Origin: Vermamoeba vermiformis | Lineage: Eukaryota | Direction: 5' to 3' | DNA: 64,000 nucleotides | Assembly (NCBI GenBank): GCA_045837725.1 | Contig: JBEWZL010000151.1 | Span: 124,001 to 188,000 of the forward strand | Shown: positions 1 through 64,000 of the stretch, piece after piece | Numbering within the stretch: position 1 is the stretch's first letter | How the letters are laid out: each line of letters starts with the position of its first letter | Notes under the pieces: model-generated | What the model was told of the DNA's origin: nothing | Database searches by the model: none | What the model saw: the letters and a program-made list of their open reading frames with translations, nothing else | Made by a program: the position numbers and the translations under genes

Positions 1-227
1 AAACTGTAATATTAATTGCGCGGCAAATTAGATTAACGAGGCACAGAATGTAATGGATGGGAAATTGAATAGTCTTAACCGACGCTGAAGTTTATTATTA
101 ATAATCATCCCTTTCTAGTACTTCTTTAAAATCTGTCTAACCAGAAATTTTGGCCGTATATGGTGGTGCTATTTGAAATTTTAAGCTTGGTGTTCTAAAT
201 TTAAAGCTCAGTTCCGCTTCGATGTCG

Positions 228-265
228 GTATTTACCTTACGAGGAAGTATTTACCTTACGAGGAA
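228..265. repeat. Perfect 19-bp tandem duplication (GTATTTACCTTACGAGGAA x2)
   Basis: Two adjacent identical copies at 228-246 and 247-265 in non-coding DNA. Confidence 0.9.
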
Positions 266-437
266 TCACGTGGGACAATACACCCAAATCATAAATTCGA
301 AATCACCAAAAATGGTAATCTGATAACATACTGCCCAACAATTCGTAAGATTCATTCATTTTAGTACACTACGATTTACTATTACATACAAATTGAGGCT
401 AATATTACAATGAGGTTGATCAAAATAAACGTTTTTG

Positions 438-3040
438 TTACAAGTTGATCGATTTAAGAAAACCAGATGCGATGTTTTTGTACCTCCAAATATCACCTTC
501 GAGGCGCTTAAACTTCAATCCCTTTAAGTTCTTAAAGTCCTTCATCTTCACAATCTCAATATCAAACACGATCTTCTCGGAGGTCGGATCCGATGCGTTG
601 TTGAGAAGTGTCATTTTGAACTCGTACTTTGACACTTTGTCGCATTGAAGTGAGCACTTTTGAGCAGCTGAAATGATCTTCTTTTTGATCTCTTTCGTCG
701 ACTTTGATGACGTCGTGTCGCACTTGAACGACGACGACAGTTTGAAATTTCGTTGCTCGGAGTCAAAATTTTGACTGGCTTGGCCTTCACTTGCAGCAAC
801 ATTCGACGAGTTATTCAGTGAACGGACAGTTTGTTTCGGGCTCTCTTCATGAATCTTGTTCATCGTCCAAAGGCCGGACGGATCTCGATCCAAATACGCG
901 TCAAAATTGATACTTTCGCCAGACGACGCGGTTGAGGTGCCAGAGATCGTGTTACGTTTAGCTTTTTTATCAGTAATTCTCCTCTTCATAAGCTTCTTTT
1001 GTGTGGCTTTACTGCTCTTAGTAATGTCGTTGATGATCTGATCCAGTTGTGCTTCGAATTTGTCCATCAAATTTTTGGCGTCCTGTTTGCCCTCCGCGAC
1101 AGCTTTTGCAAAGTCTCGTTCGCCCAAACTGAATTACCATATTTAGTATAGGTCCCGAGTACTCTTAAGGTACGTATATTATACTGACCTATTCTTTTTC
1201 TGTGAGTCTCGGAGGTGTCTCCGAGTGTGCACAACGGTCTCGGATAAAATTTCTTCGTTGGAAAAACTTCGTTTTAGCAACGGAGGTTGCAACACGGATG
1301 AAGGCTCGCTACTCGCTTTAGAACTATTCAGTTTGCTTATAGTAGGTGCTCTGATGCGACGACTTGGTGATAACGGTCTTCTACTTAAGCACAACTGATA
1401 CGCGGTGACAATTTGTTTGTTGTTTTTGTTCTTCAAAATATCACGGCGATTCGCTTGAGTATCGTCAAAGCCCAATGCAACGACTTCACGCATGATTTGT
1501 TCGTCGATTTGAGTCACGTGCTTGAATACTGGCACGTATGTCTCTGGTGGATTGCGATGCAACTTCAAGATCCAAGGATGAACGCGGATCTCGCTCAATG
1601 TTATTCTTTTCTTCGGATCTATTGCCAACATCCTCGTAATTAAATCTTTAAGCTCTAAAAACGATTATTAGTACTTAATTTTTGATTCAAAACACAGAAT
1701 TTTTAGCGTCGGAAATCTAAATTTTACCTTTTGAAACTTCAACGTCAAACTGAAGTCCCTGGTTAATTCTTTTAAGCATTTCGTAGGGAGTATCAGCATC
1801 AAAAGGTTGTCGGCCATTAACCTGTAAAATATTGCATCAGATCGGTTGATCCGAAAAATTTCAGATGCGGAAGATCTACGACCCTAGATCTGACTTACCA
1901 AGCAGTACAATATGACACCAAGGGCATATATATCTACCGGAGGACCTCCATATACTTGCCCATGCAAAATTTCCGGAGCCGCTAATTAATATAAACGGAT
2001 TAATAAGCAATTAATTTGTGATTCAAAAATTTCACGTGTTTCGATTGACTTACCGTACAGGAGACTGCCGCAAAACGTAGTAAATTTTTGGGGAGTAATG
2101 AAATTAGCCAAGCCAAAGTCAGTAATTTTAATGTTATCTTCATCGTCCAAAAGCAAATTTTCAGGTTTCAGATCTCGATGAACGATCAAATTGAAGTGAC
2201 AGTACTCGAGCGCTGAAATTATCTAAAATATTATCCGTTAGTATAATTTTCGATACTAGGATTCACATAATTAACGGCATCGTGGCGAACACGCTCATTG
2301 AATTGAAATTTACGCATCTAGCTACATCCAAAAATAGCGAGCGGAACGAAGGAAAAACTTGCCTGTCTTACGAATTTTCTTGCAACAAGTTCGGTCAATC
2401 TGCCGTTAGACACAATAAATCCAAATAATTCGCCGCCGCTAACATATTCAAAGACCAAATAAGTGATCTGTTTGTCTTCGTCTTCAATAATCTCGAGCAA
2501 CTTGACAATGTTTGGATGGTTCAACATCATCAGTGCTTTTTTCTCTCGTTCAATCATTTCGATTTCACGTTCATTTTGCGCTTTGTGGTGCTTCATAATT
2601 TTAATGGCGACCTAAAGATCCAACGATAAAGTTTAATTTATGACGCGCAATATGACATATCAAAATTACAAAAAGTCGATTAAAAATAACATAATAAAGT
2701 ATTATTATTATTTGCGAATGATATCGGTGGTCTCTTTTGCTAGATCTGGTCAAAAGCGTACCTGAGTTCCAGTATGCGGATCCACAGCCAACTTGACCGT
2801 TCCAAAAGCACCGCGACCAAGCAGTCTAATCACTTCATATCGACCAATAGTCTTCTTTCCACCAGTCAGACTCTGGTTGCTCGTTTTAAGCTCAGCTGCG
2901 CTGTGGTACAGTTCTTCTCGATGGTACGGTGAAGACGACATCCGGTTTGATTTTTTTTCGCTGAAGAAGCTAGAGCGAGCTTGTGTTGTAGTCCCTTCGA
3001 GGTTAAAATTATAATTTAAATTGATTTTCGCCGCAGACAT
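438..3040 (-). CDS. Kin1/Par-1/MARK-family (CAMKL) Ser/Thr kinase with C-terminal KA1 domain, multi-exon
   Basis: Spliced ORFs give [23 protein letters not shown] and [12 protein letters not shown], a UBA-like segment and a KA1-type C-terminus (FDIEIVK...[13 protein letters not shown]). The start could be 3040 or 2941. One intron (2223-2362) has a GC donor. Confidence 0.88.
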
Positions 3041-3681
3041 CTTTATACTTTTTCGCTGTTGTGCACCTGCGGAATAATTTTCTATGTAAGTCAATGATGT
3101 GATATCAAGCGCGGATTCAGCGCGAGATTGTGGTGAATTATATATAGATTCGGCTGTGTTAATCCGTGATACCGATGAGATTTTTTGTGTTCTGCTTTGG
3201 TATACCTTCCAGCGAATTTGCGGAGTTACTTAAAAGTCCGAGTAAAAATAAAATTTGGGCTGTGCACCATCACTTGTACGGGATTAACCATCTGAGGCAC
3301 TATTTGGGTCAACAGATAATGGCCAAAGCCTGAACCGCAATTAATTACGACCGGCTAAATATCAAATCCGCATCTGAAATATCGTTAGTTAAATTTATTT
3401 CCCCGTTTTGACATTATATCTCCCTTCTAGTCTGTCAAAACCAATTTTAGAGGAGAGTTTTCGATTTTTCTAAAAATGTAGAAAGGAACTACCGCCACAT
3501 CCCCTCAACAACTTACCGTTCACCAATTAGCCGATGTTTTCTACAACCTGGAGACCTTAAATCTCGTTTGCCATGGTTGAATAGTTTAAACATTCACAGT
3601 TTGCTGCCATAGCTGTGTTACGCACTTCAAATACGCAAACGAGTTAATGAATCGTTCAGATCAAAAACATTTATTGTACAA

Positions 3682-6016
3682 TTACAGTTGAACCATGGAT
3701 AAAAAGTATGCTACGAGGTTCTTATAAAGCCAAATATCACCTTCGAGACGCTTGAATGTGAGTCCTTTCAAGTTCTTAAAGTCCTTCATCTTCACGATCT
3801 CAATGTTGAAAACGATTTTGGCCGAGACTGGCTGCCCTTCTCCATCATTTACATATGTCTTAGTAATCCTCAGCTCGTACTTTGACATTTTGTCGCATTG
3901 AAGTGAGCACTTTTGAGCAGCTGAAATGATCTTCTTTTTGATCTCTTTTGTCGACTTTGATGACGTCGTGTCGCACTTGAACGAAGACGATAACTTGAAA
4001 TTTCGTTGCTCAGAGTCTCTACTCGTCGAGGAGTTAGCGCATTCAACTTCCAAAGGTCGACGTAAAGGCGACATGTCACGTGTTGATCCGTCAAAGTCGC
4101 TGCAATGTTTCCAGCTCGAAAGTTCTGAGCTATTGACTTGGGCATTGACTTGACTATTTGCTCGCTTTCTATTAGCAAAGTCTCTTTGCGTCACGTCACT
4201 GCTTTTCATCAGTGCTTTAATGAGTTGACCGAGTTGGGCATTCGCGTCATTCGGCGCAAGTGCCTCATCCGAGTCATGCTTTCCCATCGAGTTATTGGGC
4301 TTGCAACTGAAAAATTTACATTAATTATTGGTCATTGATAACTAATTTTAACTCCTTACCTTGATTGTTGTGCGTCAAATTGATCCTCGCGGGACCCACT
4401 TCGTCGCAATTTGGAAACTAGTGTATTAGTCTCTGCCATGCTATTCAATCTTTTTCTAAGAGGAGACGACTGGCCCTGCGCCAAGCAACTCAAACAAAAC
4501 TGGTAGGCCGTTACTACTTGTCTCGGCTTGTTCTTCAAGATGGCTTGACGGGCGGATAGCGAGTCTTCGTACCCCAATGCTACAACTTCACTCATAATAG
4601 ATTCATCGATTTGAGTGACTGGCACGAACTTTGGAACGTATGAGGTAGGCGGGTCTTCGTAACCTTTCAGGATCCAAGGGTGGATTCGGATCTCAGAAAG
4701 GGTTGCTCGCTTTTTCGGATCAGCCGCCAACATCTTGGTAATTAAATCACGAGCATCTAGTATAAATAATTATTAGTATACCGTTTCGTGAACCGATAGC
4801 ATTGCAAAGATTACTAGCCTACCTTTTGACACATCCGCTTCGAACTGTAATCCCTGATTTACTCGCTTAATCATTTCATATGGAGTGTTGGCAATGAATG
4901 GCTGCTTTCCGTTGACCTAATTCACATTATCAATCGTTAATTTACTAGTTCACTGATTATCGGCACGCTGAAATTTCGTTCGATAATTTGACTTACTAGG
5001 CAGTATAATATGACACCAATAGCGTAAACATCGACAGGAGGGCCTCCGTAGCTTTGTCTCTGCAATATTTCTGGTGCAGCTGATAAACTAACGTTAAAAT
5101 TGATTCGCCGATGGAAGGCACGCAATTATACTAATTTAATGTCATAATTTTTGACTTACCATACAAGAGACTACCGCAAAATGTTGAAAACTTCTGAGGA
5201 GTAATAAAATTAGCCAAACCAAAGTCGCTAATCTTGATATTGTTGGCCTGATCCAAAAGAAGATTTTCAGGTTTCAGATCTCGATGCACGATCAGGTTGA
5301 AATGGCAGTATTCAAGCGCCGATACAATCTACATATTTATATATATTAGTATTGGTGGATTAATTCCGCAGTGCGAAAACCAAAAATAGAAATGTATTTT
5401 TAGAATTCAAAAAAGGAAAGTTCAATAACTCACCTGCCGAATAAACTTTCGGGCAATAGACTCACTCAATTTACCATTCGTTACGATGAAATCAAATAAC
5501 TCGCCGCCGCTAACATATTCAAAGACCAAATAAGTGATCTGTTTGTCTTCGTCTTCAATAATCTCGAGCAACTTGACAATGTTTGGATGGTTCAACATCA
5601 TCAATGCTTTTTTCTCTCGTTCAATCATTTCCATCTCTCGTTTTGACTGCGCTTTTTTCCGTTTCAAACTTTTTATCGCAACCTCAAGATCCAAAATGTG
5701 AACGCGTTAGTTCGTTTTACTATTATAATCGCTTATAATATTATATATGCTTCTTCCAATATATATTCATTTATATTGTTTGGTATATTTTCCGCTCCTT
5801 TTGCAAGGATTAACTCTAAAGGCAGAAATGGCTTACGTTTTGGCTATTGCGCGGATCCAATCCCAATTTAACACTTCCAAAGGCACCACGACCGAGTAAT
5901 CTAACGACTTCATATCGGCCGATGAACTTCTTCGTTGGAATATCCTTTTGCAAACTCGGATTAATTACGTTATTCTTTTCGGTCGTGAATCCGGTCTTCA
6001 GAGTAACAATAGCCAT
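3682..6016 (-). CDS. Kin1/MARK-family kinase with KA1 domain, tandem paralog
   Basis: Same motifs and matching intron positions as 438-3040; KA1-type C-terminus [13 protein letters not shown]. Confidence 0.88.
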
Positions 6017-6869
6017 TTCGTGTTGTCTTCGCGTGTGGGTATCGTGTCGTTCATTAAAATTTTAATTCAATCTTTTTCGGTTTTTTTGTGTTTTAGGCAG
6101 AATCGCGCTAGAAACTTCATCCATTAAATTTGTTTTGCAGGTGCTTTGCGGAGATTTATGGTGTGCGGTTGAAAATCCACCGATGACGTCAAACAAGCTA
6201 AATATAGACCAATATCCGTTTGCGAAGCGATAAATCGCTAAATATGTTCCGAGGTTAGATGAACAATCGGGTATTGGTTTCTTTGCGATCCATCTTTTAA
6301 CTCTGATTTTAGTTCTCGCTAATTATTATAGTAATGTTAGTAGACTATTGATATGTAGTCTATTGCAATAAGGGAGGCTTTGATTTACCAATCCCAATCA
6401 CCAAGAACAAAATTTCGTAGCCGGGGCGCAAATTAATTATAAGCATAGTAAATTTAAAATTAAACTAGTTGCCAATAATTGGTAGGTCGGTCTATTAATG
6501 ACATACTATTCTATTTCTGAGGCCGATGTCAGGACAATCCGGTAAATAGAGAATAAAATTAAATTAGTCTGTGTTGCAGAAGCGATATTATTAATATTAT
6601 ATTATCGTTATTTACCAGTAAATTAATTATTTGCTCCACATGAAGGTCAAACGACTGAGCAACTAATTTTTCAATAGCAAAGTAAATACTTCTAATCTAT
6701 AATAAAGTACAAATACAATATACGAATCAATTACATACTAATTGTCAGCTCATCTCTTGTTTTTACATTTTGGCGCGAAAATACCGTGGTCGATTTAACA
6801 TAAAATCTCTCTGGCCTCGGGGTTTTTCGACCCCTAAGTGTCATTTTTTGCAAGTACTTATTATACATA

Positions 6870-8331
6870 ATGGAAGAGAGCAATTTTAATACTGAAAGAA
6901 CGGAGTTAATTCCGGTACTACCACCTGAACTCTGGACCCAAATCCTGGATTGGAAGGATCTTTATCTTCGAACCGTCTCCAAATTATTCTATTCCATTAT
7001 AAATAAATTCCAGAATTACGATAAAATTAGCTTGACTCAAAACTTACAAAATATAGCAAAATGGCGTAAGTAAAGCAAAAATTATTTTGTAAAAATTATT
7101 AAATTAATTCCTATTCGTTTTATTACTCGTAAGTAATGTTATAATTGATGCTTATATTTAGGAAAATCTAATAGAACCACTTTAACACCAGACTGGGATC
7201 CTCGAAAATTAAAGTAAAATCAAAATATTTAATGCCACAGCTTAACAATTTCTTTCAAGCGCATTAATCGTTAATTAATTTTCTTAGAACTCCTAAATAT
7301 CGATACTTGTCCACGGGTGAAAGCGAAGGACACAATTTTAACAAAATGACGATCAACGTACTGGCCGCCGGCGAATCTAAAATAGGAATTACATCGTTAT
7401 ATCAAGCCATAAGTGTAATATAATACTACCGTTATTATAATTTGTTCTGACTAATATTTTTTAGAGCCGACAAGGAGTTGCAGATCCGATCCAACATAAA
7501 AATGCCCAATCCGTACGAAGCGTGCATCAGTCGTTTCAATACTAACATTTATATTAGATTAAATTTAAAATACACGTGGAAGCTATTAAAAAGACGTTAG
7601 AAATCGTTTTGGTAAGCCAAATCCGAGGTTAACTTTCGATCTCCGGATCAAGGACCCTTATTATTAACGATCATCATATTATTATAATTATTAATGCCTA
7701 TCATATTCTTATTAGAATCCCGAACGATCAATGTATTTGGTTTCAATGCACGTCTTGTTATTGTGTTTCAGTTTTGACGACCGACACAGCTTTACAGCGC
7801 TGATGAACAAGTGGGTGAAATCTTATTACAAGACCTGCAAAGCTAGCGCGCATGTATTTATTGTGGGATTGAAAGCTGATACTCCTGGCGAACGGCGTCA
7901 AGTTTACACTTTGGTACATCCGGTACGTAACCGTACTTTTCCTTCCGAAACATACGTATTATATCATTCTATCTATATATTGAAATTAATATACTGTATT
8001 TATTTAATTTCTAATAAGATTTGTGCACAATACGTAAGACCGGAAGCAAATTTTAAACAAAATACTGGATGCGGATCGGCACATCCAGCTTACTTTCCGA
8101 TTGGAACGTTAAACAATCAATACGCTATATATTTACTCATATTTTTTAATATAGTCGGAGCCTAATTACCTCGAAGTGTCAGCGAAAGAATACACTAACG
8201 TCGATACATTGATGGATCTGATCGTGAAGTCGGTTTGTGCACAAGAATTGAATTGGCGCGAAAATATTACTAGCACTTCGTCTAAGAACAATAATATTAA
8301 AGATGAAAAAAGGTGCGTTATTGATCGATGA
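6870..8331 (+). CDS. F-box plus Rho/Ras-like (pseudo)GTPase fusion protein, copy 1
   Basis: N-terminal LPPELWTQIL...LRTVSKLF (F-box). Later exons give INVLAAGESKIGITS (G1-like), LLCFSFDDRHSF...W, IVGLKAD (G4) and YLEVSAK (G5); ends KRCVIDR*. Confidence 0.75.
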
Positions 8332-9081
8332 TTGGAATTTGGATCGGATCTGCATTAGCTTATCGAACCATTTTATTAATACAGTATTATTGATACATTT
8401 CTTACGACCAGTTAGTTTGGATCATCCTGTCATATGCTATATTTGGTGATTTGGTTCAGTTCGAGAAGATCCGGTCGGACCATCCGTGAATCTGCTTTGC
8501 CGAAGACTACACCAACATCGCGAATTAATGAACCAGATTGTCACATTAACTTGCGCTAAAGATTTGAAAAATAATAGCAAGAAGGAGTGCATTGTTAGTT
8601 AAGACAATAGACCGGTTGGGATCAACAAGATCAATCGTCATAAGCCACTATCATTGACAACTGTCATACAGAAAGTAATATTATATTATCGATGTAATCG
8701 CTAATAAAAAAATTAATATAATATTAGATAATGTGATGAATCGTGGGTCGCGGTTCAGTCGCTAATTAATAATGACCAATTTTAATGTTTTACCTTTTAT
8801 GCATTATTTGATATAAACAACACCGTTCATTACAATAATTATAGTTTACAACGTATATAACGAGCGGAAAATTGGCAAGAACGGATGCAACATTAGATAG
8901 CACTTCTTTACGATCATCAGATTTTGGTTTCGAGTACCGAACTTTTCAGGCGAGAGCAATGATTTGCATTCTCAGAATTATTTTCCGAGAGATTTTTGCG
9001 GAGAATAAATCCGCAGGAAAACTCATCAAGGTCGGACAAAAAAGTTAATTTCCTTATCTTTTAATTAAAAAATCTAACACA

Positions 9082-10559
9082 ATGGAAGACAATATGATGA
9101 TCGAAGTCCCTGAAGATTCAGTTCTATCATTGCCACCAGAATTATGGTCAATAATTGTTTCGTTTTTGGATGTACGAAGTTTACGACTTAGAAGCGTAAA
9201 CAAATTATTCAACCGCGGACTAAAAGATATTAAAAATTATGATATGATCGCGCTAGGAGAGCTTTTAGACAAAATCGAGAAACGAAGTAAGCAAAAAAAA
9301 ACGGATCGTAAATTGGAATTGCTGTCCTAAATTCACGCGAAAAAATTAAAAAAAATCGGAATTAATTATTTTATTGCGTAGAAGCTGCTTATGAAATCAA
9401 TAAGCTTTGGCATCAGGACGAACTTCAACCAAGGCTAGATCTTGTGACTTTAAAGTATGTTAAAGGTTAAGTTTTGTTTACCGTAATGCCCGATTGACCT
9501 AATAATTTTTATTTATTATATAGAGCTCCAAAATGGCGTTTTTTATCTGAAGACGAAGCACATGGCAAAACTTACGAAGTGATAAATGTAGCAGCTCTTG
9601 GCGATCCCAAAATAGGAGTTACGTCGTTGTTTCGTGCGATAACGGTACTTAAATATTACTTTAAAATATGTATGAAGCTATAATATTATTTATTAGGAGC
9701 AAAAAGGCTATCAAGATGCAAATCCGGCGTCGCTCGGAAAACGCTGGGTACGAAATGGAATTCTAAATCTGATCTCTACCGGAAGCTAATCTATTATTAT
9801 TAGTTCTGGGAATTTAAAATACTAGTGGATGATGCGTATGTAGTTAAATTTACGATGGTAAGTCCACAAATAAAAATTCGAATTTTCAACGAACGGATCT
9901 GACAATTTTTATTTATTTTGCAGGCAGACGTAAGTCCGTATAAAGGCACTATAAGGATATAGAATAATAATATTATTATATTAGAACGTTGAAACGAAGT
10001 ATTTAGCCACCTTGAAGGTCGTTTTATTTTGCTTTAGTTTGACGGATCGAGCCAGTTTTGAATCCATTCGGAAAAATTGGTACAAAATTTATCTCGATTA
10101 TTGCGACATTAATGTGCTTCCATTCTTCGTTGGACTACGTTCTGACGTTCCGATTGAAGATCGATCTGTTTTTGCTTTCCGACATCCGGTACGTGAACAT
10201 TTTTTTTCATACAATTGCTATAGAAATCGTCATAAGCATAATAGTTACTCATTATATTGTTTTACGTTCGAAATTTAATCCATTTTTGGAAATTATAATA
10301 ATAATTTTTTTTGATCTGGATGTGCATCCGGATCTAGCAATACTTTTTCATTTAGTCAAGGGCAGAATATATCCTATAACACATGTTCTAACTTTATATT
10401 AACTAGAGCGTACCGAACTACGTTGAAGTATCAGCGAAGGATCACAGCAACGTTAACAAATTGATCAACGAGATTGTGAAGTGTACGTACGCGCAGCATG
10501 TCAAACGTCTGGAAAAAGAGGCGCCGAAGAAAGAGGATAGCGGCTGCATCGTCAGTTAG
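9082..10559 (+). CDS. F-box plus Rho/Ras-like (pseudo)GTPase fusion protein, copy 2, with C-terminal CaaX
   Basis: LPPELWSIIVSFL...LRSVNKLF (F-box); VAALGDPKIGVTS; LFCFSLTDRASFESIRKNW; VGLRSD; YVEVSAK; ends GCIVS*. Confidence 0.78.
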
Positions 10560-10983
10560 TCTATTTAATATATTATTGCTCAACTGCTGGTCGACGAGAG
10601 GATCACGTAGAGCAACAATGTAAAAACTTTAGTCGGCGAATGAATTATCAGCGTTGTGTTGAAAATACTTAATTTAAAAACCTAGATTACTTTCACTTTC
10701 CCAGCGTTAATTGTGGCAAAAAAACTATCCTATGTTTGACCGAGTCAACCAAAGTCAAACGGGTTCGTCTTTCTTTCCGTGCAATTCCAAATACATTACA
10801 AGTGGCAAAAAAGTTAATTCTGAATAGAATTATGTGTAATCCAGGACATCGAACATCATTTAAGAACTTAATTTCTATGCTAGCATATATTAGCATTTTA
10901 CTTTAATTTACATCGTACAAATTTGGTTTCTTACTATTTACATCTTCGCATGATATTTATAATTATAGAACCTATATATTATA

Positions 10984-13900
10984 TTATTTACCGTTCTTCT
11001 TCTTATCCTTTTTTTTGTCTTTTTTATCTTTTTTCGCCGCTTTATCAATATTCTTTTGCTCTTCATCTGCGTCTTTATTATGATGCCGTCTGTGTCGCCC
11101 ATGATGATGATGTTGTCGCGGGAAATGATAGTGATGGTGATGATGGTGGTAATGCAAATGTTGGTGTTCGACGTCATAGTACTGTCCTGTTGTATAATGT
11201 TCCGCTGACGCAAACATTATTCCGCCGCCAGGCACCTCAGGCTCGTGATCGCTGTGATGTTCTTCCGCTGCAACCGGCGGCTGGACTGCCGGGCGAGATC
11301 GCTCGGAGATTGAATTAGCACGTGATCGTCCACCAGGGCCGTCAAGGGAATTTCGCCGATTAGGTCCAATCTCGATCGATCTCCTACGGTTAGCAGGTCC
11401 GTTGTTATCGATCGAACTTCTCCGCGAGCCTTCAATTGACACCCGCGATGGCGCGTCAAGTGAATTTCTTCGAATCATGTCGATAGAGTTTCTTCGAGAT
11501 TGCGATCTCGAGGTGCCTTCGCGTGGTTTGTCGAGTGACGTGCGTGTCAAAGTCACGACATCAGCTTCTTTGTTAATGATCACCGTGGGGACCTGTTTGC
11601 CTTCTTCGTTCTCTTCCATCAATACAACATTTTCGACGGAAAGTTCACTGTCTTCAAGATCCAGCTTTTCCATAGCTTTTTTTCTTCGTTCAACGTGTCG
11701 GCCCATGCGTGATTTAGCTTTACCTTCGTATTTTTCTTTCTTTTTGTACTTTCTGCCGTAATGTTTGATCATCACTTCTTCCATAATGCCAAGTTTGGTC
11801 TTCTCACCCACATTAATACAGATACTGTAATTATATATGCTAGCCGGGAACAATATGAACATATTGATAGCTGAAATAACGGTGGGGATTACTGTCCAAT
11901 ACCTAAATTTGGTCAAAAATCGTTAATTACCAAATTAGGAAAAGTCGCGTAAAGTGACACTCACAAATCGATTTGAATGACGCCGGCCCAAACGAAGACA
12001 ATATTCGCCATGTAAATCGCTTGGAAGAATAAAATATTTTGCAGCAAGTAGAAAAAGAAGCTCGGCGAATGACACCAAAATAAACTGTTGCTGCCTTTGG
12101 TCTTCTTAATTTTGCAGTTGTTTTTGCCCTTGAAGCACGGCAAAACGTACTTCGAGATCCATCTTAAATCCGATTGATGCTTAAATTCCGCTAAATTACA
12201 ACGCTATTAATATCTATCACAAGCTTGCGTATGAAATTTGAAAATTGAATCTCGAATCCGGATTTGGATTTGGATGTGACTTACTGTCTTTTCGACCAGA
12301 CTTATGATGGTGGTGGTGGTGATGATGGTGATGATGGTGCTGCACCAATAACTTTTTGCCACCAGGTAAGCTCGTTTTCAAAGCAGTACTGAGATGCAAC
12401 TCAACTTTTTTCTCTGCATCCATCGACGGGGAACTAGGTGCTTTTGTAACGATTGTAGTGCTTACTTTAAGCGATTGAGGTGACTTAGGATCAGCAGGCT
12501 TGTCTTCTTTTTTCGGCTCATCAGCTGCAACCGTCTGTTGAGACAACTTTGTTTCCGCTACAAAAAAAAAATGTTAGCGCAAAATTAGGCAAAAAATAAA
12601 ATTGATAAAATTTAAATGAATTTATGTCAGTCGTACCTGAAGAGTCTGTTTTGAGCTCCAATGAAGGCTTAGAGACGTGTTTATGTTGTTTCGTCTTGAG
12701 TCTTTGCAATCGATATCGTCGCTCATCATCACCGTCAAACGGCTCAACATCAGAGTCGCTATCATGTCGACGCCTTCTTTCTTTGCTCCTATATGATACG
12801 TGCATTAGTTCATCACACAACATAAAAAAGGTGATCCAGATCTGGATCGGATCCGCAAGTTGAACCCATGATTCAAATGCCCAATACTTACTTGCGGTAC
12901 AAATTAGGACTGTGAATTGGACTAGAGCTCCGACTTGATTCAGGGCTTGACGTACGGCTCGTGCTGGGACTGTCAGAGACAGCATCAAGTGCCATTTCTG
13001 ACTCGCTCCACGACTCGCTTTTGTCAGATGCGTTTTCAGTCGCACGCAAATTCTTCGAGATTTTGCGCTCAAAGTAGTCTTCATAGTCGCTAAACTCATT
13101 ATCGTGATCAGAATCAGAGTCGTAGTTGACTTGTTTTGACTGTGGCATGGTCGGAGATATTTTGATGATCACCTCTTTTTTCGGCTCAGGCGACGCTTTA
13201 GAAATTTCCGGAGATTTCGGGGCTTGCTTTGCCGAAGCAGGAGACGGCACCTGCTTAACATCTTTGGGCTTCTATAATTAAACAGATTAATACCTAAGCG
13301 AAAAATATCCTTCAAAGTGACCAACTCGCGCTACTTTTTGTTTGCATTTTTTTATCGGTTTTAAGAATTATATTACTATTGCAATATAACTTACGTTATC
13401 AGGCGTTTTTGCGGGAGATTTAGGAACAGGTTTCAAATCTTCAAGTGGATATGACCCTCGTTCTTCAGCGTCGTTTCTGAAAGTCCAAGATCTACGAGAA
13501 TAACTGCTTGCTGAAGATTCATCCTCGTCATCGGAATCCATTGACATTGAATCTCGTACACTATCTTCTTGCCTTAATTTATTCTCCTCCTCGATTTCTT
13601 CGTTGTCACCGGATCCTCCTCTTTCCTTTTTCGGAACAACAGCAATTATAGTCTCTTTAGGAATAGTAGCTGCATCAGCGCCTGCATCGACCATGGCCTG
13701 CTCTTGAATAGTGATTTTAGTGTCTTCAATGTTCATTTCAGCCTGCACAATCTCTTTTTCAATGTCGTCTTTGCCACGTGGTTCTTTTGACAGAATTTCT
13801 TTGCTTCGTTTCAGCTTGTTCAGCATTAATTTACTCTTAGCGTAGATCAATATGTTGAGGAATAATATAAGGCCTCCTAAAATCATCAAAGGCGTCTAAA

Positions 13901-15327
13901 AAATGAAAATAATTAATGCCGTTCTTTTGGGGACATGAAATTTTGTTCTACTTACGATCTTGCTGTCTAAAATAATTGAAAATGGAAGCCAGATTCCAAA
14001 TTCAATCGACAGCACGATGAGCAAGACGGACCAATGAATTTGACTCAGTTCGACAAACACATGTCTGTCGATCCAATTAGTTCCGAATAAACAGCTTAAA
14101 GTAGATTATATACGCACCTAATGCATCTCTTGAGATAAACATCAAATCTATATGAGTCTTTAAGCTCATGCTGGACAACAAAATGATCTCTGACGGTATG
14201 ATAATCAACCGCGACTGAGTTGAGCTTTCTTGTCCATAATAACTTCCAATAGAACATCCTTGCGAATGGATTGATGCGCCTTAGTAACGCCACCAAATGG
14301 TTGTATTCTTGACGAACTTCGTACGCATCCATGTGTTCAAGTCGACGCCATCTGTTTTAGAAATTTATTAGATCAGTGTGAATCCTGTTGATACGGCGTA
14401 AATATACAGTTCATGTATACTATACTTACGTTCTGATAATAATAGTCGATAGTAATGCTACTATGACTACTGTAACAATGTAGAAGATCGACAATACGAA
14501 CAACGAAATATGAACGTAATGGAAAATCTCCTGAATCTCACTAGATACATTAGCCGACGCAGAATATTCAACCGCAAACAGAACCATTGACCAGAGACCC
14601 ACAAGCGTTAGCTCTATTTTCAAAGTAAAATTCGATCAGCACGTGGAACAGTTTGTCCAAATAAGGATAACTTTCTAAACGAATACAATACATAAAGTAT
14701 CATAATATAATATAGTTTAGTGAATTAGAGGGAAATCAGGCTTACCCTGAAAGAGCTTGTGGATCATAGCAATCAGATGCGGTTGCAGATGAAGTGACTA
14801 AAGAAAATTAAGCGATTAGTTACATTGTCAAGATAATATAAACAGTATCTAGCAAGTTTCTAGCGATAATTCAAATTTTAGTAATAAAATCCTGACAGCA
14901 CGTGTGTCATCTGATCGGACACGCGCCCAGAGCACAAAATAGACTTTTAGAACTTTTGTTTATCGTAATTCAAATAATATAATTATTTTAATAATAGATG
15001 GGCATTAAGACTATCTTTTCGGAGTTACTCCGTAATCAAGTTTTTTTAATGAAACAATTTTAAATTGTCAAATAAGCATTATTAATTTAGTTTTTGCTGT
15101 CTCAAGCTTAAAAACAATTAATTTAGTGATAAGATGATGGTACTTACGGCTTCGAGCACATCCACCAACAGCTCCCAGAAGAAATTCAATCCGATCAGTA
15201 CTGCCAATGTTGCGATGAATGTTAATGCATTTGCTCCCGTACTATCGTTTAAAAAACTAAGCAGTGTTGGTAAAGAGCCACCAGACGGCGTTGATTCGCC
15301 TCCAGCGCCCATGATCGCGAAGTCCAT
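10984..15327 (-). CDS. MLO-like multi-pass membrane protein with very large low-complexity loop and His-rich tail
   Basis: Spliced segments MIHKLFQELTLVGLWSMVLF, FHYVHISLFVLSIFY, WRRLE, YRFDVYLKRCI and LFWCHSPSFFFYLLQNILFFQAIY follow the order of conserved MLO-family motifs. Confidence 0.72.
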
Positions 15328-16091
15328 CTCTCTGATCTAGTTTAACTCTTTGCAAGCTATTCTATTGTCTATCTGCGCATTATATAAATAAATTTATTGT
15401 GTTTGGTAGTGCATTCAAACTCGTAGAATTAATTTTTCGGCAAGTTAAGCGTTGCAAAAGTGCGCGTAACACGAGAAGCCATTGAAAATTCTAAAATAGA
15501 TACTAAACCTCATGACGCGACAGCAAGACCTCGTATATACTATGATGCGTGTCAGGGAAACGAATAGCAACCAACACAAATGAGTTTATGACTTTGCACG
15601 AACTAATCTGATTTGGCTTGCGCTTGGTAACCTCAACGAATTAATTTTCCGAATACGCAATAACAATTCGAAAAATGCAGCAACAAAAATCGTGATGAAG
15701 TCATTGGTTTTCTTGTTCCTTGAAGATTTTGATCAGGTAGCAACCATTTAATCTCCCATTCCTGAAGCATACGATGCCTCTTATTGCCACCAGTACTATC
15801 AATTCTTATGCACTTAAACATTTTTTTGTCAGCGGAGTCGAATGATAATCGCCTGAAACCCGAGATCTGCCAGATTTCACCAAGCTAACAGTTACCGCGT
15901 TATATTTGCTTGCCATCGATGAGGTCAACTAACATATTTAAAACTTTTTTGGCGCCAACATTATTGGTTCCGTAATTGCCTATCAGAATTTTTTAAGAAG
16001 GCGGTTTTTGGATCGACAAATCAGATTTTTGTACCGCCGCTATTTGTCTATCGTTGTCATATATATAACCACAACAGATAAACAATCCATC

Positions 16092-17221
16092 ATGCAAACT
16101 TCAAGCATCGTTGCTTTGTTGCTCGTCGCATTCGCTGCGATCGTCTTGGCTCAACCCGCCTGCCCTCCTCCTACTCCTGTGAGCCAATTTACCGTGAACT
16201 TCATCGAGTAAGCATCATTATAGCGCTAAATTATTGTCTTTATTACGCAAAGCGATTTGAAATAGTGGATTTAACTTTTTGTACCGGTAGGACTGTTAAA
16301 GTTAAGGGTGCTATCGGTCGCTATCCGAACACTATGATCTACTCTGGCGCTACTCTTCAACAAAACTACCAATCCCGTACTGAAGGTTAGTAATAATTAA
16401 TTAAAAATTTTATAGGTAAAAACATAGGTCTAACGTATCTGCTTTCAGCCGGTGTTATGGAGAGCGTTTTCATCGTCAATGCCACCTTAACTAACCCCTC
16501 TAACAACGGTAAGCACATATAGCACCTTATGTATCCATGATGCAAGCTAATGCGAATCCTCTCAGGAAAATTCTGGATCATCGATATGGACCAAAAGGGC
16601 TACCCCGAAGCTTGCACTTGGGGCTATATCCAAGAAATGAGCAACCCTATTGATATCAACCCTCCTTTGATTCCTTACTTGGACTGGATCACTTGCGAAT
16701 ACGTCGGTACTAACATCATTGCCGGTACGTAGAGTACGATCTGCTTTTAAATATCCGTAATAATCCGTACCTACAGGCCAAACCGTGTACCAATACCACA
16801 TGACCAACCCCAAGTCTTACATGGCCGTAAGTTATCTTTGTCGTCACATCCAAGCTGATCTACAATAACTTATTGTTATTTAGATGGAGTACTACATTAA
16901 CGCTCAAAGTCTCGATCCTGTGAGATACTCTACTACTATTACTAGCCCCTTCTACAACGTTACTCAGATCAATGACTTCCAAAGTGAGTTCAAATCCGCT
17001 ACAAAAATGCCGAAGTATGATCTAACCCTTTTTTAGAGTTCCAATATGCCAATCCCGATCCTAAGAGCTTCTGGATGCCTGCTGGTACTCCTAACTGGTA
17101 TGTCTACTCTCTACGTTTAATAAACCAGCGACTAACGAGTGTTTATAGCGTTGCCGGCAATGCTGCTCAATTGAAGAAAGTTTGGGACCAAAAGATTGCT
17201 CGTCACGTCACCAAGCTCTAA
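16092..17221 (+). CDS. Secreted protein, possibly ependymin-related (EPDR/LolA-like fold), 8 exons
   Basis: Signal peptide MQTSSIVALLLVAFAAIVLA. Exons splice in frame and the codon bias resembles a highly expressed gene. The C-terminal PDPKSFWMPAGTPNC resembles the ependymin-family tail; family call tentative. Confidence 0.55.
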
Positions 17222-17430
17222 ACGAACAAGTATAGCTCCTAGTTAACTAAATTTGACGTACATCAAATTTTTGTAACGAGATCGCAATTTCGTCTCTGCA
17301 ACAAATTTAAATAAATTCGATCCTTAAGATCAACATTCGCAACGTTGCATTTAGTATCTATCTATTATAATAATTGGTAGAACAGTACAATTTATTTACA
17401 AAGGAAGTTTTGGCGCGTCGCATCCATGCC

Positions 17431-18007
17431 TTAGTGAGCTTGAATGTTAGCCTCCAAAAAAGATGTAAGTTGTTGACTCTTTTCCTCTGTGTATGGGCCT
17501 TCAATCTTCAGAGCGACCTTATGTTCGCTATCGACCACATAAAGATAGATCGTTTTTTCGGTTGTGATCTGCATCTCGTTCAAAAACTTTTGTTTATCAA
17601 TATATAACGTAATCGTTCTATCGCGAGTTTCCACATCTCTAATACCGAATCGCATGCCTATCAAATACATTTGTAAGCAACTAATTGTTCCGGAATTTAT
17701 CGGAGAATTTTTTCAATTTGAAAATTTAAAATTATTGTAAAAATATTAGCGTACCTTCGGTAATAAATTTTTGAATCAACCAGTTGGGTCTATCGATAAC
17801 TGGAAGTTCATAAAAATTAAGGGCCTCGCGTCCGAACCTGTGAAGCAAAGTCGTCACCGCTGGGACCCACGTATCAATATCGTCTTGCTGCTCACGCTGA
17901 AATGCAACAAAAACAATATTGTAATTTTTGCCTGCAAAGTCTTGAGGAATCGTCACTTTCTTCTTGCTCAAGTTGTCAGATACGTATGTTGGGAAAGTCA
18001 AAGCCAT
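17431..18007 (-). CDS. ATP10-like thioredoxin-fold protein (bacterial-type), one intron 17658-17754
   Basis: FP...NL....VTIPQDF...VAFQREQQDDIDTW...YELPVI...FITEGMRFGI...TITLY...LYVVD...EG pattern. Confidence 0.65.
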
Positions 18008-18466
18008 GTTTGCTGGTTGAAGTAATCTAATGTGTTGCTGCTCGTTTAATAATAATAAACGAATGAATAAACGGGATTTGAGAAAGAAAATGTCCTAAAA
18101 CCCTACGTCGCGAGACCTCAAATTTCCTTTTTTAGATCCCGGTAAGAACGTCATTGTAGCGGCGTAATTAAAGACTTCCTTTGAATATTTTCGCGAGTAT
18201 ACTTTCTTGCGATTATGCGGCAATTGAAAATGTCAGCGTGTCATTTTGACTTTTGGGGCTTTGGATTTTTGGGTTGCGATTTTAATACAATATCGATTGA
18301 AGTCCCCAATCATTGAACCCATTCTTAATGATCTCAACCCCTTTGCACCATATTTGGGGCATAAGCAACTATAAAATCAGATCAGATCCGTTCATTCTTT
18401 TTCATCAAACAAACAAGTCGCCAACCAACAACTAATCTACTTACTTACTAATCCGAGTACCTAACA

Positions 18467-18936
18467 ATGTCTCTTCAAATTCGCAAGGCTCAAAGGAGAT
18501 GGAAGAGTCCTCCAACTACAAACAATTCTTCACTGTCATGAAAGACATCGTGCCTACCGTCGAAGTGATTGTAGACAGCGAGAGCATCAAGAAGCTCGAC
18601 GGCACTGGCAGATACAACGGCAACGACGAATCAGTGCCGCTCGTCTTGTTCAATGTCCTCAGAGGCTACTTCTGGAAAGGCATTTCTAACGCATTCCGTG
18701 ACGCGTTGAACGACGACATGGCCAAGGAAGCTGCGGCCGATGCAATCATGCGCGTGACTGTTACATTCGTGCAAAATGACGAGCAGAAAGGATACGGCTG
18801 GGAGCTGGCTAAGACGCAAGACAAGGACTGGACATTGAAGGTCATCAAGAACTGGAAGGGTCTCGTGTTCGACACGGAATTCAACACTTACCCTAACGCT
18901 CCTGAAATCAAGGACCAACTTCTCAAGTCTCTCTAG
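18467..18936 (+). CDS. Intronless hypothetical protein; probable true start 18467 separated from the main ORF (18499-18936) by a 1-nt frameshift
   Basis: Strong codon bias through the 145-aa ORF. The upstream ACAATG at 18467 reads MSLQIRKAQ and joins the main frame if one base is added at CAAAGG (18491-18496). Confidence 0.6.
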
Positions 18937-19066
18937 GCAAGCTTAATAATTTTCCATATTATTAAAGTCATGATTTGTCTTTGTAGTGCATAGCTGTAGT
19001 TGAGAAAGTGCAGTCTCAAAATAAAAGCAAAATTGTTTATAATTATTGTACATGATCCTCGAGCTA

Positions 19067-20071
19067 TTATTTGCCTAAAAATCGATATTAATATCACATA
19101 TTTATAAGAGTAATATTAAAACATTACCGAGAATAGCCTTTTTCAAGCCATCGTGCTTGGCCAAATCCGCTGGCTTTTTGCCGTCTTCATTTTCAGCATT
19201 AGCATCAACTCCTTTCTTTAAAAGTAAAAGTACAATAGGGATCTATAATGGATACGTTAAAATGAATCTATTAGAGTGAAATAGCATTTGGCGTACGAGA
19301 TCAGGATGCGAAACAGATGCGGCAGCATGAAGCAAATTGTTTTCTTGATTATCAGTAACTTCAATATCAGCACCTTTCTCTATACGAAATATTAATCATC
19401 ATGATCATCGCCTATTTAATTCACGTACCAATCAAAAACTCGATGATTTTGGGGAAGCGATGTTTGACAGCCAAGAACAATGGGGTCTGAAAAAAAATAC
19501 GTATATTATCACTATTATTATTGGAACATTAATCATGACACAGAAGTGATCTCGAGTCAGATTTAACTCTTAAGTAGTCCGGATTTGATGTAAAAGTGCG
19601 TTTTGAAACAAGTATAATCTCGTTTATTACCTCGCCTTCCATATTAGTAGCTTCAATATCAGCTCCGTGTTCAACGAGCACTGAAACGACCTGTATTTGG
19701 GTTAGATCTGACACCGGTGTCTTAGTAGGAAGTGTGACGTACGTCAAAATGGCCTCGTGAGCATGCATTATGAAGAGGAGTATTTAATACGCCTATATTA
19801 TTAGCATTTTAATGGTTAGTCGGTTTGACAGAGGCCAAAGATATTTTCAAAAAATCTCACTTTAGAAAGCCTTGCAGTAGTTGAGTAAAATTTCAACAGG
19901 AAAATATTAATTGAATTTTTTTGGCAATATTTACGCTGGTAATATTGATAATTTTTTACCTGTTGTCATGCGTGAGTTGGCATCTGCTCCTTGTGCGAGC
20001 AATTTCTTGACTAATTCGGTATTGCCATCAATAGCAGCGTTACGAATATCAGTAGCTATTTGAGAGGCCAT
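19067..20071 (-). CDS. Small ankyrin-repeat protein, multi-exon
   Basis: Exons give AAIDGNTELVKKLLAQGADAN, TPLHNACSRGHFDVVSVLVEHGADIE, TPLFLAV...GADIE and LLHAAA...GVDANAENEDGKKPADLA. The last exon is uncertain. Confidence 0.85.
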
Positions 20072-20154
20072 ATTTAATTAAGTTATTTGGTGTTGATCTA
20101 GTCACGAAATTAAAAATTGTTTTTTTTCGTTTCAAATCATACAAAGTACCACAA

Positions 20155-22038
20155 ATGGCCGATGAATACGTTGCATCAATTGATATAGGCACTAATAGTG
20201 TTTTGCTTCTTATTGGAAGACTCTTTAAAGTCAACGACACGGAATGGTAAATAATTAGATCCGCTTTTTAACCTCCAAATCCGTTGTTAATTATTATTAT
20301 GTGATCAATAATTATTATACTAATATGTAAATCATAACATAGGGCTATTGAGCCTATTAAAGAGGAAATGAGGCTGCCTCGACTCGGCAAAGGAGTAGAT
20401 GCCAATAAAACATTAGCAAGCGACTCGTAAGGCACTAATAATATTTACTTTATTATTTTAATTATTTTCGGGATTTATTTTGGAATTATTGAACTCGCTG
20501 ATCTGATCTGAAACGATTTGTAGCATGCAACGTGTTATTGACGTTCTGAAAGAGTACAAACAAATGATCGATAGTCAAGAACACAAAGTTAAACAAGTTA
20601 TATTATGCGCCACTAGTGCTGTTCGAGACGCTTCAAACAGGTAATTTTAAAACGAACCACATCTAAACGCGCGAATCCAGAAATATTTTCCAATCGATAT
20701 TTAAGCCCTAAAATAATAACCCTTTGCTATTATAGACAAACTTTTGTCGATTTAGTAAAGCAAGAGCTCGATTACGACGTTACAATCTTACCTGGAAAAA
20801 CAGAAGCACTTTGTACCTTCACTGGCGCAGTTGGAGCCCTTAAACAGCTCGAAGTCACGCAACCTAATCAACATTATAATCTTAAACAACTCAAGTATAA
20901 TATCGCTATTGATATTGGTGGCGGCAGGTAGGTATTTTCAAGATCAGATCTTTTTTGCCGGTACACGAGCTTGATCCGCTTCAAAACTCATTCCAAAACT
21001 CTATAATATTATCTATACTCCACAATTAACATATATATGCCACTAATAACGATCTATAATAGCACTGAAGTCGCGATCGGAACCTCGAGCGAACTCGTTA
21101 ACAGGTAATTCTTAATTATACCTCAAAATAAGCCATTATTCATCTTTATATTAGTCATTCGTTTGATATGGGTTGTGTGAGATACGCAGAGCGTTATTTC
21201 TTTAATCCTAATGGCCAACGCATAGAAGATGTAATGAACTACGTACCGACCGAAGATCAGATCCACAGTGCGCATCAAGCGATTAAAGATACGCTTAAGG
21301 GCGTTCAATTCAAGGAGATTAGAGATACCCAAGGTATATTTATAATTAATTTAATCAAAACTACGTCGGCTTAGAAAAAGATCCGGATGTACCTTAAACA
21401 ATGAATACAATCTTATTTATACTTTAGATCGCTAGCATACTAATTATACAACGTTTAGATAAGTCGTTAATCAGATTGATCGGAGTTGAAGGCACTTTTG
21501 CTTCGATCTGCTGCATAGCCAATGAATTGCCTGAAATGATTCCAGTACAGTTCCACGGCTCTATTCTCACTTTAGAACAGTACGTATACTACTATATTAT
21601 ATCGGTACATACTTATTTACCTCTTATTATTTCTTAGAATTGAGTCTCAGCTCGCTCGCTTCAGAACGATGTCGCCGAATCAAATGTTGGCTTTGTACCC
21701 TAAAATTCTCGTACGTAATATATAATTTATATTTATTAGCAATAATTGAAATTAAGAATTGATTATGAAAGCCAAGAATTATTTTGTACTGGCTTTTTTA
21801 TTGGAAAGAAAAATGTTCTAATATGATATTATTTAGTACGGCCGAGCAGATGTATATTTAATTGGTCTATTAATTGCTTCAGAATTCATGAAGGTAAAAT
21901 ACGATTTTAACTTGCCGCTTTCGAATGATATCTGACCAATTATTTCCTTTTTAGGAATACGGCTTTTCGACCGTTCAAGTCTCGACTGGTGGTATCAGAT
22001 ACGGCGGTGTAATATTGCGAACGAAAAATATTATATAA
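20155..22038 (+). CDS. Ppx/GppA family phosphatase (exopolyphosphatase/pppGpp phosphohydrolase-like), intron-rich
   Basis: ASIDIGTNS, RLGKGV, ATSAVRDASN, GKTEA, IDIGGGSTE, MGCVRYAERY, GVEGT, GRADV and GIRYG motifs occur in order. Confidence 0.9.
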
Positions 22039-22475
22039 ATACTAACATTCGCGAAGCAAAAACAAACATTGGTTAACTTTTATATTACTACCAGTAGTAT
22101 TTTTAGGTTTCAACCGTTTACAAAGAACTAATTGCAAAGATCGCGGAAAAAAACAGCAAAAATGAAGAGGCACGTGCCTCGTGATGAAATTTCGTGACTG
22201 TGATATTCGTGCTCGGAAATTTGACGGAACGCCACTCGGAGAATTACTGGCTAAATACACCGATTAGTTGTTCTGAGTACATTCAGTGACTATTCACTCA
22301 AATATTACGCCCACTATATAGCGCAACAAAGTTTACTTAATGGCATAGAAACAGTTTTAAGTAAGATAAATTAGCTCAAATGCGATCCAAAAATAATTGA
22401 CGTTGAAGTCGTCGAACTCTCTTTTGTAGGATAAACTAATTTATTGATTTAATGATTTACTATTATTACATACTA

Positions 22476-25400
22476 CTATATTTTGAACTCGTCCATATCA
22501 TCATCGTCCAAAAAGTCGTCTCCAAACACCGGATCTGACTCGCTTCCTAACAACTTTTCCATCGATCTATTCGAATTGTTACCAGGCTTCACGCTATCCG
22601 TACTCTCCGTATTAGATGTATTATTATCATTATTAGCGTTGGTCATCTGTTCTGTAATCAATGTCTCCGAGTAATATTTGACGCACTTTGGGAATATTTT
22701 TGTGCAATAAAATGCAAATAATTCGTCCACTGTTTTGCTCTTAGCAATAATTTTGCTTTGAATGACTTCAGGGCTCTCGTCATCTTTTTTCAAAACATCG
22801 CAGTTTTCTATATCCACGGTACGTTGTCGGAAAAATCTTCGAATAATATCGACCTGTTCGTCAATGATCGCTTGACTATATTTGGTAAAGTGATCGGAAC
22901 CTTCTAAAATAAACTTTTCCTTGCGCGCCATGCACGAATCAAACGCTTTTTGTTCCCATTCTTTCAAACTCTTTTTGTCCGTAATTGAGCCACGCAAATC
23001 TATCGTATGATCTACCGCCTAAAGTGAAATTTCCGTCAGGGTTATCCTTATAAGGAAATGAATTCATTTCAACTTACAGTGATGCATTGAGCTTCTTCGA
23101 GCCAAAATTCGCTCGAGTTGATTTTGCTGTAGTCAATTGGTGCCACCAACGCCACACTAAAAATAAAATTGATAAATTGGGTGATTATCCTTATAAGGAA
23201 ATTTTTTTCTACTTACCCTCCGAACAAGCTCTTGTGAAGCACGGCAATTTTTCTAAAGTACTGCGCAATAATTTCATGAACGGCCTCTCGTACGGGCTGG
23301 TCGAAATATTCCAACAGTGAAATTCCTTCACGACGCACTAAGAAAATATCGCTGATGCCCTTCCTCTTCTTTTTCTTTCGCCTACAAAATTACGATGTAA
23401 ATACTATGTAATTTTTATCTGGCAGTCTCTTACTTATTTTTCACTAAGAACGTCAAATCGCTGGTATTGATCACGAGATCTATCATCAACTCCAATTCTT
23501 TTCTGACTTTCAATTGATAGCGCTTCACTTTATCGCTAAAAATTTCGAGATTTCGTTGCAAAGTAACGGACTCTAAGTTCAGCTCCGCTTTAAGTTTCTC
23601 ACGCTCTTCACGTCTCTTCGCTGAAAACCACGATGACGAGTCGTTTGGACGAGTGCCACTAACATTATTATTAATAACTTTTGATAATATTAATTTACCA
23701 TATTTGGCACTTACTCAAGTTTTTGATACAATGTGAGCAATTCTTTTAGCTCCATAGTGATCGCAAATCGAGCTCGTTGGTCGAGTTTCTAATTATAGTA
23801 GTGCGGTTAGATCTTGCAATAATAAACCATTAATTAATATTACCATAAATCTACTGCACAATCTACGCGAGACACGTGGCCTCAAAATTTCACTGAACCG
23901 TAGCATGAAGGTGGGCAAGCCCGACAACTCCGCTGCTAGATCTCCCAAGCTTGCCTACATAATCGTGCCGTTAGGATATAGTATGGACGATATAATGAAC
24001 TTACATTGCTGGACTTAGTGTTTAAGAATCGCACGTATTGTTCGATGCGTTTTTCGGATCTGCTCGCAGAGTCGCTGATATCAAGACTAAGCTCGTCATC
24101 ATTAAAGGGTTCGACCTCATCAAACTCGTCGCTATAACAACGTCAGATGTGCATATATATAGTAAACTATATAGTGATCTTACGGCTCATTGGGGTTGAG
24201 AATAGTGAACTTGAGGATCGAGTTCAAAAAGTCCAAAAATGTAATCCACATCTTCTTTAAATCGTAGCGCTCCTTATTGGATAAGCTACCTATACCAAAA
24301 GAGTGTGAGTATATATAGCATATTACGAGGTTCATTGCAGTAGGGTGGCACGTACCTTTTCGCATCCGATCTTTCAGGTTCTCGATGTTGATAAACTCGC
24401 TAATCAATTTAAAACAACACACAGGCAAGCGATGTCTGTCTCCTGCTTCGTAGAACGAGCTGGCAGTGTCTAGCTTTTGGCTGACGCAATAATCGAAACC
24501 CTAAAAATAAATCGATCAGATCCGGACCAAAAACATCGGCTAGGCGACAAAGTAAAACGAAGAATATGGGGATAATAGAGAGGCAAAAAACTATTTGCGT
24601 GCACCGGGAGTCGAACCCGGGACACCAGCTTGGAAGGCTGGTATGTTACCGTTACACCATGCACGCTTGATTGATGGCGGCAGCGCCGATCCGCGTCGCC
24701 TGGTTCGAAAAACCACGCTGCATCGTTTGCGGCACTGTATTATCAGCTAAACGCTTAAATATGCTTGATCATAGCTGTAAGGTATGATTGAATGCGACTG
24801 AGTCGCCTTGAGGGATCTCAAAAAGATCAAGCACAGCTACACATGTTTGAAAATGTAAAAATTTCATCAATTACACAAGCTTCGCGAGAGATTATAGTGG
24901 TACACCTGCACTATGGTGACAGCGTATAGCTTCAATTTCAAAGGTGCGGATCAACGTGCAGCCGAACAAAGCTTTGTAAAATATATTCTCTTCACTGTTC
25001 TCCTAATTGTCTCGTACTGATAAGAGGCTGAATTTAAATATAAAAGGGTGGGGAAGAATATCATTTGATGCTGCTTGCAGATCCGCGAGCAATTAAGCCA
25101 AAATCGATGGAAAAGAATGTAGCATGCAAAATCTCGAAGATTGGTATCAAAGAGGTAAATAACTAGCAGTAAGAACGAAGGAGCAAAAGCGACAAAAAGA
25201 GAAACAGCTCGAGATTCAAAGAAAAAGGCAAAAAAACTATTTGCGTGCACCGGGAGTCGAACCCGGGACACCAGCTTGGAAGGCTGGTATGTTACCGTTA
25301 CACCATGCACGCTTGGTTGATTTCGGAAACCACAACGCTGAGTGCCTCCTGGCTAAAGGAAAATGAGTGCTTACCTTTTCTTTTTCGTCCTTCACCGCGT

Positions 25401-28041
25401 CGAATCCCGTTATTGCAATCGCACCAGGTGCCGTGCCCTTCGTAATACTCCGCATCAGACGAATGTTCTCGGTGATCGGATCGTTCTCGTATGCAGCTGT
25501 GAGGTACAACTGAAAACAGATCTGTTAGCCAAGAGCAAAGTTCGTGCACGAGGTGAGTCACGTACCCAACAGTCCACATCACGGGCCTGTGCTTGGCTGC
25601 GCTTAAGTCGATAATCCTCTGCGAATGTTTTGCTGTCAATGTTCCAACCAGGAGTGTCCATGAAAGAGATGTACTTCAACAACGGCTTGTCCAAGTACAA
25701 CTTGACCTTCTTGACTATGTCAGCGACTGAAGCGTCGCCCTTCTTATCCTCCAATTTGATAAACTTGAGCACTTCTTCTAGTTTATCGAGCTCGACTCTG
25801 CTTTCTGTTTGGTGTTGCTCGAACAGCGTAATCAAGAGCTGCTTCCTCGCTTTCAATCGTTGTTCGTGCTGTTGTAAACTCTCGATACGCTTAGCTCGTT
25901 CATCAGCAGTCATACCCAACTCTTCAGCAGCGGACTTTTCGAGTACGTGCAAGTCCCTAACACGACTTAGAAACGTGATATTGCGATGACAAAATACTTA
26001 CTTGGAAGCGTGAGCTATCTCTCGGTCAAACGGTGCAATGACCTCGCTGAACTCCTCTGGCGAAATGAACACGACTTCGGCCATTTCTGTTCGTCGCGTG
26101 CCCGAGGCATTGTAACCGCCATCCTGGCAGTAATCCATGTGCGAGATTTCTGTCGTGGCACCTGTACTTTCTCTGATACTCGTAAACACGAGCATTTCTC
26201 CCAGTAGCGTGTTGAGCATTGTACTTTTGCCTACTGAAGGTGCACCAAAGAACGACACTAAGAACGGTCTCTTGAAGATTGCCTCTGCCACGGCGACGTT
26301 ATAAAATAGCCCATCCTCTTCATTTCTTGCTCCTAAGATTCGTTGATAATCTTTTTCGAACTCCCTGGCAATATCTTCGAGTTCTAATCTTCAGTTAGTC
26401 ACGGTTGTCATTTCCAACAAATAACTAACCTGATAAAGGCTTGAGCTCGTGCAACATGAATTCTTCGAAGTCGAGTAACGACGGAACTGTAGTGTCAACT
26501 TTAGGTTGAATTAGTCTCTGAGCGGACTCTGCCTTTGGATTGAAGTTTAAAGCGTAGTACAAGAACATCAAGCCAACATCCACTTCACGCTGAGGGCCGA
26601 CGATAGACAAAATTAGCTCTTTCTTGCGAATAGCGTTTGCAAGCGCTAGTTTGTCCTTCAAAGATAACACCGTGACGATATGTTTCTAAAACCGATTGGT
26701 AAGTACTATCCGATAAAATCTATGCAAAGAGAAGTACTTACGAGCGCTTGATTCAACGCCATACAGAGCCATCGGAATGGGATGACAATGGGCTGAGCAG
26801 CTGTACTCGTTGTCACCCTGATGACTCGCTTCTCGATTGAAATGACAGCAACCTTTGCAGACACGGAAAGTCTCCGTGGCTCCGCAGAAGCGTTCTTTGC
26901 CATTTTGACGTCGTCGATGATTCTATCTATGAACTGTTTGTAGTGCTCCAAAGAAGTTCTCATTATCTTTAAGGCACGGAAGCACATATCAAGCGCCAAG
27001 AGGTATGACAGATTGTGCGTCAGAGACTCGGGCGAGTTGAACACTTTCGACAGGTCTTGTTGTCGTGACCGCTCACTCTCTGAAATACTCTCGGGGTCCC
27101 TGAACAACAAGCTCGACATCTTCGAATGCAAAGATTAGTCATTGGTTGCTAAACAATGATATCGAGTACCTTGAACGCCGTGGCAAACTGTGCCAGTGAG
27201 GCGTTTGACTCGGGCGGAGATGCTAACACGACACCCTTGATATTGGACAACATTGCCTTATGTTCGTTCAAGCTAATGATGACTAGCAACTGCTTTACAA
27301 TGGCCTCCGGTAAAGCTCCTTCTGCTACAAATACGAGTGGTCGCTTGCCCAACTGCGAGACAAAATTGCAAATAAGAAATAATGATGATATTGGTGAATA
27401 TTAAAATATTAATTACCTCGTTATCAGTGCAAAGACGTTTGAATAAAAATTGACTCATCGTTGTTAACGGAAATTGAGATCCAACGTAGTCTCCATTTAT
27501 ATCGGTCCAAGACACTATTTCCTCAATTAATAGATGAAATATATATATATAGTGGTGCATACCGTTTAGTATTCTTGTTTCTAGACCGAAAATGGAAAAT
27601 TTAGAGGCAAGATCAGCCGAAGCGTTTACCAGTACAATATCCAACAAAAATTCATCCGTTAGCTCCACAATATCAACATCGAAGCCTATAATAATATTAG
27701 CGAATTATTCTAATAAGATTTTGCGAGCAAACTCAATTCTAAAATTGTACAAGATCTGAATTTTAAAATTTAATTGAAAAATAATTCGGCTACTATCGGC
27801 ACTTACCAATGAACGGCTCCACGGGCTCGTTATTATCGACGGAATTGCTATCCGATAAAGCATCTGTTCTGGATGTAGTTGTACCAGCGTCAGTATCGAC
27901 GGATTCATCCAAGGCCTCCAACTTAAATATTGTAGCCGATAACGAGCCTTAAAATATCATTTAATTAGTAATACAATAATCAGCAATAGCGAAACTGAAC
28001 TTACGCTTCGGCTCAGGGGAGTTGGACATACGAATAGACAT
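22476..28041 (-). CDS. Large multi-exon protein: degenerate SERAC1-like alpha/beta-hydrolase region plus dynamin-like GTPase domain and helical C-terminus
   Basis: The exon junctions checked splice in frame. GTPase motifs are GAPSVGKST (G1), TGATT (G2), FMDTPGW (G3) and ITGFD (G4-like). The N-terminal region has LGKRPLVFVA...IVKQLL...IKGVVLASPP. The start is 28041 or 28029. Confidence 0.72.
24596..24666 (-). tRNA. tRNA-Gly (anticodon TCC)
   Basis: 71-nt cloverleaf: GCGTGCA/TGCACGC acceptor stem, CCAGC-CTTCCAA-GCTGG anticodon arm, CCGGG-TTCGACT-CCCGG T arm, followed by a T-run terminator. Confidence 0.97.
25143..25376 (-). repeat. tRNA-intron cassette, copy A (inverted relative to 32846-33084)
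   Basis: AG|GTAAGCA donor, 62-nt leader, tRNA and ~100-nt pyrimidine-rich trailer all align with the RNR1 intron. Confidence 0.92.
25242..25312 (-). tRNA. tRNA-Gly (anticodon TCC)
   Basis: Identical 71-nt sequence to the other two copies, with a downstream T-run. Confidence 0.97.
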
Positions 28042-28877
28042 TTATGCTCTTCTATTCATAAGGGCTTATTTTAGTATCATATATGTGTCTATTCAACGAT
28101 GCGTTTGATTTTTTTAAAATGGCAACAACTCCGCTTGAATATTTAGGCGTGCTATTTTAGGTTAGCCCGCAGTATTTGTTCGACCTTTCTTAAACCACAA
28201 CCACAATACTAATAGCATAGTAACACGTGCAGTAGAAGCTGCATGACCTAGCAAATAGGTCATTGGATCGGATTTGGTTCAACCAAAAATAGGCCTAGTG
28301 CAAGATTTTGAGCTGAAATATTCACTGTGCAATCAATAAGTTCTTGATAATTGTTGTATGGCTATGATTTTGAATCACGGTAATATTTAGGGCAAAATTA
28401 GAAATTATTTGTTCAAATGATAAATACTTAAACATTATTACTTGGACCGCTTAAATTAAATTTATTACCTGTAATTTATTCTATGATTATCATTTAATCG
28501 GCGTAAAATGAGCATCCACGTCAAGATTTAGCTTGTTGATTTGGCGCCTGCCTTCGATGACAGCGCTGATCATTGTAATTCCGTGAGGCAAAGTAAAGCA
28601 TAATGCAAGAACAATACCACGCTTCGAGCGACGTGTGGTGTAAAACCGCATGGAAGGGGAATCTGACACGACCGATTTTTTGGCGTGTCACCGTCAGCAT
28701 GCAACAGCCATGCAATGCCCGAGTATCTATACTCACTAGGGCTGTACCTCTCGTATTCTCCGGGTGATTAAGTCAACCAGAGGTTCGCATCTGTCTACAA
28801 TAAAAAGGGTGGATTTATTATTATTATACAACAAATCCAAATATTATATTACATGTGCTACTGTACAAATAGCTATT

Positions 28878-30065
28878 TTAGAAGTCAGCGTCGAGAGTGA
28901 AGATGGCGTTATCAGCGCTGGAGCTGGTGACACCGGCCTTTTGGTACTCGGCAACACGTCGCTCGAAGAAGTTGGTCTTGCCTTGCAAGGAGATGAGCTC
29001 CATCCAGTCGAAGGGGTTGGTAGCGTTGTACTTCTTATTGTAGCCCAAAGACAACAACAAACTACGAGGTAGGCGTTAGCAAGGAGGATCGAAATGAAAA
29101 GCCCGCCAAAATATTTCGTGGAAATTTGACCGTTGAGTTTAATGAACTTACCGATCAGCGCAGAACTCGATGTACTGTTGCATCAAGACAGCATTCATGC
29201 CAATAAGGGCAACGGGGAGGGCATCGGTAACGAATTCCTTCTCGGACTCGACAGCGTCGCTGATAATTCGGTGCACGGTAGATTCAGGCAATCTGTTCTT
29301 GAGCATTCCATAAAGGAGGCAAGCGAAGTCGCAGTGCAAGCCCTCGTCTCTGCTAATTAATTCGTTGGAGAAAGTGAGGCCGGGCATCAAACCACGCTTC
29401 TTCAACCAGAAGATGGAGCAGAACGATCCTGAGAAAAAGATTCCTTCGACAGCAGCAAAGGCAATCAAACGCTCAGCGAACGAGTCTGCGTTGTTGATCC
29501 ATCGAAGAGCCCATTCGGCCTTTTTCTTGACGCAAGGAACCTTGATAAAAAATAAATATCAGTAATTTGACCTAGATGAGCTTACAAAATGCGATATCGC
29601 GTGATTAAATAATGTACAAAAATAGTAGATAATATTACTTACAGTTTCGATGGCATTGAAAAGTCGGTCTTTTTCTACTGGATTCTTAACGTAAGTATCG
29701 ATCAGAAGCGAGTAAGTCTCAGAGTGAATATTCTCGATGGCAATTTGGAAGCCATAGAAGCAACGAGCCTCGGGAATTTGAACCTCGCGCATGAACTGGC
29801 CTGCGAGATTCTCGTTGACGATACCATCTGAAGCAGCAAAGAAGGCCAAGACGTGCGAAATGAAGTGGCGCTCGTTGTCGTTGAGCTTGAGGGCCCAATC
29901 GTTAATATCAGCAGACAAGTCGATTTCTTCGGCGGTCCAGAAGCTAGCTTCAGCCTTTTTGTACATGGACCAGATCTGCGGGTATTGAATAGGGAACAAT
30001 ACGAATCGCTTCTTGTTCTCTTGAAGGAGAAGCTCTTCCTTTTCTAAAGCCTTGATATTGCTCAT
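28878..30065 (-). CDS. RNR2: Ribonucleoside-diphosphate reductase small subunit (class Ia R2); exons 30065-29643, 29540-29152, 29061-28878
   Basis: [60 protein letters not shown] and C-terminal FTLDADF. Confidence 0.98.
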
Positions 30066-30363
30066 CGCGTTCGGATGTGTGTTTCCAGGTATTTCTAAAT
30101 TGACAGAATTAATTTGTTCCGTTCAATTTTTTTTACTTATACCACGCGGCACGTGATTTTTCAGCCGACCAATCACATCGCTCCGTTTTCCGCGGCCACG
30201 TGGCCTCAGATCTATCCGTTACGGAACAAAGTTCTCGAAAAAGAAACGGTCAGAATGTTCTATCTCCAGAATACGCGCGAAAAAAAAAGTCAAAAACCAT
30301 TCGCCGCCGACAAATATATTAACGTTTACTTTTTATTACTGCTCAACACAAGACCAGAAACAG
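30066..30363. promoter_or_regulatory. Bidirectional promoter shared by RNR2 and RNR1
   Basis: 298 bp between divergent ATGs. Contains CACGTG (30150), CCAAT (30169), TTTTCCGCGG (30186), the palindrome GGCCACGTGGCC (30194-30205) and the E2F-like CGCGCGAAAA (30274). Confidence 0.65.
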
Positions 30364-33300
30364 ATGTACGTGATCAAGCGTGACGGTCGTAAGGAGGAGG
30401 CAAGTATCAAATTGATACGCTGAATGGCGTGTAATATGCTTCATCGATGGGCTTATTATTAATATATTGGTTTATTATAGGTTAAATTCGACGAGATTAC
30501 TGCTCGTTTGAAATACCTCGTCGAGATGGCGCCAAGACTTCCTGAAGCCGTGGATCCTGTCCTCGTTGCTCAAAAGGTTGTTTTGGGTGTCCACCCTGGT
30601 GTAAAAACTACCGAACTCGATAAATTGGCCGCTGAGACCGCTGCCTACATGAGCACAACTCATCCTGGTAAGGATCGGTTTTTTTGAAATTAATTAAATA
30701 ATACTTTCTTAGTTTGCTAATAAAATTATTAATCGCAAACAATTAAATATAGGCTATGCTGATTTGGCTGCCCGTATTGCCATCTCTAATTTGCACAAGG
30801 AAACTAGCGCTTCCTTCGCGGAAACGATCGAGAAGATGTACAAGTAAGTGGCGCTTAATCAACTTGATTTATTTGTTATACGCGGAAATATAAGATATTT
30901 GTGGCGAATAGATATAATTTAATCGTGATGCCACGCGATTTAAACTTTTCCCCGCGCAAAGTAGCCGTTTTCTGTATTCTCGATCTTGTGACTAACCCGC
31001 GCACTTCAGGTATGTGAACCCCAAGACCGAACAACACAGTCCCTTGATCGCCGATGATGTCTACAGAATTGTTATGGCCAACAAGGACACTTTGGAAGCC
31101 GCTATTGACTACAGACGCGACTTCGAGTACGAATACTTCGGATACAAGACCTTGGAGCGCTCTTACTTGACCAAGCTTAACGGACAGATCGTCGAGAGAC
31201 CTCAACACTTGTTGGTAAGTAGCTCGTTGACGTACACGGAGTAATGGGCTCGATCTAATCCGTTTGACAGATGCGTGTCGCTGTTGGTATTCACAAGGAA
31301 GACATGGAGTCTGCTATTAAGACTTACAACTATATGTCTGGCAAGTGGTTCACTCACGCCACTCCCACTTTGTTCAACGCTGGTACTCCCATCCCTCAGA
31401 TGTCCTCGTGCTTCTTGTTGACCATGAAGGGCGACAGCATCGAAGGCATCTACGAGACTTTGAAGCAATGCGCTTTGATCTCCAAGAGCGCTGGTGGTAT
31501 TGGTCTCAGCGTTCACAACATTCGCGCTGCCAACAGCTACATCCGTGGTACCAACGGTACTTCCAACGGTCTCGTGCCTATGCTCAGAGTGTTCAATGAC
31601 ACTGCTCGCTACGTCGACCAAGGTGGAGGTAAACGCAAGGGTGCCTTCGCCATCTACTTGGAGCCTTGGCACGCAGATATCTTCGACTTCCTTGACCTCA
31701 GAAAGAACCACGGCAAGGACGAACAACGTGCCAGAGACTTGTTCTTCGGGCTTTGGGTCCCTGACTTGTTCATGAAGAGAGTCGAAGCCAACGGCAACTG
31801 GTCTTTGATGTGCCCTAATGAATGCCCGGGTCTCTGCGACTCTTGGGGTGAGGAATTCGAGCGATTGTACGAGAAGTACGAAAACGAAGGCAAGGCTCGT
31901 CGCACTGTCAAGGCTCAAGACCTCTGGTTTGCCATCGTCGAATCTCAAATCGAGACTGGTACTCCCTACATGCTCTACAAGGACGCCTGCAACGGCAAGT
32001 CCAACCAACAGAACTTGGGTACCATCCGCTCATCCAACTTGTGCACTGAAATCATCGAGTACACCGCTCCTGATGAGGTCGCCGTTTGCAACTTGGCTTC
32101 CATTGCTTTGCCCAAGTTCAGCAAGGAGGGTCACTTCGATCACGACAAGTTGTACGAGATCACTTATCACTTGACTGGCAACTTGAACAAGATCATCGAC
32201 TTGAACTACTACCCCGTTCCTGAGGCCCGCAACTCGAACATGAGACACAGACCCATCGGTTTGGGTATTCAAGGTTTGGCTGACGTATTCATGGAGCTTC
32301 GCATGCCTTTCGAGAGCCCTGAGGCCCGTCAACTCAACAAAGAGATCTTCGAGACTATCTACTTCGCTGCCTTGACTGCCTCCAAGGACTTGGCCAAGAA
32401 GCACGGTCACTACGAGACTTTCCCTGGCTCTCCTGCCAGCAAGGGTATTCTCCAACCTGACATGTGGGGCGTCGTTCCTTCTTCCCGCTGGAACTGGAAC
32501 CAATTGAAGGACGAGATCAAGACTCACGGTCTTCGTAACTCTTTGCTCGTCGCTCCTATGCCCACTGCTTCTACTTCTCAGATCTTGGGCAACAACGAGT
32601 GCTTCGAGCCCTACACTTCCAACATGTACACTCGCCGTGTCTTGGCTGGTGAGTTCACCGTTATCAACAAGTACTTGCTCCGCGACTTGATGGAGCTTGG
32701 CTTGTGGAACGATGACATCAAGAACAAGATCGTCGCTGAAGGTGGTTCCATCCAAAACATCTCCGAGATTCCTCAAGACTTGAAGGAGTTGTACAAGACT
32801 GTTTGGGAGATCAAGCAACGTTCTTTGATCGATATGGCTGCGGATAGGTAAGCAAGCATTTTCCTTTAGCCACGAGGCACTCAGCGTTGGCGTTTCCGAA
32901 ATCAACCAAGCGTGCATGGTGTAACGGTAACATACCAGCCTTCCAAGCTGGTGTCCCGGGTTCGACTCCCGGTGCACGCAAATAGTTTTTTGCCTTTTTC
33001 GTTTTTGAATATCTCGGGCTGTTTCTCTTTTTGTCGCTTTTGCTCCTTCTTTCCGAGTGCTATTTCATTTACCTCTTTGAAACCGGATCTGACCCTTTTG
33101 TTTGCAGAGGTGCTTTCATTGATCAATCTCAATCCTTCAATGCGTTCATTGCTCAACCCAATGCTGCTAAGCTCACTTCCATGCACTTCTACGCCTGGAA
33201 GAAGGGTCTCAAGACTGGCATGTACTATCTCCGTACCAGACCTGCTGCTGAGGCGATCAAGTTCACTGTCGATCAGGCCAAGTTGAAGGCTCCTGTTACC

Positions 33301-33414
33301 GAACAACGACCTGCCGCTTCACCTGTTAAGGCTGAACCTAAGGCTGCTTCATATGAAGACGAAGACGGCCCTGTCTGCACCATGAAGGAGGGTTGCTTGA
33401 CCTGCGGATCTTAA
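30364..33414 (+). CDS. RNR1: Ribonucleoside-diphosphate reductase large subunit (class Ia R1); exons 30364-30399, 30481-30667, 30753-30843, 31010-31214, 31271-32847, 33108-33414
   Basis: ATP-cone [51 protein letters not shown] and C-terminal CLTCGS. Intron 1 is GC-AG. Confidence 0.98.
32848..33107 (+). other. 260-nt final intron of RNR1 containing a tRNA-Gly gene (cassette copy B)
   Basis: GAT AG|GTAAGC...TTTGCAG|A GGT restores the conserved [15 protein letters not shown]. Confidence 0.95.
32910..32980 (+). tRNA. tRNA-Gly (anticodon TCC)
   Basis: Identical 71-nt cloverleaf followed by AATAGTTTTTT, a Pol III-type terminator. Confidence 0.97.
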
Positions 33415-33705
33415 GATCTCAAACTTGCGCTTTTGTATTGTAGCATCGACTAATATCGAAACTACAATAAACTATGTATAAAACTGTTTAATATTACACG
33501 TGTTTGTGCCGGTCCAATAACAATTTTTAACCGCGTTGATCTCTGGTCCCGTTTTCGGTCGTACCAAAGAAAGAAGGCTAGTTGCCATAATCGTAACATA
33601 CGCTATTGCATTGCAATACAAATTAATATTTCAGCACGGCGGCGCAGCCAAGCAGGAGCGTCCATCTCAGCATTTCTATTTTTGTTATTAATATCTACGA
33701 CCACA

Positions 33706-35342
33706 ATGATGCAACACAGATTATTACTGTTATCATTATTACTGCTAGTTACAGCTGGTATTCATGCGGAGTTGAGATTTAGTCCAAGCAAGCTGGAAAA
33801 GGAGTTTCACATCCCTCTGAAAGGACATCTCAGATCAGATGATGTTGAATTGAGGGATTCGAGATATAATACCTTTAGCTGGAAGATTAAACAAAAAAAT
33901 TACGACTGTAACTAGATTTTTTTTAATTTTCCAATTTTCGAAAAATAATAATTTCGCAGGTAACCCTATATCTTTATCACCAACGAGTGGAGAATATACG
34001 TCTAGCCAAAGAATAAGCATATCATATGATGAAAGCGCATTGCGTCGTACAGGTTCGTTTGAATGTCAGATCGTAATTGGAAACCGAACCGTCAATGCAC
34101 TGGCAGAGCTGTGGATTAAATACAAAGTAATTTCAGGTATGAAAATGTTCTGTTGTTGCTGGAATATTGAATTTTTATTAATTAACGTCAGATTACTGCT
34201 ACGACCAAACGAATCCGGATTTCTATTGCCAAAAAGAGACCCCTCATACCCATTGCGATTTAACATCTGGAAACTGTGTATGCGATAAGAATTACTACGG
34301 CCAGTCTTGTACACGCTACTGTAACACTACAACTTGCGCGCACGGAACTTGCAACACTGGATCTGGCACCTACGAACCACTTTGTAATTGCCAGGTAATT
34401 TCTAGTCAATTTCAATGTTATACATATCTAATAGTATTATTTAGAGCAATTATTATGGTACAAAGTGCGATGTTTTTTGTAACGCCGCTTTGAACTGCAG
34501 TAGCTCAAATGCTCATTGCAACCCAAAAGGTGCTTGCGTCTGCGATGATAATTATTACGGAAAGGTATAATATATATTGCTATATAGTAGCTTGTTTGTT
34601 TAACGATCGTATTTTTTCTCAGGATTGTGAGATCTACTGTTCGCCGGCTGTTACGTGCAAGTACGGTGGCATTTGTACCGACCAAGGCGAATGCAAATGT
34701 GATACAGGTAGATACGGTAAGCATTGCGAGTATATAGAGTGTCCTACTTGCATTCATGGAACTTGCAATAATCAAACTGGTACTTGCGAATGCGAAAAGA
34801 ATTATTATGGAGATAATTGCGCGAATTTTTGCAATCAAACGCTTTGTGGCTATCATGGCAAGTGTAATTTTACAGGCGAATGTAGCTGCGATTTATATTG
34901 GCACGGAAAATATTGCGCCAAGTATTGCAACGTGTTTGAATGTGGATCTCGTGCGTTTTGTAACGCAACTTTTGATTGTCAATGCAGAGAGAATTATTAT
35001 GGCGACAATTGCTATGTTTTCTGCGCACAAAATATGAATTGCTTTCATGGTATTTGCAATTCGACTGGTGGATGTGAGTGCAACGAAAATTATTTCGGCG
35101 AACAGTGTGAACGATACTGCGTTGCAGAAGATACTTGCAGCGGTCGCGGAAAATGCGATAATAAGACAGGAGCGTGCATTTGTGACGACGAATATATGGG
35201 ACCTGGATGTGGGGTTACAAAGACGACTTTTTGGTTGGCGTTTAGTGGAGTAGCCTGTGGTATTACTATCATCGCCGTCGTAATAATTATCGTTATTCGA
35301 AGAAAACGAGCTAAAAAACTCGTGTTTGAGGTCATTAACTAA
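33706..35342 (+). CDS. Type I membrane protein with tenascin-like EGF repeats
   Basis: Signal peptide, repeated CxxxGxC...CxCxxxxxGxxC units, TM FWLAFSGVACGITIIAVVIIIVI and a basic tail. Confidence 0.85.
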
Positions 35343-35545
35343 GTACTTTCGGCGGTACACGAGCCTGACCTACTTTAGAAGTCAATTTTATGCTTTAATA
35401 TATAAAAATATAAACCCTTCCATAGTATTGTATTGGTTCTCTAAGAATTTATTAAAGGACGTTTCTACGATCCTTTTTCGGATCGGATCGGTACGAAAAT
35501 GTTGCGTTTAATTTAAATCATTTTATTTTTAATGTACAGTCCTAT

Positions 35546-38500
35546 CTATTTAATATCAAGCTTTTCGCAAATAATGCTCATTTCCTACGATAGAATAGTT
35601 ATGGTTAGTATTGTTGATGAGAGTTTTATGACGTACCGGTCGTTCGGCTGGATCAGCTTTCCAACACATCTGCATTATTTCTCGAAGTAACTCCGGACAA
35701 TTTTCAGGTATATTCGGAGTATATCCATTATCTCTAATCTTCACGGCAACATTAATCAGATCTTCACCAGCGTGCGGCTCTTGTCTCGCAACAATTTCGT
35801 ACAACAGAATGCCAAAGGTCCAAATGTCCGATTTGGTGCTGTACGTTTGTTTTGCCAGGGCTTCAGGTGCCATCCATCGGATAGGTCCGATATTCGTCGC
35901 AGTTTTTCCGACTTGCGAGGCTTCTTTGAGTTTTCGGGACATTCCAAAATCGGAAATTTTCGGTTCGCCGTGGTGCAATAAGATATTCCGCACTGCGAGA
36001 TCTCGATGCACAATGTTAATTTGATGCAAATGGTCTAAACCACGGGCAATAGCTGCGGCAAGGTTGATTTGTTCCGCTGGCGTCCAATTCTTTTCAGACT
36101 CGAACAACAGTTTGTCGAGACTGCCTTCGTTACAGTACTCCAATACCACCAATGGTTCGGGTCCGTCGATCGAAATTCCGAGAAGTTGAACGATGTTCGG
36201 GTGCGGCGGGATGGACAGTTGGAAATTCGCTTCACGAATGAATTCTTCTTGCGAGATCTTCGTGTTGGCGACTTTAACCGCAACTTTTGTCGTTCTCAAT
36301 TTACCGAGATACACTGAAATAGCAAAAAAAAAGGTTAGAAAAAATGTCTTTTTTGAGCTATTTCAAACAGATATGAATAATTTCGAAATTATTATTTGCA
36401 ATCGGATCCGCTCATAAATCAAGTGAGAATTTACGAGCATCAATTGCAATATATCACTCTCGATATGTTAAATTACTCCATAAAAATTATTTTGAAAAGA
36501 ATTGTAATAATTTTTCTAGCGTACCTTTGCCGTAAGATCCGACACCAATTTCCTTTTCCAGCGTTACTGAACTATAAGGAATGAATCTGTTATCACCACC
36601 ACCAATCTTGGCATCGGCAGTGACGGACGAGTTGTCCAGAGCGACAGCATTAATTTGTCCATAATTGGTAGTGGTTGTGCTGTTGATGGTCGGAATAGAA
36701 TTGTAATTTCCTTGTTCGGGATCGGCGGTGCTATTTTTAGCTCCACTGTCACTGGATCCAGTCTTTTCCGTTGTTTTTTCGCCTTTACCCGCCTTCCTTT
36801 TTTGTATAAACACCACTAAAATAATTGCGCCGGCCACTAACGGAACTCCAACGCCAAGACCTACACCAAGGCCAACTTGCTGATCTGCGGTCAACGCGGA
36901 TGTGTTTTGCGATGTTGGTGCGCCGACACTACTGCTCGGACTAGCCATGGGAGAGAAGTCCGGCACTGGATTTTGATTGGCCGGAGCGTCGGGAGGCAAT
37001 TGCACGCCTGGCTCGGTGGCCTTTGGATCGTAGTCGCCAGGAGTGTTGATGAACTGACTGCCGCCGATCCACGTCCATTCGCGAGTGCTGACATCGTACT
37101 TCCACACATCATTCAATGGACCAGCTACATATAAAGAAATTGAATTAGTCTCGAGTTTTTTTGGGTTTGATCAGCTGCAGATCCCGCCAACCAAAATTTA
37201 AATGTCATTATACATTACTGTTATTATAATAATGGTTTGGCGCTAAAATTTGAAGACAAATAAATGGTCAATTAATTAGTATAGTAGTATTAGTAAGTTG
37301 ATTATAATGGAACCGCGATCGATTCACATCCAAAAAAATAAAAAAATTTGCTTACTGTTGTCCCCATCGCTACCAAAGCCAATACCACCAAACAGCCACA
37401 AATTTCCACTGCTATCCGTCCACGTAGCAGCATGCGCACGACTGCCTGGGTAGTTGTTGCTGCTTGGAACACCCTTCTCACCGTAGACTCCATTACGTTG
37501 CATTGCATCGGGACCCACTTGCGAATATGCATTGTTGTCCGGGGAGTAGAAGTGTAAGTCTCCTAAATAACCTATAACAAAAATAATATTAATATTTTTA
37601 TTTTGCTAACTCTCGTTTTAATTTATCTGCGGATTAAATATCGATAAATAATGGAGTTATAAAATTATTAATTAATTATTAAAATTATTACATGATTTTT
37701 ATGCGTCAATGGCAAATTTTGTTTTGGCGCTTTTGTGTTGTTCATTTGTAACAACTTGATTTAAATTATGACGCGCAAAAATATAACAAACAATATTCAA
37801 TATAATTGCACGCTTATTTGGGCTTTACCTATGCCTCCTTGCGCGTCAAAACCTTGACCGCCAAAGATCCAGGCAGAACCCTCGGTCGGGCTTCCCCAAA
37901 TGGCCGCTCCAGTGCGATTGGTTATGGCATTTTTCCAATCTTCATTGTTCTTCATAATCGTCCATTCATAAGTAGCGACTTTGTATCGCCAAAGTTCGTC
38001 GCTGTAGTCGGATGTGGATACGGATCCCAAACCGAAGTACAAGTAGACTTCGCCGGGAGGTGTATATACCCATGACCCTGCGTTAGATGTTCCTGAAGGA
38101 AAAATAGTTGTCGATGGCTCTTCTTGGGGTCCTGGAGTAATAGACACATCCACATCGGAATTTCCGGTCAACCAGCCCCATTTGTTATTATCCGGCGTAT
38201 AGACCCACAAGTCGCTTAATCTTCCTGTATACAAAGCATTAGACTAATATTATATGATTACATATTCAAAAAGTAAGTACCTGAATTTGCATTTCGTTCA
38301 CCAAATCCGATACCGCCAAAAAAGCCAAATACGTTGTTAGTGAGATCCGTCCAACACATTGCACTTGCTCGTGCTCCTGGATGAGCAATGTCCGAGGATA
38401 CGGTTCCAAAGTCCGTGTAGACGCCCTCGACATTTGTTGCCTGAGGGCCGCTAATCCACATCCATTGGTTACCAGGAAGCGTAAATTGCCACAAATCAGC

Positions 38501-39053
38501 AGAATATACTCCTAATTTAAGCGTTAATGTTTTATTACTAAAGTAATAGTAGAATTTCGAGTCTTTACGTGAGGCAAATTCAATTTCATAACTTTGTCCG
38601 TCCTACCTTCACTAGCCGATCCGCCGAAAAGCCAAAGATTATCGTTAGTATAAAATGGGCATGCAAAAGACATTCCACCAGGTGTAGTGCTATTAGTGGC
38701 GGTACCTTTCTCGCCGTACTCAGGGCTTACGTACACATCTGAGCTACCAGCGATAAACGACCAACTGTTAATTTCATAATTGTAGGCCCACATATCGTTT
38801 AAATTGCCTATTTATAATTAGTTAGAATTGTCAACGGAGCTAATTTTAAAAATATTTTAAATTTTTTGTACGAATTTTGTAGCTCGGTACCTGGTTGTCC
38901 ACTATCAGTGCCAATACCGTAACCTCCATATATATAAACTAAGCTTCCGGGTGGGGTCCATATTGCAGCGCCGTACCTACTACCTGGAAGAGCTGCATCG
39001 GTTACAGTAACCAAGAGACTCACAGCAACGAGCAATAAAATTGCACGTAGCAT
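35546..39053 (-). CDS. Receptor kinase with Kelch-repeat ectodomain and tyrosine-kinase-type catalytic domain
   Basis: Signal peptide; repeats of PGSR...W...LWLFGG.G...DLW.Y; TM VGLGVGLGVGVPLVAGAIILVVFI; kinase motifs GVGSYG, VAVK, HRDLAVRN, DFG and GPIRWMAPE. Confidence 0.88.
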
Positions 39054-39361
39054 CTTCGTGGTGTTGCAAAGCGTTTAAAGTTTAAAAATTAATGTCCAAC
39101 GGCGTTCGTTACTGTGTTAGGCACGCGATCCACAAAAATTCCTAATTTGGAAATAGGTTGGATGGAGTGCGTTTTGAATCTTTATTACTGTGATCTTCCA
39201 CTGTTGTCGGCCATATAATATTATTAGTTAAAAGGATTTGTTTATAGTGTGCTTGAACCTGTTGAGTTTAAAACGAATTTAAGAACTCGGTTAACGGCCA
39301 AAATAAACATTTCGATTTGCGTTATTCACTTTTTCATTCTTCAGCAATTGAACGCCCAATA

Positions 39362-42300
39362 ATGAAAAATATATTATTGTTGACCATTTTATTGCTAGTT
39401 GGCCTTTGTTTGGCGGTGGATATGCAAGGTAGGTTTTCCCGATGGCTTTTGTACAATCCAAATTCTAACTGAACTCCTCCAGCTGTGGAACGAAAGCATA
39501 AGTTTGTGCAGCAGCGGTTGCGCGATTTTGAGCAAACGCAGCCCACGGTGCGCTACGCTGATTCAACTGGCACCGCCCATCTTATAACGGAAACTCAACG
39601 AAGTCTTGCTAAGCGCTCCACTTGTAAGATCATAAAGAGATTTGAAATAATTTTAACCCACGTAATTAGATGGCTCAGTTTTGGAAGGATTAGAGGCTTT
39701 CCTTGCTGCTCATCCCGAGATCGGAGTCAAGGATTACAAAACCGAACTCGTGGAGGTCTCGCGCCATCCAGACGCTCAAATTAAGACTTTAACTATGATA
39801 ATTTATCAGCAAGTAAGTAAATTAATTAGCAACGAGGAACGGGCAACGTAAATCCGTTTTAATTTAACTTTAATTTTGAATATTTCAGATGCACAAAGGA
39901 GTCAATGTCGCGGATTCATTGTTGAAAGTCCTATTCAATACTCAGAACCAAGTTGTATCCGTTTCTGGCAACATTGTTCCCGATCTCGACTTGGATGTGG
40001 TTCCGAAACTCTCTCAAGGTGACGCCATTGAACTTGCTCGTCCTGCTTTGCCTACCGATATGTAAGTTTATCAATACTCCGTATTTTTCGCAAATTAATT
40101 AACGCGTTTTTAGGTCTTTTTCTTTGGCCGAACCTACTTTGGTAGTTTACCGTACAAAAATGACTAGCGGAGAAGTCGGCACGAATCATTTAGCCTATCA
40201 CGTGATCTTCAAGTGCACGCAGCACCTCGAGTCCCATTATGTCTACGTCGACGCACACGACGGCGCAGTGTTGAACTCGTTCTGCCCGGATGCACACGCA
40301 CTCAACCGCACTGCCATTCTCTTTGGAAAAGGCACAGTGTACACTGAAGGCAGTTCTTTGCCTGACGACGCACAGGCTAAACTTGTTGTCCAGATCAATG
40401 GTGTTCAGTATAATGCTATGATGAACGTCGGTGGCTACGACAGTTGGGATCTCAACGGTACGTACCAAAGAATTCGTTCCGAAATTTCATGTTGCGTTCT
40501 TTACTTTGATACCAAAACGTATTTTACAAGCACAATATAAAGTTGGTATTGCCACATACCACCTGCAGCTCAGGATTTAAACACTATAGCTGATCCGTTG
40601 GATTTAGGCGGCGAGTTCAAAAATACTATCAACGTGCCCACGAACGGCTATCCACAGTTCATTTGCCCTAACGCTGCTTTCTATGGAGCTCCTATTGGCG
40701 CGCTGTACTGTCCTGGTTTTGCTTACGGCATCGACGTTATTGCTCACGAGTTCGGTCACGGCTACATCCGAGGCAGTACGTACAACACTATTACTACAAA
40801 ACTATAATTATGCAAACACGATCATCAGTATCAATATGCTACTGATAATATTTTTTTCTTACATGTGATGGATCGACTAATTTTTTTTTGTTGGTAGTCG
40901 TTGGATCTGGTGGTTTAGTCTATCAAGGTCAAAGTGGAGCATTGAACGAGGCCTTTGCTGACGTTCTAGGCGAGACTATGCAAATGGTGCTGAAGGTTCC
41001 TCAAGACTACCCTGTCAGATCTGACCGCAGTTGCACGACTGTTGGTGGCAGTCAACGATGGATCCTCGGGGATAATCTCCCTGCTGAACAACAGCAATTC
41101 CCGAACATTAATGGAACTAGAATTGGTCAGTACTAAGATTTCACGGAAATTTCATTCCAATACTTATGGGTGAGGCGTCCTAACTAACCAAATTTGGTTA
41201 GGTCTTCGTGATATGTTCAGTCCAAACTGCTTCGGTGATCCTGCCAGCACAGATGACCGCAACTTCTTTTGTGGAAGTGGCGACAACGGCGGCGTCCACT
41301 ATAACTCCGGAGTTCTCAATCAGGTCTACTCGCTGTTCGTTGACGGCGGCGAGTTCCGAGGTACGACGTACACTGGCGTTGGTCTTATCAAGGCGTTCCA
41401 CATCTTCGTTCGTGGCCTAGCGAAGCACGTTCCTACCGCTACATTTGCACAAAACTCCGATTACAATCAAGCCGTAAGTACTGAATACAATTATTTCAAA
41501 CTTTATTTCGGATCCGACTAAATCAATTTCACAAAAGTCGTCTTATTTATAATACTAATGCGTTTTTACAATCAGGCATGCACTGAGTTAGCCAATGCCG
41601 GCACTGATCTCGTTGATTTGTTGACTGGTGACCCTACCGGCCAAATCGTGACTAGCGACGATTGCTCTACTTTGGGTAAACAATCAACGTATTAAACCAA
41701 TTTTAAGCAAATACTAATAATCTATTTTTAGCTGACTTGTACACCGCTGTAAAAATGACGGGAACAATTTGCGGAGTTACACCACCTGCACCTTTGCCTC
41801 CTCCGATAATTGTCCGAGGACCATTCCCGCCGCTCATCTTGAACGTTGGCTTGGATGTTGTGTATTGGTACGATATTGATAACGTTCTTATTGCGGGCCT
41901 CGCAAAGATTGGTAGCTCACTTTTTCCATATTAGGCAAACGTCTAACTGGGGAGACCGCCCTGTTCAGTGCAGATTCGTCGGTTATGAAAACAATCCATT
42001 CGCAGGAGATAAAGTTCAAACTCAACTCGCACAGTACGTCTATTGCCCGATTCCTGTTATTGGTGGTACTGGCCAGGTCCAGATCCAAATTAGCGCTGGA
42101 ACTACTTGGTCGGATCCGTACACTTTAATCGTTATTGGTACGCTGCACACATCATACCGTTATCACAATGCAATATCTAATTCTTCGAATTATTTCTAAA
42201 GATGCTTATTCGTTGACTGCTTACGGCCCAAATTACGGCCCACTCGAAGGCGGAGTGACGATTCAAATTGAAGGTAGTGGCTTTGTGACCTCAACGACTG

Positions 42301-43070
42301 GCTGCAATCCGACTGCTGATTCCGATGGATTTGACTGCACCGCGTGCTTTTTCGGCTACAACGCTAATGGTTTGCCTGTTCCCGCCATCGTTGACAGTGC
42401 TACTACTGCAAGGTAATGCTTTGGAGCTAATTGCTATATTTGATCACGTGATTTCTTCGGGCGCGATTGGAATTACTGACCAAACATGGTTTTTCATTTT
42501 TTTGTCGGGAATTATTTAGCTGAGCCTAATATGGTCATGAAAAATGTACTAACCTAATATGGTAATAGCTGCGTGAGTCCCGATTGGAACAATTTGGATA
42601 CCACGAACAAAACAGTTGAGATCTGGTTGTCAATGAACTATTTCCTCGCTGTTGGACCCCTTTACTACGAGTATAGGGAAGGAGGTACGTAATATATATA
42701 TTCCCGTAACGGCTACGTCAAAAGAAAAAAATAGTAAATTGCGCAGATACGGATCTGATTTAAATTTTGCCTATTGATTGAGTCAATCTAATCATATTTT
42801 TACGTACAGTTGGCCCTGTCGGAGCAGTTCCGTTGACTGCAGCGCCTTTCGCGTTCGCTCCTCAGACTCCCACCAGCACTGTAGTCACTCCCATTGCAAC
42901 TCCCGTAGCGAGCACTCCGCAAAAGAAATCCGCTGCTACTCACAATGAAGGTAATAATAATGACATTGCAAAGATTATCTGTTTTCACCTGGTAACTGAT
43001 TTTTTTTCTATTTTTAGCGATTATGTCGACTTTATTGGCCGCGTCAGGATTGTTGATGTTGGCGCTCTAA
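39362..43070 (+). CDS. Peptidase M4 (thermolysin-like) preproprotein with IPT/TIG-like domain and hydrophobic C-terminus, copy 1
   Basis: Signal peptide, FTP/PepSY-like propeptide (YVDAHDGAVL), CPNAAF, DVIAHEFGH, GALNEAFAD, DNGGVHYNSG, GPLEGGVTIQIEGSGF and a terminal hydrophobic stretch. Confidence 0.9.
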
Positions 43071-43337
43071 GTACTATATTATAGGTACTAATGATTGCTT
43101 GTCATACTTATAATAATTGCAATTTACCTCAAAACTTCGTTTTATCTTTTAACAGCCTTTTTAATGGCGGTTTATGCGTCATCGTTGCATCAACGCTGGT
43201 ATTCGTGATTATTAGGGTTGATTTTAATAGCCGATTTATATTAAATTGTTAAATTAAAGTCGTTTTTAAAGTTTGTGGGCGGACACAAAATCTAATTCTG
43301 CCGGCTGTTTTTTTTAATTTTTAACCACAACAACAAC

Positions 43338-46300
43338 ATGAGAAGCATCATATTATTTGTTGTTCTATTGTCCGTGTCCTTGTCGTTGGCAATTGACTTC
43401 GAGAGTAAGTACAGATGCCGTTGAAATCAACATCCGTTTAATGTCGTGTCACAGCTGCCCAACGCAAACATGAGTTCGTAAAGAAAAGAATACAAGATTT
43501 TGAGAAGACCCAGCCAATAGTGCGCTATTCTACTGCTACTGGAACTGCGCATCTGGTTACTGAAACTCCGAAAAGTCTGGCTAAGCGTTCTACTTGTATG
43601 TAAAATTTTAAAAAATATCATCATATTAACAATCATGATAGACGGATCGGTATCCGAAGGTTTAGAGGCTTTTCTCGCAGCTCACCCCGAGATCGGGATT
43701 ACAGATGTCAAAACTCAACTTGTTGAACTCTCTCGCCGACAAGATGCGCAAATTAAAACACTAACTTTGATCACTTATCAACAAGTAAGTAAATTCGTTA
43801 AATTGAATTTAAAGTTTTAAAGGAATTTGAATTGTAAATTTGACACAAACTCCTGTTGATACGGAATTCTGACTCTCTTGTAAATTAGGTATTTAAAGGC
43901 CTTACTGTTGACGGATGCTTATTAAAAGTGATGATCAACACGGAGAATCAAGTTATCTCCGTTTCTGGCACGATTGTCCCCGCTCTCGACTTGGATGTGG
44001 TTCCGAAACTCTCCGAAGATGACGCCATTGAACTTGCTCGTCCTGCTCTTCCGACTGATATGTAAGTTCATATAATAATATAACTAAATATCATGCTAAT
44101 ATCCGGATTTAATATTTTTTAGGACTTTTACTATTGCAAAGGCGAATCTGCTCGTTTACCGTACCGGCATGTCGAACGGAAAAATAGGCACGAATCATTT
44201 ATCCTACCACGTGATCTTCAAATGCACGCAGCACCTCGAATCTCATTATGTTTACGTCGATGCACACAACGGCGCTGTATTGAACTCGTTCAGTCCTGTG
44301 TTCCACGCACTCAACCGCACTGCCATTCTGTTCGGTGTGGGCACGGTGTTCACTGAAGGCAGTTCTTTGCCTGACGATGCACAGGCCAGACTCGCTGTTG
44401 AGATCAATGGTGTTGAGTACAATGCTATGCTGAATGTCGGTGGTTGGGACGGTTGGGATCTCAACGGTACGTACCAGCTTGACGCACCTTATATACATAC
44501 ATTAGTTTATATTATAACTGATATCATCATATGAGATTATGATACCACATTTAGTAACAGAATAACGGATTCGGATCTGATCTAAACTGATCCGTGGATT
44601 TAGGTGGCGAGTTCAGAAACACTATCAATGTGCCCACGAACGGCTATCCAGAGTTCAAATGTCCCAATGCAGCGTTTTTTGGTGCTCCGACTGGCGCTCT
44701 CTATTGTCCAGGCTTTGCTTATGCAATTGACGTTATTGCTCACGAGTTCGGTCACGGCTACGTCCAAGGCAGTACGTACAACAATATTACAAGAAAAGCT
44801 TTTAATATTATAGAGACAATCATCAGGATTAATATTCTATTGATAATGTATTTTTCTTCATGTAATGGATCGACTAATATTATTTTGTTGGTAGTCGTTG
44901 GATCCGGTGGTTTGGTCTATCAAGGTCAAAGTGGTGCATTGAACGAAGGCTACGCTGACATTATGGGCGAGACTATGCAAATTTTGTTGAAAGCACCTGT
45001 AGAATATGCTCCGAGATCGAATCGAGATTGCACGGTTCCGAACGGCAATCAACGCTGGATTATTGCTGACAATTTGCCCGCAAACGTTCAAACTTTCCCT
45101 AATATTAACGGAGATAACCTCGGTACGTACTCGAAATGTAGCTTTACGAAATTTCAAGATTGACACGTTCAAATGCAAATCACGTTTTTTTTCACACTCC
45201 GAATATAAGAGTTTCATTCATTTGCAGATCGATGCTTTAGTTCCGACATGTGACACTTTATATATATAAAGTGACACGTGTCATTTTTGTCCTATGCTAA
45301 GGAAACTTTAATTTCAATTTGCATCAGTCATGCAATACCAAAAAAGGAAATTAAGATCGTTATTTAATATGAGCTTGTGTGCTAATATAGATTTTCAGGT
45401 CTTCGTGATATGTACAATCCAAGCTGCTACAGAGATCCGACTACGACTTACGACTCCTCCTTCGTTTGCAATCCAGACTACGACAACGGTGGCGTGCACA
45501 CTAACTCCGGAGTGCTCAATCAAGTCTACTCGCTGTTCGTTGACGGCGGTGAGTTCAACGGTACCACCATCACCGGAGTTGGTCTGACCAAGGCTTTTCA
45601 CATTTTCATGCGCGGATTGGCGAAGCACGTGCCTTATTCTACTTTCAAACAACACGCTGATTACGTTGAAACGGTAAGTTGGGCGTTAATCCTCTCGCGA
45701 GATTTTAGGCGATATGTCTAAAACAACTGGCGAGACTCGTACTGCTTTAGGTCATGTTATTTATTTATTTGTTATATATAGGCATGCGCGGAGCTTGTCG
45801 GTGTAGATCTTACTGATTTGTTGCAAGGCACAGCGACTGGCCTCATGGTGACCACCACTGATTGCAATACTTTAGGTACGAATGGTCTTTATTACAACAG
45901 CAATTCGTGGAAAAAAATTGATTATTTCTTTATATAGGTACTATTTATGGCCTTGTTCAAATGCGAGGCGACATTTGCAACCAAACTTCAACTACTTTGC
46001 CAGATGCAGTTGTCGTTGCCGGACCTTTTCCTCCCGTAGTATTGGACGCTGGATTGGATTACGTTTACTGGTACGGCGATCAATTTTTACTGGAATTTAT
46101 AAGTTTGCTGAATTTTCCTTTTTAGGCAAACTATTGGCTTCGCAGCCCGCGGATCTGTTGGCTGCAGATTTGTTGGTTATGAAGGCCAGGCTTATGCTGG
46201 TGGATATTTCTTGACTCAATATTCAGAATATGCTTATTGTCAGATGCCTACTTTCTCAAGCGTCGGCAATTATCAGATCCAGATCTCTGCGGACAACGTA

Positions 46301-47236
46301 CTTTGGTCGGATCCGTTCAACTTAACAGTCATTAGTAAGCTATATTATACTATTTACTAGTGTCAGAGTGACGAGTATATTAACATTTTTGCTATTAGCA
46401 AGCTACAGCTTATCTGCTTTCGGGCCGACATACGGTCCAATTGAAGGCGGAACCACTGTTCAAATTGAAGGCACCGGATTCGTCAATTCATTCACTGGAT
46501 GCAATCCCACGGCCTCCTCCGATGGATTTGATTGTTCCGCATGTTACTTCGGATACTCTGCGTCTGGTGTGCCTGTTCCTGCCACCGTTAGTTCCGCTAC
46601 TCAAGCAAGGTACGTTCAATCTTTGCAGAAATTCTTATATCGGAAATTCGATGTACCTAAATTAGGCAATTTTTATATATAAGGAAGTCTTACGAATTGA
46701 GCCGTACAAAGCGGTCTGAAAATTTTATAATTTTTTTGTTCGAGAATTTGTTCTTAAGAATGCTAATATGGACATGAATTTCGCCGGACATAATTAGAAT
46801 TACTAACCTAATATGGTAATAGCTGCGTGAGTCCTAATTGGAACAATTTGGACACCACGAACAAAACAGTTGAGATCTGGTTGTCAATGAACTATTTCTT
46901 AGCGCTCGGTCCTATGATATTCGAATACCAAGAAGGAAGTACGTATCATTAATATTACCATATTTGGTAATAAAGATATTTATTCTAACGTTCCTTATCC
47001 TAGTTGGACCTGTCGGCAATGTTCCATTGACATCCGCTCCATTTGGCGTCAAAACACCCATTTCTTCACAAACTCCTAAATCAAATGTCATATCAGCTGC
47101 TAATACTGAAAGTAAGTTCAATTAATCTTGAAATTATTATTTGCGCTCGATCTGTCGATCTAACGATTTTCCTTCATTTTTAGTTGTTGCCTCATCAGTG
47201 CTCATTTTATCGAGCGTAATTATTGCAATGGTCTAA
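43338..47236 (+). CDS. Peptidase M4 preproprotein, copy 2
   Basis: HEFGH, GALNEGYAD, DNGGVHTNSG; same exon layout as copy 1. Confidence 0.9.
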
Positions 47237-47540
47237 TAAGGCCATAATAATTATTATACTATGTGTCATTAGGTCATACAATAGTTCCTGATTTAGTTTA
47301 ATAAACTTGCTTTGAAATTGAGTTGCACGAGCTTGAATTATTTGCGCGTGCAAATCTTCGATTTCATGTTTCATAAGCAATTTCAAGAATATTAATTAAT
47401 ATGAACTAAATTATAAGATCGCATCGTTCAACTATCAATACAATCGCGATAATAGAATAAAGTGATCGATTTAGATCTCGCTCATTTTTATTATTATTAA
47501 TACTGGAATCGAGGAGTTTCGGCGCTATTGTTTTATTTAT

Positions 47541-48269
47541 TTATTGTTCTTCTTCATCTATAGGATCATATACTTCGTACATTACGCGATTTCCAACACC
47601 GCAAACGACGGCGCAGATTGCAGAATAAAGTGTGATTTCTTTCTTCTCGATCGGGCAATAGAACTTAAATCCATTTTTTCTAATATCACGCGCTGTATCT
47701 TCCAACAATTTCTTCTTATTTTTAAAGAATACGTCTTCGATCGTGTTTTGAGGATCAGATGAGACATTTTCGGAAAGCGATGTATCTTTAAGGCCTTCAT
47801 CATCTCGATGGGGTTTACCAGGCAAAGGCTTATGTACTTTAATGTGCTTCATTCCATCCGTAGATAGCGCTAAAATTCTTTGTTTTTCGCGCTCCAAAAG
47901 TTCGCGCTTTGATCTTGTTTCTTTAGTCTGCCTTGCTTGTTCGTTTATTGACTCTAAGGGTATATATTCGAATTCTACTACGAGAAGTAGATACGGTGAT
48001 TTTCTAGCAGGATCGTGGTAAACAAATACTGCATCTGTTCGGTGGTCGTACGGATGCGATGATTTGATATGAATCGGCTTAACTTCGCCATGCCTAATTT
48101 GATTGACAAACAGTAGCTTAAATCCTGCTTGATTGAAGCCTTCTGTATTCTCGCAAAAGTCATTTCTATCCATCATCTGTTGTAAGTAGTCTTCAACAAC
48201 GGCTGCATTGTTGTAAATCAGGTCGCTTGCAAGAGATACTGGATGGTCGAATATGAAATCGTCTGCCAT
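47541..48269 (-). CDS. Intronless hypothetical protein, possible PD-(D/E)XK nuclease-like fold, copy 1
   Basis: 242-aa ORF with a paralog next door; FNQAGFK...RTDAVF...VVEFEYI pattern. Confidence 0.7.
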   Translation of the reverse strand: MADDFIFDHPVSLASDLIYNNAAVVEDYLQQMMDRNDFCENTEGFNQAGFKLLFVNQIRHGEVKPIHIKSSHPYDHRTDAVFVYHDPARKSPYLLLVVEFEYIPLESINEQARQTKETRSKRELLEREKQRILALSTDGMKHIKVHKPLPGKPHRDDEGLKDTSLSENVSSDPQNTIEDVFFKNKKKLLEDTARDIRKNGFKFYCPIEKKEITLYSAICAVVCGVGNRVMYEVYDPIDEEEQ

Positions 48270-48784
48270 GTTGTTTTCGGTTGATAAATTTTGAAATTAG
48301 AATAGACGAGCGTAAATTGTGATTGACATACTTTTCCGGATCTCGTCATTTTTCGCAGATTTCACAGAAAATATCTCAAAATTCGAGCAATTTTACGTTT
48401 TAGATAGTTTGCGTCCAAAATTCATGATCCAGTGCCACCACTGATAAACCACAAGTTGATAACAAAGTTCCACCGGTTCCAAAGCAAGTTGACCACGTCT
48501 ATCTCTAATACACTAACCATCCATCTCTTATCCTAAAGTCCGAGCACTCTAACCGAATGCGCACGAGCAAGAATTTTTTTCGCGTGCAAGCGTGTTAACA
48601 TTTCTTTGGACATATCCCAAGAACATCATTCTAAGAGTTAATCATTCGTTTACATCACGTGCTTAGCTCTGGTGCTATTCTAAAATTTTCCTGCCTAGAT
48701 CTCGGCACTTTTTTTTGATCTAAATTGTAGCATTGCACTGCTTGAAATTATTGGTCTATAATTAATTACTAAAGACTATACTCT

Positions 48785-49519
48785 TTATTTTACGTGTTCT
48801 TCTTCGTCTATAGGATCATATACTTCGTACATAACGCGATTACCAACACCGCAAACGACGGCGCAGATCGCAGAATGAAGTGTGATTTCTTGTTTCGCAA
48901 CGGGGCAATAAAATGTAAATCCGTTCTTTTTAATATCATGCGCTGCCTCGACTAATGATTCCTTTCTGCTATTAATTAAGGCTTCTTCGATCGTGTTCGG
49001 ATCCTGCGAAAATCTGTCTGACAACGTGGTGTCTTTCATGCCTTGGGCGTCTCTATGAGGATTACTCGGAGTAGGTTGATGAACTTTAATTTCTTTCATC
49101 TGATCCGGCGAAAGAGCTAAAATTTTTTCTTTTTCTTTTTCGAAAAGTTCGTGCTTTGGTCCGGTCTCTATTGTTTCTCTTGCCTTTTCGTTGATAGATT
49201 CTAATGCTACATATTCAAATTCTACTAATAGCAACAAATACGGCGATTGTCTCGCGTGGTCATGGTAAATAAATACGGCATCTGTTCGATGATCGTAGGG
49301 ATGTGATGCTTTGATGTATATTGGTTTAGGTTCTCCTTGCCTAATTTGGTTAACGAATAATAATTTAAATCCTGCTTGATTGAATCCTTCAGTCGTTTCG
49401 CAAAAGTCATTGCGATCCATCATCTGTTGTAAGTAGTCTTCTATAACCGTTGCAGTATTATAAATCAGGTCACTTGCGAGAGACACTGGATGATTAAAAA
49501 TAAAATCGTCTTCTGTCAT
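48785..49519 (-). CDS. Intronless hypothetical protein, possible PD-(D/E)XK nuclease-like fold, copy 2
   Basis: 244-aa ORF, clearly paralogous to 47541-48269, with synonymous differences preserving the frame. Confidence 0.7.
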   Translation of the reverse strand: MTEDDFIFNHPVSLASDLIYNTATVIEDYLQQMMDRNDFCETTEGFNQAGFKLLFVNQIRQGEPKPIYIKASHPYDHRTDAVFIYHDHARQSPYLLLLVEFEYVALESINEKARETIETGPKHELFEKEKEKILALSPDQMKEIKVHQPTPSNPHRDAQGMKDTTLSDRFSQDPNTIEEALINSRKESLVEAAHDIKKNGFTFYCPVAKQEITLHSAICAVVCGVGNRVMYEVYDPIDEEEHVK

Positions 49520-49662
49520 GTTTGTTCTACTCGTAGAATAATTTCGAATGAGATTGCAATCTCAAAATCACTCTGATTTCGCCTTAAAAAAAATCGCGTG
49601 ACACTAAAATTGCAGTTTATGTATGATTGCGTTTACAATAGAATCATTCGAATTACTCGATT

Positions 49663-51496
49663 TTACTGTCGCATTGACTGTTTGAATAAGTCAAAATAAT
49701 CCACAGCCGATCCGCTGATCTCATCCAGAATCAACTGCCATAGTTCCATAGGCAATAATTTTGATAAGGGACTTCGACCTAGTGACATGACATTGCATTT
49801 AGTGTTGTTTAATCGTCTTTGGAGATTCTGTTCGTTCTTCGCGTTCAATTTGCTGGCACGTGATCCGCGAGTTCGGTTCGCCAGTTCAGTGAACGTGAGG
49901 AACGGATTTGCTTTTAATACTTCTTCTACCTCCCAGTCTTCACAGTTTAATCGATAAAAATCGACCTTTGTTAAACTTTTGTTCTTTTTTAATGCCTCCA
50001 AAAGTGGTTGGTGAGGAATGTACGTGAAATTCCAATCTGCTGGGTTCGTGATCGTGAAAGTTCCATCGTGAATGAGCGATTCTATTGTATTATTCTTTTC
50101 TATTACTTCGCATAGTAGTTTGAAAGATTTTTCGTCGAATTCCAAGTAGGTTATGTCAACGTGTTTCAACGTCTTGTTGACGATCAATTGACGGCAAATT
50201 TCATCGGCTAGGTTACTGTCCCGATCTACAAATAACAATAATGACTTTACGGATTTGTTGCTATTCAATGATTTAAACAAATTAATCACGTGCTGGACCT
50301 CGTGCAAATTTTTGTTGCAATGGAGGTGATCTATCTTTGCCGTTGCAAGACCGTCAAAGTTATTCCCAAGGAGATGTAACCTTTTAACTGTAAATATTTT
50401 GGCCATATTGCTGTCGAAAATATCCGCGTCTAAGTTTTGTAGATGTTTTCTTTCCGTCAATAACCGTTTATCGAATCTCGTTAGATCCAATCGCTCGAAT
50501 TGATTGCCTTGTACATCAATAGTGCTGATTACGTTGTTCATTAATATGCCTTGACATATTATACTGAATGCGTCATTGTCCATTCTGCAATGTGATAAAT
50601 TAAGTGACGTGAGGGTACAGTTGGCGATCAGATCTGCCAGGTAGTGAGCTCCATCCGCTGTTATAGTACTCTTTGATAAATTTAATTTGCTAAGAGAATT
50701 ATTCTTTAACGCAGTTCGTAGCAGTTCGCATTCGTCGGGACGGATCTGCAACGTTAAGTTCGATAGGCTACTTAACTTTCCAAATAAGGAAATATTATTA
50801 GCCTTCATATCGACGTTGTGTCTATCTATACTCATGACGGTTATAATCTTATTGTTGCATAAGCCAAATAAAAGCTCATCGAGTTGTTGTGAATCGACGG
50901 CGGCGTGCAGACTCTTAATGTAATTAGCGCTGTCTCCTTGGATCAGTTGCAGAGTTGAAGAATCTTGCTTTAGAATAATTTGAAAGCTAATTCTTGGAAT
51001 TGAAAGCATTTCGCGTAAATAAGGTTGAGCGTCTTGTTCTTGGCCAGCATCCGTATATTCTCTATATAATACTCGTTCTACGGAGCTGTTTTGTTTCAAT
51101 CCTTCAACTATGGCTTTCATTATGGCTGCTGGTACTTTGTTTATGATTTCAATTTGCGTTATTCTTGTGGTTTCTTGTATTCCTTTTCGGATCACATCTG
51201 CATCCTTCTCCTGCAATCTATAATCAAGAGGGATACTAGTCTTGTCGCCTTCAAACAGCGACTTTGCAAAAGCTGTTTCTTTGTCAACCGAAGCAGATTT
51301 GGTTTCCTAAAAGTTTGCTTGGTTAGAATGTAAAAATACCGAAAAATATTATCTGAATAGTAGTAGGTATAAATTATTATTTTCCTAATTTTTGGCCACA
51401 AACATTGCTCGGAAGCAAAGAGAAAATCAGATCCGACAGAAACGCACTTACTTCATCGAGAAGGCTGCTAAAATAATTGTTATATTTGCCACTCAT
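49663..51496 (-). CDS. RNI-like leucine-rich repeat protein with C-terminal F-box-like motif, copy 1 (2 exons)
   Basis: LxxLNLSxxxI repeats and NKTLKHV/NKSLTKV motifs; C-terminal LLPMELWQLILDEI. A short first exon MSGKYNNYFSSLLDE splices in frame. Confidence 0.8.
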
Positions 51497-51997
51497 AATG
51501 TATTTTCAACTTGTGTAGGGCAGGCAATTAAGCGCAAGAGTTGTGTTAGTTTTTGGATGTGGCGAAATTAAAAAGAAAGGGATTACGTGACGTGTTGTGA
51601 ACCAATTTTCGGATGTGTCACACGTAAATTTTGTCATTTCAAACGCTTTATAATTATCTCCATATGTGAAAATATATATTATCGATGCAGTTTACCGATG
51701 CTGCCAAGCAAAGTTATTGTGTCACAAATGACGTCATTTTGACAAAACGCTATGTCATTTATGCAAAAATTAGCGTATTTTATGTCAATCATGTGAAAAA
51801 TAGTGTTGATTCATGTGATTCTCTATGTCACCAAAGCTCGCTGCTATGATACAATGCCGCCGAGCAAAGTTACATTTATAGCACCGAGTCGATGACAGTT
51901 ATTGACGTGTGATTTAGGAAAATCACCTATTGACTCTACTTTACTATATCAGTGGACATACTTGAAGATTATACAATCCAACTTGGTCTCCTGGACC

Positions 51998-53856
51998 CTA
52001 TTGTCGCATCGACTGTTTGAATAACTCAAAGTAATCCACATCCGTAAGATCCACGTAGTTCATTATTAATTGCCACAGCTCTATTGGAACTATACTAGAT
52101 AAATAACTTCTCGCGAAGGACATGACATTGCATTTAGTGTTGTTTAATCGTCTTTGGATGTTCTGTTTGTTCTTCGCGTTCAATTTGCTGGCACGTGATC
52201 CGCGAGTTCGGTTCGCCAGTTCAGTGAACGTGAGGAACGGATTTGCTTTTAATACTTCTTCTACCTCCCAGTCTTCGCACGTCAAGTGATAAAAATCAAC
52301 CTTTGTTAAACTTTTGTTCTTTTTTAATGCTTCCAAAAGTGGTTGGTGAGTGAAACTCACGTCTGGGTTTGTGGTGAAAGTTCCGCCGTGAAAGAATGAT
52401 TCTAGTGTGTGGTTCTTTTCTATCATTTCGCATAGTAGTTTGAAAGATTTTTCGTCGAATTCCAAGTAGTGAAAGTCGATGGATTTCAGCGTCTTGTTAA
52501 CAATCATTTGACGGCAAATTTCACTAAGGACGTCACTATTTGCTTCGTTTATAATTAATGACCTTACGAATCTATTATTCTTTATCGCTTCGAAAAAATT
52601 GACCACTTGCTCGCTGGAAAAAAGCCCTGCCAGGGTCAGAATATCAATTTTTGCATTTTTGAATCCATCGAATTTGGTTCCAGAGAAGGTCATATCATGC
52701 ACTTTAAATAGTTTAGCCATATTGGTGTAAAAAATATCGATATTCAAGTGTTTGAGCTTCTTGTGGAGTAGCTTATTGTTGACGCCTGTCAAATCCAGTT
52801 GATCGAAAGGATTACGACGCAAACTGAGTTCTTGTATACTGTCGTTTTCTAATAATCCGAGGAATAATTTGGATAATATATTGTTGTCAATTGCGCACGC
52901 TGATAAATCTAGTGATGCGAGGCTTGTTGTTTTTCGGATCAGATCCGCTAAATGATGGGCTTGTTGAGATCCAATAGTGCTGGACGATAGATCTAATGTC
53001 AACAAGTTGAGTTGTTGCATTGTTTTGAAAAATTGTTTCGTTTCGTCAGCGCGGATCTGCATCTTCAACGTATGCAGCTGTTTGAAATTGCCGAAAAATG
53101 ACAAGTTTTTGCACTTAGAATCCAATTGTTCTCTTTCAATACCGATGTATTGAATAATCTTATTGCTACGCAGCTCGTATAAAAGTTCATCGAGCTGTTG
53201 TGAATTGACAGTGATGCGCAAATTGGTTATGTACTTGGTGCTGGTTCCTCGTATAACTTGCAAAATAGTTGGGTCGTTCGTCCAGTTAATATCAAATAAT
53301 AATCGGGGTATAGAAAGTATTTCTCGCATAATCGTCAAAACTTCTTGTGGTAATGGTTCAACAGCTCGGAGATCTCGCGTAAAGTAAACTTTTTGAACGG
53401 AATTTTGGGTCATTAATCCGTCTCTGACTGCTTTAAGCACCTCTGGTATGTATTTTAAAATTTTGACGTCGGTGATCCTGTACGTCTTTTGCAATCCGTC
53501 ACGGATCTCTTCTGCATCCGAGGCAACAATACTTCTGCCTATCAATAAAATTCGAGTTCCATCAAATATGTGCGAGGAAAGAGTTTCTTGCGCCCTTGAT
53601 CCATCTGTCTAATTGACGTGTCAAAAAAAACAATTGTTGGCAACCCAATTTGAGGGAAATAATATTTAAATATTTTTTGCTTAATTAATTAATTATAATA
53701 AATCGTAATATTCATAATATTTTCATTGGCAGAAAAGCTGCGAAATGAATGAAGAATATCAATCTGAGGTTAAACTCAATGAAAATCAGATCTTACTTGA
53801 TTGTCACCAGTACTAGCTGCAAGACTACCGAAATAATTGTTAAACTTGCCAGTCAT
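51998..53856 (-). CDS. RNI-like LRR protein with C-terminal F-box-like motif, copy 2 (2 exons)
   Basis: Paralog of 49663-51496; first exon MTGKFNNYFGSL...; C-terminal IVPIELWQLIMNYV. Confidence 0.8.
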
Positions 53857-54029
53857 GACAAATTAGTGGTTTGGATGCTGTAGATTATTGCAGGACAGTG
53901 GTGGCAGCAAGTTCATTTTTACTTGAATTGAAAATGGATGGACGGGACTTGTGAATTTAAGAAATAACACGGAACAATCATTTTGTGGTACTGAACATTT
54001 CTTTATTTAAATTATTTAACAAACACGAT

Positions 54030-54262
54030 ATATTTACGCGATCGTTTGAACAGATCAAAGTCCATCCGCACTCCCCAAGAATTTTTATCAACTCCGTAGT
54101 TCAATAGGAGGCTGTGTTGTTGTTTTTTTTTTTACAACATTTCTTTTGTTCCGATCGTTCAATGTGATTTTGACTCCGGTCGTACAATACTTCTTCTAGC
54201 TCCCAGTCTTTACCAGGAAAGTGGATAAAACCGACGTTTGTTAAACATTTATTTAATCTAAA
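54030..54262 (-). pseudogene. Decayed 3' fragment of a third LRR-family paralog
   Basis: LNKCLTNVGFIHFPGKDWELEEVL matches KNKSLTKVDFY...DWEVEEVL. Further on, PIEL and FDLFK-like remnants are interrupted by stops and frameshifts. Confidence 0.65.
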
Positions 54263-54272
54263 TGAATTACAC

Positions 54273-57200
54273 TTAGGCCAATAAGGCAACGATCAAACTA
54301 GCAAGACCCAACAAAGCAGATCCGACCACTACGTAAGCTCTGATTAGTTACCTAGCATTTACTATTAATTACTATTTAGCAACTTACCTTCACTAGCACC
54401 AGAAACAGCTTTTGTTGTTGGCGGTCTGATCGACACTGTTGGGGCACTCGTGGGACTGAAACCGAAGGGAGCTGCGGTCAATGGAACAGCGCCAACTGGC
54501 CCAACTGCAAAAAAATAGTTAGCGATGATTTGGGACTTATAGTATCCGTCACGTACCTCCTGCCTTGTACGTAAAGTCAATCGGTCCAATAGCGATAAAA
54601 TAGTTCATTGTCAACCAGATCTCTAATGTATAGTTGCTCGTGTCCAGCGCAGACCAAGCTGGGGCGACACAGCTATTTGCCAAAAAAGTTAAAACGAATG
54701 CTGCAAGTCTAATAAAAAAAAAAACATGACGTACCTGGCTGCAGTATTTGAACTGACAGTAGCAGGAGCAGGTACACCATAAGCGTCGTAACCGAAATAA
54801 CACGCGGCGCAGTCAACACCGTCCGAGTCTGCCGTGGGATTGCACTTGGTGTACGCAGCAAATCCAGTGCCTTCAATCTCGACAGTGACGCCTCCTTCGA
54901 GTGGCGAGTAATCGGGTCCATAAGCGGTAAGACTGTAAGGGTCTGCAAATAAAATTAATTATCCGCGAAATTTCTACGGAGGAAATTAATTACGCACCAA
55001 TAACTTTAATGTCGAAAGGACCCATCCAATTTTTAGACTCAACACGGACGCGCAATTGAATCGTTCCAGTTCCAGAAATCGGAGGGATATCACATGCCGC
55101 ATAGCTTGCCCATTGCGTCAACTCGACAGAGCCATTGATCAATGGCTGACCCGCGATCCACTCGCAATCGATGGTTTCACTGCCAACGAGGTTCGAAACT
55201 TGCCTAAATCGTAGAATATCAATACTATGGTCCGAATTCGTCTCGTCAGCGATGATTTAATGACCTACCAGTACACAGTATCCATGCCAACGTTCAAAAT
55301 GACAGATGGGAAAGGACCAGCAACGACCTCAAATGTTCGGGTATCAACTGGTGGCGCTACAGCGACGGGCGCTGCAGCAACGGGGGCTGGTGGCGGACAA
55401 ACAGCTGATCTCATTTTTACGGCGTCGTAAAGATTACCTGATAGGATAAAGCGATGAATATCGATACTGTAAAAAAGTTTCGATTATCTTTACCTAGCAA
55501 TGTGCAGTCCTCGGTCTTGACAACTTCGGTGGTATCTACTCCGGTCAACAAATTTTTGAGTACGACGTTATTATTGGCGAGTTCATTGCAAGCCTAAAAT
55601 CGCCAACGTTACTCACTGTAGAAAAAAAGTTATAAAATCTTACCGCAGTAACGTAGTCAGCATTTTGAGCAAGGGTTGCAGTAGGCGTGTGTTTGGCCAG
55701 ACCACGCATGAAGATGTGAAAAGCCTTAGTTAAACCTATTCCCGTATACGTTGTTCCTTTAAACTCGCCACCATCGACGAACAGAGCGTAAACGAGGTTG
55801 AGAACTCCGGAATTTCTGTGTACGCCTCCGTTATCGCCGTAGTAGCAATAGTAGTATGCGTCATCAACACTCTCGGGATGAGAGTAGCAGTGCGGGCTGT
55901 ACATGTCGCGCAAACCTACATCTCATTAATATCCGTTCAAATGCCCATATTCGGCTTTTTTTACTTACCAACCTTGAGTCCATACCTGTTAGGAAAGCGC
56001 GCGAGTTCCGCTGCAGGAAGATTATCCGCCATTACCCACCGTTGATTTTCACCTGGCGCAGTACAATTTCGGACGGTTCTGGGAGGGTAATCGGCGGGTT
56101 CTTTCAAAAGAATTTGCATTGTCTCGCCCATAATATCAGCAAAGGCCTCGTTCAAAGCACCGCTTTGATAGGAGTACCTCAAACCTTCACCTTGGACAAC
56201 TGGCAACAGGACATTAGACCGAGCCTAATTCAGCTTGCTTATTGTACGTACGCCCGGTAACATATCCGTGACCAAACTCGTGTCCGATAACGTCAATAGC
56301 TTGGGCCCAACCAGGACAGTATACAGCACCAGTGTCACCTCCGTAGAATGCAGCATTCGGGCATCGGAAGCCTTCAATTCCGTTTGTAGGAGTGTTAATG
56401 GTGTTTTTAAAATTGCCGCCTAACGAACAAGTTAGCTATATTAGCAATAATACTGAAACAAAATATTATGTTTAGAACTTGAGCTCGTACCTTTAAGATC
56501 CCAGCCGTCCCAACCACCAACGTTAAACATGGCGTTATATTCAACTTCATTAATGCGCACGGCAAGGCTAGCTTGAGTATTGTTCGGGAGAGGACTGCCT
56601 TCAGTGAACACTGTGCCCACACCGAAGAGAATGGCAGTGCGGTTGAGTGCGTGTGCATCCGGGCAGAATGAGTCCAACACTGCGCCGTTGTGCGCATCGA
56701 CGTAGACGAAATGAGAATCGAGGTGCTGCGTGCATTTGAAGATCACGTGGTACGCCAAGTGATTGGTTCCTGTTCTTCCATTCGTCATCTCGGTACGGTA
56801 AATTAATAACTTGGATGAGGCAAGATCGAAGGTCCTTGGTGGTAAAGATTAAAAATACATATTTTTGTGTGTTGATTTACGTATGCTTACATGTCTTGAG
56901 GAAGAGAAGGACGAGCAAGGGCTATGGCTTCGGACTCTGAGATCTTCGGAACTACATCCAAATCTAAATCACCAATAATAGTGCCAGTTGTCAATGTGAC
57001 TTGGTAGTTGGCATTGAACGTCGCCTTTAACAAGCATCCGTCGACATTGAGGCCTTTATAAACCTAAGCAAAAAGAGGCTAAATTTAGAACTTAAGTTGC
57101 CACCTTTAAGTACGTACTTGTTGATAAGTAACCATCATTAAAGATTTAATTTGTGCGTCAGATCTTTGAGAGAGCTCAACAAGCTCAGCAGCAGGGTTCT

Positions 57201-57583
57201 TGACTCCGATCTCAGGATGGGCCGCAAGAAACGCTTCTAACCCCTCCGAATAGGATCCATCTGGTGCAAAAAATAATATTAACGACATATATTCATCTAT
57301 TCATATATTTACTTACATTGTGAGCGCTTGCTAAGTTTGATTTTGCCTTCGGTTACAAGATGCGCTGTACCAGTAGCGGTTGAAATTCGTACCATCGGTT
57401 GATCAGCCTCAAACTCTATTATACTTCTTTTGAGGAAGCTAACTTTGCGCTCTCCGGCTAAAAATAATACTCTTAGGAATTGATCTCAAGCAAAAAAATA
57501 ATCGCATCCGTTTACTTACCTTGCAAATCGGCCGCAAAGGACAAGCAGACAAATACTAAAATACTTGCCACTACGAGTTTCAT
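54273..57583 (-). CDS. Peptidase M4 preproprotein, copy 3 (inverted)
   Basis: Signal peptide MKLVVASILVF, DVIGHEFGH, GALNEAFAD, DNGGVHRNSG, an IPT-like domain and a hydrophobic C-terminus. Confidence 0.88.
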
Positions 57584-58341
57584 TTTGTTCAACTAGCGAC
57601 TAAGTACTAACTGAATGACTATTTTCGGCAAGTCTCGTACAAAAAACCGTTTGCTCCTCCGAAAAAATCCTGCGCACAAAAATAAGTTGCTCCTGATGTG
57701 ATACTAAATATACCGCCTCATTAATTAACCGTTCATTGTTGTTAAATTCAGCATAACTTACTTAATTTGTCGTCGTGGATGTGGCTAAGTCTTTGTGGAG
57801 TGTCGCGGATCCCGTTCGAACTAATACTGAGTATATTAAGCAAATTGAACAACATGACGCTGAATTGAAGCCAATGGCGTTGGCTAAGCGGCTCAACCGA
57901 GACGGATGTGTTCTGTAGCTGCTAGTTCCGAAAGACGTAAGTTAAAATTTAATGTTAAACAAAATTAGTGCTCATAAATAATTAAGACAGTAGTAGTGAG
58001 TTGGTTCAAGCGAGATTTTAGTCAGTACGCACAAGAGAATATTTAAAAAATAATTAAAAAGAAACTAAAGCGGATACGGTTTCGAAAAATCGGTATTTAT
58101 TTTTTTGTAAGTTGAAATAATAATAAGAAGAAGAAGAATATTTTTGTTACCTTCGTGTATGGGATGCACTTTTTTGCCTGGCCCGCTACTACCAATCTCA
58201 GGAACGATAATTCGATATCTAAACTTCGTTCGTATTCATTGATGCGCTATTTTGCTTCAGAGTCGACCCTGACAGACTCGATCGTGGTGGAGCAGATTTT
58301 TCGTAATTTCGCAATGCAGATCATTTAGTTTGTTGCACCTA

Positions 58342-61336
58342 ATGAACAAGTACACAATTGTCGCAGTATTAATTGTTCTATCTGCGACGATAGAATCAAT
58401 TAGTGCTGTTAAATGGACCCCTGCGTCCGTTAATATCACTATTAACTTGGATACGGGCGCGCAACCTGCTCCATTGCAAGTAGCGTTGTCCAAGTCTTTA
58501 AAAGATGATCCTAATTTTACGTGGAAGGCTGCGTTATCGAATTGTAAGTATTTGACCGTAATCTAAAATCAATTGAGATATTTGATGGCGATCCAATATT
58601 ATAAATATTCAGTGCTCACAATAAATAATTCCATTATTTTAATGGCTTATTAGAGAGTCTTTCCTAATTATTTAATTGATTTTAGGCCTTGGAGTGACCG
58701 TCGATCCAACATCTGGAGAAGTTACAGGAGACACAGCACAACAAGTTGCAGTTAATTTTACAACCTCACTGTACAAATTTGCAACTAAATTCGAGTGCTC
58801 AGTAATCGCTGATGCCACTCCAACGGCTAAGGCTGTATTGCCAATTTATTTGGACTTAGTATCAGGTAGGTAGACATTTTCTGTTATAATGCATTTACTA
58901 GTACATTAAATAGTAATATTTTAAGCGGTAATATTGATCGTGTTTGATTCAAATTAGATGCTCTTAAGTGCGCGATCAAGATCTGATCGCAAATTTCTTC
59001 ATAATTTTCGAGTTGGTCATAAACGGATTTTAATGCTAATTAATAACATATTAATACAGAGAATTGCAACAAATACGAAGACCCCAATATTTATTGTCAG
59101 AAGAAAGAAGGCGGATCGCACTGGGTTTGCGACACTATTAGAGGCGACTGCATTTGCGAGACAAACTATTATGGCGCGAAGTGCGATAAATACTGTCAAC
59201 CAGAGACTTGTTCTAATCACGGAACGTGTTCGGAATCTGGTGGCTGCATCTGTTCCTTTAATTATTACGGAGCAGTAAGTACCACTTAAAAATTAATACC
59301 TATCATTACGTCTCAATAGCACGAAAAAATATTGAATCATCGAATAATTAAAATGATGAAACTTAACGGATCTGCTTTTTGGATCGACATTTTTACCATT
59401 TTACATTGATTGAGTAATACTGATCCAATGACTTCCTTATTTAGGTCTGCGACATCTACTGCAATCCGATCACGAACTGTTCAGTGGCTGGCACGTGCAA
59501 CTCCAATGGAACGTGTAACTGCAATGCAGGCTACAGCGGCCCTAATTGCCAATTTCAGTCGTGCGGCACTTGTCCTGCGCATGCTCATTGCAATCCTACC
59601 ACTGGCAATTGCGACTGCGACGAGCATTACTTCGGATCAAAGTGCGACCGGTTCTGTAACGGAACTCAAACGTGCGGCCCTCACGGTCAATGCGATGCAA
59701 ATGGCAACTGTCAATGTCAGAATGATTGGCACGGCGAGAAGTGCGATTTGTACTGCAGTGATGCGATGTGTGGACACGGCACTTGCGGAACCAATGGTGA
59801 ATGTCAATGCGATTTCAACTACTATGGCACTGTAAGTAGCTTTATACGAAAGTATATGCAATATTTTATGCTGCTGCCCTAACTAGTCGAAATGGTTACG
59901 ATGAGTGCAGATCACAACTGTTTCGGATCTTGTCTCAAATCCATCTCTGAATAATTTAACTTATTGTATTACTAATATTAGTATAATATTAGTATAATAT
60001 TAGTATAATATTAATCTTATGCACACACGAGCTTTAAAAATCGTCAAATTGTCATTACAAAATATTTTTAATTAATCTGTTGGTTTTACCGCGAATTTAA
60101 ATACTGATAACATTTACTTATTCAGAATTGCACAATTTTCTGCAATGCCGTAACCAACTGCACGGATGCAGGATTTTGTAACTCGAATGGCGCGTGCGTT
60201 TGTGACCCTGGTTTCTACGGCCAATATTGCCAGCTCCAAGAGTGTCCTAATAATTGTTCCTCGCATGGCACCTGCGATAGCTCTTCGGGCAATTGCGCTT
60301 GTAACAAGGACTATTTTGGCGATGATTGCAGCATTTATTGCGACGACAAAACATGCGGCGCTAATGGTCAATGCAATTCAAGCGGAAAATGCGTTTGTAA
60401 GCCTGCTTGGTTTGGACCGGTAAGTCGTTACAAATGCAGCATTGTTTTTGGTCAATTTTTGGTCAAACAACGAAATTTCTTCAATTTTTTCGTTATATTC
60501 GTGTACAGTCGTCTCTTATTTCAGTGGCAGCTTGTGACTTGCATATAGTTTAAACACGGCAATTAAGAGAAAATGTTAAACAAAAGCTTTATTTTTTTGC
60601 CGTAAATCGGATCTGATCTCTTGGGTAGACTTGCCAGATATATTGCAACACCACTACTTCGTGCAACGGGCAAGGCACATGCAATGGGCAAGGTACATGC
60701 AACTGCAACTCGCCTTACTATGGAAACTACTGCCAGTACATTCAGTGCGGTACGTGCGAAGCGAACAGTGTTTGCAACAATTCTACGGGCCACTGCGACT
60801 GCGTTCAAAATTACTACGGCGATAATTGCGACATTTTCTGCAATGCTACGGCTTGTGGCGCCCACGGCGAGTGTGGTTCAGATGGACAATGCCTGTGCCA
60901 GCCTGGTTATTACGGACCTGGCTGCGACATTGTTTGCTCCGCTGATAACTGCAAATTTGGTTATTGCAACACGACTGTTGGCTGTGTTTGCAACCAAGAC
61001 TATTACGGCGCTCAATGCGATGTTCATTGCTCGCACGACACGTGTGATCATGGCACGTGTCACCCATCGAACGGCACGTGTATTTGTGATGACGAGTACT
61101 TCGGGCTCGAGTGTCACGTGCATTGTTTCACGAACACCACGTGCAATGGCAATGGCGAGTGCAGTGCTGAAGGCTTATGCATGTGCAACGAATTTTATTT
61201 CGGAGAAAATTGCAGTTTGAACAAGCTTGCGTTGTGGATCTTAGGTGGAAGTGTTTCTGCTGGAGTCGTGACAATTACTATTTTAGGAATTGTGAGCAAA
61301 GTGAAGCGAAATCGAGGCTACGAGCGAATTCAATAA
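58342..61336 (+). CDS. Type I membrane protein with many EGF-like repeats
   Basis: Signal peptide, Cys-rich EGF repeats across exons, TM LWILGGSVSAGVVTITILGIV and tail KRNRGYERIQ*. Confidence 0.85.
59973..60013. repeat. Intronic 11-bp tandem repeat (TAATATTAGTA, about 3.7 copies)
   Basis: Seen directly in the sequence. Confidence 0.85.
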
Positions 61337-61953
61337 ATCAGTGACTTTTTATCCAATTCAACGACTTCCACTGCCCAAGGCCTGCGGTCAACTAATGCAT
61401 TAAATGGTAAGGCAGACAATGTCCATTTAGTAATGTTATTATATAGGTAACCTTCTGCCACCAGTAAAGAATTCCGCTGGATCTGGTCCGAAGTAAGAAC
61501 ACAGCTTGCATAAACACGAGTAATTCTTTGGTAAATTCCATACAATTAATACTATGACCAGATCCTAGTCAACCTAATCGAAGCTAACCTATTCAATCGC
61601 ATGCAAGGCAAAACCTTGATAAACTTCGGAATTACGCAACAATCGCTCCAAAAATATCGCCAACTGAAATAGAGTAATGCTTCGAAATTCAACAGTTTCT
61701 AACAGCTAATAATTAAATAGGCTGCGGAAGGGACTCTTCTAAGGCGCCTTAATAGTATGATATTGCGGTAGGTTGTCTTGGAGAGATAGAAACCAACTTG
61801 CCGAAACAAAGTTTTGAAATTGTCAAGAGCTGTCAGCATTTCTTTTTTACTCGTAAATGATTGGTCGAAATGATTCATTCAAAAAATATAAAATAGAATT
61901 CAATACTAATCGATTTTACTCATCATCGTTAGCAGACAACAACAAAACCGATA

Positions 61954-63028
61954 ATGTCTTTGAAGAAGCTTGTTACTGTATTTCTTTTGGTTGGTTTAAT
62001 CTCCGCGGCTTTGGCTCAATCTCAAACGCAATCTCCTCAATCTGACGGCGTCGAGAGAACCTTTGAATTCAGCTATACCTACAACAAAGTTGAAGCGCGT
62101 ATTAGATTACGCGATGGTGATGCTGAAAGCGAACTCCGTCACCAACTCGAGCTCGGCGATTTCGGCGCTGAATTTCGCGTTGAATTTCAACAAAAAGCTG
62201 GCGACACTCAAAACGACCTCCGTATGCGCTTGCGTCTATTTGAATTGATTGAATACATTCCCGATTCAACTCCTGGCTACCAAAACGACACTGTAAGTAT
62301 TATATATTTTTGACTTATTAAGGTTCATTATTAACGTCCTATTGCAGGTCGTTAGATCGTACAACAATTGGAACTGGGTTAATTACATCAATGAAAGACC
62401 TTCTTCCAATGACTCCAGAGTTTACACTATGAAGACTTACGACAACATCTTTGGCCTAACTGTCCGTATTAACAGCCCTACTAACACCGTCGTCAATGTA
62501 AGTCACATTATTAACTCAAACATACGTCTCTAATGCATTTAGGTCAATCCTGAGGACGTCAAATTCGACGTTGAGTTGGACGTTGATGCCATGCGCGCAG
62601 CTGGATGGTTAAATGGCACTGAAGTCGCTTTGAAGGTAGCGCTCGTCTCCACACTTGAGTCCAAGCAAGATGGATCCCAAGACGAGTCTTCGATCACAGT
62701 TGGCTCCACCGCTGCTTTAGAGCAAGGCTCTTTGTTCTTTTCGTGGCTCAACTACGTGCAATGCGACGTCAACAAAGTGTCAGTGGTGTCCTCGCCAATG
62801 CACACCGATGACAGTCAACTTACTTCTGGTGACGAGTCAGGCAGTACTGCAAACGTGGTTGCATTTGCATTTGTTGATTTACAAGATGCATCCAACCGCG
62901 CATGTGTTTGGGATCCAGTAGTCTCGGCTTCTCGCGCAAGTTCTCAACCAACAATTGCCAGCTCTGCAGTCGCGCAAGTAATTTCGTTCGTCGTCTTATT
63001 TGTCGGGGCATTCATCACTTTGTTCTAA
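61954..63028 (+). CDS. Secreted or GPI-anchored hypothetical protein (3 exons)
   Basis: Signal peptide, in-frame splicing, VWDP near the end and a terminal hydrophobic segment. Confidence 0.75.
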
Positions 63029-63149
63029 GCATTTAGCATTCATTAGCGAGCGTAGTAAAATTCTTTCTTTTTTTGTGATTCATGTTTTGTCCCATTCGTT
63101 TCAAAAGCACATATTGCGAACTATTTATACCATAACTACAAGAGAAGCG

Positions 63150-64000
63150 ATGAAACATAGGAGCGCTTTTGCTTGCGTTTTGTTGTTCTCTTCTGTTGCA
63201 TACGGAGCTCTTCAATGGCAGCCAAGCACGCTGTACTTTGAGTTCGATCTACCTCGGAGTACTAATATTACAAAGCAGGTGTACCTCACGAGTAACTCAT
63301 CCTCTGTAGTAAATTATTGGACAATTGACCCCTATTCGTTTTCTGACTGTAAGCGATTAACATTTCCGCAATTTAAATATTTATTGATAAATAATATAAT
63401 TTGTATTAAAATAATACAAACTATTGTGGATTGTCAACATTAACGTTTTTTGAAACGATCTGGCAACTTGTCACCAGATTTGTTGACTAATTGTATCATT
63501 TAATAAAGGTCGCATCCAAGGATTTAGCATTTCGCCTATGGAAGGAGAATTAAGCGTCTTTCTCAATTCACTAATCGTTTTCACGATCGATCCAACTGTT
63601 TATGATCAGACCGCCCAGTGGCCCATTGATGGTAGAATGCAAGCTACTATTTATATCGAAGTCCGCGCTGTCTCAGGTAGCCGTCCTGTTATTGCGGAGA
63701 TTCTCCACATTGTCAACCGAAAAATTGATCCTATTTTTCTAACAAATAATGTTTGTTATATTAGATTGGTGTACATACCACGACCACTCGTATTGTAATA
63801 ACGGCGCTTGCAATAACGTTACGCAAAATTGTGATTGCGAGCCAAATTTCTACGGATCAACTTGTGACACTTATTGCTTGGCCAATACAACTTGTTCAGG
63901 GCGTGGAAGCTGTTCTAACGACGGCTCTTGTGCTTGTAACGCTAATTGGTACGGAAAGGTACGTAATAGTTCGTTGCATACGAAGCTGTTGTTGAACTGA
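63150..64000 (+). CDS. EGF-repeat membrane protein, 5' part (runs off window)
   Basis: Signal peptide MKHRSAFACVLLFSSVAYG, an N-terminal domain like those of the other two EGF genes, then CNNGAC...CDCEPNFYGSTC repeats. Confidence 0.8.

What the first reader, a model, noticed from the sequence alone, without database searches (positions are those of the whole stretch)
25143..33107. A tRNA-carrying spliceosomal intron shared by two unrelated genes (candidate tRNA-bearing introner)
Seen: the last intron of RNR1 (32848-33107, +) and an intron of the unrelated dynamin-like gene (donor 25374, -) begin with near-identical sequence at the first intron base: GTAAGCA..CATTTTCCTTTAGCCA.GAGGCACTCAGCGTTG..GTTTCCGAAATCAACCAA (5 mismatches in 62 nt by my count). 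An identical tRNA-Gly(TCC) follows at the same 62-nt offset, sense to the host transcript. About 100 nt of alignable trailer follows, ending ATTTACCTCTTTGA.ACC. Similarity stops at the exon boundary apart from the exonic AG, and the two introns differ in phase (2 vs 0). Known: introners are mobile elements that create introns, and tRNA genes do occur in introns. I am not aware of a copied intron unit whose cargo is an intact tRNA gene. Inference: a splice-site-bounded cassette has moved between genes, so tRNA copy number can grow inside coding genes at little cost. An alternative is ectopic gene conversion between tRNA loci that ended at AGGTAAG microhomology.
Basis: partly seen in the sequence, partly recalled or inferred. 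Interest (0 to 1): 0.88.

Follow-up and report, generated by a model that had tools for sequence, protein, structure and literature searches.

The report
tRNA-carrying intron segment shared by neighbours
Two unrelated neighbouring genes of a eukaryote carry, starting at the first base of an intron, the same ~240-base segment with an intact glycine tRNA gene; it looks like a local copy between introns that already existed, not a proven jumping, intron-making element.

Summary
The last RNR1 intron (32848-33107, +) and the 5' end of an intron in a dynamin-like GTPase gene (donor 25374, -) align at 221 of 240 columns from the exonic AG and intron GT onward. Both hold an identical 71-nt tRNA-Gly(TCC) at offset 62. 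RNA confirms the RNR1 splice.

Three corrections:
- The GTPase intron is 874 nt (24501-25374), placed by a homologous protein. No RNA covers that gene.
- It holds a second, older tRNA-Gly(TCC) copy (24596-24666), so three copies lie within 8.4 kb.
- The RNR1 intron position also exists in relatives at 93-97% and 84% protein identity. It is therefore probably older than the roughly 8% flank divergence of the two copies.

I found no terminal inverted repeats, no target-site duplication, no unusual fold and no further copy in the window. No genome was held, so genome-wide copy number is untested.

Best reading (0.5): a local DNA-level copy or conversion among intronic tRNA-Gly genes, bounded at the 5' splice-site consensus. 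Whole-intron transposition (0.22) and a tRNA-cargo introner family (0.08) remain open. Interest is moderate.

The parts
32848..33107 (+). Copy A: the last intron of RNR1, 260 nt, phase 2, GT..AG.
   Evidence: An RNA-run contig joins 32845 to 33106 (GT..AG). 23 and 31 raw RNA reads of two runs of a 90-95% identical relative span the same joint. The flanking exons give ...MAADR|GAFIDQ..., as in the spliced homologs P0002 and P0004.
32848..32909 (+). Leader A, 62 nt, from the first intron base to the tRNA.
   Evidence: 57 of 62 positions are identical to leader B.
32910..32980 (+). tRNA-Gly(TCC) copy A, 71 nt. A run of six T begins 6 nt downstream.
   Evidence: ARAGORN; Rfam tRNA 69.4 bits; sequence.
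32981..33084 (+). Trailer A, alignable to trailer B.
   Evidence: 86.7% identity over 105 columns.
33083..33107 (+). Branch-site-like CCGGATCTGAC, pyrimidine tract and acceptor AG of intron A.
   Evidence: Sequence. 19 of 25 positions match the last 25 nt of the 874-nt intron. The motif is enriched in the window.
24501..25374 (-). Intron of the dynamin-like GTPase gene, 874 nt, phase 0. It holds copies B and C.
   Evidence: Homolog P0243 is continuous across its residues 91/92, which map to 25375 and 24500 (tblastn). No RNA covers this gene.
25313..25374 (-). Leader B, 62 nt, starting at the donor GTAAGCA.
25242..25312 (-). tRNA-Gly(TCC) copy B, identical to A, followed by a run of seven T.
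25143..25241 (-). Trailer B. Similarity to A ends at ...ACC, and no acceptor follows.
24581..24687 (-). Copy C: an identical tRNA-Gly(TCC) at 24596-24666, with only about 21 nt upstream (16 of 21 match A) and about 16 nt downstream shared with A and B.
   Evidence: 102 of 107 positions match A. The trailer beyond 16 nt is not similar (score 6.5 against a shuffle mean of 10.1; 1972 of 2000 shuffles do as well). Leader similarity is reached by 2 of 2000 shuffles.
24501..24525 (-). Branch-site-like CCGGATCTGAT, pyrimidine tract and acceptor AG of the 874-nt intron.
25375..25509 (-). GTPase exon ending ...DAVKDEKEK, upstream of the intron.
   Evidence: Matches P0243 residues 47-91 at 51% identity.
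24353..24500 (-). GTPase exon starting GFDYCVSQK..., downstream of the intron.
   Evidence: Start of the match to P0243 residues 92-180, E 9e-9. The exon end at 24353 is read from the GTACGT donor.
24906..25108 (.). A 203-nt stretch inside the long intron that one DNA contig lacks (depth 138.6 of about 455).
   Evidence: table 5.

Best explanation
A local cluster of three functional tRNA-Gly(TCC) genes sits inside introns of two neighbouring genes. The genes are RNR1 and a dynamin-like GTPase gene, 7.5 kb apart and on opposite strands.

Copies A and B share about 240 nt because one was copied onto the other at the DNA level. The route was either ectopic gene conversion or break repair templated by the other intron. 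The identical tRNA (71 nt, plus about 37 nt of conserved near flank) gave the homology to start on. Any tract running further would have destroyed the exon and been lost.

Both introns existed beforehand, so the event duplicated or refreshed a tRNA gene inside an intron and did not create an intron. Each tRNA is transcribed by RNA polymerase III from its internal promoter and ends at the T run.

Shown:
- the homology and its limits;
- the intact tRNAs;
- the RNR1 splice;
- the 874-nt extent of the GTPase intron, by protein homology;
- the presence of the RNR1 intron position in relatives.

Inferred:
- the conversion or repair mechanism;
- the order of events;
- expression of the tRNAs.
For: 1. 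Clustering and orientation. Three identical tRNA-Gly(TCC) genes lie in 8.4 kb and there is no other tRNA in the 64 kb. A and B are inverted 7.5 kb apart. B and C are direct repeats 646 nt apart.
2. Graded flank similarity. A and B share -62 to +104. C shares only about -21 to +16. This points to repeated local copying of one tRNA family at different times.
3. Selection on the tRNA. It shows 0 differences in 71 nt, while the A/B flanks show 12 substitutions in 160 aligned non-gap columns plus 7 gap columns (counted). The tRNA is under selection or conversion, and the copy is not brand new.
4. No acceptor in B. Similarity stops at 25143, and the intron continues 617 nt to a separate branch site and acceptor.
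5. Age of the RNR1 intron position.
   - Genomic ORFs of close relatives, P0003 (543 aa, 241-kb contig) and P0261 (558 aa, 21.5-kb contig), stop right after ...MAADR.
   - In an 84% relative, P0266 reads 23 residues into an intron after MAADR. P0265 starts 7 residues before GAFIDQ.
   - Reads of a relative differ from the window at 260 places over about 3.5 kb of exon (the exon length is my estimate).
   - By my inference this implies synonymous divergence near 0.3, against about 0.08 between the A and B flanks.
6. No mobile-element hallmarks. There is no TIR or TSD, and the fold z-score is -0.81, with 44 of 200 shuffles folding as well.
7. Local duplication is common here. The window holds several tandem and inverted paralog arrays.
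Against: 1. Similarity begins at the first intron base in both genes and includes the uncommon GTAAGCA. A random conversion endpoint would seldom do this. My microhomology-plus-selection account is untested.
2. The last 25 nt of intron A match the last 25 nt of the 874-nt intron at 19 of 25 positions, with CCGGATCTGA in common and the same 14-nt spacing from branch site to AG. If that is homology, then A equals the two ends of the long intron, which favours whole-intron copying. The motif cGGATCTGA is enriched window-wide (17 matches at up to 1 mismatch against 1.97 expected; 13 exact GGATCTGA), so this stays inconclusive.
3. Genome-wide copy number is unknown.
4. The age argument assumes that the intron flanks evolve at the synonymous rate. 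It also assumes that the relatives seen as proteins and as reads are comparably distant.
5. No RNA covers the GTPase gene, so the 25374 donor and 24501 acceptor rest on one homolog at 26-51% identity.
Confidence: 0.5

Rival explanations
1. Whole-intron transposition. An entire ~260-nt intron carrying the tRNA gene was copied from one gene into the other, from 5' splice site through branch site and acceptor. The route could be reverse splicing plus reverse transcription and recombination, or DNA-level copying. It may have landed at a position that already held an intron. The GTPase copy later gained a 617-nt insert containing tRNA copy C.
For: - Homology starts at intron base 1.
- Intron A equals the first 232 nt plus the last ~25 nt of the 874-nt intron (19 of 25, same spacing).
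- In the passages I read of the review PMC3443670, homologous introns in unrelated genes are described as mostly lying at pre-existing intron positions. The review treats them as candidate transposition events.
- This genome lacks an RNR1 intron (between NNECF and EPYTS) that its close relatives have. This is the kind of precise loss usually ascribed to cDNA recombination.
Against: - The 3' similarity may be only the branch-site consensus, which is enriched in the window.
- A second event is needed to explain the 617-nt insert.
- C's flanks look older than the A/B split.
- There are only two copies and no RNA evidence.
- By the review's own account reverse splicing has not been shown in vivo.
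Confidence: 0.22
2. A tRNA-cargo introner. A multi-copy mobile element bounded by splice signals carries a tRNA-Gly gene and creates new introns where it inserts.
For: - The unit is donor-anchored in two unrelated genes with different phases.
- At 260 nt it is longer than the other RNA-supported introns here, which are 56-102 nt.
- Six eukaryote-type RNR1 ORFs on contigs of 30 kb or more run straight through the site (P0122, P0125, P0134, P0139, P0143, P0164). The RNR1 intron position is therefore lineage-specific.
- The GTPase site is uninterrupted in homolog P0243, which lies on a 568-kb contig.
Against: - The window holds only 2 copies.
- There is no TIR or TSD and no stable structure.
- B has no acceptor of its own.
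- The RNR1 intron position predates the A/B similarity.
- Nothing was found in the metagenome, prokaryote-genome or viral collections. Those collections are poorly suited to a eukaryote, so this is weak.
Confidence: 0.08
3. Old resident copies kept alike. Both introns have carried the unit since before the split from relatives. The flanks stay similar through ongoing conversion between the inverted repeats, or through constraint on sequences needed for tRNA expression.
For: - The RNR1 intron position is old.
- The back-translated first 70 nt of the 84% relative's intron resemble leader A more than 498-499 of 500 residue-order shuffles do.
- The leader (92%) is better kept than the trailer (87%).
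Against: - Control introns score up to 10.1 against 11.4 in the same back-translation test, so the hint is weak.
- C, in the same intron, has not been kept alike beyond -21 to +16.
- This reading still needs an original copying event that ended at the donor.
Confidence: 0.15
4. Chance resemblance or assembly artefact.
For: Short-read contigs break inside the tRNA.
Against: - The alignment has E 2e-79.
- The copies differ at 19 columns.
- Both are anchored to unique exon sequence by independent contigs with 0 differences.
- RNA splices out intron A exactly.
Confidence: 0.02

Closest known systems
Homologous introns in unrelated genes, ascribed to intron transposition (Mycosphaerella and Oikopleura cases, as summarised in the passages I read of the review PMC3443670)
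   Same: Intron sequence is shared by unrelated genes with similarity bounded by the splice site. In the review's account most such events lie at positions that already held an intron, as I infer here.
   Different: Here the shared part carries an intact Pol III gene. One copy covers only the 5' quarter of its intron. The two genes are neighbours 7.5 kb apart, so plain DNA-level conversion is a simpler route.
Introner-like elements of fungi and introners of algae and other eukaryotes (PMC3609843 and PMC9860276: search listing and abstract starts only; PMC11282704 and PMC12130899: term searches)
   Same: The unit is longer than ordinary introns and starts at the donor in different genes.
   Different: Those families have hundreds of copies, and the fungal ones have stable predicted structures (abstract of PMC3609843). 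That many introners have TIRs and TSDs is from my recall. Here 2 copies are seen, with no TIR or TSD and no special fold. Term searches of PMC11282704 and PMC12130899 turned up no tRNA-carrying introner: PMC11282704 mentions 'tRNA' 6 times, never in connection with introners, and 'SINE' 0 times, and PMC12130899 has 0 mentions of 'tRNA', 'SINE' or 'cargo'.
Intronic tRNA genes, e.g. in Caenorhabditis elegans (PMC4999229, passages read)
   Same: Functional tRNA genes lie in introns of protein-coding genes, often in the sense orientation. In that paper 44% of 609 tRNA genes are intronic and 56% of those are sense.
   Different: The passages I read report conserved tRNA-host pairings. They do not describe a shared donor-anchored flank between hosts.
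Local duplication of tRNA genes with their flanks, and tRNA-derived SINEs (recalled; not tested against a paper)
   Same: Copy C shares roughly the span of a Pol III primary transcript with A and B. A and B share longer flanks, as after a segmental copy.
   Different: SINEs begin at the tRNA-like head. Here 62 nt upstream of the tRNA are copied, which argues for a DNA-level copy and not a Pol III-transcript retrocopy for A and B.

Membership tests
Introner / introner-like element | Many near-identical copies (tens to hundreds) as introns of unrelated genes in one genome | not testable with these tools
   No genome is held. There are 2 copies in the 64-kb window. Scans of the metagenome, prokaryote-genome and viral collections gave 0 hits. 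No other window of this genome has notes.
Introner / introner-like element | The element supplies both splice sites, so the whole intron is the element | tested here: inconclusive
   In RNR1 the unit fills 237 of 260 nt and the rest is a branch site and acceptor. In the GTPase gene the unit is only the first 232 of 874 nt and has no acceptor of its own. The 3' ends match at 19 of 25, but the motif is a window-wide consensus.
Introner (DNA-transposon type) | Terminal inverted repeats and target-site duplication | tested here: not met
   With a 7-nt seed, the repeat finder gave 0 direct and 0 inverted repeats around A. Around B it gave only three 8-10-nt A/T-rich pairs, none at both ends of the unit.
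Fungal introner-like element | Predicted secondary structure more stable than expected | tested here: not met
   MFE -64.3 kcal/mol against a shuffle mean of -60.7, z -0.81; 44 of 200 shuffles fold as well.
Introner / intron gain | The intron is absent at the orthologous site in close relatives (recent gain) | tested here: not met
   For RNR1, relatives at 93-97% (P0003, P0261) and 84% (P0266, P0265) are interrupted at the same site. For the GTPase gene only a distant homolog could be read; it is uninterrupted (P0243).
Functional nuclear tRNA gene | Cloverleaf with anticodon, internal A and B boxes, downstream T-run terminator | tested here: met
   ARAGORN reports Gly(TCC) three times. Rfam gives 69.4 bits against a cut-off of 29. 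GGTTCGACTCC in the T arm and T6 or T7 runs 6 nt downstream are read; the box consensus is recalled. Expression was not tested.
Spliceosomal intron (RNR1 copy) | Removed from mRNA at GT..AG | tested here: met
   One RNA contig and 54 raw reads in two runs span the joint.
Spliceosomal intron (GTPase copy) | Removed from mRNA at GT..AG | tested here: inconclusive
   RNA depth is 0 to 0.7 over 23700-28604 in all three RNA runs. The model rests on P0243 being continuous across 25375/24500, on the reading frame, and on the branch-site motif at 24516-24525.

The most novel reading that the evidence does not exclude
A splice-signal-bounded intron cassette with an intact tRNA-Gly gene as cargo copies itself as a whole intron into other genes. 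The route could be RNA-mediated transposition or an unrecognised DNA mechanism. tRNA gene number would then grow inside coding genes. The two copies here would be the first seen of a family, or of a recurrent process, in this lineage.
Probability: 0.12. Interest if true: 0.8.

Novelty: new variant of a known kind. Interest (0 to 1): 0.4.

Why it matters
If the copy was made intron to intron, it shows a cheap way to duplicate a tRNA gene. The new copy lands in sequence that is spliced out, so an essential host gene such as RNR1 is unharmed.

It also gives a datable example of intron sequence moving between unrelated genes with one end exactly at the splice site. That bears on the long-running question of how intron sequences spread (transposition, conversion or mobile elements).

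If more copies turn up genome-wide, it would be the first introner I know of with a functional RNA gene as cargo. My three literature searches and term searches in two introner papers found none. Those searches cover open-access text only, and supplements were not seen.

Tried and rejected
- Metagenome scan with a pattern covering the near leader and the tRNA start: 0 hits.
- Metagenome scan with the RNR1 tail peptide, to fetch relatives' loci: only 3 distant loci at 35-38% identity (L001-L003). They were not used.
- The same or a similar DNA pattern in prokaryote genomes and viral contigs: 0 hits each. Neither collection is expected to hold this eukaryote.
- Earlier-findings look-ups by place, sequence and relatives: nothing for this genome.
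- Protein search with the GTPase P-loop exon, lengths 'longer': no hit.
- Protein search with the ORF spanning trailer A plus the last RNR1 exon, meant to recover relatives' intron-derived extensions: only distant exon matches, 72% coverage at 43-64% identity for most rows. It was uninformative.
- Representative search with the exon + leader + tRNA read-through of copy B: no protein carries the leader peptide. Three hits are unrelated tRNA-like or repeat ORFs (P0241, P0242, P0246) and two match a repeat motif (P0249, P0250). The query's own ORF is not in that library either, so this says nothing about copy number.
- RNA support for the 25374 donor: none, because the gene is essentially unexpressed in the three RNA runs laid.
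- Homology of C's trailer to the A and B trailers: rejected.
- TIR or TSD and structure: rejected.
- Back-translation of the 84% relative's intron read-through against leader A: a weak hint only.
- A literature search for nuclear intronic tRNA genes in fungi returned mostly mitochondrial genome papers.

Full report
**1. What is in the sequence**

The last intron of RNR1 lies at 32848-33107 on the + strand and is 260 nt long. Its flanking exons read ...MAADR and GAFIDQSQS.... The Arg codon is split after its second base, so the phase is 2.

On the - strand, an exon of a GTPase gene ends ...DAVKDEKEK at 25375. It is followed by GTAAGCA at 25374, giving phase 0.

BLASTN of the two regions gives 221 identities in 240 columns (7 gap columns, E 2e-79). 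The alignment starts at AG|GTAAGCA and ends at ...ACC, which is 33084 in A and 25143 in B. The parts compare as follows:

| Part | Result |
|---|---|
| Leader | 57 of 62 identical |
| tRNA | 71 of 71 identical |
| Trailer | 86.7% over 105 columns |

ARAGORN calls tRNA-Gly(TCC) at 32910-32980 (+) and at 25242-25312 (-). Rfam scores all three at 69.4 bits against a gathering score of 29.

**2. It is not an assembly artefact, and the RNR1 splice is used**

Contigs of a DNA run cover 25301-26493, 31978-32921 and 33020-33500 with no differences (table 8). These tie leader B, leader A and trailer A to their own unique exons.

A contig from an RNA run (98% identical to the window) joins 32845 to 33106 with GT..AG ends. 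Raw RNA reads of two further runs, from a relative only 90-95% identical, span the same joint 23 and 31 times. They carry one different letter at the joint (tables 5 and 5c).

The GTPase gene has RNA depth 0 to 0.7 over 23700-28604 in all three RNA runs. Its donor therefore could not be confirmed by RNA.

**3. The GTPase intron is 874 nt and holds two tRNA genes**

The gene is a weak match to Dynamin_N: E 7e-6 at 26.5 bits, just under the cut-off of 27. The nearest Atlas clusters are also Dynamin_N, at score 0.90.

A full HMMER search with the exon plus read-through found one true homolog, P0243, at E 7e-6. By tblastn its residues map as follows:

| P0243 residues | Window position | Match |
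|---|---|---|
| 5-47 | 25691-25563 | 63% identity |
| 47-91 | 25509-25375 | 51% identity |
| 92-180 | 24500-24201 | 26% identity, E 9e-9 |

The protein is continuous across 25375/24500. The frame is kept (phase 0). A branch-site-like CCGGATCTGAT with a pyrimidine tract and AG ends at 24501.

The intron is therefore 24501-25374, and copies B and C both lie in it, in the sense orientation. After the shared segment ends at 25143 there is no branch site or acceptor. Copy B thus has a donor but no acceptor of its own.

**4. Copy C**

C shares with A and B the tRNA, about 21 nt upstream (16 of 21 match A) and about 16 nt downstream.

Beyond that its trailer is no more similar to A or B than shuffled sequence: score 6.5 against a mean of 10.1, with 1972 of 2000 shuffles doing as well. 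Its leader is similar only through the proximal stretch (2 of 2000 shuffles).

Where A and B differ near the tRNA, C has A's state (GGCG, and T6). C is thus an older or independently derived member, and A and B are the recent pair.

**5. The 3' ends**

The last 25 nt of intron A and of the 874-nt intron match at 19 of 25. They share CCGGATCTGA and the same 14-nt spacing to the AG. If this is homology, intron A equals the two ends of the long intron.

However, CCGGATCTGA at up to one mismatch occurs 17 times in the window against 1.97 expected (0 of 100 shuffles reach 17). GGATCTGA occurs 13 times exactly, several of them just upstream of likely acceptors. It looks like an extended branch-site consensus of this organism. 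I rate the 3' homology as suggestive but unproven.

**6. Tests for a mobile, intron-making element**

- The leader and trailer have only these two copies in the 64 kb.
- The other repeats in the window are gene-sized paralog arrays.
- There are no terminal inverted repeats or flanking direct repeats.
- The intron folds no better than shuffles (z -0.81).
- No genome is held for the window.
- Scans of metagenome, prokaryote-genome and viral contigs found nothing.
- The scan's notebook has nothing on this genome.

Genome-wide copy number therefore remains untested. That is the main gap in this report.

**7. Age of the intron positions**

Close relatives of RNR1 appear in the protein collection as unspliced genomic ORFs. 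P0003 (241-kb contig) and P0261 (21.5-kb contig) both stop directly after ...MAADR. The spliced form from the same clade, P0002, runs on into GAFIDQ.

In a relative with 84% identity, P0266 reads 23 residues into an intron after MAADR. P0265 begins 7 residues before GAFIDQ. The spliced forms P0004 and others are continuous. The intron position is thus shared by at least three lineages.

It is not universal. Six eukaryote-type RNR1 ORFs on contigs of 30 kb or more run straight through it (P0122, P0125, P0134, P0139, P0143, P0164).

The relative's reads differ from the window at 260 places over about 3.5 kb of RNR exons (the exon length is my estimate). Protein identity is near 97%, so I infer a synonymous divergence of about 0.3. 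The A and B flanks differ by 12 substitutions in 160 aligned columns, about 0.08.

If the flanks evolve roughly neutrally, the A/B copying is several times younger than a split across which the RNR1 intron position is conserved.

The back-translated start of the 84% relative's intron resembles leader A more than 498-499 of 500 residue-order shuffles do. Control introns come close, though (10.1 against 11.4), so this is only a hint that the unit is old in RNR1.

For the GTPase gene, only P0243 can be read. It is a single ORF on a 568-kb contig, and it has no interruption at this site or at two neighbouring intron sites. That organism is distant, at 26-63% identity.

**8. Explanation**

The simplest account is a local, DNA-level copy between two introns that already existed. 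It took place within a small cluster of intronic tRNA-Gly genes.

The identical tRNA plus its conserved near flanks (about 108 nt shared even with C) offers homology for ectopic conversion or templated break repair. The copied tract would then extend outward.

The donor consensus AG|GTAAG is the first sequence the two introns would share on that side. Tracts running into the exon would be lethal in RNR1. Both points would place the surviving boundary at the splice site.

This mechanism is inferred and not shown. I give it 0.5. The rivals are:

- whole-intron transposition (0.22), favoured if the 3' similarity is real homology;
- old resident copies kept alike (0.15);
- a true tRNA-cargo introner family (0.08);
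- artefact or chance (0.02).

**9. Comparison with what is known**

Intronic tRNA genes are ordinary in some genomes. In C. elegans 44% of 609 tRNA genes are intronic, and 56% of those are sense to the host (PMC4999229, passages read).

Introns with homologous sequence in unrelated genes are known and are mostly found at pre-existing intron positions (review PMC3443670, passages read).

Introners and fungal introner-like elements are defined by many copies, and the fungal ones by stable structure. I saw these papers only as a search listing and the start of their abstracts.

Neither introner paper I searched by term mentions a tRNA-carrying introner. PMC11282704 uses 'tRNA' 6 times, none for an introner. 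PMC12130899 has no occurrence of 'tRNA', 'SINE' or 'cargo'. My searches for such a case found none. They cover open-access text only, and supplements were closed.

**10. Verdict**

The finding is a real and tidy case of a donor-anchored intron segment, with an intact tRNA gene, shared by two unrelated neighbouring genes.

The claim that it is a mobile intron-creating cassette is not supported by anything I could test. Two features weaken it: the conserved RNR1 intron position, and the lack of an acceptor in copy B. It cannot be excluded without the genome.

Noticed in passing
window 24596-24666 (-): A third identical tRNA-Gly(TCC) lies in the same GTPase intron, 646 nt from copy B. It shares only about -21 to +16 of flank, roughly the span of a Pol III primary transcript.
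   Followed up: yes
window 1-64000; e.g. 9895, 18389, 24523, 33085: The motif cGGATCTGAy is about 8-fold enriched (17 matches against 2 expected at up to 1 mismatch). It often lies 12-25 nt before an AG, so it looks like an extended branch-site consensus of this organism.
   Followed up: partly
window 32300-32400 region of RNR1 (between ...NNECF and EPYTS...): Close relatives (P0003, P0261, P0005, P0260) carry a short intron here, seen as a 17-residue read-through or an early stop. A distant genomic ORF (P0122) also breaks here. This window has none, so the intron differs in presence between close relatives.
   Followed up: partly
window 24906-25108: One DNA contig at about a third of the depth skips these 203 nt inside the 874-nt intron. 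Other small indels nearby are carried by contigs of similar depth. This suggests a second haplotype or nucleus type.
   Followed up: no
window 28850-33411: RNR2 (-) and RNR1 (+) lie head to head, with about 250 nt between their starts, and both are well expressed. This is a divergent pair of the two subunits of one enzyme.
   Followed up: no
window 31271-32845 (+): The large RNR1 exon is 77-81% identical to the alpha subunits of many Bacteroidota. That is nearly as close as its next eukaryote-like relatives outside its own clade.
   Followed up: no
window 400-5700; 39600-47000 with inverted partner 54700-57300; 47500-49300; 49700-52500: Several tandem and inverted paralog arrays at 71-92% identity. 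The region is rich in local duplications.
   Followed up: no
window 34494-35342 (+): A 282-residue ORF made of cysteine-rich EGF-like repeats (C..C..NYYG..C), ending in a hydrophobic stretch and a basic tail.
   Followed up: no
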